A stretch of DNA of 21,401 nucleotides, from assembly GCA_035536995.1 (NCBI GenBank), contig DATLNB010000063.1:1-21401 (forward strand), in the 5' to 3' direction. Position 1 is the first letter of the stretch, and every line of letters starts with the position of its first letter. Positions 1 through 21,401 of the stretch are shown here, in pieces. This stretch comes from Chthoniobacterales bacterium. GTDB lineage: Bacteria; Verrucomicrobiota; Verrucomicrobiia; Chthoniobacterales; UBA10450. Both the position numbers and the translations under genes were made by a program. The notes under the pieces were generated by a model, which saw nothing but the letters and a program-made list of their open reading frames with translations, did no database searches and had not been told where the DNA came from.

Positions 1-720
1 AGTCAGCATTTCGGTTTCTGAAGGCGGACTGAGGATTGATTTCGTGGCGAATGTTTCGGCGTCGGGAAAGCTGGTTCCGCGGACTCTGTGGGCTGCCGAT
101 TCCAGGTCGTAAACGGTTTGGCGCAGCTCGGGCTCGGGCCCGAGCAGTAACCAATAGGCGCCGGGCTCGCCGTACGGCATTCCCACGCTTCCGGGATTGA
201 TGATGCGCAGGTCGCCGAGCTTGCGATCGAATTGCATATGGGTATGGCCGCAGATGGCTAGGCCGGCCTCGATGCCCCTGAACAGGAGCCTGACGCGTTC
301 ATCGGAGGTTTCGCGGGTCAGGAGGTCAGTATCGTTTCGGGCCGATGCGTGACAAAAAAACACGCTTCCGACTCCGGCAATCTCGAGTCGGATGGTCCCT
401 GGCCAGCTCGCCAGAATCCGCTGGTGCTCCGGCGTGAGCTGACGGGCGTTCCACCGAATCCCTTCGCGAAACTGCTCCGGCACTTCCCCGGGCTCTTCGC
501 CGCGCATCTGGCCGAGGACAACCCTATCGCCGTTTCCGCGGATAAAATGAACCGGCCGATCGATCTGCAACAACAGGTCGAGGCATTCCCGCGGCATGGG
601 TCCGGGCAAGACGTCGCCGCCCACAACGATTTCGTGGGCCCCGGCCTGGCGAACATCCTCGAGGACGGCCTCCAGGGCAGGCAGGTTGCCATGAATATCG
701 TAAAGCGCCGCGACCCGCAT
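1..720 (-). CDS. Metallophosphoesterase (calcineurin-like, YfcE/MJ0936 type); C-terminus runs off the window
   Basis: This ORF is absent from the supplied track because it has no stop inside the window. Hand translation of the reverse complement from ATG 720-718 gives 240 codons with no stop: MRVAALYDIHGNLPALEAVLEDVRQAGAHEIVVGGDVLPGP...FIRGNGD...FFCHASARND...ICGHTHMQFD...INPGSVG. The metal-ligand motifs DxH, GD, GN(G/H)D, H and GHTH occur in canonical order. Confidence 0.8.
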   Translation of the reverse strand, partial: MRVAALYDIHGNLPALEAVLEDVRQAGAHEIVVGGDVLPGPMPRECLDLLLQIDRPVHFIRGNGDRVVLGQMRGEEPGEVPEQFREGIRWNARQLTPEHQRILASWPGTIRLEIAGVGSVFFCHASARNDTDLLTRETSDERVRLLFRGIEAGLAICGHTHMQFDRKLGDLRIINPGSVGMPYGEPGAYWLLLGPEPELRQTVYDLESAAHRVRGTSFPDAETFATKSILSPPSETEMLT

Positions 721-863
721 TTGGACGCGTCGCTTTTACGCTTAACGACGGCCGATGCGCAACCGTCGCGCTTCCCTTGAGTTTTTACGCTCGGCTAAGC
801 GAATGGTTGACGAATGGCCGGCCCTTGGGACATTGCCGGGCTACTTTCCCTATTCGCATTACC

Positions 864-2066
864 ATGACTAAACCGAACTCTTTCCTTTGCCTGCTGGCCG
901 CCCTGGCCCTGATTGCGACGCCTGTCCTTTGCACGCCTGCGAATGGCGCGGTCGGCGATATCTTCGAAACGAACGAAGGAAACGTTCTCCGCTTCGGTCC
1001 CAGCGGCGGCACTCCGACAAATTTCGCGACCGGGCTCTCGAGCCCGAAGGACATCGTATTCGATGGGCGGGGCCGCATGTATGTGGCGGACGCCGCGAAT
1101 AACCTGGTCGTTGTTTACACTGTCCCCGATGGAAGCGCCGCGGTTTACGCTGCAGACTTCAGCTCGCCCATCGGGCTTGCCTTCGATGCCAACGGCAGCC
1201 TCTACGTTTCGGAGGCGACCACCGGAAAAATTATTAAGATCACGATCGACGGGACGAGGACGACGTTTGCGGCCAACGCGGGCACGCCGGCGGGAATGGC
1301 CTTCGACGCCAGCGGAAACCTGTTCGTCGCCGACTTCGACGGAGGGGCGGTCTACAAATTCGATTCGGCCGGGACCCGCACGACCTTCGCCAGCGGACTG
1401 AGTTTTCCCGCTGATGTCGCAATCGACACTGCCGGCAACATCTTTGTTTCCGATTCGGAATCCGGATCCATTCTCAAATTCACGCCCGATGGAACGCGGA
1501 CCACTTTCGCGAGCAATCTGAGCCGGCCTTACGGCATCGCCTTTGACGCGAGCGGAAACCTGCTTGTCGCGGATAACGAAGAAGGCGCCACGCTGCGGTA
1601 CGCGCCCGACGGCAAGCAAACCGTTCTTTTCGAGAGTAACTTCAATACGCCGCAATTTCTGGCGGTTGAGCCGGCCTCGCATCAGCTTCTGAACGTCAGC
1701 ACCCGAGGCCTCGTCCAGACGGGCGACAACGTTCTCATCGCCGGCTTCGTTGTCGGTGGAACGGGGCCGGTTGGGACGAGCGTTCTGGTCCGCGCCCTTG
1801 GGCCTTCCCTGGCCCAATTTGGCTTAGCCAATGCGCTGGCCGATCCGGTTCTCGAGTTGCGCAATGCCTCGGGAGTCCTGATCGGTTCCAACGACAATTG
1901 GAAGGATTCGCAGCAGGCGGCGATCACCGCTACCGGCCTCGCTCCGACCAACGACCTTGAGTCGGCCATCCTGACGGTTCTCAACGGCGGCTCATTTACC
2001 GCGATCGTGCGCGGAGCGAACGGCTCCACGGGCACCGCGGTGGTCGAGGTCTACCACCTGCAATAA
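864..2066 (+). CDS. Secreted NHL-repeat (SMP-30-like) beta-propeller protein with a C-terminal ~130-aa beta-rich module
   Basis: Track ORF is 777..2066. The likely start is ATG 864 (MTKPNSFLCLLAALALIATPVLCTPANG, a signal peptide). There are five to six ~40-aa (~120-bp) repeats of the form P.G(I/L/M)AFDASGNL(F/Y)V(A/S)D...G.I.K(F/I)..DGTRTTFA. The C-terminal region from LLNVSTRGLVQTGDNVLIAGFVVGG to AVVEVYHLQ is a separate module. Confidence 0.8.
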   Translation: MTKPNSFLCLLAALALIATPVLCTPANGAVGDIFETNEGNVLRFGPSGGTPTNFATGLSSPKDIVFDGRGRMYVADAANNLVVVYTVPDGSAAVYAADFSSPIGLAFDANGSLYVSEATTGKIIKITIDGTRTTFAANAGTPAGMAFDASGNLFVADFDGGAVYKFDSAGTRTTFASGLSFPADVAIDTAGNIFVSDSESGSILKFTPDGTRTTFASNLSRPYGIAFDASGNLLVADNEEGATLRYAPDGKQTVLFESNFNTPQFLAVEPASHQLLNVSTRGLVQTGDNVLIAGFVVGGTGPVGTSVLVRALGPSLAQFGLANALADPVLELRNASGVLIGSNDNWKDSQQAAITATGLAPTNDLESAILTVLNGGSFTAIVRGANGSTGTAVVEVYHLQ

Positions 2067-2097
2067 GGCGGCGCCGCGGGCTGTTTGACCCGGTGGG

Positions 2098-2961
2098 TCA
2101 GATGTTGCTTCCGCTCCACTTCAGTTTTTGGCGGACAACCCCGAAAAACGAGACGCCCGGCAGCGCGGCGAGCGGCAGGACGCGCTCAGACTTTTTGATT
2201 ACTACCCGCGCGCCCCTCTCCATCTGGACCGGTCCGCGGCCGTCCACGGTCAGGAACACCGGGTATTCGTCCTCGGTAACCTCGATCTCCACGACCGCGT
2301 CTTCGTCCACGATGATGGAACGGTTGGTCAGCACGTGCGGGCAGATGGGCGTGATCACTAGCGCCCCGGAATCGGGCGCCAGGATGGGTCCGCCGGCCGA
2401 GAGCGAATAAGCGGTCGAGCCGGTGGGAGTCGCGACGATCAAACCGTCCGCGTTGAACTCCGTGAGCGCTTCGCCATTGACACTGGTTTTCAGGCGGACT
2501 AACCGCGAAACCTCCCCACGACTAAAGACAACATCGTTCAATCCGGTCATCCTTCCGCGGTCCTCTGCCCCGGCGATTTGGACGTCGAGCAAGGTGCGTT
2601 CGCTGAAAACCATCTTGCCCTCGGCGATGCATTGGACCGCTTCGGCGTACGCGCTTGAGTTTGCGCAGGTCAAAAAACCGAGGGCGCCAATATTGATCCC
2701 GAAGACCGGTTTGATGTTCTCCTCCAGCTGCCCGACCAGATGGAGAATGGTGCCGTCTCCGCCGAGGACGACGAGGAGGTCCGCCTCGCGTCCAAGGTCA
2801 GGGATGCTTCGTCCGGAGGGTAGCCCGGCCAGGGTCGCAGTCTCTTTTTCAATCAATACCTCAAGGCCAGCACGCTGAAGCTCTCCCTGGACGGTCCTGG
2901 TGAGCTCTGCTACCCCCCGTTTCCCCGTGTGCGCGACTAGGCCGATCTTTTTCGGGCGCAT
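2098..2961 (-). CDS. nadK: NAD+ kinase
   Basis: 287 aa carrying the NAD kinase signatures GGDGTILH, NIGALGFL and ATPTGSTAYSLSAGGPI. It lies immediately downstream of tlyA, a widely conserved pairing. Confidence 0.9.
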   Translation of the reverse strand: MRPKKIGLVAHTGKRGVAELTRTVQGELQRAGLEVLIEKETATLAGLPSGRSIPDLGREADLLVVLGGDGTILHLVGQLEENIKPVFGINIGALGFLTCANSSAYAEAVQCIAEGKMVFSERTLLDVQIAGAEDRGRMTGLNDVVFSRGEVSRLVRLKTSVNGEALTEFNADGLIVATPTGSTAYSLSAGGPILAPDSGALVITPICPHVLTNRSIIVDEDAVVEIEVTEDEYPVFLTVDGRGPVQMERGARVVIKKSERVLPLAALPGVSFFGVVRQKLKWSGSNI

Positions 2962-3686
2962 ATAAAGAATTCCTGGTTGCCGTCGGTCCCGGTGATTTCG
3001 GAAGGAACAATCCCAACAACCTCGTGGCCCGCGGCGACGAGAAAATCGCGGATCTTGGCCTGCGCTTTTTCGTGGAGGACGGGCTCCCGCACGATTCCGC
3101 CGCGGCTGACGTCGGAAGCCTGAAGCTCGAACTGCGGCTTGATCAAGGCGAGGATCATCCCGTTGGGAGTTACAAGCTGGAACACGTTCGGCAAGATCAA
3201 AGTCAGAGAAATGAACGAGACATCGATCACAGCCAGGTCGATGGGCTCTGGAATGTCGGCCGCCGTAAGAAAGCGCGCGTTTAGCTTCTCACGGACGACG
3301 ACCCGTGGGTCGTTCCGGATTTTCCACGCCAGTTGACCGTGGCCGACATCGATCGCGTAAACCTTTTTCGCACCACGCTGCAGCAGGCAATCGGTAAATC
3401 CGCCCGTTGAGGCGCCGACGTCGAGTGCCGTAAGGCCCGCGGCCTCTATACCAAAATGCCGGAGAGCGCCTTCCAACTTGATGCCTCCGCGACCGACATA
3501 GGCCGCTGGGCCTTGGACCGTGATTTCCGCATCAGCCGAAATCTTAGCCGAGGCTTTGTCAGAAACGGTGTCGCCGACCCTTACCTCGCCGGCCATGATC
3601 GCGCGCTGAGCGGCTTCGCGCGTCGGGAAAAGCCCGCGCTCGACCAAGAGAAGGTCCAATCGGGGACGCCGACGTTTGGCTGTCAT
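2937..3686 (-). CDS. tlyA: TlyA-family 16S/23S rRNA (cytidine-2'-O)-methyltransferase
   Basis: 249 aa. It has an N-terminal S4-like segment (RLDLLLVERGLFPTREAAQRAIMAGEVRV) and an FtsJ-type SAM site (LDVGASTGGFTDCLLQRGAKKVYAIDVGHGQLAWKIRNDPRV). Its 3' end overlaps the nadK start by 25 nt. Confidence 0.9.
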   Translation of the reverse strand: MTAKRRRPRLDLLLVERGLFPTREAAQRAIMAGEVRVGDTVSDKASAKISADAEITVQGPAAYVGRGGIKLEGALRHFGIEAAGLTALDVGASTGGFTDCLLQRGAKKVYAIDVGHGQLAWKIRNDPRVVVREKLNARFLTAADIPEPIDLAVIDVSFISLTLILPNVFQLVTPNGMILALIKPQFELQASDVSRGGIVREPVLHEKAQAKIRDFLVAAGHEVVGIVPSEITGTDGNQEFFICARKRSA

Positions 3687-3695
3687 AATTACGTT

Positions 3696-3728
3696 AAATA
3701 GGTCATATATGTCCTATACGACCTATTT
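3696..3728. promoter_or_regulatory. Perfect 9-bp inverted repeat (AAATAGGTC-15 nt-GACCTATTT) in an AT-rich intergenic island. It could be a terminator of the small upstream ORF and/or an operator/promoter region of tlyA-nadK.
   Basis: Read directly: aaataggtc at 3696-3704 and gacctattt at 3720-3728. It sits between the stop of the 3742..4002 ORF and the tlyA start at 3686. The region is conspicuously AT-rich compared with its surroundings. Confidence 0.3.
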
Positions 3729-3741
3729 GAAGCGGGTTGCG

Positions 3742-4002
3742 TTAACCAAGGCGCTCATATTCCCGCGCCATCTTCTCCACTGCCTGGAAATCTTCCGCCG
3801 ATGCCCGCCGTCGCTGGTACTTCCGAAAAATGATGTCCTTCAGCGTCAGCAAATCTGCCAGCACCGGCCGCTCGTAGTAGGTCCAACCCGGTTCATCTGC
3901 GTATTTCGCCTGGAATCGCCATTCCCCGCCGAACTTTGTCACCCGAACCTCTCGTTTCCGGCCGTCCCCGTCCTTCTCAGTCCATATATGTTGACTGCGC
4001 AT
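3742..4002 (-). CDS. Small hypothetical protein (86 aa)
   Basis: Clean ORF in an otherwise unassigned gap. Its composition is protein-like (MRSQHIWTEKDGDGRKREVRVTKFGGEWRFQAKYADEPGWTYYERPVLADLLTLKDIIFRKYQRRR...). I recognise no motif. Confidence 0.5.
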   Translation of the reverse strand: MRSQHIWTEKDGDGRKREVRVTKFGGEWRFQAKYADEPGWTYYERPVLADLLTLKDIIFRKYQRRRASAEDFQAVEKMAREYERLG

Positions 4003-4027
4003 CCGGCGCGAATCTTACATTAGCCCC

Positions 4028-4909
4028 TTGAAAGACGCAGCCAGATTGGTCGGGTATTTCGCGGTCACCGTTCTCTTCGGGGCGTTGGCAGCCCCTCCCC
4101 TCTATTGGGCCGCGCAGGCTCTCGCAAAAAGAGGCATATTCCCCGGCCTCGCGGGCTACGATTTCGAATCGTTCTTTCACCGGGCACTTCTTCTCGGGGC
4201 GCTCCTCGCGCTCTGGCCCTTCCTCCGATGGCTTCGAATCCGAGGCCGGACCGATCTGGGCCTGGAACCCAACCCCAGGTGGGGACGCGACCTGTTGCTC
4301 GGTTTTCTCATCTCCGGGCTCCCGGTCCTGGCCTGTGAAGCTTTCCTGGTTGGGTCGCCGGCCTATTCAATGCGACCGTCGCCAGATTGGGGCGCGGCGG
4401 CGCTTGTCATCCCCACTGCGATCGCGGTCCCCTTTCTCGAGGAATCGCTCTTCCGCGGCCTTTTTCTCGGAATTCTGCTCCGCGGGTTGCGACCCTGGAC
4501 AGCGAACCTTCTGAGCGCTGCGATTTTTTCCATCATTCATTTTCTCAAGGCGCCCGACCTGACGAACCCGGTGGTCGGATGGAATTCGGGGTTCGTCTCG
4601 CTGGCCCATTCCTTCGATCAGTTTGGTGAGCCGATGCTCGTCCTGGCTGGGTTCACCACCCTGTTCGTGATCGGGTTGGTCCTGGCGGACGCGCGAATTC
4701 GCACCCGATCGCTTTGGGCGCCGATAGGGCTGCACGCGGGCTGGATTCTTTCCAGCATGACGTTCGGCAAAATAGCCCGGCGCGAGCTGGTCGCGCTGCC
4801 CTGGATCGGGAAGAGCCTGCTGGTGGGGCTCGTGCCGTTGTCGGTTTGCCTTGTCAGCTGGCTCTTGCTCAGGCTTTGGTTAAGAAGTGCCGCCCCCCCG
4901 CGTTCTTAA
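4028..4909 (+). CDS. CPBP-family intramembrane glutamic endopeptidase (CAAX protease/Abi family)
   Basis: 293 aa and multi-pass hydrophobic. It carries CPBP motif 1 EESLFRG (EExxxR), motif 2 FSIIHF (FxxxH) and a later HAGWI. The start is a TTG at 4028, so the start call is uncertain. Confidence 0.8.
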   Translation: MKDAARLVGYFAVTVLFGALAAPPLYWAAQALAKRGIFPGLAGYDFESFFHRALLLGALLALWPFLRWLRIRGRTDLGLEPNPRWGRDLLLGFLISGLPVLACEAFLVGSPAYSMRPSPDWGAAALVIPTAIAVPFLEESLFRGLFLGILLRGLRPWTANLLSAAIFSIIHFLKAPDLTNPVVGWNSGFVSLAHSFDQFGEPMLVLAGFTTLFVIGLVLADARIRTRSLWAPIGLHAGWILSSMTFGKIARRELVALPWIGKSLLVGLVPLSVCLVSWLLLRLWLRSAAPPRS

Positions 4910-5615
4910 ACCGGTTCACGCCCTCCTTTCTCTCTTTTATCCGGCGACGTGCGTGGTCTGCTCCGAAAACATCGACCGCTCCCAATATCTCTGCGAAAGG
5001 TGTCGGGGGCGCGCGCCGCGAATTGTCGCGCCATTCTGCGCCCGTTGTTCCGAGCCGTTCCCGGGCGCGATCACCCAGACTTTCAGTTGCGCCAATTGCG
5101 AGCACCGCGCGCTTCACTTCGATAGCGCGGTTGCGGCCTACCGAAGTCGCGGTGTCGTGCGGCGGCTCGTGCACCAGTTCAAATACGCCCGTCAACGTCA
5201 TCTCCGTTATCCGATTGCCGAATGGCTGGCTGAAACAATGATCGACTCCCGGCTAAAGGGTCGCCGCTTCGATATCGTGGTCCCGGTCCCGCTCCATCCC
5301 GCGCGCGAACGCGAGCGGGGTTTCAATCAGGCCGCGCTTCTCGCGGAGCTCTTCGCCGAGCGGGCCGGCCTGCCGCTTCAGCCCGTCCTCGAGCGCACCC
5401 GCTACACCACCACCCAGACCGCGCATGATCGCGCCGAGCGCATCGAAAATTTGCGTGACGCGTTTCGTTTACGAAAAAACCGGGACGTGCGAGACTTGCA
5501 CGTGTTGCTGATTGACGATGTATTAACCACCGGCTCGACCTTGAGCGAATGCGCCCGGGTCCTGCGGGCGGCCGGGGCAGTCTCGGTCCACGCAGCCACG
5601 GCCGCCCGCGCCTGA
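4887..5615 (+). CDS. comF: ComF-family protein (phosphoribosyltransferase-fold, ComFC-like)
   Basis: The N-terminus has paired Cys motifs (CVVCSE..CERC and CARCSEPF..CANC). The C-terminus has the PRTase motif VLLIDDVLTTGSTL. The GTG start overlaps the CPBP gene by 23 nt, so the start is uncertain. Confidence 0.8.
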   Translation: MPPPRVLKPVHALLSLFYPATCVVCSENIDRSQYLCERCRGRAPRIVAPFCARCSEPFPGAITQTFSCANCEHRALHFDSAVAAYRSRGVVRRLVHQFKYARQRHLRYPIAEWLAETMIDSRLKGRRFDIVVPVPLHPARERERGFNQAALLAELFAERAGLPLQPVLERTRYTTTQTAHDRAERIENLRDAFRLRKNRDVRDLHVLLIDDVLTTGSTLSECARVLRAAGAVSVHAATAARA

Positions 5616-5620
5616 TCAAC

Positions 5621-6463
5621 ATGGCCATCTTCAAACGACCAGCCCTTAAGGCGTCCCGGAGGAAGCGGGAGATTCCGCAGGGTCTTTGGCAGAAGTGCCC
5701 CAGCTGCGAGGAGGTTGTGCATGAGATCCAGCTCTCGCAAAACCAGCGGATCTGTCCGCAGTGCGAACATCACTTTCCTCAGTCGGCCAAAGAGCGGCTC
5801 GAGCACCTCCTGGATCCGGACACGTTCGTCGAGCGAGACGCCGGCCTCCGGTCACAGGATACCCTTCAGTTTCAAGGGATGGCGACCTACAAGGATCGCT
5901 TGAAGAAATATCAGGACGCGACCGGGCTGACCGATGCGGTCCTGAGCGGCCACGGAATGCTCGAAGGCTACAAAGTCGCAATTGCAGTGATGGACTTCAC
6001 CTTTCTCGCGGCGACCATGGGCTCGGTCGTCGGTGAACGCATCACCCGCACGATCGAGTACGGGACTGAAAACCGGTGCGCCGTGGTTATCGTTTCAGCC
6101 TCGGGCGGAGCGAGGATGTACGAAGGGATGCTGAGCCTGATGCAAATGGCAAAAACGAGCGGAGCCCTTGCCCGGCACGCTTGCGCGAAACTACCTTACA
6201 TTTCGGTCCTGACCAATCCGACGACCGCCGGCGTGATGGCGAGCTTCGCTTCGTTAGGCGACGTCATTCTGGCGGAACCGAAAAGCATGATCGGATTCGC
6301 TGGCCCCCGCGTCATCAAGGAAACGACTCACCAGGATTTGCCGGAGCGTTTTCAGACCGCGGAATTTCTCGAGGAGCACGGGCTGATCGACCTGATCGTC
6401 CATCGCAAAAGATTGCGGGCTCAGATCGCGGAGTTCCTCGCCTATTTTTCACCGGAGCAGTGA
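5621..6463 (+). CDS. accD: Acetyl-CoA carboxylase carboxyltransferase beta subunit
   Basis: It has the zinc ribbon CPSCEEVVHEIQLSQNQRICPQCEHHF followed by a carboxyltransferase core. The track ORF starts at 5549. I place the start at ATG 5621 (MAIFKRPALK), just after the comF stop at 5615. Confidence 0.9.
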   Translation: MAIFKRPALKASRRKREIPQGLWQKCPSCEEVVHEIQLSQNQRICPQCEHHFPQSAKERLEHLLDPDTFVERDAGLRSQDTLQFQGMATYKDRLKKYQDATGLTDAVLSGHGMLEGYKVAIAVMDFTFLAATMGSVVGERITRTIEYGTENRCAVVIVSASGGARMYEGMLSLMQMAKTSGALARHACAKLPYISVLTNPTTAGVMASFASLGDVILAEPKSMIGFAGPRVIKETTHQDLPERFQTAEFLEEHGLIDLIVHRKRLRAQIAEFLAYFSPEQ

Positions 6464-7680
6464 CCTACCAGGAAGCGCTGGCCTGGCTCTACGGAACCCA
6501 GCGTTTCGGGATAAAGCTGGGACTCGAGAATACGCAGCGCCTTCTCCGGGAGCTGGACGTGCCCGGCGCAAACCAATGCATCATTCACGTCGCGGGCACA
6601 AACGGCAAAGGATCGGTCTGCGCAATGATCGATTCGATCTGCCGCGCGGATGGTTATCGCACCGGCCTCTTCACCTCCCCTCACCTCGTGAGTTACCGGG
6701 AACGAATTCGCGTCGATGGTGCGAAGATTGAGGAACACGAAACGGCCCGCGGCCTGACGACAATCCGAAATGCAGTCGCCAGCTGGGACCCGCATCCGAC
6801 ATTTTTCGAGATCACCACCGCTCTCGCGCTCGACCATTTTAGAAAGTGGGACTGTGAATTGATCGTCCTTGAGACCGGACTCGGCGGACGTCTCGATGCG
6901 ACGAACGCGGTGACGCCGGAGGTCTCCGTGATAACGCCGATTGGCTACGACCACCAAAAGTGGCTGGGGAACACTCTCGAGGAAATTGCCGGGGAAAAGG
7001 CGGGAATCATCAAGCCCAGGGTGCCGGTCGTTTCAGCAGCGCAATTGCCGGAGGCTGAGAACGGCATTCGCAAACGCGCCGAGGAGTGCGGAGCGCCGCT
7101 GACTTTTTCCACGGAGTCTTATACCGCGGGCGAGATCGCACTGCCCGGCGCTCATCAGAAACAAAACGCGGCGCTCGCGATTGCGGCGCTGTCTGCCGGC
7201 GAGATCGAGGTTTCTCCGGACGCGATCGCTCGGGGGCTGGTGAACGTCCAATGGCCGGCACGTTTCCAACGCTGGGACGAACGCACCGTCATCGATGGGG
7301 CGCACAACGCGGCCGGCGCCGAAGTCCTCGCCAAAACGTGGCGCGAACAGTTCGGCGATCAACGAGCCACCGTGATTCTCGCTGTCCTCCGGGATAAAGA
7401 CATTGCATCCATCGTGACAGCGCTCGCTTCGATCGCTGCGCGCTTTATCCTCCCCGCCATTCGCTCCGAACGCGCAGTGCCTCCTGCCGAACTCGTGAGC
7501 CATCTCATGGCCATTACTCCATCACTCCCCTACTCGGTCTCCCCAGCCGTGTCCGACGCGCTATCAGCCGCGCGCGCCGGCTCCGATCCAATCCTGATCA
7601 CCGGTTCGCTGCATTTCGCGGGAGAAGCCCTGGCCACGTTGCGCGGCAACCCGGATGCCCTCGAAGATTGCGCGCAGTAG
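6460..7680 (+). CDS. folC: Bifunctional folylpolyglutamate synthase / dihydrofolate synthase
   Basis: The Mur-ligase P-loop HVAGTNGKGSV follows YQEALAWLYGTQRFGIKLGLENTQRLLREL. The GTG at 6460 overlaps the accD stop (caGTGAcc). Track ORF 6076..7680 has an Arg-rich, non-protein-like N-terminal extension lying inside accD. The accD-folC adjacency matches E. coli. Confidence 0.9.
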   Translation: MTYQEALAWLYGTQRFGIKLGLENTQRLLRELDVPGANQCIIHVAGTNGKGSVCAMIDSICRADGYRTGLFTSPHLVSYRERIRVDGAKIEEHETARGLTTIRNAVASWDPHPTFFEITTALALDHFRKWDCELIVLETGLGGRLDATNAVTPEVSVITPIGYDHQKWLGNTLEEIAGEKAGIIKPRVPVVSAAQLPEAENGIRKRAEECGAPLTFSTESYTAGEIALPGAHQKQNAALAIAALSAGEIEVSPDAIARGLVNVQWPARFQRWDERTVIDGAHNAAGAEVLAKTWREQFGDQRATVILAVLRDKDIASIVTALASIAARFILPAIRSERAVPPAELVSHLMAITPSLPYSVSPAVSDALSAARAGSDPILITGSLHFAGEALATLRGNPDALEDCAQ

Positions 7681-7841
7681 GGCATAACAAGGAGGTTTCC
7701 AAATCGCCCTCTTCGCAATGTAAAAACCGCCGCTTGCCGCCCGAGAAACTCAGCGCATCGAAAGAAGCGCAGAAATAGTCAGAGATCCTTCTCCTGCTGC
7801 GCGGGATCAGGATGACAGTTGTTTAGGAAGGCGCGGGACCC

Positions 7842-8225
7842 TTACAACCCCTCAACGACGATAACGGCCATCGCGTGATTTTCGGTATGGCTGAGCGTGA
7901 TCAATACCTTCGAAACTTTGCGTTCATCGGCCAGCTTCTTCGCTCCGCCTTCCAGCACCACGTACGGCTCGCCACTTTCCTTGCGCCGCACATCGATGTC
8001 CTTCCAACCCATCGCTTTTCCGATCCCGGTCCCAAACGCTTTGGACACCGCCTCTTTCGCCGCGAACCGCGCCGCCAGATGCCGGGCCGGATATTTCATC
8101 GACTGCGAATACTCGATTTCACCCGGCGTAAACACCCGATGGAGAAACCGCTCACCAAAGCGCTCGAGCGAATGCTGAATCCGCGCGTTTTCCACCAGGT
8201 CTACACCGATTCCGAGCACGCTCAC
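7842..8225 (-). CDS. acpS: Holo-[acyl-carrier-protein] synthase (4'-phosphopantetheinyl transferase)
   Basis: The core LGIGVDLVENARIQHSLERFGERFLHRVFTPGEIEY...AARFAAKEAVSKAFGTG is typical AcpS. The track ORF extends to 8318 through a repeat cluster. The likely start is GTG at 8225 (preceded by GGAG) or GTG at 8219. It lies downstream of pdxJ, as in E. coli. Confidence 0.85.
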   Translation of the reverse strand: MSVLGIGVDLVENARIQHSLERFGERFLHRVFTPGEIEYSQSMKYPARHLAARFAAKEAVSKAFGTGIGKAMGWKDIDVRRKESGEPYVVLEGGAKKLADERKVSKVLITLSHTENHAMAVIVVEGL

Positions 8226-8379
8226 AAGGAAGCTCCAAATCCCAGGCTCGAAGCTCCAAAGAAGCTCCAAATCCGAAGCTCCGATCCGGGGGCGGCCGGA
8301 CCAAATCCCAAGCTCCAAACTTCCCGATCACGTTTGATATTTGAATCTTGGTGCTTGGAGCTTGGTGCTTTTGAATCAC
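8226..8379. repeat. Cluster of short AGCTCCAAA(T) motifs, with an inverted copy and local direct repeats, in the pdxJ-acpS intergenic region
   Basis: agctccaaa occurs at about 8231, 8252, 8263 and 8311. Its complement ttggagcttgg occurs at about 8354-8364. cttggtgctt occurs twice (8347-8356 and 8360-8369), flanked by ttgaatc on both sides. On the sense (minus) RNA, CCAAGCUCCAA can pair with UUGGAGCUUGG as an 11-bp stem. Confidence 0.6.
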
Positions 8380-9255
8380 TCATCCGCGATATCCCTCCAT
8401 CAGCGCCAACATCTCCCTCACCGCCGTCTCGAACCCGACAAACACCGACCGCGCGACGATCGAGTGGCCGATGTTCAATTCCACCAGGTGCGGGATCTTA
8501 TGAATCAACTTCATATTGCGATAATTGATGCCGTGCCCTGCGTTCACCTGAAGTTTTGAAGTGTGCGCCGCTTCAGACGCCGCCCGCAGCCGTTCGAGTT
8601 CCTGGCGCGCGATCTTGTCCGTGAACGCGTTGGCGAGCTTGCCGGTGTGCAGCTCTACCATCTCGGCGCCGAGCTCCGCGGCCGCGTCGATTTGCGGGAG
8701 CAACGGGTCGATGAACAAACTCACGCGGACGCCGGCAGCGTGAAACCGTTTCACCGTTGGCGCCAGCTCCTTGCTGTTCGCGATCACGTCGAGCCCGCCT
8801 TCCGTGGTCACTTCCTGGCGCTTCTCCGGGACAAGGCAAACCTCATCCGGCAAAATCCGGAGCGCGATATCGACGATGTCCGGCGTGTTACCGAGCTCGA
8901 GGTTCAGCTTCGACATGATGCTTTCGCGCAAACGCTCGATATCGCGGTCCACGATATGGCGCCGGTCGCCGCGCAGATGGGCCGTGATCCCGTGCGCCCC
9001 TGCCCGCTCGCAAATCCCCGCGATCGCGATCGGGTCCGGCTCCACGTTTTTCGATTCCGGCATGGTCGCATAGCGCGCCTGCCGGAGCGTCGCAACATGG
9101 TCGATATTAACCCCGAGCCGCAGTCCGCTTGTCACCGTGGGAATAGGATGCAGGCCTGTGATTGCAGCAAGTTTTTCCGTCGTCCGGGCGCGTGACAATT
9201 CAGCGGAAGTTTTCGAGAAGCGCTGATTGACAGGAGTGGCGCTCACAGCCGGCAC
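8380..9255 (-). CDS. pdxJ: Pyridoxine 5'-phosphate synthase
   Basis: PdxJ signatures are present: LGVNIDHVATLRQAR, GAHGITAHLRGDRRHI, LNLE, CLVPEKRQEVTTEGGLDV, VSLFIDP, VELHTG and NAGHGINY. The ATG at 9255 gives a ~40-aa N-terminal extension relative to typical PdxJ. An in-frame GTG at 9135 (VTSGLRLGVNIDH) is an alternative start. Confidence 0.9.
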   Translation of the reverse strand: MPAVSATPVNQRFSKTSAELSRARTTEKLAAITGLHPIPTVTSGLRLGVNIDHVATLRQARYATMPESKNVEPDPIAIAGICERAGAHGITAHLRGDRRHIVDRDIERLRESIMSKLNLELGNTPDIVDIALRILPDEVCLVPEKRQEVTTEGGLDVIANSKELAPTVKRFHAAGVRVSLFIDPLLPQIDAAAELGAEMVELHTGKLANAFTDKIARQELERLRAASEAAHTSKLQVNAGHGINYRNMKLIHKIPHLVELNIGHSIVARSVFVGFETAVREMLALMEGYRG

Positions 9256-9320
9256 GACTCATGCATTCGCCAGTTGCGGGCTGCCTTTCGCTGCCGCGCT
9301 GAAATTCGTCCCCGAATTCG

Positions 9321-9396
9321 AGCGGCGACAATAGCCCAGCGCTTTAGCGCTGGGAATACAATCCGTTCGCGCATGGAGTCCCGCATGGACGAAAGA
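9321..9396 (+). repeat. REP-like element copy 1 (palindrome CCCAGCGCTTTAGCGCTGGG at 9335-9354)
   Basis: The sequence reads gcggcgacaatagCCCAGCGCtttaGCGCTGGGaatacaatccgttcgcgcatggagtcccgcatggacgaaaga. Its spacer matches the reverse complement of the right-hand copy more closely than copy 2 does. Confidence 0.8.
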
Positions 9397-9418
9397 CCGG
9401 TGATTGTCACCAAAGCGA

Positions 9419-9511
9419 CGCCCGACATAAAGCCCCGCTCCGACAATTGCCCAGCGCTTTAGCGCTGGGAATCGGCCACACGAGACGGTAAAGTCCCGGA
9501 GGGACGAAAGA
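9419..9511 (+). repeat. REP-like element copy 2 (palindrome at 9450-9469), abutting the RAYT start codon
   Basis: The sequence reads cgcccgacataaagccccgctccgacaattgCCCAGCGCtttaGCGCTGGGaatcggccacacgagacggtaaagtcccggagggacgaaaga, followed directly by ATG 9512. Confidence 0.8.
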
Positions 9512-9958
9512 ATGCATTCGTTTTCCAGTTCCCTCCATCATTGTGTCTTTGCGACAAAACAGCGCGAAGGACTTCTGGTTCCAGCCATTAGCGACCGGCT
9601 CTGGCCGTACCTCGGAGGAATTGCGCGCGATAACAAAATGAAAGGTCTCGCGATCGGTGGCGTGGCTGATCACGTTCATATCCTGCTCAGTCTGCCGGCT
9701 ACAATGTCGATGGCAAAGGCGATGCAGCTGCTGAAGGGCAATTCTTCGAAATGGATTCATGAGACGTTTCCGAAGCTGCGCAGCTTTGCGTGGCAGGAAG
9801 GATACGGCGCCTTTAGTATTGGCGTGTCTGGAATCGAAGAGACGCGGGAATACATTCACCGCCAGGCAGAGCACCATCGGACGAAAACGTTTCGCGAAGA
9901 GGTAATCATGTTTCTTGAGCGTCATGCTATGACCTTTGATGAAGGGATGTTGGAGTAA
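9512..9958 (+). CDS. REP-associated tyrosine transposase (RAYT; IS200/IS605-family Y1 HUH transposase)
   Basis: 148 aa. The HUH motif is HVHILLSLP. The conserved tail is WQEGYGAFSIG...REYIHRQAEHHRTKTFREE, which carries the catalytic Tyr in the YIxxQxxHH context. Palindromic repeats flank the gene. Confidence 0.85.
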   Translation: MHSFSSSLHHCVFATKQREGLLVPAISDRLWPYLGGIARDNKMKGLAIGGVADHVHILLSLPATMSMAKAMQLLKGNSSKWIHETFPKLRSFAWQEGYGAFSIGVSGIEETREYIHRQAEHHRTKTFREEVIMFLERHAMTFDEGMLE

Positions 9959-9965
9959 TCACGAC

Positions 9966-10045
9966 TCTTTCGTCCCTCCGGGACTCCCCGTGCGCAACGG
10001 ATTGCAATCCCAGCGCTAAAGCGCTGGGCTATTGTCGGAGCGGGG
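9966..10045 (-). repeat. REP-like element copy 3, inverted orientation (palindrome CCCAGCGCTAAAGCGCTGGG at 10009-10028)
   Basis: The reverse complement reads ccccgctccgacaatagCCCAGCGCtttaGCGCTGGGattgcaatccgttgcgcacggggagtcccggagggacgaaaga. It is collinear with both left-hand copies. Confidence 0.8.
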
Positions 10046-10121
10046 GGCTACTGTCGGACCGAGAGGGCACTATCGTCGGAGCGAGCCGTTATTGACGAAG
10101 GGCGGCGTTATTCTCAGGGCC
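10029..10121. repeat. Degenerate tandem array (~5 units, ~19-21 bp period) of the REP flank motif CTAyyGTCGGAsCG
   Basis: The units are ctattgtcggagcg (10030-10043), ctactgtcggaccg (10049-10062) and ctatcgtcggagcg (10070-10083). Two decayed units follow: ttattgacgaaggg (10089-10102) and ttattctcagggc (from 10109). Confidence 0.6.
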
Positions 10122-10171
10122 GCGGTTTGGTGAGCACGGCAATCAGGCGCTCGGTCCGTTTTTATCAGCTC

Positions 10172-10199
10172 TTATTGATTCGTTCGCGCCGGCTATATA
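10172..10199 (+). promoter_or_regulatory. Candidate sigma70-like promoter (-35 TTATTG, 16-nt spacer, -10 TATATA) for the downstream plus-strand gene array
   Basis: It lies in an AT-rich patch about 60 nt upstream of ATG 10258. This rests on hexamer resemblance only, and the promoter consensus in this lineage is unknown to me. Confidence 0.3.
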
Positions 10200-10257
10200 C
10201 CCTCCGAATTCTGTCGCAGTAGCGCTTTTGCAATCGCTGCCGGCTGGCCAGGCGCCC

Positions 10258-10773
10258 ATGGACCTTAATTCACTTGCCCAAATAGCCCAGGTATTGAGCG
10301 GTATTGCGGTCGTCGTGGCGATCGTGTTCGGGCTTGTCCAGGCGCGCCAGTTCAAACAGCAACGGCGCGATGCGGCGGACGTAGAGCTGATGCGCTCAAT
10401 GCAGGATCGGGAATTTACTCGCTCGTTTCGGCTCATTTATTCGATCCAGGACAATTTGAGCGCATCGGGTTTGCGGGCTCTTGGTCCGGAGTACGAGGAG
10501 GCGGCCATCGCCCTCGGGGCGCGATTCGAGTCGATGGGGATGTTGGTCTTTCGCGGTAGTATTCCGCTCGACCTCGTCGAGAAAATCGTCGGTGGTGTGA
10601 TCGTGGTGTTGTGGCGAAAGTTAAAGCTGTTTGTAATCGAATATCGGGCGGAGCAGAAACACGAGCTCCTTTTCGAATGGTTTCAGTGGCTGGCCGAGCG
10701 TATCGAGGAGCGCGGTCGAACAGCGGAGGCTCCGGCCTACAAGCAACACTCGAAATGGACGCCGAAGCGATAA
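10258..10773 (+). CDS. Hypothetical single-pass membrane protein (possibly DUF4760-like)
   Basis: Track ORF 10228..10773 starts at a TTG. ATG 10258 gives MDLNSLAQIAQVLSGIAVVVAIVFGLVQARQFKQQRR, an N-terminal TM helix followed by a positive patch and then a soluble helical domain. The DUF assignment is from memory and weak. Confidence 0.6.
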   Translation: MDLNSLAQIAQVLSGIAVVVAIVFGLVQARQFKQQRRDAADVELMRSMQDREFTRSFRLIYSIQDNLSASGLRALGPEYEEAAIALGARFESMGMLVFRGSIPLDLVEKIVGGVIVVLWRKLKLFVIEYRAEQKHELLFEWFQWLAERIEERGRTAEAPAYKQHSKWTPKR

Positions 10774-10787
10774 CCTAACGAGAGGCT

Positions 10788-11627
10788 GTGGCGAACGACC
10801 CTGGCATCCTGGGAGAAGAAGCTCAGCGCCATTACCGCGATGGGATCGAGCTGTCGCGCCTGCAACGCGGCAGCGGGTCCCTGGAGTTTGCCAGGACCAG
10901 GGAGCTATTAACCCGCCATTTGCCTCAGCCGCCCGCTGTTGTTCTCGACATCGGCGGTGGACCTGGAGCGTACGCCTGCTGGCTCGCGGAGCTCGGCTAC
11001 ACTGTTCATCTGATCGATCCGGTCCCGCTCCATGTTGAGCAGGCGTCCGAGGCGTCGCGGCAACTGGCCCGCCCGGTGGCGAGCGTGGCAGTTGGCGACG
11101 CTAGAGACCTCCCCTACGGAGACAGCAGCGCTGACGCGGTCCTGCTCCTCGGTCCTCTTTATCATCTGGTTGAGCGAGACGATCGCCTCAAGGCCCTCCG
11201 GGAAGCATTTCGTGTCCTGCGTCCGAATGGACAAGTCTTTGCGGTTGGGATTTCGAGGTTTGCTTCGACGCTGGACGGCCTGAAGTCAGGTTATGTCGAC
11301 GACCCGGAGTTTGTCCGGATCTACGAACAAGACCTCCTCAACGGACAGCATCGCAATCCGACAAATCATCCCCATTATTTCACGACCGCGTTCTTCCATC
11401 ATCCCGCCGAGCTGAAAGAAGAATTGGTTGCCTCCGGTTTTGCGCACCACGGCACGTTCGGCATCGAAGGGCCGGCCTGGATGCTTCAGGATTTTTCCGA
11501 ACGCTGGGACTCGCCGCGACGGGAAAGGTTGCTGGCCATTGCACGGGCCCTCGAACAGGAGCCGACTTTGCTTGGGGTGAGCGCGCACCTTCTAGCCGTC
11601 GGGGCCAAACGGCCAATCACCTCGTAA
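10788..11627 (+). CDS. Class I SAM-dependent methyltransferase (substrate unknown)
   Basis: Motif I is VVLDIGGGPGAYACWLAELGYTVHLIDP. The acidic loop is GDARDLPY. The post-II/III segment is AVLLLGPLYHL...VLRPNGQVFAV. The start is a GTG, 14 nt after the preceding gene. Confidence 0.8.
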   Translation: MANDPGILGEEAQRHYRDGIELSRLQRGSGSLEFARTRELLTRHLPQPPAVVLDIGGGPGAYACWLAELGYTVHLIDPVPLHVEQASEASRQLARPVASVAVGDARDLPYGDSSADAVLLLGPLYHLVERDDRLKALREAFRVLRPNGQVFAVGISRFASTLDGLKSGYVDDPEFVRIYEQDLLNGQHRNPTNHPHYFTTAFFHHPAELKEELVASGFAHHGTFGIEGPAWMLQDFSERWDSPRRERLLAIARALEQEPTLLGVSAHLLAVGAKRPITS

Positions 11628-11631
11628 GCGG

Positions 11632-12363
11632 ATGCCCGAGTATATCGCCTGGCTCGCGCTTGCGGTTCTGGTTGTCGCATTCCTCTATTCGAGCGTCGGA
11701 CACGCCGGGGCGTCCGGTTACATCGCGGTGATGACCCTGTTTGGTCTCGCGCCCGCTGCCGTCAAACCGGCCGCGCTGGTCCTGAATATTTTCGTCGCAT
11801 CAATTGGGACGTGGCAGTTCTGGCGGGCGGGGCATTTCTCATGGCGCCTGTTCTGGCCCTTCGCAGTCCTGGCAATGCCGATGGCTTTCGTGGGCGGCTA
11901 CACGAATCTCCCCACGAACACTTTCAAGGTGCTGGTTGGAATTGTCCTGCTGGTCTCCGCGGCGCTCTTTATCGTTCGCCCCTCGAATGACACAGTCGCC
12001 CGCGATCCCAATCGTTTACTCGCCATCATTACTGGCGGCGCGCTTGGGTTGCTGGCCGGATTAACCGGCACCGGCGGTGGTATTTTTCTCACCCCGCTTC
12101 TCCTCTTGATGCGCCGGGCGAAAACCAAGGCGGTCGCGGCCGCGTCCGCGCTTTTCATTCTGGTAAATTCCGTCTCCGGTTTATTGGGAAACCTGAGCAG
12201 CACGAAGAACCTTCCTTCGTTCTCGTTTATCCTCCTCGGCGCAGCGGTGGCCGGAGGCGCCGCCGGTTCCTACTTCGGAAGCCAGCGGTTCAATCACATC
12301 GTGATCAAGCGGCTGCTCGCGGTTGTGTTAACGATCGCCGGATTAAAACTGATTTTGGCCTGA
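11632..12363 (+). CDS. TauE/SafE-family (DUF81) anion permease
   Basis: 243 aa with about 7-8 hydrophobic helices. The sequence is Gly-rich and internally duplicated (SSVGHAGASGYIAVM / LTGTGGGIFLTPLLL), which is typical of the TauE/SafE family. It starts 4 nt after the methyltransferase stop. Confidence 0.75.
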   Translation: MPEYIAWLALAVLVVAFLYSSVGHAGASGYIAVMTLFGLAPAAVKPAALVLNIFVASIGTWQFWRAGHFSWRLFWPFAVLAMPMAFVGGYTNLPTNTFKVLVGIVLLVSAALFIVRPSNDTVARDPNRLLAIITGGALGLLAGLTGTGGGIFLTPLLLLMRRAKTKAVAAASALFILVNSVSGLLGNLSSTKNLPSFSFILLGAAVAGGAAGSYFGSQRFNHIVIKRLLAVVLTIAGLKLILA

Positions 12364-12461
12364 CCAGATCCCGGGACGGGACGCAGACCGAAGGGCCAAC
12401 AACCGTCGATGAAAAGGCTTGTTGGGCGCAGGCGGCGTTTCGTATCCAGAGACGCGGCCTT

Positions 12462-13937
12462 ATGCTTCATAAATCGCGTTCTCGAAACTGTTGCGGTTAC
12501 GTCGGAGCGGTTCTGCTCGCGGCCTGGCCAATCCAACCGGCCGCTGCGCAGGCGACTTCGGACTCAGAGCGCCTGGAAAAATTGGAGCGCGCCGTCGAAC
12601 TACTCCAGAAACGGAATGCGGAGCTGGAACGGGAAGTCCAGAGCCTGAAGAATCAGAAGTCTGCGCCATCCACGGTTTCCGTACCGGCCCCTCGACCGCT
12701 CAGAGAAGAGAAACGTTCCCACTTCGTCCCGGACTCGAAATCGTATGTCGAGAGGACGGAACTAAAGGAAGAGAAGAAGCCCCTTTTTGTGATCGCGGGC
12801 GCTTCGGAAATCAAGCTGACGCTCGGTGGTTTGCTCCAGGTCCAATACGAAGGCGGGGATGTTTTCGCTTTTGAAGGCCGATTTGGGTCGGGCGCAATTG
12901 ACGACCGTTTCCGCGTCCGGCGCGCCCGAATCAACGTCACGGGCGACTTCGCCGAGCAATTCGATTTCAAGCTCGAGGGTGAATTTGCACAGAGCGACGT
13001 GGCGCTCACCGTCCGCGACGCGACGGGCCGGACGCTGGCTTCGAATTCCAGCCGGACTGCGTTTGGCGCTCTCGATCTCTTTGCCAACTGGCACCAGTTT
13101 CCCGAATTCCAAGTCAAGGTGGGCCAATACAAAGCGCCGTTCGGGCTGGAGCAGATCAGCGCCGATCCCAAATTGTTCACCGCTGAGCGGAGCCAGGTCA
13201 CGAGCGCTCTTACGCCGGAGCGCCAGGTCGGAATTCAGATTTGGGGCAAACCGTTCACTCACGCTTTTCCGGAGCAAAAGGATCTGCTGACTTATTGGGT
13301 CGGGATGTTCAACGGCAACGGCCGCAACGTTACGATCAACGATAACGACGAATACATGTATGCAGGCCGGATCGAGGTTCAGCCGTGGAAGGGCAAAGTC
13401 GCGGACCAGGATCTGTGGGTAAAAATCGGGGCCAACGCGCTGCAGAGCCGCGATGCGAGTGGGACGCTCCTGTCCCCCGCAGGCACCTTGCGGGTCAATG
13501 CCGACGGATCCCTAAGCAGCTTCACCGCGCCCTCGGCTGCGGAACGTGAAGGCTGGGGCGCTGATGCGGCTTTTCACTGGGGGCCGTTCGATCTAATCGG
13601 CGAATATCTGAGCGAGAACTACGATGGCCGGATCGTCAACGGCGTCCTGCCCACGTTCGACGATTTTGGCGCTGAAGGTTATTATGTCCAGGGGAGCTAT
13701 TTTATTATCCCGAAGAAACTTCAGGTGGTGACCAAGTACGAACATTTCAATCCCGGGCAGATCATCGATGACAATCTCGACTCCCTGACCGGCGGCGTGA
13801 ATTACTACATCCACGGCGACGACGTGAAGCTCATGGCGAATTACATCCATACCTGGTCGAAGTTCCGCGAAGCCCGCCCGGCTCTCGGCGCGTCCGATTT
13901 CGACGAATTTATTCTGCGACTCCAGATCGTTTACTAA
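12462..13937 (+). CDS. OprO/OprP-type (phosphate-selective porin O/P family) outer-membrane porin with an N-terminal coiled-coil
   Basis: It has a signal peptide (MLHKSRSRNCCGYVGAVLLAAWPIQPAAAQA) and a coiled-coil (ERLEKLERAVELLQKRNAELEREVQSLKN). A beta-barrel body follows with the family-typical RFRVRRARINVTGDF...FDFKLEGEF and alternating aromatic strands, ending in ...ILRLQIVY. Confidence 0.75.
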   Translation: MLHKSRSRNCCGYVGAVLLAAWPIQPAAAQATSDSERLEKLERAVELLQKRNAELEREVQSLKNQKSAPSTVSVPAPRPLREEKRSHFVPDSKSYVERTELKEEKKPLFVIAGASEIKLTLGGLLQVQYEGGDVFAFEGRFGSGAIDDRFRVRRARINVTGDFAEQFDFKLEGEFAQSDVALTVRDATGRTLASNSSRTAFGALDLFANWHQFPEFQVKVGQYKAPFGLEQISADPKLFTAERSQVTSALTPERQVGIQIWGKPFTHAFPEQKDLLTYWVGMFNGNGRNVTINDNDEYMYAGRIEVQPWKGKVADQDLWVKIGANALQSRDASGTLLSPAGTLRVNADGSLSSFTAPSAAEREGWGADAAFHWGPFDLIGEYLSENYDGRIVNGVLPTFDDFGAEGYYVQGSYFIIPKKLQVVTKYEHFNPGQIIDDNLDSLTGGVNYYIHGDDVKLMANYIHTWSKFREARPALGASDFDEFILRLQIVY

Positions 13938-13964
13938 CCCCAACCACCCGCTGCCCGGACCGAT

Positions 13965-15119
13965 ATGAACACCATCAACCCAGAGTCAGAAGTCCGGAAA
14001 CGTTACGCCGCCGGCGCCCAGGCACAGGAGGCGAAACTTTGTTGTCCGGTCGATTACAACACCGACCTGCTGAAAATCATTCCGCAGGAAGTGATTGATC
14101 GCGATTACGGTTGCGGCGATCCGAGCAAATATTTGCACGAAGGCGAGACGGTCCTCGACCTGGGAAGCGGGACAGGAAAAATCTGTTTCATCGCCGCCCA
14201 GGTTGTCGGCGCGAGCGGCAAAGTGATTGGGGTCGATATGACCGACGAGATGCTCGAGGTCGCGCGCCGGAACGCGCCAATCGTGGCTGAGCGGATCGGA
14301 TACGCTAACGTGGAATTCCGGAAAGGCCGGATCCAGGACCTGGCCCTGAGTATCGATCTGCTCGACGCCGAGCTGAAACGGCGGCCGATCAACGATGCCG
14401 CGTCATTCCTTGCCGCGGACGACCTTGCCCGGGAACTTCGGGTCAAGAGTCCGCTCATCGCGAACGACTCGGTGGACGTGGTCGTTTCCAACTGCGTCCT
14501 GAATCTCGTGGAGCCGCAGGCTAAACGGCAGCTGTTCGAGGAAATCTTTCGAGTCCTGAAGATCGGGGGACGGGCTGTCATCTCCGATATCGTGAGTGAC
14601 GAAGCGGTTCCCGAACATCTCCAGAACGATCCGGAGTTGTGGAGCGGCTGCATTTCAGGTGCGCTAACCGAAGAAGGTTTCGTCACTGCTTTCACCAACG
14701 CCGGTTTCTACGGCGTCCAGATTTTGAAGCGGGACGAACAGCCTTGGCAGACTGTGGAAGGAATCGAGTTTCGATCCGTTACGATCGAAGCCTTCAAAGG
14801 AAAACAGGGCCCGTGTGTCGAGCGCAACCAGGCCGTCATTTACAAGGGACCGTTCAAGGAAGTACTCGATGACGACAATCACCGGATGGAACGGGGACGG
14901 CGATACGCAGTCTGTGATAAGACTTACAACATCTATCGCAAGGCGCCCTACGCCGGCTCTTTTGAGTTGGTCGATCCGTTAAGACCTGTCCCGGCCGAAG
15001 AGGCTCGGCCTTTTGATTGCTCCCGCACCGCGTTGCGCCATCCGAAAGAAACAAAGGGACTGGACTACGACGTCACCACCGAAGCATCGCAATGCTATGA
15101 CGGCGGGAATTGTTGTTAG
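13965..15119 (+). CDS. arsM: Arsenite S-adenosylmethionine methyltransferase homologue, with an internal insertion and a Cys-rich C-terminal extension
   Basis: It is collinear with known ArsM sequences: VRKRYA, CC (C26/C27), YGCGDP (C50), GETVLDLGSGTG, GVDMTDEMLEVARRN, NVEFRKGRI, SVDVVVSNCVLNL (C177), FRVLKIGGRAVISDIV and LWSGCISGAL (C229). It has an extra ~40-aa insert (residues ~127-167) and a ~110-aa tail ending QCYDGGNCC. Confidence 0.8.
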   Translation: MNTINPESEVRKRYAAGAQAQEAKLCCPVDYNTDLLKIIPQEVIDRDYGCGDPSKYLHEGETVLDLGSGTGKICFIAAQVVGASGKVIGVDMTDEMLEVARRNAPIVAERIGYANVEFRKGRIQDLALSIDLLDAELKRRPINDAASFLAADDLARELRVKSPLIANDSVDVVVSNCVLNLVEPQAKRQLFEEIFRVLKIGGRAVISDIVSDEAVPEHLQNDPELWSGCISGALTEEGFVTAFTNAGFYGVQILKRDEQPWQTVEGIEFRSVTIEAFKGKQGPCVERNQAVIYKGPFKEVLDDDNHRMERGRRYAVCDKTYNIYRKAPYAGSFELVDPLRPVPAEEARPFDCSRTALRHPKETKGLDYDVTTEASQCYDGGNCC

Positions 15120-15844
15120 GCCGGCTCGTTCGCCCCGTAGTACCAGCGGTGGAGAGTGATCGGCGAAACGCCGGCCTTGAAGAAGAGGAGAAAGAGGCCG
15201 TTTTGGATGCTCGTCCGCCACGCCCCCTTGCGTTGATGATGCCGCGCCGACGAGCGAACCGGCGGATCAAGCAGCGCGATTTTCCCGGCCCGGCGCAACC
15301 TTTTTGAAAACTCGACGTCTTCCATCAGTGGGATCGGGGCGAACCCCCTCAGCTGCATAAACACTTCGCGCCGGACGAAGATGGTCTGGTCGCCGAAGAG
15401 AGTTCCACCGTGGTGCCCACGCCAGCGCGCGACCCTCTCCAGCCATCTCAAGCGCGGATGGCGGTCATCGAATTTGCGATGAAAGGCGCCTCCTACTACG
15501 GCGGTGTCCGACAACGCAGTTTCGATGGCCTGCAAATGTAATTCACTGAATTCAGTATCGGCGTGCTGGAAGATGAGGACGTCGCCGGCAGCGAGTGAAG
15601 CGCCGAGGTTCATTTGTTCGCCGCGGTTGGGGCGCGGCACGCAGACGATGCGCACCTTTGTGGAAGCGGGGCCGTTTATGAAGTCGTTGGGACGGCACGG
15701 CGGCCGTCCCTCCACCGGAACGTCCACGACGATGATTTCTACGCGGCCCGAAAGCGTGGAGAGCCTGGGGAGCAGCGTGGAAAGATTCTCGGCGTCGCGC
15801 CACGCCGGAATCACGAAGCTGACAGCCGGGCTTTCCGCGCTCAC
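15116..15844 (-). CDS. Family-2 glycosyltransferase-like protein of the radical-SAM/selenodomain-associated (TIGR04283-like, 'arsenosugar biosynthesis glycosyltransferase') type
   Basis: Signatures are VSFVIPAWRDAENLSTLLPRL..VEIIVVD, LIFQHADTEF, GGAFHRKF and FGDQTIFVRREVFMQLRGFAPIPLMEDVEFSKRLRRAGKIALLDPPVRSSARHHQRKGAWRT. I place the start at GTG 15844, which overlaps the upstream stop (GTGA). The track ORF extends to 15994 inside the upstream gene. Confidence 0.7.
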   Translation of the reverse strand: MSAESPAVSFVIPAWRDAENLSTLLPRLSTLSGRVEIIVVDVPVEGRPPCRPNDFINGPASTKVRIVCVPRPNRGEQMNLGASLAAGDVLIFQHADTEFSELHLQAIETALSDTAVVGGAFHRKFDDRHPRLRWLERVARWRGHHGGTLFGDQTIFVRREVFMQLRGFAPIPLMEDVEFSKRLRRAGKIALLDPPVRSSARHHQRKGAWRTSIQNGLFLLFFKAGVSPITLHRWYYGANEPA

Positions 15845-17274
15845 TCGAGCGGGCTGGCGGGCTGCGGTTGTTTTCTGAGCTCCGGGTCCTGGAGCCGCTC
15901 GCTGTACACGTCGCTCCAGGTTTGCTGATTCATCGCGCACATCGGCACGGCTTCCCACTCTCCGTTGCGTTTTACTGCGCCTTTGAACACGCACGAATCC
16001 AGCCGCGCCCGGATAACCGGATCCGTCGTCGCGCTGGCGACCTTTTCCGAGCCCATGAAGTTATGCATCCCAACACCGAGCGTGTGGACCTTGCCCCGCA
16101 ACAACGACTGAAAAATTTCTCGCGGCGCGTTCCGTGAACGGAGATACCGGATCATCCTGGTAGCGACCCGCGCCAACAGAACAGGGTTCTTGAAGAGCAC
16201 CCCGGCGAGACGATAGGGCGGCGTCCCGGCGTCGTCGTTGACCAGGGAAAGGCCGCCAATCTCGCGGAGGACTTCGCCTAACAGGTCGTCGAACTCCGGA
16301 TCGTCGGGCAGGAGCGGGAAATATTTCCCGGACGGTCGCGCGATCAGGAGGGAGGCCCAGCTGTTGCAATCCGGGTGACCAAAAATGGAGACGTCGCGTC
16401 GGAGCGGGAGGCCCACGCCTTCGCAGATCTTTTCCCAGACGTCCGCCGAGGTAATCGGGTTTTGCGAAAAAAGGGTCCGGCCGGTGTCCGCTTCCGGTTG
16501 GAAGCTGAGCATGCGCCAGATATAACTGCGTTGCGGATCGGCCAAATACCAGCGGATCACTTCCGGGACGTCGGCGAGATTACGGCGCGTCACCGTGAAG
16601 CTGAGGGCGTATTCGAGGATGAACCCCGTCTTCGCTCGAATTCCGAGCGCCAGGTCGGTAAAAGCTTGTCGGACGGGATGCAGGTCCGCTTCGCATTTGA
16701 TCCGGCCGATCGGATATCCGTGCCGGCCGGCCTGCGTCATGTCCACGTGGACCGAGATCTGGCGAAGCCCCCCTTCCACCACGAGGCGTTCCAAAAATTC
16801 CGGATGCTCGATCAGGGTCTGGCCATGCGTCATTAGCATCGGGATCGAACCAACCGAGTACGCATAACGGACGATCTCGATGAGCTCATCGGCGCGGCCC
16901 GATCTCCAATAGGCGTCGGCAACATCCCCACCCGTGATTTGAAGCCCACCCCCCGGACCTTGGAACCGCCGGTTCGCATCGATCTGTTCCCGGACCTGCG
17001 CCAGCGAAGGGATCGGAATCGAGTTGGCGTTTTTCGGGAGGTAACAATGGGTGCAGTGAAACGAGCAATAGCTTGCGCCGAGAGTGAAGCCGCAGTGGGT
17101 CAGGTGGCGCCCGGAGATCTGGTTGTTGGTTTGAAGCTCTGGCGGGAGCGAGTCCCACCGCTCCCTGAGCACCCGGGCCTTTTCCTCTACAATCGGCTGC
17201 CGAAAGGCCTGCCAGCGCTGCCGCCACCGGGACGGCCGCGACGTTTCGGTTTGAGGATGCGCGAGCGAGACCAT
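15841..17274 (-). CDS. Radical SAM enzyme, uncharacterised 477-aa family
   Basis: CSFHCTHC (CX3CX2C; residues 70-77, nt 17044-17067) is followed by a GGE-like motif, LQITGGDV. I recognise no B12-binding domain and no SPASM/twitch Cys cluster. It starts 4 nt after the DUF547 stop and overlaps the GT start by 4 nt. Confidence 0.75.
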   Translation of the reverse strand: MVSLAHPQTETSRPSRWRQRWQAFRQPIVEEKARVLRERWDSLPPELQTNNQISGRHLTHCGFTLGASYCSFHCTHCYLPKNANSIPIPSLAQVREQIDANRRFQGPGGGLQITGGDVADAYWRSGRADELIEIVRYAYSVGSIPMLMTHGQTLIEHPEFLERLVVEGGLRQISVHVDMTQAGRHGYPIGRIKCEADLHPVRQAFTDLALGIRAKTGFILEYALSFTVTRRNLADVPEVIRWYLADPQRSYIWRMLSFQPEADTGRTLFSQNPITSADVWEKICEGVGLPLRRDVSIFGHPDCNSWASLLIARPSGKYFPLLPDDPEFDDLLGEVLREIGGLSLVNDDAGTPPYRLAGVLFKNPVLLARVATRMIRYLRSRNAPREIFQSLLRGKVHTLGVGMHNFMGSEKVASATTDPVIRARLDSCVFKGAVKRNGEWEAVPMCAMNQQTWSDVYSERLQDPELRKQPQPASPLE

Positions 17275-17278
17275 TTCT

Positions 17279-18016
17279 CTATTTAACTTCGTTCAACGCC
17301 CAATCGTAATTTTGGTAACTGATTTTCACGTCAGCGGGAAGCGGCTTCGAACGCCGCTTGTTGATGAACGCCACCGGCCCACCGTCTTTGAAGTCATCCT
17401 TGTACCAATCAAAAATCTTGGAAAGCTCGGCCGTCTTCGCCCCCTCCTGCCAGGCCACGCCTCTGGGGCTGTTCACGAAGCTGCGGGAAAGGCGCTCCAG
17501 TTGTGAATCGAGGTTCCCGCCCCGATAAGCTTCCGAGCTGAGAGGGGGGCAGCTCTGGCTCGCGCAATTAAGGGCAAAATGAATCCGAGGTTCGGAGAAC
17601 TTCGAACGGATCGTTTCCTTCTCGAGCGCGTTGAAGCTCGTCTGTTCGCCCGCCACCTTGATTCGTTTGCTGGTGAAGAAAGTAAAGAGCGCGTCCTTCA
17701 CGCTTTTGGTCGGATATTTTTCGAGCGCTTCGTGCAGGATCCACGCGTTGTAAGCGTTGATGTAGAAGGCAAGCTGGTCGTTCCGGCTCATCGCACCCAC
17801 GTTCGCCGAACCGATTCCATCCACGACCGTCTGCAAATCTTTCATGTCCCCTGCGTTACTTTTCCACGCCGCGTATTTTACTCCCCCGTTGCTGACATAT
17901 TTTTTCAGGAGCCGATCGTAGGTATCGGTCCAATTATCAGCCGCGTCGATTCGGCTGGCTGCGATCGTCAGGCCGACTAAAACAAGGAGGAACAATGAGC
18001 CGGATCGAGTGCGCAT
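17279..18016 (-). CDS. Secreted DUF547-family protein
   Basis: DUF547 signatures are LAFYINAYNAWILHEALEKYPTKSVKD and EPRIHFALNCASQSCPPL, with IFDWYKDDF near the C-terminus. The start is placed at ATG 18016 (MRTRSGSLFLLVLVGLTIAASRIDAADNW, a signal peptide). The track ORF extends to 18115 with an Arg-rich leader. Confidence 0.75.
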   Translation of the reverse strand: MRTRSGSLFLLVLVGLTIAASRIDAADNWTDTYDRLLKKYVSNGGVKYAAWKSNAGDMKDLQTVVDGIGSANVGAMSRNDQLAFYINAYNAWILHEALEKYPTKSVKDALFTFFTSKRIKVAGEQTSFNALEKETIRSKFSEPRIHFALNCASQSCPPLSSEAYRGGNLDSQLERLSRSFVNSPRGVAWQEGAKTAELSKIFDWYKDDFKDGGPVAFINKRRSKPLPADVKISYQNYDWALNEVK

Positions 18017-18981
18017 GCTTCCAGTTCGCACCCGTTGCCTCCGTCGGGCAAGCCAAAAGCGTATTCTCCCCCCACCGTCTATTCCTTTGCATCGCCGTTC
18101 TTTGGTTTGTGGCAAACACCGCGAACGCCACGACCGTCTGGATCGATACCGATGTTTCCATCGGATCCCCGTTTCGGGAGGTGGACGACGCGTTTGCGCT
18201 GCTCCTCGCCTTTCGCTGTCCGGAGCTCCAAATCGCCGGGGTGAGCACGAGTTACGGGAACGCCCCCCTCCGAATGACGACCGCGTCGGCGCGGAAGCTT
18301 TTCGCGCAGCTCAATCCCGAGACGCCGGTGTTTCCCGGGGCAGCCTCACGGAATGACGTGGCGACCAGAACGGAAGCATCGGAAGCGCTCGCTGCTGCAT
18401 TACGCAGAAAAGGCGCTCTCACCTACGTAGCTCTCGGTCCGCTTACGAATTTGGCTGCGTTTCAAACGCTTCATCCCGCGCTCTCCCGCAAAATCGACCG
18501 AGTCATATTCCTTGGAGGGACAACTCCTGCGACAACCCTTCGTTTCGGATCGCGCCATCCGATTCGCATTCACGACGCGAACGTGGTGAAAGATCCGGAG
18601 GCGGTTGAGCGGATCCTTTGTCGGGGAAAACCGTTCACACTTATCCCGGTCGAAACCGCGGCGAAATTGACGCGGAACGCGGCAGAGCTCGATTCCTTGC
18701 GACGCGACCCAGCTGGCGATTTCGTTCAGGCCCACAGCCGCGTCTGGCTCTGGTTTTGGACAAAATTTGTGGGAACGAGCGGAGCCCCAATCTTCGATGC
18801 AGCGGCGATTCTGGCTGCGGCCGATCCGGCTTCGATGAAGATGGCAAAGCGTTTCGCGGAAATAAACGCAGTCGGAGAGCTTGTCGTGTCGAACGACCCC
18901 CGTGGGCACTCGGTTTCGCTTGCGGTTGAAGTCCGCCAGCGCGGTTATGCCTTGCTCGAGAGAAGGCTTGGCGCTCGCTGA
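17995..18981 (+). CDS. Nucleoside hydrolase (inosine/uridine-preferring IUNH fold) with a probable N-terminal signal/anchor
   Basis: The N-terminal Asp cluster WIDTDVSIGSPFREVDDAFALLLAF..PELQIAGVSTSYGNAPL is a DxDxxxDD motif with a 6-residue insert. The later APIFDAAAILAAADP corresponds to the metal-binding Asp region. A hydrophobic segment, LFLCIAVLWFVANTANA, precedes the domain. ATG 17995 is the only canonical start upstream of that segment. Confidence 0.7.
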   Translation: MSRIECACFQFAPVASVGQAKSVFSPHRLFLCIAVLWFVANTANATTVWIDTDVSIGSPFREVDDAFALLLAFRCPELQIAGVSTSYGNAPLRMTTASARKLFAQLNPETPVFPGAASRNDVATRTEASEALAAALRRKGALTYVALGPLTNLAAFQTLHPALSRKIDRVIFLGGTTPATTLRFGSRHPIRIHDANVVKDPEAVERILCRGKPFTLIPVETAAKLTRNAAELDSLRRDPAGDFVQAHSRVWLWFWTKFVGTSGAPIFDAAAILAAADPASMKMAKRFAEINAVGELVVSNDPRGHSVSLAVEVRQRGYALLERRLGAR

Positions 18982-19052
18982 CGGTTGCTTCAGGTGGGGT
19001 CCCGTAACAGGCTTGCACAGCGTGAAGCGATCTTTCATCATCGGGCGAAAAC

Positions 19053-20174
19053 ATGGCCATCCTTGTCGCTCTGTTCGTCGCGACCTGTTTCCTCGCCTAC
19101 TCCAACGGGGCGAACGATAACTTCAAAGGCGTTGCCTCGCTTTATGGGTGCCGGGCGGCCAATTATCGCACAGCGATTAGTTGGGCCACAATCACCACGT
19201 TTGCCGGCTCCATCGCGTCCATTTTTCTCGCGCAAGCCTTGTTGAAAAGGTTTTCCGGCAAAGGCCTCGTGCCGGATAGCTTTGTCGGCACTGAAACGTT
19301 TCTGCTCAGTGTTGCCATGGGCGCAGCCATCATTGTTATCCTGGCGACGTGGCTAGGATTTCCCATTTCAACAACACACGCGCTGACCGGCGCAATCGTG
19401 GGGTGCGGCCTCGTGTCAGTCGGAACGGGAGTGAACTTCGGGGCCCTGGGCAAAGGCTTTGTCCTGCCTCTCTTGCTCAGTCCGTTGGTCGCCATCCTTC
19501 TCGGCGCGTTGATCTATTTTATCCTCCGCGGCTTCCGGCTGATTTGCGGCGTTAAGAAAGAATTGTGTATTTGCCTCGGCGCGGAAGAACGCGTTGTTGC
19601 TCTGCCGCAGCCGCATTCCATTCTGGCCTTCCAAACCTCGCGCGCCATTACTTTGACCGTTGATCAGGAGGAGAGCTGCCAGGAACGTTATGCCGGATCG
19701 ATGCTTGGCCTGACCGCGCAACAAATCATGGATGGCGCCCATTTTCTGAGTGCGGGAGTAGTGAGTTTCGCGCGCGGCCTCAACGACACGCCGAAGATCG
19801 TCGCCATGCTCCTTCTCCTGAAAGCGATGGACATTCGCTGGGGATTTTTCGCGGTCGCAGTCACGATGGCGGTTGGCGGGTTATTGAACGCGCGCCGGGT
19901 CGCTGAGACAATGAGCCACAAAATCACCGCCATAAATCACGGGCAGGGACTCTCGGCGAATCTGACGACCGGTCTCCTCGTCATCATGGCAAGTGTGTTC
20001 GGGCTCCCGGTCTCGACCACCCAGGTCTCGGTTGGCGCGCTCTTCGGAATGGGCGTGATCACCGGGCAAGCCAACCTGCGGGTGATGGCCAACATTGTCC
20101 TCTCGTGGCTCATTACATTACCGTGTGCCGCGATTATTAGCGGTGCCGCCTACGCCCTCCTGAAAAACCTGTGA
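19053..20174 (+). CDS. PiT (PHO4) family inorganic anion (phosphate/arsenate-type) transporter
   Basis: 373 aa and polytopic. It has the duplicated PiT signature: N-terminal YSNGANDNFKGVASLYG and C-terminal FARGLNDTPKIVAML. The central loop contains CIC and a third Cys. Confidence 0.8.
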   Translation: MAILVALFVATCFLAYSNGANDNFKGVASLYGCRAANYRTAISWATITTFAGSIASIFLAQALLKRFSGKGLVPDSFVGTETFLLSVAMGAAIIVILATWLGFPISTTHALTGAIVGCGLVSVGTGVNFGALGKGFVLPLLLSPLVAILLGALIYFILRGFRLICGVKKELCICLGAEERVVALPQPHSILAFQTSRAITLTVDQEESCQERYAGSMLGLTAQQIMDGAHFLSAGVVSFARGLNDTPKIVAMLLLLKAMDIRWGFFAVAVTMAVGGLLNARRVAETMSHKITAINHGQGLSANLTTGLLVIMASVFGLPVSTTQVSVGALFGMGVITGQANLRVMANIVLSWLITLPCAAIISGAAYALLKNL

Positions 20175-21151
20175 ACCTGACCGCGACCAACAGTTTCGCC
20201 CGCCGCCTGGCCGAGCACTCGTTGCCGCTCAAGCATGCAAAAACGGAAGTGCTCCAGATAAACGTTGGAAAGCTCTGCAATCTGACGTGCGTTCATTGCC
20301 ACGTGAATGCCGGTCCCAGGCGAAAGGAAATCATAAGCCGGGCGACTATTGACCAGCTGATCGACTGGCTGGCCAAGACTGATATCCCCACGGTCGATCT
20401 CACGGGCGGCGCTCCCGAAATGATTCCGGATTTCAAGTATCTGGTGACTCGACTCAAAGCCTTGACGCCGCCGCGCCATATTATTGACCGGTGCAATCTG
20501 ACGATCCTGCTCGAGCCCGGGTTTGAGGATTACGCAGAGTTTTTGGCCGAGCACCGAATCGAGATCATCGCGTCCATGCCCTGTTATTCGGCGGAGAACG
20601 TGAATGCCCAGCGGGGCGAGGGCGTCTTCGACGCGAGCATCAAGGCGCTTCAGCTTTTGAACTCGTTAGGTTACGGGACCCGGCCGGACCTGCCTCTCCA
20701 TCTTGTTTATAACCCGAACGGGGCTTTCCTCCCCAGCCCGCAGGAAGAGCTGGAAGCGGATTACAAGCGCGAGCTACAGGAACATTTCAAAATCACCTTT
20801 AACAGGCTCTACACGATCACAAACCTCCCGATCGCGCGCTTTGCGTCGTATTTGAAGAACAACAACCTGCTCGGTGATTATATGGCCCTGCTAAACGATG
20901 CCTTTAATCCTGCCACGGTGAACGGGTTGATGTGCCGGAACACGATCAATGTCAGCTGGCAGGGCGAGGTGTTCGATTGCGATTTCAACCAGATGCTGAA
21001 GCTGCCGTGGTCCGGCCCCGGCGAGAGCGGGGCGATGCATTTGTGGGATGTGGATCCAGCGCGGGTCGAGGAGCGCGAGGTCTTGATTGGCGACCATTGC
21101 TTCGGATGCACGGCGGGCGCCGGCTCCAGCTGCGGCGGCGCGCTGGTATAG
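20171..21151 (+). CDS. arsS: ArsS-type radical SAM protein with a Cys-rich C-terminal domain (TIGR04167-like 'arsenosugar biosynthesis radical SAM protein'), Cys form
   Basis: The radical SAM motif is CNLTCVHC (CX3CX2C; nt 20276-20299) in the context LQINVGKLCNLTCVHCHVNAGPRRKE. DLTGGAPE is the GGE motif. The C-terminal segment is CRNTINVSWQGEVFDCDFNQML...IGDHCFGCTAGAGSSCGGAL. The GTG start overlaps the PiT stop (ctGTGAac). Confidence 0.8.
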   Translation: MNLTATNSFARRLAEHSLPLKHAKTEVLQINVGKLCNLTCVHCHVNAGPRRKEIISRATIDQLIDWLAKTDIPTVDLTGGAPEMIPDFKYLVTRLKALTPPRHIIDRCNLTILLEPGFEDYAEFLAEHRIEIIASMPCYSAENVNAQRGEGVFDASIKALQLLNSLGYGTRPDLPLHLVYNPNGAFLPSPQEELEADYKRELQEHFKITFNRLYTITNLPIARFASYLKNNNLLGDYMALLNDAFNPATVNGLMCRNTINVSWQGEVFDCDFNQMLKLPWSGPGESGAMHLWDVDPARVEEREVLIGDHCFGCTAGAGSSCGGALV

Positions 21152-21191
21152 CCGAACTCGTCCATCAAGGGGCCGGGATCAACGATCGCGG

Positions 21192-21401
21192 CTACAGTTT
21201 CGCCTTATTGCGCCAGGCGATCTCCAGCGCGGATTGCAGCGTGGCCTTATCAACTGCGTCCAGGCGGACGGTCGTGCTCCCCTGTTTTCCCCAGGCCCCT
21301 TTGGCAGGGGCAAACACTTTCGGGTGAGCGTTAGTCAGCCTCGCCTGTTCTAGCGGCGGCAAGACAACCATGCCGTGCTTCTCATCTGGGTAACCGAGAC
21401 T
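21192..21401 (-). CDS. Hypothetical protein, C-terminal 69 codons only (5' end outside the window)
   Basis: Hand translation of the reverse complement from the window edge gives SLGYPDEKHGMVVLPPLEQARLTNAHPKVFAPAKGAWGKQGSTTVRLDAVDKATLQSALEIAWRNKAKL*, with stop TAG at 21194-21192. It is convergent with arsS. I cannot name the family with confidence. Confidence 0.5.
   Translation of the reverse strand, partial: SLGYPDEKHGMVVLPPLEQARLTNAHPKVFAPAKGAWGKQGSTTVRLDAVDKATLQSALEIAWRNKAKL

Follow-up and report, generated by a model that had tools for sequence, protein, structure and literature searches.

The window analyzed here, a 21,401-nucleotide stretch of DNA from a soil MAG of the Chthoniobacterales (Verrucomicrobiota), is best read as carrying an organoarsenical biosynthesis locus, to which we give a probability of about 0.55; detoxification and other purposes of such a locus are indistinguishable by sequence. 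The locus is real and, as a version of the ArsM/ArsS/TIGR04283 neighbourhood already known, partly new; it probably yields a modified arsenoriboside, not necessarily a classical glycerol arsenosugar. Four of its genes, encoding a glycosyltransferase (GT), a radical SAM enzyme whose family is unnamed (rSAM2), a DUF547 protein and a nucleoside hydrolase (NH), are lineage-specific candidates for the later steps of organoarsenic biosynthesis.

Families were assigned by comparing bit scores with the curated cut-offs of Pfam and NCBIfam. The eight genes of the island have the positions, families and junction spacings given in a preliminary description of this DNA. On the plus strand, the gene for a phosphate-selective outer-membrane protein of the porin O/P family with an N-terminal signal and a coiled coil (12462..13937; PF07396) is followed after 27 nt by arsM, encoding an ArsM-type As(III) SAM methyltransferase of 384 aa (13965..15119). 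The latter converges, with a 4-nt overlap, on the gene for a 242-aa TIGR04283-family GT2 glycosyltransferase (15116..15844), the last of a minus-strand unit. In this unit the DUF547 gene (17279..18016, 245 aa; PF04784) ends at 17279, leaving a 4-nt gap to the start of rSAM2 at 17274 (15841..17274, 477 aa), and the rSAM2 stop overlaps the GTG start of the GT gene in a GTGA at 15841-15844. Divergent from DUF547, the plus strand continues with an IU-NH family nucleoside hydrolase (17995..18981, 328 aa; PF01156), whose ATG is preceded by a strong AAGGAGG ribosome-binding site. After a 71-nt gap comes a short PiT (PHO4) family anion transporter (19053..20174, 373 aa; PF01384), translationally coupled to the ArsS radical SAM enzyme gene (20171..21151; TIGR04167, Radical_SAM plus DUF3641) by a GTGA overlap between the pit end at 20174 and the arsS start at 20171. 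Five genes separate arsM from arsS, and GT, rSAM2, DUF547 and NH form a 3.9-kb block between arsM and pit. The DUF547 ORF as listed (278 aa) begins too far upstream; translation probably starts at an ATG at position 18016, in which case the protein has a signal peptide and the DUF547 and NH 5' ends overlap by 22 nt, the JGI annotation having chosen a TTG at 17995 instead.

Two further plus-strand genes lie upstream. One encodes a TauE/SafE (TSUP) membrane transporter (11632..12363; Pfam TauE, 121 bits) that also adjoins the island in L001, L004 and L105, and is a conserved upstream neighbour within the lineage. The other encodes a 279-aa class I SAM methyltransferase (10788..11627; Pfam Methyltransf_11/25) with weak NCBIfam matches, none above cut-off; it was found only in the window and in L003, and is part of a block missing from the sister genome L002. 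It is possibly an accessory gene, and its membership of the island is uncertain. A conserved non-coding motif 5' of the porin gene (GGCTTGT..TTTCGTATCCAGAGACGCG, 12416..12457, plus strand) aligns with the regions upstream of the porin in L002 and L105; it matched no Rfam family and may be a promoter or operator.

The arsM/arsS/TIGR04283 core agrees with the known arsenosugar neighbourhood. ArsS passed the TIGR04167 equivalog model (436 bits, cut-off 300), scored 185 bits for DUF3641 and holds all family-invariant residues; its CX3CX2C motif (C36-x3-C40-x2-C43) and Cys-rich C-terminal domain are present as described earlier, and C255, C270, C310 and C313 are among the family-invariant residues. 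Its nearest relatives are Chthoniobacterales proteins 84-90% identical to it. The four As(III)-binding and catalytic cysteine positions previously noted in ArsM were likewise found, at C26/C27, C50 (YGCG), C177 (SNCVLNL) and C229 (SGCISGA), and C26/27, 50, 177 and 229 are spaced identically to C30, 54, 181 and 233 of BgArsM. ArsM also aligns to CmArsM structures (E 3e-35). Searches with TIGR04167, TIGR04283, PF04784, PF01156, PF01384 and PF07396 upheld the corresponding assignments, whereas ArsM stayed below every NCBIfam ArsM cut-off (339 vs 500, 210 vs 263 and 138 vs 400), its best match being NF040538 at 339 bits. Judged by its sequence, ArsM is a member of the BgArsM (arsinothricin-type) subfamily. 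Characterised ArsS adenosylates DMAs(III) (dimethylarsenite) to give DDMAA (PMC13598754; bioRxiv 2026.04.29.721666), and ArsM-ArsS fusions exist in both orders. The equivalog match, the BgArsM spacing, the published chemistry and these fusions argue for organoarsenical biosynthesis; the sub-threshold ArsM scores count against it.

It is very improbable that Sb, Se or Te, and not arsenic, is the metalloid handled by the locus. ArsS proteins were originally recognised as a selenoprotein family (PMC13188914), a TauE-type anion exporter is encoded upstream and the porin partly resembles the selenite/tellurite porin ExtI, but its score of 80 bits is far under the cut-off of 150. Moreover, the ArsS of the window carries Cys in place of Sec, the set of cysteines that binds As(III) is present in ArsM, characterised ArsS uses dimethylarsenite, and relatives add an ArsC-like reductase or an aquaglyceroporin.

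Among 80 species-level ArsS loci, the recurrent neighbours were GT (29), ArsM (21) and PiT (10, against about 0.4-0.8 expected by chance), and no other; NH (2/80), DUF547 (2/80) and the porin (1/80) were at chance level. Outside the Verrucomicrobiota lineage, rSAM2 was near ArsS in none of the 80. PiT recurs beside ArsS across phyla, including Nitrospira and Acidobacteria. In the sister genomes L002 and L004, porin-arsM-pit-arsS form a single four-gene operon that starts with the porin and lacks the four extra genes. The porin and PiT families claimed for a two-membrane anion uptake route were confirmed (Porin_O_P, 113 bits, cut-off 20.9; PHO4, 219 bits, cut-off 33.7, with scores for the PitA and CysP models far under their cut-offs), and PiT bears out its place beside ArsS; the porin does not, and we infer the uptake direction of both only from family precedent.

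The preliminary description also took the lack of resistance genes as a sign of deliberate synthesis. Pfam searches of the larger ORFs detected no arsR, arsC, arsB/acr3 or arsA in the window, and none was called at the syntenic loci. The absence itself stood, but the argument is weak, because what is missing from a 21-kb window is uninformative about the whole genome, and relatives carry such genes within the island: an ArsC-like gene adjacent to pit in L001, and in L085 the gene of a MIP channel (aquaglyceroporin). A tblastn search of the window with ArsC-like and MIP proteins from a relative gave no match. A less likely reading is that porin-arsM-pit-arsS is a phosphate-scavenging unit in which co-imported arsenate is converted to harmless pentavalent organoarsenicals and discarded, the extra genes being dispensable. 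The chemistry would be identical and the purpose detoxification, not deliberate synthesis. The phosphate-family importers, the existence of the operon without the extra block, the ArsC-like or MIP genes of relatives and the recognised role of ArsM methylation in detoxification (PMC12159101) all fit such a unit. Against it, arsS mutants of Synechocystis show no sensitivity to arsenic (bioRxiv 2022.09.23.509062), so that ArsS itself is no clear resistance determinant; neither an arsR-type regulator nor an efflux pump is encoded in the window, and the analysis yielded no regulatory sign of Pho control. For organoarsenical biosynthesis we count the core operon of L002 and L004, the PiT enrichment and the ArsC-like and MIP genes.

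Since the same operon occurs without it in sister genomes, the four-gene block is accessory, and its absence from these otherwise identical operons counts against a biosynthetic role. GT passed TIGR04283 barely (186.7 bits, cut-off 182). No NCBIfam or Pfam family was above cut-off for rSAM2, which fell just below Pfam Radical_SAM (27.4 vs 29.5); its CX3CX2C motif (C70-x3-C74-x2-C77) is invariant, as are C61, C303, C428 and C446. Among the relatives listed, all those bearing a source name are from Verrucomicrobiota. Within this phylum at least eight different gene orders place rSAM2 next to arsM/arsS, among them GT-rSAM2-ArsM-ArsS-DUF547 (L084), ArsM-PiT-ArsS-rSAM2 (L112, L134, L154), ArsM-PiT-ArsS-NH-GT-rSAM2 (L116) and NH<>DUF547-rSAM2-GT<>ArsS-PiT-MIP-ArsM (L085). 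ArsS was found in 5 of the 17 rSAM2 loci having at least 3 kb of flank (about 0.1 expected), and fusions of a TIGR04283-like GT to rSAM2 exist, one of them with a weak viperin HMM match. The claim that the island bundles candidates for the missing steps held for Verrucomicrobia, where rSAM2, GT, DUF547 and NH are repeatedly found next to arsM/arsS in many orders. It did not hold as a general set, because outside the lineage ArsS has NH, DUF547 and the porin nearby no more often than expected by chance, and rSAM2 in none of the 80 loci, a pattern that also weighs against the biosynthetic reading.

DUF547, the commonest neighbour of rSAM2, is also found in 17 GT4-DUF547-rSAM2 loci in a conserved housekeeping setting (queA, OpcA, G6PD) that lacks ars genes within 10 kb. 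These loci count against a biosynthetic role too, and would fit a block unrelated to arsenic whose enzymes modify some ordinary sugar or a glycoconjugate of the envelope and which is present in the ars operon of this genome by chance, as would the absence of the block from sister genomes, the predicted export of DUF547 and NH, and a further locus pairing rSAM2 with an NDP-sugar epimerase/dehydratase. We consider this improbable: linkage of rSAM2 to arsM/arsS is kept through the different gene orders, compact operons such as those of L084 and L112 occur, and the GT that accompanies rSAM2, to which it is fused in some cases, is of the ArsS-associated TIGR04283 family.

DUF547 (95 bits, cut-off 27) has a hydrophobic, signal-peptide-like N-terminal segment and an invariant NCASxSCPPL (CX4C) motif (C151, C156); its model had no relative among solved structures. 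NH (IU_nuc_hydro, 134 bits, cut-off 34.2) has an Asp motif with a lengthened loop (DTD-x10-DD) and Phe in place of the canonical catalytic His, and shares a hydrophobic, signal-peptide-like N-terminus with its counterparts in L001, L004, L085, L105 and L116. With such an N-terminus, NH would not straightforwardly hydrolyse the ArsS product in the cytoplasm, and the N-termini of both proteins complicate a simple role of either as a cytoplasmic missing-step enzyme. The lost His, the lengthened Asp loop and the predicted export, which parts NH from cytoplasmic ArsS, are points against organoarsenical biosynthesis, as are the weak rSAM2 fold matches (best Foldseek matches DesII, BlsE and AbmM; E 1.5e-4 to 6.5e-3, TM 0.23-0.29, about 0.3, identity 10-16%). 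The nature of those matches, the rSAM2 gene orders, its ArsS linkage, the GT fusions and the NH and DUF547 N-termini are counted in its favour.

In an organoarsenical pathway, the porin and PiT may carry arsenate over both membranes along with phosphate, and ArsM, by homology to characterised enzymes, would methylate As(III) to dimethylarsenite. The inserted lineage-specific block may then tailor the ArsS product. The distant structural matches, all enzymes of nucleoside- or nucleotide-linked sugars, suggest that rSAM2 could modify the arsenonucleoside at its ribose by radical chemistry, and the GT, coupled or fused to it, might transfer the sugar moiety to an acceptor. Exported NH could remove adenine outside the cytoplasm, and exported DUF547, with its CX4C pair, may deal in the periplasm with an intermediate that is thiol-reactive or arsenical.

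With DesII, BlsE, AbmM and viperin-type enzymes, rSAM2 shares the radical SAM core and CX3CX2C motif, and with DesII a similar size; it differs by its four extra invariant cysteines, and membership in their sequence families was not demonstrable. The window shares ArsS and the TIGR04283 GT with the NCBIfam ArsS neighbourhood (TIGR04167, TIGR04283 GT, TIGR04282/DUF2064, AhpD-like, DedA, MerA-like oxidoreductase), and DUF547 joins the DedA/oxidoreductase/GT set in L057 and L116. Unlike that neighbourhood, the window lacks TIGR04282, AhpD-like and DedA/oxidoreductase genes and encodes two proteins, rSAM2 and an exported NH, whose genes were not found near ArsS in any of the non-verrucomicrobial loci covered. 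With the Burkholderia gladioli arsQML (arsinothricin) system it has in common the ArsM subfamily, although its ArsM is below the equivalog cut-off of 500, and the formation of a C-As bond from SAM by a radical SAM enzyme. This enzyme is ArsS (5'-deoxyadenosyl transfer) in the window and the ACP-transferring ArsL in B. gladioli, and the window showed no protein of the ArsL or ArsQ type. In contrast to Synechocystis sp. PCC 6803, the host is a non-phototrophic soil verrucomicrobium, ArsM is BgArsM-like (138 bits for the cyanobacterial AsSugarArsM model, cut-off 400), arsM and arsS are five genes apart, and porin, PiT, GT, rSAM2, DUF547 and NH are added. As in Synechocystis, a four-cysteine ArsM and a TIGR04167 ArsS (CX3CX2C, DUF3641) are encoded in one locus, and As(III) is expected to be converted through DMAs(III) to DDMAA.

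The eight open reading frames of the island (12462-21151) lie where the preliminary description had placed them, and searches with Pfam and NCBIfam upheld the families assigned there. The tight junctions it described were also recovered, with a gap of 27 nt between porin and arsM, a gap of 4 nt between the DUF547 gene and the second radical SAM gene (rSAM2), and GTGA overlaps at the rSAM2/GT and PiT/arsS boundaries. In addition, arsM and the gene of the TIGR04283-family glycosyltransferase (GT) are convergent and overlap by 4 nt. GC content is uniform over the whole window.

ArsS (20171-21151, + strand) scored 436.4 bits with TIGR04167, for which the equivalog cut-off is 300, and the full-length model was matched over 2-303. 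Both features reported earlier for this protein, the CX3CX2C motif and the Cys-rich C-terminal domain, were found (C36, C40 and C43; DUF3641, PF12345, 185 bits), and C255, C270, C310 and C313 are invariant across 38 diverse relatives. The nearest relatives are 84-90% identical and come from Chthoniobacterales or Verrucomicrobiota, in a family that is large (626 clusters at 50% identity with E<1e-30). Fusions of ArsM and ArsS of 600-700 residues exist in both domain orders (P0253, P0265, P0288, P0293, P0326 and P0340). Another set of long ArsS proteins (P0256, P0283, P0295 and P0269) is extended at the N-terminus by 200-430 residues that match nothing in Pfam.

ArsM (13965-15119, + strand) retains the four cysteines expected of a characterised enzyme (C26/27, C50, C177 and C229), of which C50, C177 and C229 align to C72, C174 and C224 of CmArsM. 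The protein falls below every NCBIfam ArsM cut-off, with 339 of 500 bits for the arsinothricin-type model NF040538, which is its best match, 210 of 263 for PRK11873 and 138 of 400 for AsSugarArsM. Compared with CmArsM, about 38 additional residues (~128-166) lie between its SAM-binding and As-binding portions, and the arsinothricin-type model aligns over them as one stretch; the protein ends in a Cys-rich tail, CYDGGNCC (residues 377-384). ArsS adenosylates DMAs(III) to the 5'-deoxyadenosyl product DDMAA (PMC13598754), a reaction that PMC12159101 likewise attributes to ArsS, citing Cheng et al. 2021. The reading of the island as an ArsM/ArsS organoarsenical locus, with DDMAA as the expected first product, is well supported. 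Adenosylation of dimethylarsenite has been demonstrated for Synechocystis ArsS only (PMC13598754; bioRxiv 2026.04.29.721666); that the island enzymes use a different metalloid as substrate seems very improbable.

The arrangement of these genes varies between close relatives. In the sister genomes L002 and L004, porin, arsM, pit and arsS form a single tight operon immediately downstream of pdxJ; in the window a 3.9-kb block encoding GT, rSAM2, DUF547 and a nucleoside hydrolase (NH) separates arsM from pit. The window also has an extra block of ~3 kb between pdxJ and the porin gene, encoding a DUF4760 protein (10228-10773), a methyltransferase (10788-11627) and a TauE protein (11632-12363), with an IS200/IS605-type transposase gene at its edge (9512-9958, + strand; 69.6 bits, cut-off 55). 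In L002 the porin gene comes straight after pdxJ, so this block looks like a second variable insertion. Flanking direct or inverted repeats marking a mobile insertion were found at neither block. A non-coding motif, GGCTTGT..TTTCGTATCCAGAGACGCG (12416-12457), is conserved in L002 and in the related locus L105 and ends 4 nt before the porin ATG; a role as promoter (TTGTTG, 18 nt, TATCCA) or operator is possible. Promoter and terminator scans of the window gave hits at chance level only, and Rfam detected no riboswitch or RNA family in it. In L002 the chromate resistance genes chrA and chrB (17858-20084) lie ~7-9 kb downstream of arsS.

The preliminary description had named co-localization of the additional families with ArsS in other genomes as a test of its reading. 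We searched the six-frame ORFs of 80 ArsS loci, drawn from species-representative genomes of many phyla, with the window proteins; a family with 1-2 copies per ~4-Mb genome is expected by chance in ~0.4-0.8 of 80 loci within ±10 kb. Matches to GT were present in 29 of the 80 loci, to ArsM in 21 and to PiT in 10, which identifies these three as true partners of ArsS across bacteria. Co-localization was thus seen for GT and PiT but not for DUF547 (2/80), NH (2/80, both in close relatives), porin (1/80) and rSAM2 (0/80), which are not general partners. Unbiased clustering of the neighbors at ArsS loci also brought up a DedA/MerA-like oxidoreductase (16 loci) and an AhpD-like protein (13 loci).

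A different picture emerged around rSAM2 (477 residues; 15841-17274, - strand), which is 100% identical to a protein on a JGI soil contig and in an NCBI "Chthoniobacterales bacterium" MAG. It has 664 relatives at E≤1e-3, and among the 120 listed all those with a named source are from Verrucomicrobiota. We retrieved 80 metagenome loci around rSAM2, 17 of them with at least 3 kb of flanking sequence on both sides. DUF547 was the commonest neighbor (41 of the 80 loci, 11 of the 17 well-flanked ones), and ArsS, ArsM and GT were each present in 5 of these 17, against ~0.1 expected for ArsS. The gene orders are diverse: ArsM> <GT-rSAM2-DUF547 NH> <ArsC-like <PiT ArsS> in L001, <NH DUF547-rSAM2-GT> <ArsS-PiT-MIP-ArsM in L085, ArsM-PiT-ArsS-NH-x-GT-rSAM2 in L116, ArsS-ArsM<>GT-DUF547-rSAM2 in L111 and L153, and NH<>GT-DUF547-rSAM2-ArsM..ArsS in L152. 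L134 has a compact ArsM-PiT-ArsS-rSAM2 operon flanked by efflux and succinate dehydrogenase genes, and L084 has GT-rSAM2-ArsM-ArsS-DUF547, followed on the opposite strand by genes for a hydrolase, a TIGR03169-type oxidoreductase, TIGR04282/DUF2064, a rhodanese and an MFS transporter. Some verrucomicrobial islands (L116, 11387-15079; L084, 14489-19958) add ArsS companions of proteobacterial type, namely a DedA/VTT protein, a MerA-like oxidoreductase, a second, longer DUF547 protein and a second GT or, alternatively, TIGR04282/DUF2064, a TIGR03169-type oxidoreductase, a rhodanese, a metallo-beta-lactamase and an MFS transporter. Close relatives of the island genes are present in many soil metagenome contigs.

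Seventeen Chthoniobacterales loci, none of which has an ars gene within 10 kb, show a conserved order, queA .. GT4 glycosyltransferase-DUF547-rSAM2-OpcA-G6PD (GT4-DUF547-rSAM2 examples are L088, L093, L095-L098 and L101-L104; in L096, 7657-11452). These loci indicate that the link between rSAM2 and ars genes is not obligatory at the locus level, and they are what one would expect if the extra block served a sugar function unrelated to arsenic. We consider that explanation unlikely: the linkage persists through rearrangements and a TIGR04283-like GT is fused to rSAM2 in three proteins, which argues for a common function. That rSAM2 and the TIGR04283 GT act with ArsM and ArsS in Verrucomicrobia is moderately supported, as is the view that DUF547 is a regular partner of rSAM2 and NH a frequent partner in this lineage. 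The comparative data place rSAM2 and GT closest to ArsM/ArsS, and NH and DUF547 second.

The GT (15116-15844, - strand) passes the TIGR04283 cut-off marginally (186.7 against 182 bits) and lies in the neighborhood of ArsS; the name of this family, "arsenosugar biosynthesis glycosyltransferase", is based on gene neighborhood only. A sequence search of the PDB with GT returned no match. For rSAM2 no curated family was matched in NCBIfam or Pfam, the Pfam Radical_SAM score (27.4 bits) being under the threshold of 29.5. The CX3CX2C motif of rSAM2 and four further cysteines (C61, C303, C428 and C446) do not vary among its relatives. We rejected the possibility that rSAM2 is a paralogue of ArsS, as hhalign aligned the two over the cluster-binding stretch alone, and, given that it matches no family, that it is an ArsL-like enzyme. 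A PDB profile search with rSAM2 gave only GDGT-MAS (E 0.18), and one GT-fused homologue had a weak match to viperin. The best PDB fold matches found by Foldseek for the AlphaFold model (pLDDT 78.5, pTM 0.84) were DesII, BlsE, NifB, EpeE and AbmM, with E values of ~1e-4 (best 1.5e-4) to 7e-3 but TM-scores of just ~0.25-0.3. Several of these enzymes act radically on nucleoside- or nucleotide-linked sugars, which fits the ribose of DDMAA as a target; for the modelled rSAM2, radical chemistry at this ribose is only a lead. We tentatively propose, with a probability of about 0.3, that rSAM2 represents a new radical SAM family, so far known from Verrucomicrobiota alone, that takes the ArsS-made arsenonucleoside as its direct substrate and, with the fused or coupled TIGR04283 GT, DUF547 and an exported NH, yields an undescribed class of organoarsenicals in abundant soil Chthoniobacterales.

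The NH (17995-18981, + strand) matched PF01156 with 134 bits (gathering score 34.2) and is atypical in two motifs. The first reads DTD-x10-DD, with the aspartates retained in a loop 7 residues longer than DxDxxxDD; the H-D pair keeps its Asp but has Phe (IFDAA) where group I enzymes carry the catalytic His. A hydrophobic stretch and then ANA/TT mark the N-terminus of the protein, and comparable stretches are found in L001, L004, L085, L105 and L116 and are absent from the more distant L129 and L152. DUF547 (17279-18016, - strand; Pfam score 95 bits) carries an evident signal peptide, and its NCASxSCPPL motif is invariant. The likeliest start is the ATG at 18016, which yields a typical signal peptide and makes the 5' ends of the divergent NH and DUF547 genes overlap by 22 nt (17995-18016); the alternative is a JGI-called TTG abutting the NH start. 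A PDB sequence search with DUF547 gave no match and its model (pLDDT 86) no significant PDB fold match, so no function can be derived from the fold. Because of these signal-like N-termini, NH and DUF547 of this lineage are predicted, from inspection and hydropathy only, to work outside the cytoplasm, and on the same basis ArsM, ArsS, rSAM2 and GT are predicted to be cytoplasmic. On the fate of the adenine, a 2026 preprint states that it "can then be removed" and nothing further (bioRxiv 2026.04.29.721666). In the scheme that we favor, the TauE protein may export the nucleoside and a periplasmic NH would strip the adenine, letting the cell recover it. In the literature searched, with most subscription journals outside its coverage, we found no report tying DUF547 or NH to arsenic.

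PiT (19053-20174, + strand) matched PF01384 (PHO4) with 219 bits against 33.7 and is below the named equivalogs PitA (91 against 800) and CysP (76 against 400). The porin (12462-13937, + strand) matched PF07396 (113 bits against 20.9) and missed the cut-off of the ExtI equivalog (80 against 150). Arsenate would enter with phosphate through these two proteins, as suggested by family precedent, by the linkage of PiT to ArsS in several phyla and by the ArsC-like gene beside pit in L001. Within the 21.4-kb window there is no arsR, arsB/acr3, arsC or arsA, and hence no classical ars resistance operon. The preliminary description had taken this as a sign of deliberate synthesis, an argument that fails because the window is short, genes for ArsC-like and MIP proteins occur in relatives, and the reactions are detoxifying in themselves. 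It is accordingly possible, if doubtful, that the purpose of the island is phosphate scavenging and detoxification, with the chemistry unchanged; in Synechocystis, where arsS is co-transcribed with arsM, arsS mutants show no arsenic sensitivity (bioRxiv 2022.09.23.509062).

The literature searched, again with most subscription journals outside its coverage, holds no genetic assignment of arsenosugar or arsenolipid steps after DDMAA. If our reading of rSAM2 is true, it would be the first genetic assignment of steps beyond DDMAA, and the island is a compact candidate set for the enzymes leading from there to arsenosugars, arsenolipids and possibly arsenobetaine precursors. An active pathway would extend arsenosugar-type chemistry to non-phototrophic bacteria and could be a source of organoarsenic species in soils and crops.

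Compared with the usual surroundings of ArsS, the window has neither the DedA/MerA-like oxidoreductase nor the AhpD-like protein. With the arsinothricin cluster arsQML the resemblance is limited to ArsM, since no island protein scored as ArsL or ArsQ with NCBIfam or Pfam. The spacing of all four ArsM cysteines equals that in BgArsM of B. gladioli (residues 30, 54, 181 and 233; PMC8552651). ArsS and GT are already labelled as arsenosugar biosynthesis proteins in public annotation. What is new in the verrucomicrobial version is a radical SAM family that is linked with ArsM/ArsS and joined to GT in fusion proteins, together with DUF547, an atypical NH predicted to be exported, a porin/PiT operon and a methyltransferase of the BgArsM type.

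Follow-up and report, generated by a model that had tools for sequence, protein, structure and literature searches.

A Tes-like radical SAM enzyme paired with DUF547 in an arsenosugar island of Chthoniobacterales: a possible role in lipid-linked organoarsenical chemistry

Why should an arsenosugar island carry a second radical SAM enzyme in addition to ArsS? To our knowledge, the only established enzymatic steps are methylation by ArsM and 5'-deoxyadenosylation by ArsS, and we know of no route by which arsenic-containing lipids are made. The literature that we searched contains no description of a second radical SAM enzyme, or of DUF547, in arsenosugar clusters. Both are encoded in a stretch of 21,401 nucleotides from a Chthoniobacterales bacterium (contig DATLNB010000063.1, hereafter the window). 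Here we ask what this second enzyme, which we call rSAM2, is related to, which genes accompany it, and what it might do.

The rSAM2 gene and its surroundings

An earlier note on the window had described an open reading frame of 477 codons with a CX3CX2C motif some 70 residues from the N-terminus and a GGD variant of the GGE motif, and had taken its product for a second, uncharacterised radical SAM protein. All of this stands (Table 1). The frame is a genuine conserved gene, far beyond chance: there are 664 homologues, the best of them at E = 0, and 541 clusters at 50% identity. C70, C74 and C77, the predicted ligands of the SAM-cleaving [4Fe-4S] cluster, are invariant in all of our alignments (A1, A2 and A3). 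In the more distant members GGD is replaced by GGE, as seen in the consensus of A2 and A3.

Table 1. Features of the window discussed in the text
Feature	Position	Strand	Basis or remark
Tes-like radical SAM enzyme rSAM2, 477 aa	15841..17274	-	ORF and translation, ATG start
CX3CX2C motif CSFHCTHC, residues 70-77 (C70, C74, C77)	17044..17067	-	read from sequence
GGD, residues 115-117, in ITGGDV	16924..16932	-	variant of the GGE motif, SAM-binding
Predicted C-terminal auxiliary-cluster domain, residues ~290-460	15895..16407	-	conserved Cys and GDGT-MAS alignment
C303 of rSAM2	16366-16368	-	invariant across 39 diverse members
C428 of rSAM2	15991-15993	-	at least 90% conserved, 39 diverse members
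C446 of rSAM2	15937-15939	-	at least 90% conserved, 39 diverse members
C61 of rSAM2, just upstream of CX3CX2C	17092..17094	-	invariant in alignments A1 and A3
TIGR04283-family glycosyltransferase GT-a	15116..15844	-	NCBIfam 186 bits, cutoff 182
DUF547 protein, signal-peptide-like N-terminus, start codon uncertain	17279..18019	-	PF04784, 94.8 bits
ArsM-like arsenite methyltransferase, convergent with the GT	13965..15119	+	NF040538 339 bits, NF008823 210 bits, both below cutoff
Inosine-uridine-type nucleoside hydrolase, signal-peptide-like N-terminus, start uncertain	17995..18981	+	PF01156, 134 bits
PHO4/Pit-family phosphate (arsenate) transporter	19053..20174	+	PF01384, 219 bits; 4-nt overlap with arsS
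ArsS, arsenosugar radical SAM enzyme	20171..21151	+	TIGR04167 436 bits, cutoff 300; DUF3641 185 bits

The neighbours named before (DUF547, a TIGR04283 glycosyltransferase, ArsS and an ArsM-like protein) are borne out by Pfam and NCBIfam scores, and so is the tight spacing. The stop codon of DUF547 (TAG, 17279-17281) is separated by 4 nt from the ATG of rSAM2 at 17274, and the GTG start of GT-a at 15844 overlaps the TGA stop of rSAM2 (15841-15843) as GTGA. With this spacing the three genes may be co-expressed stoichiometrically, as the earlier note proposed. The nucleoside hydrolase gene is divergent from DUF547 and recurs beside rSAM2 homologues in three other loci (L105, L111 and L129). Genes for a phosphate porin and the PHO4 transporter border the island. 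Scans for promoters and terminators, for Rfam families and for composition gave nothing informative.

Although ArsS and rSAM2 share an island and a superfamily, the latter is not a duplicate of the former. We rejected that idea, as BLASTP similarity between the two proteins of the window (22 bits) is confined to the CX3CX2C region. ArsS carries DUF3641, whereas rSAM2 has no DUF3641 and carries the Tes-type domain described below; TIGR04167, with its cutoff of 300 bits, does not match rSAM2. The ArsS family is also much larger than that of rSAM2, its best 120 matches all being at least 84% identical.

Relationship to tetraether lipid synthase

The earlier note could match the protein to no named family and recognised no signature in its C-terminal region. 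As regards membership, the first statement holds. No family cutoff is reached in the NCBIfam scan, and with 27.4 bits for PF04055 (Radical_SAM) the protein also falls short of the Pfam cutoff, 29.5 bits, which relatives pass (P0159 with 42.9 and P0148 with 39.8 bits). Neither Pfam nor NCBIfam finds a SPASM, twitch or cobalamin-binding domain, and in this respect the second statement holds too. SPASM-family models give sub-threshold scores of 15-22 bits, over the core only; with no SPASM or twitch domain found, a maturase of that type was rejected.

As regards relationship, however, there is a clear distant relative: the archaeal tetraether lipid synthase Tes, or GDGT-MAS (MJ0619; structures 7tol and 7tom; family model NF045702). 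The structure prediction and Foldseek search that had been proposed for this protein point to it. The AlphaFold (AF2) model of rSAM2 has a pLDDT of 92.7, and its outstanding match is GDGT-MAS (7tom/7tol) with E 2e-15 over about 450 columns (453 aligned) and a TM score of 0.56. The runner-up is DesII with E 1.8e-05, so that ten orders of magnitude separate GDGT-MAS from the next structural neighbour; the second tier consists of the sugar-acting enzymes DesII and BlsE (E ~1e-5). The top 22 matches, each with E<=1e-3, are all radical SAM enzymes, in keeping with the partial TIM barrel of this superfamily.

Profile searches, proposed likewise, led to the same enzyme without any subfamily cutoff being reached. 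A profile built from alignment A2, which holds 39 diverse sequences of the rSAM2 family, was compared with the PDB by hmmsearch and found 7tol with E 2.6e-27 and 98.9 bits (query 54-440, chain 110-503); SkfB came next with E 2e-06. Only this diverse profile revealed the relationship: searches of the PDB with the single sequence or with shallow profiles gave nothing, or 7tol at E 0.08 only. Distant relatives of rSAM2 match NF045702 with 34-67 bits (best E 9e-19), against a cutoff of 450, while rSAM2 of the window does not match it at E<=0.01.

Behind the radical SAM core, both proteins have a C-terminal domain for an auxiliary [4Fe-4S] cluster, which in rSAM2 is predicted. The profile alignment places the CX3CX2C motif of rSAM2 on the RS motif of GDGT-MAS, and the columns of C303, C428 and C446 on cysteines of its C-terminal domain (HQHC / RCC / PFC); the FQP..GR and H.FMD motifs align as well. 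Hence the C-terminal region, in which the earlier note recognised no signature, is not devoid of one, since these three cysteines match the auxiliary-cluster domain of GDGT-MAS.

The differences are equally marked. Identity is only ~17-18%. The rubredoxin domain of Tes (C9, C12, C33, H36) is absent from rSAM2, which has no cysteine in residues 1-60, and so is the N-terminal [Fe4S4] domain (C73, C77, C80 and a His). rSAM2 thus lacks two of the four metal sites that Tes has; the alignment with 7tol starts at chain residue 110, and upstream of its radical SAM motif rSAM2 has a single conserved cysteine, C61. This fourth conserved cysteine outside the motif is possibly the fourth ligand of the auxiliary cluster. 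In GDGT-MAS, Met439 is a labile ligand of the C-terminal cluster, and the M439A variant is still active (PMC9433317). Its counterpart in rSAM2, M403, lies in a column that is not conserved (M/V/I/T among close homologues). Finally, rSAM2 is bacterial (Verrucomicrobiota and metagenome lineages), paired with DUF547 and found in arsenosugar operons instead of among archaeal lipid genes. We regard rSAM2 as a new Tes-like subfamily on its sequence, because it is without the two N-terminal metal domains of Tes and fails the Tes family model.

A lipid tunnel, an intermediate with a bond between carbon and a cluster sulfur, and the domains and ligands compared above have been described for GDGT-MAS (PMC9433317). 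By analogy, rSAM2 and Tes are probably of the same mechanistic class, with hydrogen abstraction at an unactivated carbon and participation of the auxiliary cluster. According to a 2026 review, the bacterial membrane-spanning lipid synthase Mss and the archaeal GMGT synthase Gms are further Tes-like enzymes, for which the same radical coupling by an auxiliary cluster on lipid tails is postulated; Mss is an example of such chemistry on the fatty acyl chains of bacteria (PMC13459092). Compared by description only, they differ from rSAM2 in that no association with DUF547 or arsenic genes is reported for either. Among named families, TrsS (NF045646) ranks second for distant rSAM2 members, which match it over the radical SAM core with E 1e-13 to 1e-16, all scores being far under the cutoff of 490. 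TrsS is listed only as a radical SAM selenoprotein and is itself uncharacterised (PMC13188914).

Partners of rSAM2 in other genomes

Which genes stay with rSAM2? A profile search of genome contigs gave close loci (the best 80 of 512, all Chthoniobacterales-like), and distant loci came from a search of representative sequences and from a metagenome scan with the distant alignment. Neighbours were counted in a six-frame phmmer census of the 50 close and 19 distant loci with flanks of at least 4 kb. DUF547 adjoins rSAM2 in all 50 of the close and 15 of the 19 distant loci. ArsS, ArsM, TIGR04283 or TIGR04282 is found within 10 kb in 14 of the 50 and 9 of the 19; in the remaining 36 and 10, no arsenic gene lies within that distance. 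Since most homologues are without one, the conserved unit is rSAM with DUF547 rather than rSAM with ArsS, and the module may work independently of arsenic. As the ArsS family is, besides, much larger, rSAM2 would be an accessory to arsenosugar synthesis and not a core step.

Nevertheless, the link that the earlier note drew to ArsM, ArsS, TIGR04283 and DUF547 is not a one-off. When the neighbourhoods were tabulated, as it had proposed, homologues did co-occur with these genes, DUF547 in essentially all loci, and a search for orthology to an established enzyme of unrelated function turned up none. Arsenosugar markers are found repeatedly next to family members that share only ~33% identity with rSAM2 of the window, and an ArsM orthologue accompanies rSAM2 in 14 of the 80 close loci. 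ArsM, ArsS, TIGR04282, TIGR04283, a MerA-like flavoprotein and a DedA/VTT protein are all found embedded with, or fused to, rSAM2 and DUF547. In Chthoniobacter-type genomes a single operon reads GT-rSAM-ArsM-ArsS-GT-oxidoreductase-DedA-DUF547, and such eight-gene arsenosugar operons including rSAM2 are present in five loci (L071, L072, L075, L078 and L080). Within Chthoniobacterales, the basal clades of rSAM2 are all arsenic-linked; one large derived clade has GT4-DUF547-rSAM only, beside housekeeping genes.

The glycosyltransferase seems to belong to rSAM2 in particular. Fusions of a TIGR04283-like domain with rSAM occur in three proteins (P0085, P0109 and P0112), whose glycosyltransferase domains are 46-53% identical to GT-a. 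Identity is 47-48% with the glycosyltransferase directly upstream of rSAM2 in L072 and L078 and only 36-39% with the second TIGR04283 paralogue of the same operons. Judged by these identities, GT-a is a dedicated paralogue that tracks rSAM2. In P0144 a domain like a polyprenyl-phosphate glycosyltransferase is fused to rSAM, and the adjoining genes resemble those for alkyl-DHAP synthase and fatty-acyl reductase. An Lgt-like transferase is found in 18 of 89 loci, and a CDP-alcohol phosphatidyltransferase and DedA/VTT proteins are further lipid-type neighbours. For the upstream GT4 of the derived clade we weighed a role as glycolipid synthase and rejected it: its best matches are the EPS enzymes EpsE and WcaL, so its adjacency to rSAM is probable synteny.

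What of DUF547 itself? Its signal-peptide-like N-terminus makes the partner protein look exported, and H147, C152 and C157 are invariant in it (H-x4-C-x4-C). In P0167 it is fused to rSAM2 with a hydrophobic segment between the two domains, which suggests that they lie on opposite sides of the membrane. DUF547 and a cytoplasmic rSAM2 thus appear to be separated by the membrane, and this complicates a direct partnership. Some loci have two tandem DUF547 paralogues with one rSAM. A model made from a shallower alignment (pLDDT 88) found no neighbour in the PDB with E below 1, and hence no functional clue. With at least 7261 clusters, the DUF547 family is far larger than that of rSAM2, and it extends to eukaryotes (Pfam description, plant papers).

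What might rSAM2 do?

The DUF547 pairing, the repeated arsenosugar operons and the relationship to Tes together make rSAM2 a candidate for the arsenic-lipid-making step. In the reading that we prefer, and to which we give an even chance, it is a two-cluster, Tes-related radical SAM enzyme, a lipid-type C-H functionaliser recruited for a lipid-linked organoarsenical; analogy and gene context suggest the substrate and the reaction. As in GDGT-MAS, a hydrophobic chain would lie between the radical SAM barrel and the C-terminal domain, and the 5'-deoxyadenosyl radical would remove hydrogen from one of its unactivated sp3 carbons. Once the substrate radical has been captured or relayed by the auxiliary cluster, a new bond would form at that carbon. 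The gene context would make a lipid-linked organoarsenical the substrate or product of the island. The dimethylarsenic and 5'-deoxyribosyl moiety would come from ArsM and ArsS and be linked to a lipid acceptor by the coupled TIGR04283 paralogue. Modification or coupling of the hydrocarbon part would fall to rSAM2, and DUF547 would have its role on the periplasmic side. ArsS and rSAM2 would presumably both be needed for one product. The earlier idea of arsenolipid-like products gains weight because rSAM2 is homologous to a tetraether lipid synthase; the specific chemistry then suggested, a further As-C bond or action on the sugar, is taken up below among the less likely readings.

Much of this can be read in other ways. 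If rSAM2 and DUF547 serve general membrane-lipid remodelling, for example Mss-like coupling or cross-linking of chains, no arsenic chemistry would be involved, and the vicinity of ArsM and ArsS would reflect synteny or shared regulation, such as by phosphate limitation. The many loci without arsenic genes within 10 kb, the large GT4-DUF547-rSAM clade, the phosphate porin and PHO4 genes at the borders of the island and the lipid-enzyme neighbours in distant loci agree with this. Yet a specific TIGR04283 paralogue is fused to rSAM2 and tracks it, several genomes place rSAM2 between a GT and ArsM-ArsS in one operon, and the markers beside ~33%-identical members in 9 of 19 loci are far above chance adjacency, ArsS being a single gene among all those of a genome. 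The GT4, moreover, looks EPS-type (EpsE-like), and its adjacency may be mere synteny. We consider general remodelling unlikely. Alternatively, rSAM2 could be a dedicated maturase of DUF547, modifying a residue such as C152 or C157 before export, in which case the pathway enzyme proper would be DUF547. A parallel is offered by the anaerobic sulfatase-maturing enzymes, whose targets are exported sulfatases. Near-obligate adjacency with spacing of the translational-coupling type (the 4-nt gap in the window), tandem DUF547 paralogues served by one rSAM, the signal-peptide-like N-terminus and the invariant H-x4-C-x4-C would all fit, and a fold with no solved relative leaves room as to its activity. 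Against this, the closest relative of rSAM2, far ahead of all others, works on lipids and is not a maturase of peptides or proteins, and SPASM is absent. The DUF547 family is far larger and also eukaryotic, there presumably without rSAM2; DUF547 is absent from 4 of the 19 well-flanked distant loci; the hydrophobic segment of P0167 suggests domains on opposite membrane sides; and the glycosyltransferase fusions would be left unexplained. This, too, strikes us as unlikely.

Could the substrate be a small arsenical instead? rSAM2 would then form a further As-C bond directly, like ArsS or ArsL, or tailor 5-deoxy-5-dimethylarsinoyl-ribose, as its place within ArsM/ArsS operons and the sugar-acting DesII and BlsE among its structural neighbours (in the second tier, with E only ~1e-5) might suggest. 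However, similarity to ArsS stops at the cluster motif, with no DUF3641, while kinship to a lipid-coupling enzyme extends over the whole length, auxiliary-cluster domain included, and the lipid-type neighbours and glycosyltransferase fusions point to a lipid-linked substrate. We find this decidedly improbable. Lastly, four homologues (P0048, P0056, P0088 and P0100) carry the JGI label '7,8-dihydro-6-hydroxymethylpterin dimethyltransferase', which would make rSAM2 a methylase of the methanopterin pathway. We know of no reason to expect methanopterin biosynthesis in Verrucomicrobiota. The label stems from MJ0619, which proved to be GDGT-MAS rather than a pterin methylase (PMC9433317), and with that reassignment this explanation is effectively refuted.

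Returning to the lipid-linked organoarsenical, a bolder and rather unlikely version of our preferred reading can be put forward: rSAM2 may be the missing arsenolipid synthase itself. In the manner of Tes, it would activate a carbon, terminal or otherwise unactivated, in a fatty or isoprenoid chain and join it to an arsenic-bearing moiety, which could be an As-methyl carbon, As(III) of dimethylarsenite, or an arsenosugar attached by the dedicated glycosyltransferase. If this is true, hydrocarbons or fatty acids that contain arsenic, or arsenosugar lipids, would be products of soil Verrucomicrobiota, and the pathway would include DUF547 as a new thiol enzyme of the periplasm.

Independently of arsenic, rSAM2 defines a compact bacterial version of the Tes architecture with two predicted clusters, and the misleading annotation of its homologues as pterin dimethyltransferases can be corrected. 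Bacterial DUF547 gains its first functional context. For arsenic-containing lipids, there is now a clonable set of candidates, namely DUF547, the dedicated TIGR04283 paralogue and a Tes-like radical SAM enzyme whose nearest characterised relative carries out radical coupling on lipid tails.

rSAM2 in its gene cluster

rSAM2, the second radical SAM enzyme of the window, is the product of a real gene. What the earlier note had read around it (the ORF, the CSFHCTHC motif, a GGD SAM-binding motif, a 4-nt gap to DUF547 and a GTGA overlap) agrees with the sequence: GGD lies at residues 115-117, the TAG stop of DUF547 (17279-17281) is followed after 4 nt by the rSAM2 ATG, and the glycosyltransferase lying 3' of rSAM2 starts with a GTG (15844) that overlaps the rSAM2 TGA stop. 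Profile searches bear out its neighbour identities as well. DUF547 matches PF04784 (94.8 bits), the glycosyltransferase matches TIGR04283 (186 bits, cutoff 182), the gene of an ArsM-like methyltransferase is convergent with the latter, and the strand opposite to rSAM2 carries a divergent trio of nucleoside hydrolase, PHO4 transporter and the arsenosugar radical SAM enzyme ArsS (TIGR04167, 436 bits). The cluster motif is the only part that this ArsS and rSAM2 have in common.

Features of the window and of loci carrying rSAM2 homologues (L-numbers)
Feature	Position	Strand	Remarks
IS200/IS605-family transposase TnpA	9512-9958	+	NF033573, 69.6 bits (cutoff 55)
DUF4760 protein, class I SAM methyltransferase, TauE/SafE-family exporter	10228-12363	+	between transposase and porin
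Phosphate-selective porin	12462-13937		far side of arsM from PHO4/arsS
ArsM-like protein, 384 aa	13965-15119	+	Cys-rich C-terminal tail, ...CYDGGNCC
rSAM2 ORF, 477 aa, ATG start	15841-17274	-	read from sequence
CSFHCTHC (CX3CX2C), residues 70-77	17044-17067	-	read from sequence
DUF547	17279-18019	-	signal-peptide-like N-terminus, MRTRSGSLFLLVLVGLTIAASRIDAAD
Inosine-uridine-type nucleoside hydrolase	17995-18981	+	signal-peptide-like N-terminus
PHO4/Pit-family transporter and arsS	19053-21151	+	4-nt overlap at arsS start, 20171-20174
Co-directional array, Chthoniobacter-type	L071, L072, L075, L078, L080, ~9150-17400 each		GT-a, rSAM2, ArsM, ArsS, GT-b, MerA-like FAD oxidoreductase (NF004991), DedA/VTT protein, DUF547
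Second rSAM2-similar ORF	L056 5995-7509	-	Chthoniobacterales locus
Arsenosugar-marked distant locus	L124		ArsS-DedA-oxidoreductase-DUF547-DUF547-rSAM
Arsenosugar-marked distant locus	L133		rSAM-ArsS-DedA-oxidoreductase-ArsM-DUF547
Arsenosugar-marked distant locus	L099		rSAM-ArsS
Short Lgt-family paralogue, ~233 aa	L141 2708-3409; L161 5178-5885; L126 11479-12216		also in 15 other distant loci

The PHO4/Pit gene overlaps arsS and a porin lies beyond arsM, so that genes for the uptake of phosphate/arsenate are coupled in this island with those that make organoarsenicals. By its scores the ArsM-like protein fits neither curated ArsM subtype, since the better match, to the arsinothricin-type model NF040538, reaches 339 bits (cutoff 500) and that to the 'arsenosugar ArsM' exception model NF038099 is poor (138 bits, cutoff 400). 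The longest ORFs of the nucleoside hydrolase and DUF547 overlap head-to-head, which leaves the real start of each in doubt. If the hydrolase serves to remove adenine from 5'-deoxy-5'-dimethylarsinoyl-adenosine in the cytoplasm, a periplasmic location would be unexpected.

Upstream, the class I SAM methyltransferase is weakly similar to MftM and DVU_1556-type methyltransferases. Because another locus, L034, likewise has a TauE orthologue near ArsM (82% identity), the DUF4760, methyltransferase and TauE genes may belong to the island. TnpA, which has pdxJ-like housekeeping genes on one side and the beginning of the DUF4760/methyltransferase/TauE/porin/ArsM block on the other, may mark the island edge; GC composition across it shows no anomaly.

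A compact relative of the tetraether lipid synthase

Taken alone, rSAM2 scores 27.4 bits against Pfam Radical_SAM, below the cutoff of 29.5, and as a single sequence it reaches no NCBIfam family and no PDB entry. Its distant members (25-42% identity) match NF045702, the model of the archaeal tetraether lipid synthase GDGT-MAS (Tes, MJ0619), with up to 67 bits; they also match the model of TrsS, an uncharacterised family, and in both cases it is the radical SAM core that aligns. A profile of 39 diverse members retrieves GDGT-MAS (7tol) from the PDB at E 2.6e-27, with SkfB as runner-up at 2e-06; the match (query 54-440, chain 110-503) takes in the radical SAM core together with all of the C-terminal domain. 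The AlphaFold2 model (mean pLDDT 92.7, pTM 0.92) agrees: its best Foldseek match is GDGT-MAS (E 2e-15, about 450 columns, TM 0.56), and the next radical SAM enzyme is DesII at 1.8e-05.

Apart from the cluster motif, the family alignments contain an invariant C303, C428 and C446 conserved at 90% or more, and C61, which does not vary in two alignments out of three. When the profile is aligned with GDGT-MAS, C303, C428 and C446 coincide with cysteines in the C-terminal domain of that enzyme (HQHC, RCC, PFC), and FQP..GR and H.FMD motifs are common to both proteins. The earlier view that no cluster signature can be recognised in the C-terminal part thus needs correction: besides the radical SAM cluster site, the protein has a Tes-type auxiliary-cluster domain.

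Besides the radical SAM cluster, GDGT-MAS carries a rubredoxin-type iron site (C9, C12, C33, H36), an N-terminal [Fe4S4] cluster (C73, C77, C80, His) and a C-terminal [Fe4S4] cluster, of which Met439 is a labile ligand; in the course of C(sp3)-C(sp3) coupling, a sulfide of this last cluster becomes bonded to the lipid carbon (PMC9433317). Residues 1-60 of rSAM2 contain no cysteine, and it therefore lacks the first two of these sites. Met439 corresponds to M403, a column that varies between M, V, I and T among close homologues. rSAM2 thus lies outside the Tes family as defined; it is a compact relative, probably with two clusters. We hold this Tes-like two-cluster assignment with considerable confidence.

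Partners among close and distant relatives

Our searches gave 664 homologues, of which the top 120 (69-100% identity) all come from Chthoniobacterales/Verrucomicrobiota metagenome-assembled genomes; at 50% identity the family falls into 541 clusters, of which 125 have E<=1e-30. Since the ArsS family is far larger (at least 7995 clusters at E<=1e-50), rSAM2 is accessory to arsenosugar synthesis and not a core step.

Among the best 80 of 512 GTDB loci (70-91% identity; tblastn and six-frame phmmer censuses), DUF547 adjoins rSAM2 in 78, and in all 50 whose flanks extend 4 kb or more in each direction. In 14 of these 50, a TIGR04283-like glycosyltransferase, ArsM, ArsS or TIGR04282 lies within 10 kb. 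A neighbour-joining tree places arsenic linkage in the basal clades, including the window's own group and a Chthoniobacter-type group of about 70% identity, five loci of which share one co-directional array with TIGR04282 a few kb away. Its two glycosyltransferases, GT-a (187 bits) and GT-b (208 bits), both exceed the TIGR04283 cutoff. In one large derived clade the genes run GT4-DUF547-rSAM, beside OpcA/G6PD genes; this GT4 resembles EPS enzymes, so its adjacency is probably synteny. L056 has a second rSAM2-similar ORF about 2.5 kb upstream of its DUF547-rSAM2-GT cluster; it matches no NCBIfam model and may be a paralogue.

The distant set comprises 89 loci at about 33% identity: exact look-ups gave nine, and a metagenome scan that started from a distant alignment gave 80. 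DUF547, in some cases as two tandem paralogues, adjoins rSAM in 63 of them (15 of 19 with adequate flanks), and arsenosugar markers occur in nine of these 19. The oxidoreductase and DedA pair of the Chthoniobacter-type arrays recurs with ArsS in L124 and L133. The pairing with DUF547 is thus conserved, and the coupling to arsenosugar genes, physical and genetic, is repeated.

Fusions occur with both partners. In the homologue P0167, rSAM and DUF547 domains are separated by a hydrophobic segment, TVLKALMFVALSMLPGCFSLVV; in P0085, P0109 and P0112 a TIGR04283-type domain (152-175 bits) precedes the radical SAM domain, as does a polyprenyl-phosphate-GT-like domain in P0144. The window glycosyltransferase and the fused TIGR04283-type domains are 46-72% identical among themselves and only 35-41% to GT-b; all are GT-a, and by this comparison rSAM2 has its own glycosyltransferase paralogue.

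DUF547 proteins in other loci bear signal peptides or lipobox-like sequences. H147, C152 and C157 are invariant within HFALNCASxxCP, and the model (pLDDT 88, mostly helical) places this H-x4-C-x4-C motif in a loop. No PDB structure is its neighbour at E below 1, and fold and site look like ones without solved precedent. The literature searched gives DUF547 neither an arsenic connection nor a biochemical function.

Possible roles of rSAM2

Membrane-lipid enzymes are further recurrent neighbours of distant loci. An Lgt-like transferase directly adjoins DUF547-DUF547-rSAM2 in 18 of the 89; this short paralogue scores 87 bits against TIGR00544 (cutoff 119) and is a diacylglyceryl-transferase-like membrane enzyme. 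A CDP-alcohol phosphatidyltransferase also recurs, and P0144 is flanked by alkyl-DHAP synthase-like and fatty-acyl reductase-like genes. If rSAM2 works by analogy with GDGT-MAS, it would remove hydrogen from a hydrophobic chain at an unactivated carbon, where a new bond would then be made with the use of its auxiliary cluster. The genomic context suggests a lipid-linked organoarsenical as the output: ArsM and ArsS would supply the arsenic moiety, GT-a would join it to a lipid acceptor, and the hydrocarbon part would be the target of rSAM2. A DedA-type protein, where present (the window has none), might then bring the intermediate into the periplasm; the next steps there would fall to the nucleoside hydrolase and the DUF547 protein. 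To this reading as a whole, Tes-like chemistry on a lipid chain on the way to such a product, we give about an even chance. The two-cluster assignment is much more secure than the whole, and firmer within it than the lipid substrate, a tentative proposal that falls slightly short of even.

Other roles can be suggested. With lipid enzymes beside distant loci and arsenosugar markers in part of the well-flanked ones, the genes could form a general lipid-remodelling module whose arsenic link is regulatory or syntenic only, which we regard as unlikely. That rSAM2 is a maturase of DUF547, its constant neighbour and in P0167 its fusion partner, is likewise rather unlikely. The earlier note had thought of a small-molecule As-C bond or of sugar tailoring; beside the Tes-type domain, these ideas seem improbable. 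The label '7,8-dihydro-6-hydroxymethylpterin dimethyltransferase', which JGI gives to some homologues, goes back to an old annotation of MJ0619, that is, of GDGT-MAS itself (PMC9433317), and is almost certainly wrong.

No second radical SAM enzyme, Tes homologue or DUF547 is described in arsenosugar clusters in the literature searched, and a review from 2026 on radical SAM enzymes that modify lipids covers Tes, Mss and Gms, with arsenic absent (PMC13459092). New in rSAM2, as an enzyme of Tes-like type, are the smaller set of cofactors, the near-obligate partner DUF547 and the pathway context. With a three-gene cassette of DUF547, rSAM2 and GT-a, the old question of how arsenolipids are made comes within reach of experiment.

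Follow-up and report, generated by a model that had tools for sequence, protein, structure and literature searches.

A predicted exported nucleoside hydrolase-fold protein with a non-canonical active site in an arsS gene cluster of Chthoniobacterales

The window, the whole 21,401-nt stretch of Chthoniobacterales DNA that was analysed (contig DATLNB010000063.1), carries an arsenic gene cluster (Table 1) in which a nucleoside hydrolase (NH) gene is followed, after a gap of 71 nt, by genes for a PiT-family transporter and for the arsenosugar radical SAM enzyme ArsS, the latter two overlapping by 4 nt. On its other side, the NH gene lies head-to-head with a gene for a DUF547 protein; the two starts overlap by 22 nt, and the Shine-Dalgarno sequence and ATG of NH are sited within the signal-peptide coding part of the DUF547 gene. 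The cluster also includes a glycosyltransferase of the family that NCBIfam names the arsenosugar biosynthesis glycosyltransferase (TIGR04283), and a 477-aa radical-SAM-like protein whose gene is kept alongside those for the glycosyltransferase and DUF547 in L004, L005, L007, L011, L028 and L040.

Table 1. Features of the NH gene and its neighbours, in window coordinates.
Feature	Position	Strand	Evidence and remarks
Phosphate-selective porin O/P family protein	12462..13937	+	PF07396, 113 bits
ArsM arsenite methyltransferase	13965..15119	+	NCBIfam ArsM models, 339 and 210 bits, under the curated cut-offs of 500 and 263
Glycosyltransferase, TIGR04283	15116..15994	-	186 bits; cut-off 182
Radical-SAM-like protein, 477 aa	15841..17274	-	Between glycosyltransferase and DUF547 genes; PF04055 weak, 27.4 bits, below gathering 29.5
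DUF547 protein, secreted	17279..18016	-	PF04784, 94.8 bits; N-terminus MRTRSGSLFLLVLVGLTIAASRIDA
Shine-Dalgarno AAGGAGG and ATG of NH	17984..17997	+	Sequence reading
NH gene (IUNH/PF01156; predicted exported, non-canonical)	17995..18981	+	328 aa; Pfam, AF2, Foldseek, homologues
Predicted signal-peptide core and cleavage region of NH, HRLFLCIAVLWFVANTANA	18067..18129	+	Hydrophobic stretch; AxA directly before beta1; predicted cut before TT
Enlarged Asp fingerprint DTD-VSIGSPFREV-DD (D51, D53, D64, D65)	18145..18189	+	Profile alignment to PDB NHs
H193-D194-A195-N196, ribose-binding segment	18571..18582	+	Alignment to YeiK and NRH1; equivalent to (A)E166-F-N168
F267-D268	18793..18798	+	Alignment, homologue conservation; equivalent to His241-Asp242
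PiT/PHO4-family transporter	19053..20174	+	PF01384, 219 bits; downstream of NH
ArsS, arsenosugar radical SAM enzyme	20171..21151	+	TIGR04167, 436 bits; cut-off 300

The public (PGAP) annotation gives NH only 290 aa, from a GTG at 18109. This start was rejected, since it has no ribosome-binding site and splits a conserved hydrophobic core; the arrangement at ATG 17995, on the other hand, is also kept in L003–L005. The product matches PF01156 (IU_nuc_hydro) over residues 48–313 with 134 bits (gathering 34.2; E 1e-38), covering positions 1–290 of the 297 in the profile, which places it in the superfamily. A promoter and terminator scan found no terminator-like site between NH and PiT and no promoter-like site, and an Rfam scan of the window gave no RNA matches. 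Co-transcription of NH with PiT and ArsS is plausible from this layout, and the claim of a preliminary description of this DNA, that an NH-family gene belongs to the arsS unit, is borne out.

The N-terminus of NH reads as an unusually long n-region of about 27 aa, the hydrophobic stretch LFLCIAVLWFVA, ANA and then TTVWIDTD, the n, h and c regions and the AxA being taken directly from the sequence. Residues 26–43 are modelled as a helix preceding the fold, and the predicted mature domain begins around residue 46. The signal-like segment, which had been noticed earlier, is a real and family-wide feature, kept in 107 of 108 Verrucomicrobial and 101 of 102 Planctomycete homologues; nearly all members of the subfamily have a predicted export signal, the NH of L028 being the exception.

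The AlphaFold (AF2) model (pLDDT 90.3, pTM 0.86) has the alpha/beta fold of the nucleoside hydrolases, superposing with a TM of about 0.7 on plant NRH1, YeiK, RihA and 2MAS; Foldseek returned 4kpn at an E of 4e-20 and 3b9x, 3g5i and 2mas at a TM of about 0.7. Profile, model and structural matches thus agree on the fold that had been proposed. The active site is another matter. The aspartate spacing is DxD-x10-DD rather than the canonical DxDxxxDD, an insert that had been described as six residues and that the profile alignment to PDB structures sets at seven. D51, D53, D64 and D65 are invariant across 217 homologues, and the wider conserved set, which adds N89, T151, N196 and D268, is invariant in both groups compared (Verrucomicrobial, 110; Planctomycete, 107). 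The putative Ca2+ ligands D53, D65, T151 and D268 align with Asp10, Asp15, the main chain of Thr126 and Asp242. Glu166 is replaced by Asp194, which like N196 is invariant, while the leaving-group residue His241 is replaced by Phe267 next to the retained Ca ligand D268; Phe267 is itself invariant, with Tyr in 3 of 107 sequences. Compared with plant NRH, NH lacks about 28 residues of the beta3-alpha3 loop that bears His82, and compared with YeiK it lacks 26; neither the HG..G segment nor the His/Trp of this loop was found in alignments of NH to these two proteins. The lost loop and the two substitutions, His241 to Phe267 and Glu166 to Asp194, were absent from the preliminary description.

Nucleoside hydrolases are grouped by the leaving-group residue that precedes the last Ca-binding Asp, which is His in group I, Trp in group II and Cys in group III (PMC8910321). 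With Phe at this position, NH fits none of the three, nor does it belong to the NCBIfam RihA, RihB, RihC or UriH equivalogs, its best score, 62.9 bits, falling far below the cut-off of 433 (the Rih cut-offs run from 380 to 460). NH, for which 702 homologues were collected, is a member of a subfamily that is uncharacterised and occurs chiefly in Verrucomicrobiota and Planctomycetota: a large branch of the nucleoside hydrolases, predicted to be exported, that has kept the metal site and lost every known leaving-group device. Since none of the Ca ligands has been lost and the catalytic Asp is in place, NH is probably an active, Ca2+-dependent riboside hydrolase; since the base-activating elements of the known enzymes are missing, its substrate is probably no ordinary nucleoside.

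What might that substrate be? It had been suggested that NH removes adenine from the ArsS product on the way to arsenosugars, a step for which literature searches up to 2026 indeed name no enzyme. If so, NH should be found near arsS elsewhere. In a sample of 160 ArsS-centred loci, 80 from species-level genomes dominated by Verrucomicrobia and 80 from metagenomes, seven genome loci have an NH no more than 10 kb from ArsS, and in five of these it is truly embedded in the ars cluster. The predicted enrichment is thus weakly present in the genome loci, but absent from the metagenome set (0 of 80), leaving 155 of the 160 loci without an embedded NH. NH does not recur as a core neighbour of ArsS (TIGR04167) across lineages. 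The commonest neighbour elsewhere is the TIGR04283 glycosyltransferase (about 30 genome and 50 metagenome loci), and ArsM (about 45 and 11) and DUF2064 (11 and 25) are also found there. At this low frequency NH cannot be the general missing enzyme, and in most arsS clusters adenine removal must fall to other enzymes. No PNP/MTAN family appeared among the frequent neighbours when all ArsS-neighbour ORFs were clustered, and a tblastn search of the ArsS loci with E. coli MtnN gave no match, although a distant MTA phosphorylase could escape such a search.

Where the linkage exists, however, it takes at least four distinct arrangements, in Chthoniobacterales and in one member of the Pirellulales. 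In the clade of the window, NH stays in the ars cluster in every locus with gene context, nine in total (the window, L001–L005, L007, L010 and L011), through rearrangements such as inversion of PiT and insertion of an ArsC-like gene; the order NH–PiT–ArsS is kept in L001, L002, L007, L010 and L011. In L020, ArsS is directly followed by NH, and in L028, an ATGA overlap couples NH to a flavo/FeS protein that is associated with ArsS. In L085, from Pirellulales, a kinase–NH–VTT operon is divergent from the genes for Pyr_redox, FA_hydroxylase, ArsS and the glycosyltransferase; VTT, like DUF547, is a recurrent ArsS neighbour. One NH clade, that of the window, has thus been incorporated into arsM/arsS clusters.

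Its sister clade sits in a different context, TonB_C–NH–LpxI–ATP synthase in four of four cases, with arsS not nearby, and has identical active-site residues. The two clades differ only at positions 97 and 190, where the NHs of L020 and L028 have the non-ars residue in each case. A reshaping of the pocket for arsenic by the insert was therefore abandoned as an idea, as the atypical motifs are invariant throughout the subfamily, including the clade without arsS. These observations would also fit a general periplasmic scavenger of ribosides or nucleosides, like RusNH of Bacteroides, whose place in the ars cluster would reflect lineage-specific synteny and no arsenic role. The family is predicted to be exported, a periplasmic nucleoside hydrolase with a signal peptide is known as a precedent (bioRxiv 10.1101/574913), and most ArsS loci do without an embedded NH. 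Synteny with ArsS can certainly be coincidental: L008 and L009 were rejected as further ArsS-linked cases because there NH belongs to a TonB_C–NH–LpxI block 4–8 kb from ArsS. Such a scavenger is a serious but rather unlikely explanation, given four arrangements with ArsS in two phyla and a family that lacks the His82 loop and His241, which are used on ordinary nucleosides.

The partners of NH outside the window also speak against scavenging. Planctomycete proteins that fuse NH to DUF547, itself an ArsS neighbour, form at least five clusters at 50% identity, and divergent gene pairs likewise tie DUF547 to the subfamily; a literature search on the function of bacterial DUF547 found nothing relevant. 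Planctomycetes also have NH translationally coupled to a kinase that is MtnK-like (5-thioribose-kinase-like) and not ribokinase-like, with TIGR01767 as its best NCBIfam match at 64–97 bits, far under the MtnK cut-off of 275. Such a kinase occurs in only two of the 160 ArsS loci, and both bear NH (hypergeometric p = 8e-4). The coupling is retained without ArsS in L170, L172 and L173, three of the four Planctomycete kinase–NH loci having no ArsS within 10 kb, and in L170 an ArsR-family regulator heads the operon, which again does not suit a scavenger. Fusion to DUF547 and coupling to an MtnK-like kinase, which recalls the MtnN/MtnK pair, are what would be expected if NH hydrolyses adenosines with a 5' substituent.

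Two other explanations start from this kinase. In the first, NH would serve catabolism or salvage, cleaving the aglycone from environmental arsenosugars or from the head groups of arsenosugar phospholipids, which are O-ribosides, after which 5-dimethylarsinoyl-ribose would be imported and phosphorylated, much as in the DHAP shunt for 5'-deoxynucleosides. The coupling of an exported NH to a cytoplasmic kinase would suit this, as would the ArsR-regulated operon with its uptake-type pseudopilin-like gene, and the fusions of NH to a Ca-dependent PI-PLC-like phosphodiesterase and, in another protein, to DJ-1 and a glyoxalase-family domain. Aryl O-ribosides are known substrates of nucleoside hydrolases, and E. 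coli that has the DHAP shunt can use 5'-deoxynucleosides from its surroundings for growth (PMC8910321; PMC10986504). The NH of the window, however, shares its cluster with the biosynthetic ArsM and ArsS, the loci examined showed neither an MtnA-like isomerase nor an aldolase, and the scheme is inferential throughout, so that we consider it quite unlikely. In the second, NH would substitute for MtnN, removing 5'-deoxyadenosine or methylthioadenosine, which the cluster's two radical SAM enzymes and its methyltransferases release as inhibitory by-products. The pairing with an MtnK-like kinase, the presence of two radical-SAM-type genes and ArsM, and the nucleosidase–kinase logic established in 5-deoxyribose salvage (PMC6079011) are consistent with this role. 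It is nevertheless very improbable, since these by-products are cytoplasmic while NH, except in L028, is predicted to be exported; moreover, ArsS builds the adenosyl group into its product instead of setting it free, and radical SAM genes do not accompany the sister clade.

The reading that we favour, though only tentatively and at somewhat below an even chance, is that NH is a riboside hydrolase of the envelope, restricted to certain lineages, for which the ArsS product is the likeliest substrate in this cluster, and not a universal adenine-removal enzyme. The proposed adenine-removal role is thus retained in a restricted form: the recurrent linkage to arsS and the coupling to the kinase and DUF547 argue for it, and the rarity of NH in arsS loci, its predicted export, the lack of arsenic-specific motifs, the arsS-free sister clade and the three Planctomycete kinase–NH loci with no ArsS close by against it. 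A cytoplasmic ArsS would make 5'-deoxy-5'-dimethylarsinoyl-adenosine; this product, or a derivative, would pass to the periplasm, where NH would cut the ribosidic bond to give adenine and 5-dimethylarsinoyl-ribose, which in L028 and the Planctomycetes could then be phosphorylated by the MtnK-like kinase. We infer the substrate, the traffic between compartments and the order of the steps from the gene linkages and the predicted signal. Because NH is predicted to be exported and ArsS is cytoplasmic, enzyme and substrate source would lie in different compartments, and this mismatch, which extends to the cytoplasmic kinase, counts against the role. So does the requirement of characterised nucleoside hydrolases for a 5'-OH (PMC8910321), which does not favour a 5'-arsinoyl substrate.

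In a more ambitious version, unlikely as a whole, the missing steps between the ArsS product and beta-arsenosugars would be carried out jointly by the exported NH, the MtnK-like kinase, TIGR04282 (a CofC-like protein) and TIGR04283 (an inverting GT2 enzyme). Adenine removal would be followed by anomeric phosphorylation to the alpha-1-phosphate, nucleotidyl activation to NDP-5-dimethylarsinoyl-ribose and, with inversion, transfer to glycerol or another acceptor. Traffic on the envelope side would fall to DUF547 and VTT/DedA proteins, and lineages without NH and the kinase would use a housekeeping MTA nucleosidase or phosphorylase. Direct transglycosylation to glycerol by NH was judged unlikely, as nucleoside hydrolases invert at C1' (PMC8910321) and arsenosugars are beta-ribosides. 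The searched literature names no enzymes for the steps from the ArsS product to finished arsenosugars, and NH, the MtnK-like kinase and DUF547 are now candidates.

Among known systems, the same logic is seen in MtnN (Pfs) and MtnK of methionine salvage and the DHAP shunt, where a nucleosidase for 5'-substituted adenosines is followed by a kinase that yields a 5-substituted ribose-1-phosphate. MtnN, however, is a cytoplasmic enzyme whose PNP/UDP fold is unrelated to that of NH, the isomerase and aldolase partners were not seen in the NH loci examined, and the kinases score far under the MtnK cut-off. The group I enzymes (C. fasciculata IU-NH, E. coli RihA, RihB (YeiK) and RihC, and plant NRH1) share the fold (TM about 0.7), the Ca2+ ligand set and the equivalents of Asn39 and Asn168. 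NH differs from them in the seven additional residues of the DxDxxxDD loop, the predicted signal peptide, the loss of about 28 residues from the His82-bearing loop, the replacement of His241 by Phe and of Glu166 by Asp, and an Asn160 that is not conserved. RusNH (BT2808), from the Bacteroides ribose-utilisation system, is likewise an IUNH-family protein, periplasmic and with a signal peptide, as is predicted for NH, and is encoded near uptake functions and cytoplasmic sugar kinases, but it has the canonical DXDXXXDD motif and lies in a Sus-like locus without arsenic, DUF547 or MtnK-like context. The XopQ/HopQ1 proteins are type III effectors of plant pathogens, with the motif DXXXDXDD and ADP-ribose-type ligands, and are unrelated to NH in sequence at the subfamily level. 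Like NH, however, they combine the nucleoside hydrolase fold and a retained Ca site with a non-canonical Asp motif, lack the canonical leaving-group residues, and have a substrate other than a standard nucleoside, as is probable for NH.

The window is from a metagenome-assembled Chthoniobacterales genome (Verrucomicrobiota). The arsenic cluster that carries the nucleoside hydrolase gene (NH) fills the right half of the window. The preliminary description had placed a gene of this fold in one unit with PiT and ArsS, and this stands, co-transcription being plausible: the product matches PF01156 at 134 bits (Pfam), and a terminator scan found no terminator-like site in the 71-nt gap between NH and PiT. 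The last 4 nt of PiT are shared with ArsS, and Rfam families have no matches in the window. The transposase separates the arsenic cluster from housekeeping genes (PdxJ). The radical-SAM-like ORF scores 27.4 bits in Pfam, under the 29.5 cut-off, and is kept together with the glycosyltransferase (GT) TIGR04283 and DUF547 in L004, L005, L007, L011, L028 and L040 (L-numbers denote compared loci from other genomes or metagenomes); it has the look of another radical SAM enzyme of these ars clusters, a second and uncharacterised one. The listed GT ORF shares 154 nt with it, the TIGR04283 match begins at residue 58, and homologues are 228–241 aa long; translation of GT probably starts near 15820 instead.

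Features of the arsenic cluster and its left flank in the window
Feature	Position	Strand	Remark
IS200-type Y1 transposase	9512-9958	+	PF01797, 96 bits
Methyltransferase	10788-11627	+	
TauE-family exporter	11632-12363	+	
Phosphate-selective porin	12462-13937	+	
ArsM	13965-15119	+	
GT TIGR04283	15116-15994	-	NCBIfam name: arsenosugar biosynthesis glycosyltransferase
Radical-SAM-like protein	15841-17274	-	477 aa
DUF547	17279-18016	-	signal peptide
NH	17995-18981	+	
PiT	19053-20174	+	
ArsS	20171-21151	+	436 bits (cut-off 300)

Where does NH begin? The ATG at 17995 is preceded by AAGGAGG, and no other in-frame start occurs between it and the GTG at 18109; that codon has no ribosome-binding site, and a start there would cut through the hydrophobic segment. 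A 100% identical NCBI protein (P0001), annotated as a 290-aa nucleoside hydrolase, starts at that GTG and is thereby stripped of its signal peptide. This start was likely mis-called because of the DUF547 overlap: the two genes run head-to-head and share 22 nt, from the plus-strand ATG at 17995 to the minus-strand ATG at 18016, and the NH Shine-Dalgarno sequence sits inside DUF547 signal-peptide codons. The segment described earlier as signal-like is real. It reads LFLCIAVLWFVA-NTANA, followed directly by TTVWIDTD, a Sec signal peptide layout that recurs in 107/108 Verrucomicrobial and 101/102 Planctomycete full-length homologues, many with textbook 21-aa signal peptides. NH is thus strongly predicted to be exported. 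The block GGGCAAGCCAAAA (18046-18058) is near-unchanged, down to its wobble positions, in the seven related loci compared, which suggests that the 5' part of the NH coding sequence holds a DNA- or RNA-level element (operator, promoter).

The AlphaFold model of NH is confident (pLDDT 90.3, pTM 0.86), and a structure search gave a TM of ~0.7 to solved nucleoside hydrolases. By alignment to YeiK and plant NRH, interpreted via the active-site description in PMC8910321, D53 corresponds to Asp10, D64/D65 to Asp14/15, N89 to Asn39, T151 to Thr126, N196 to Asn168 and D268 to Asp242. Among 110 Verrucomicrobial and 107 Planctomycete homologues these residues never vary, except for one Ser at T151. Conversely, Phe267 replaces His241, Asp194 replaces Glu166, the Asn160 position varies among homologues, and ~28 residues of the beta3-alpha3 loop with His82 are absent. 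Judged by these kept and differing residues, the metal site and catalytic base are intact and all known leaving-group activation devices are absent. The atypical Asp loop noted earlier is present, but by profile alignment (DTD-x10-DD) it is 7 residues, not 6, longer than DxDxxxDD. It cannot be taken as the mark of an arsenic pocket, because the unusual motifs are common to a sister clade without arsenic context. That clade (L006, L168, L169 and the P0087 place) always lies after a small TonB_C-domain gene, with which it forms a conserved pair, and beside LpxI; in all of these but L169 the ATP synthase operon also adjoins it.

How closely is NH tied to ArsS? Window-type relatives (50–69% identity) lie within the ars cluster in 9/9 loci with context, despite PiT inversion or insertion of an ArsC-like gene. 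In a first ArsS-centred scan (one genome per species, 80 loci, mostly Verrucomicrobiota, ArsS identity 54–87%), NH occurred within 10 kb of ArsS in seven loci. L008 and L009 were counted as coincidental, their NH being of the sister clade in its own TonB_C–NH–LpxI–ATP synthase context. NH is ars-embedded in 5/80, in four arrangements: window-type (L010, L011); directly after ArsS (L020); without a signal peptide, its first codon overlapping, as ATGA, the gene of an ArsS-associated flavo/FeS protein (L028); and, in L085 (Pirellulales), as kinase–NH–VTT divergent from Pyr_redox–FA_hydroxylase–ArsS–GT. This exceeds chance (binomial p ~0.004) against a roughly estimated, not measured, background of ~1.3% per 20-kb window. 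The L028 partner (13270-15729, minus strand) is an 819-aa Pyr_redox_3 and 4Fe-4S protein, translationally coupled to NH, of a type recurring in seven ArsS loci.

Some enrichment near ArsS, which the preliminary description had named as a test, appeared among species-level loci but not in a second scan of metagenome contigs seeded with gammaproteobacterial-type ArsS, where NH was found in 0/80 loci (L088-L167, 790 kb). There, the core neighbourhood outside Verrucomicrobia consists of GT TIGR04283 (50/80), the CofC-like DUF2064/TIGR04282 (~25) and a VTT–MerA-like flavoprotein fusion (26); ArsM adjoins ArsS in only 11/80. Clearly, NH does not belong to the core partners of ArsS. Its tie to the arsenosugar gene set is real but lineage-restricted.

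The preliminary description had proposed NH for removal of adenine from the ArsS product, a step for which it knew of no enzyme. None is named in the literature searched, with most subscription journals outside coverage; a 2026 preprint says only that adenine "can then be removed". Nothing was found on bacterial DUF547 function within the same coverage, and none of the ArsS loci searched has an MtnN-like gene. An APH-family kinase occurs in only 2/160 ArsS loci, L028 and L085, both of them NH loci (p = 8e-4); in NCBIfam both kinases match S-methyl-5-thioribose kinase best (64 and 97 bits, under the cut-off of 275). Kinase and NH are translationally coupled in L085: the kinase gene ends 7 nt into NH, with GGGAGG ahead of the NH ATG. 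Planctomycete homologues of this NH all have a signal peptide, an Asp-loop spacer of 8 residues and the Asp and Phe replacements seen in the window, and an MtnK-like kinase precedes NH as a coupled pair in 3/3 further contexts. The paired kinases have the MtnK-type GEGNMN loop and are without signal peptides.

In three of the listed Planctomycete homologues, NH is fused to DUF547 (NH::DUF547) behind a signal peptide, and a 50%-identity representative library yielded four more such clusters, to 42% identity. DUF547 is also fused to VTT/DedA and periplasmic thiol-redox domains, and both VTT and DUF547 recur near ArsS. An ArsR-family regulator opens the L170 fusion operon. This tightly packed four-gene Planctomycete operon (L170 7766-11665, and L171) encodes the regulator (C-terminal GCC), an N_methyl/SBP_bac_10 pseudopilin-like protein, an MtnK-like kinase and a secreted NH::DUF547. 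Other fusions (P0369, P0452, P0398, P0410, P0406, P0374) join NH to a Ca-dependent PI-PLC-like domain, DJ-1/PfpI to NH and a glyoxalase-family domain, VTT/DedA to DUF547 (three proteins), and DsbH/thioredoxin to DsbD_N and DUF547.

A simple adenine-removal reading has to contend with the predicted export of NH away from the cytoplasmic ArsS and kinase, with the many Planctomycete kinase–NH loci (the majority) that have no ArsS within 10 kb, and with the 5'-OH that characterised nucleoside hydrolases need (PMC8910321). Given these points and the motifs shared with the sister clade, scavenging and catabolic roles for NH are both live. The proposal is borne out in part. NH is not the general missing adenine-removal enzyme; for these lineages it is a reasonable, if still tentative, candidate that can be tested directly. 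If adenine removal is indeed its role, NH would act first and the kinase would then yield an alpha-1-phosphate, to be followed by the TIGR04282 protein and by TIGR04283, a GT2 enzyme, giving a beta-riboside. GT2 enzymes, as established in CAZy, are inverting, and the route as a whole, which we infer, would be stereochemically coherent.

NH fits none of the structural groups I-III of nucleoside hydrolases and scores far under all cut-offs of the Rih/UriH equivalogs (NCBIfam). Methionine salvage and the DHAP shunt handle 5'-substituted adenosines by the logic of a nucleosidase followed by a kinase (PMC6079011, PMC10986504). The pairing of NH with an MtnK-like kinase mirrors this and would fit the ArsS product, or a compound like it, as substrate.
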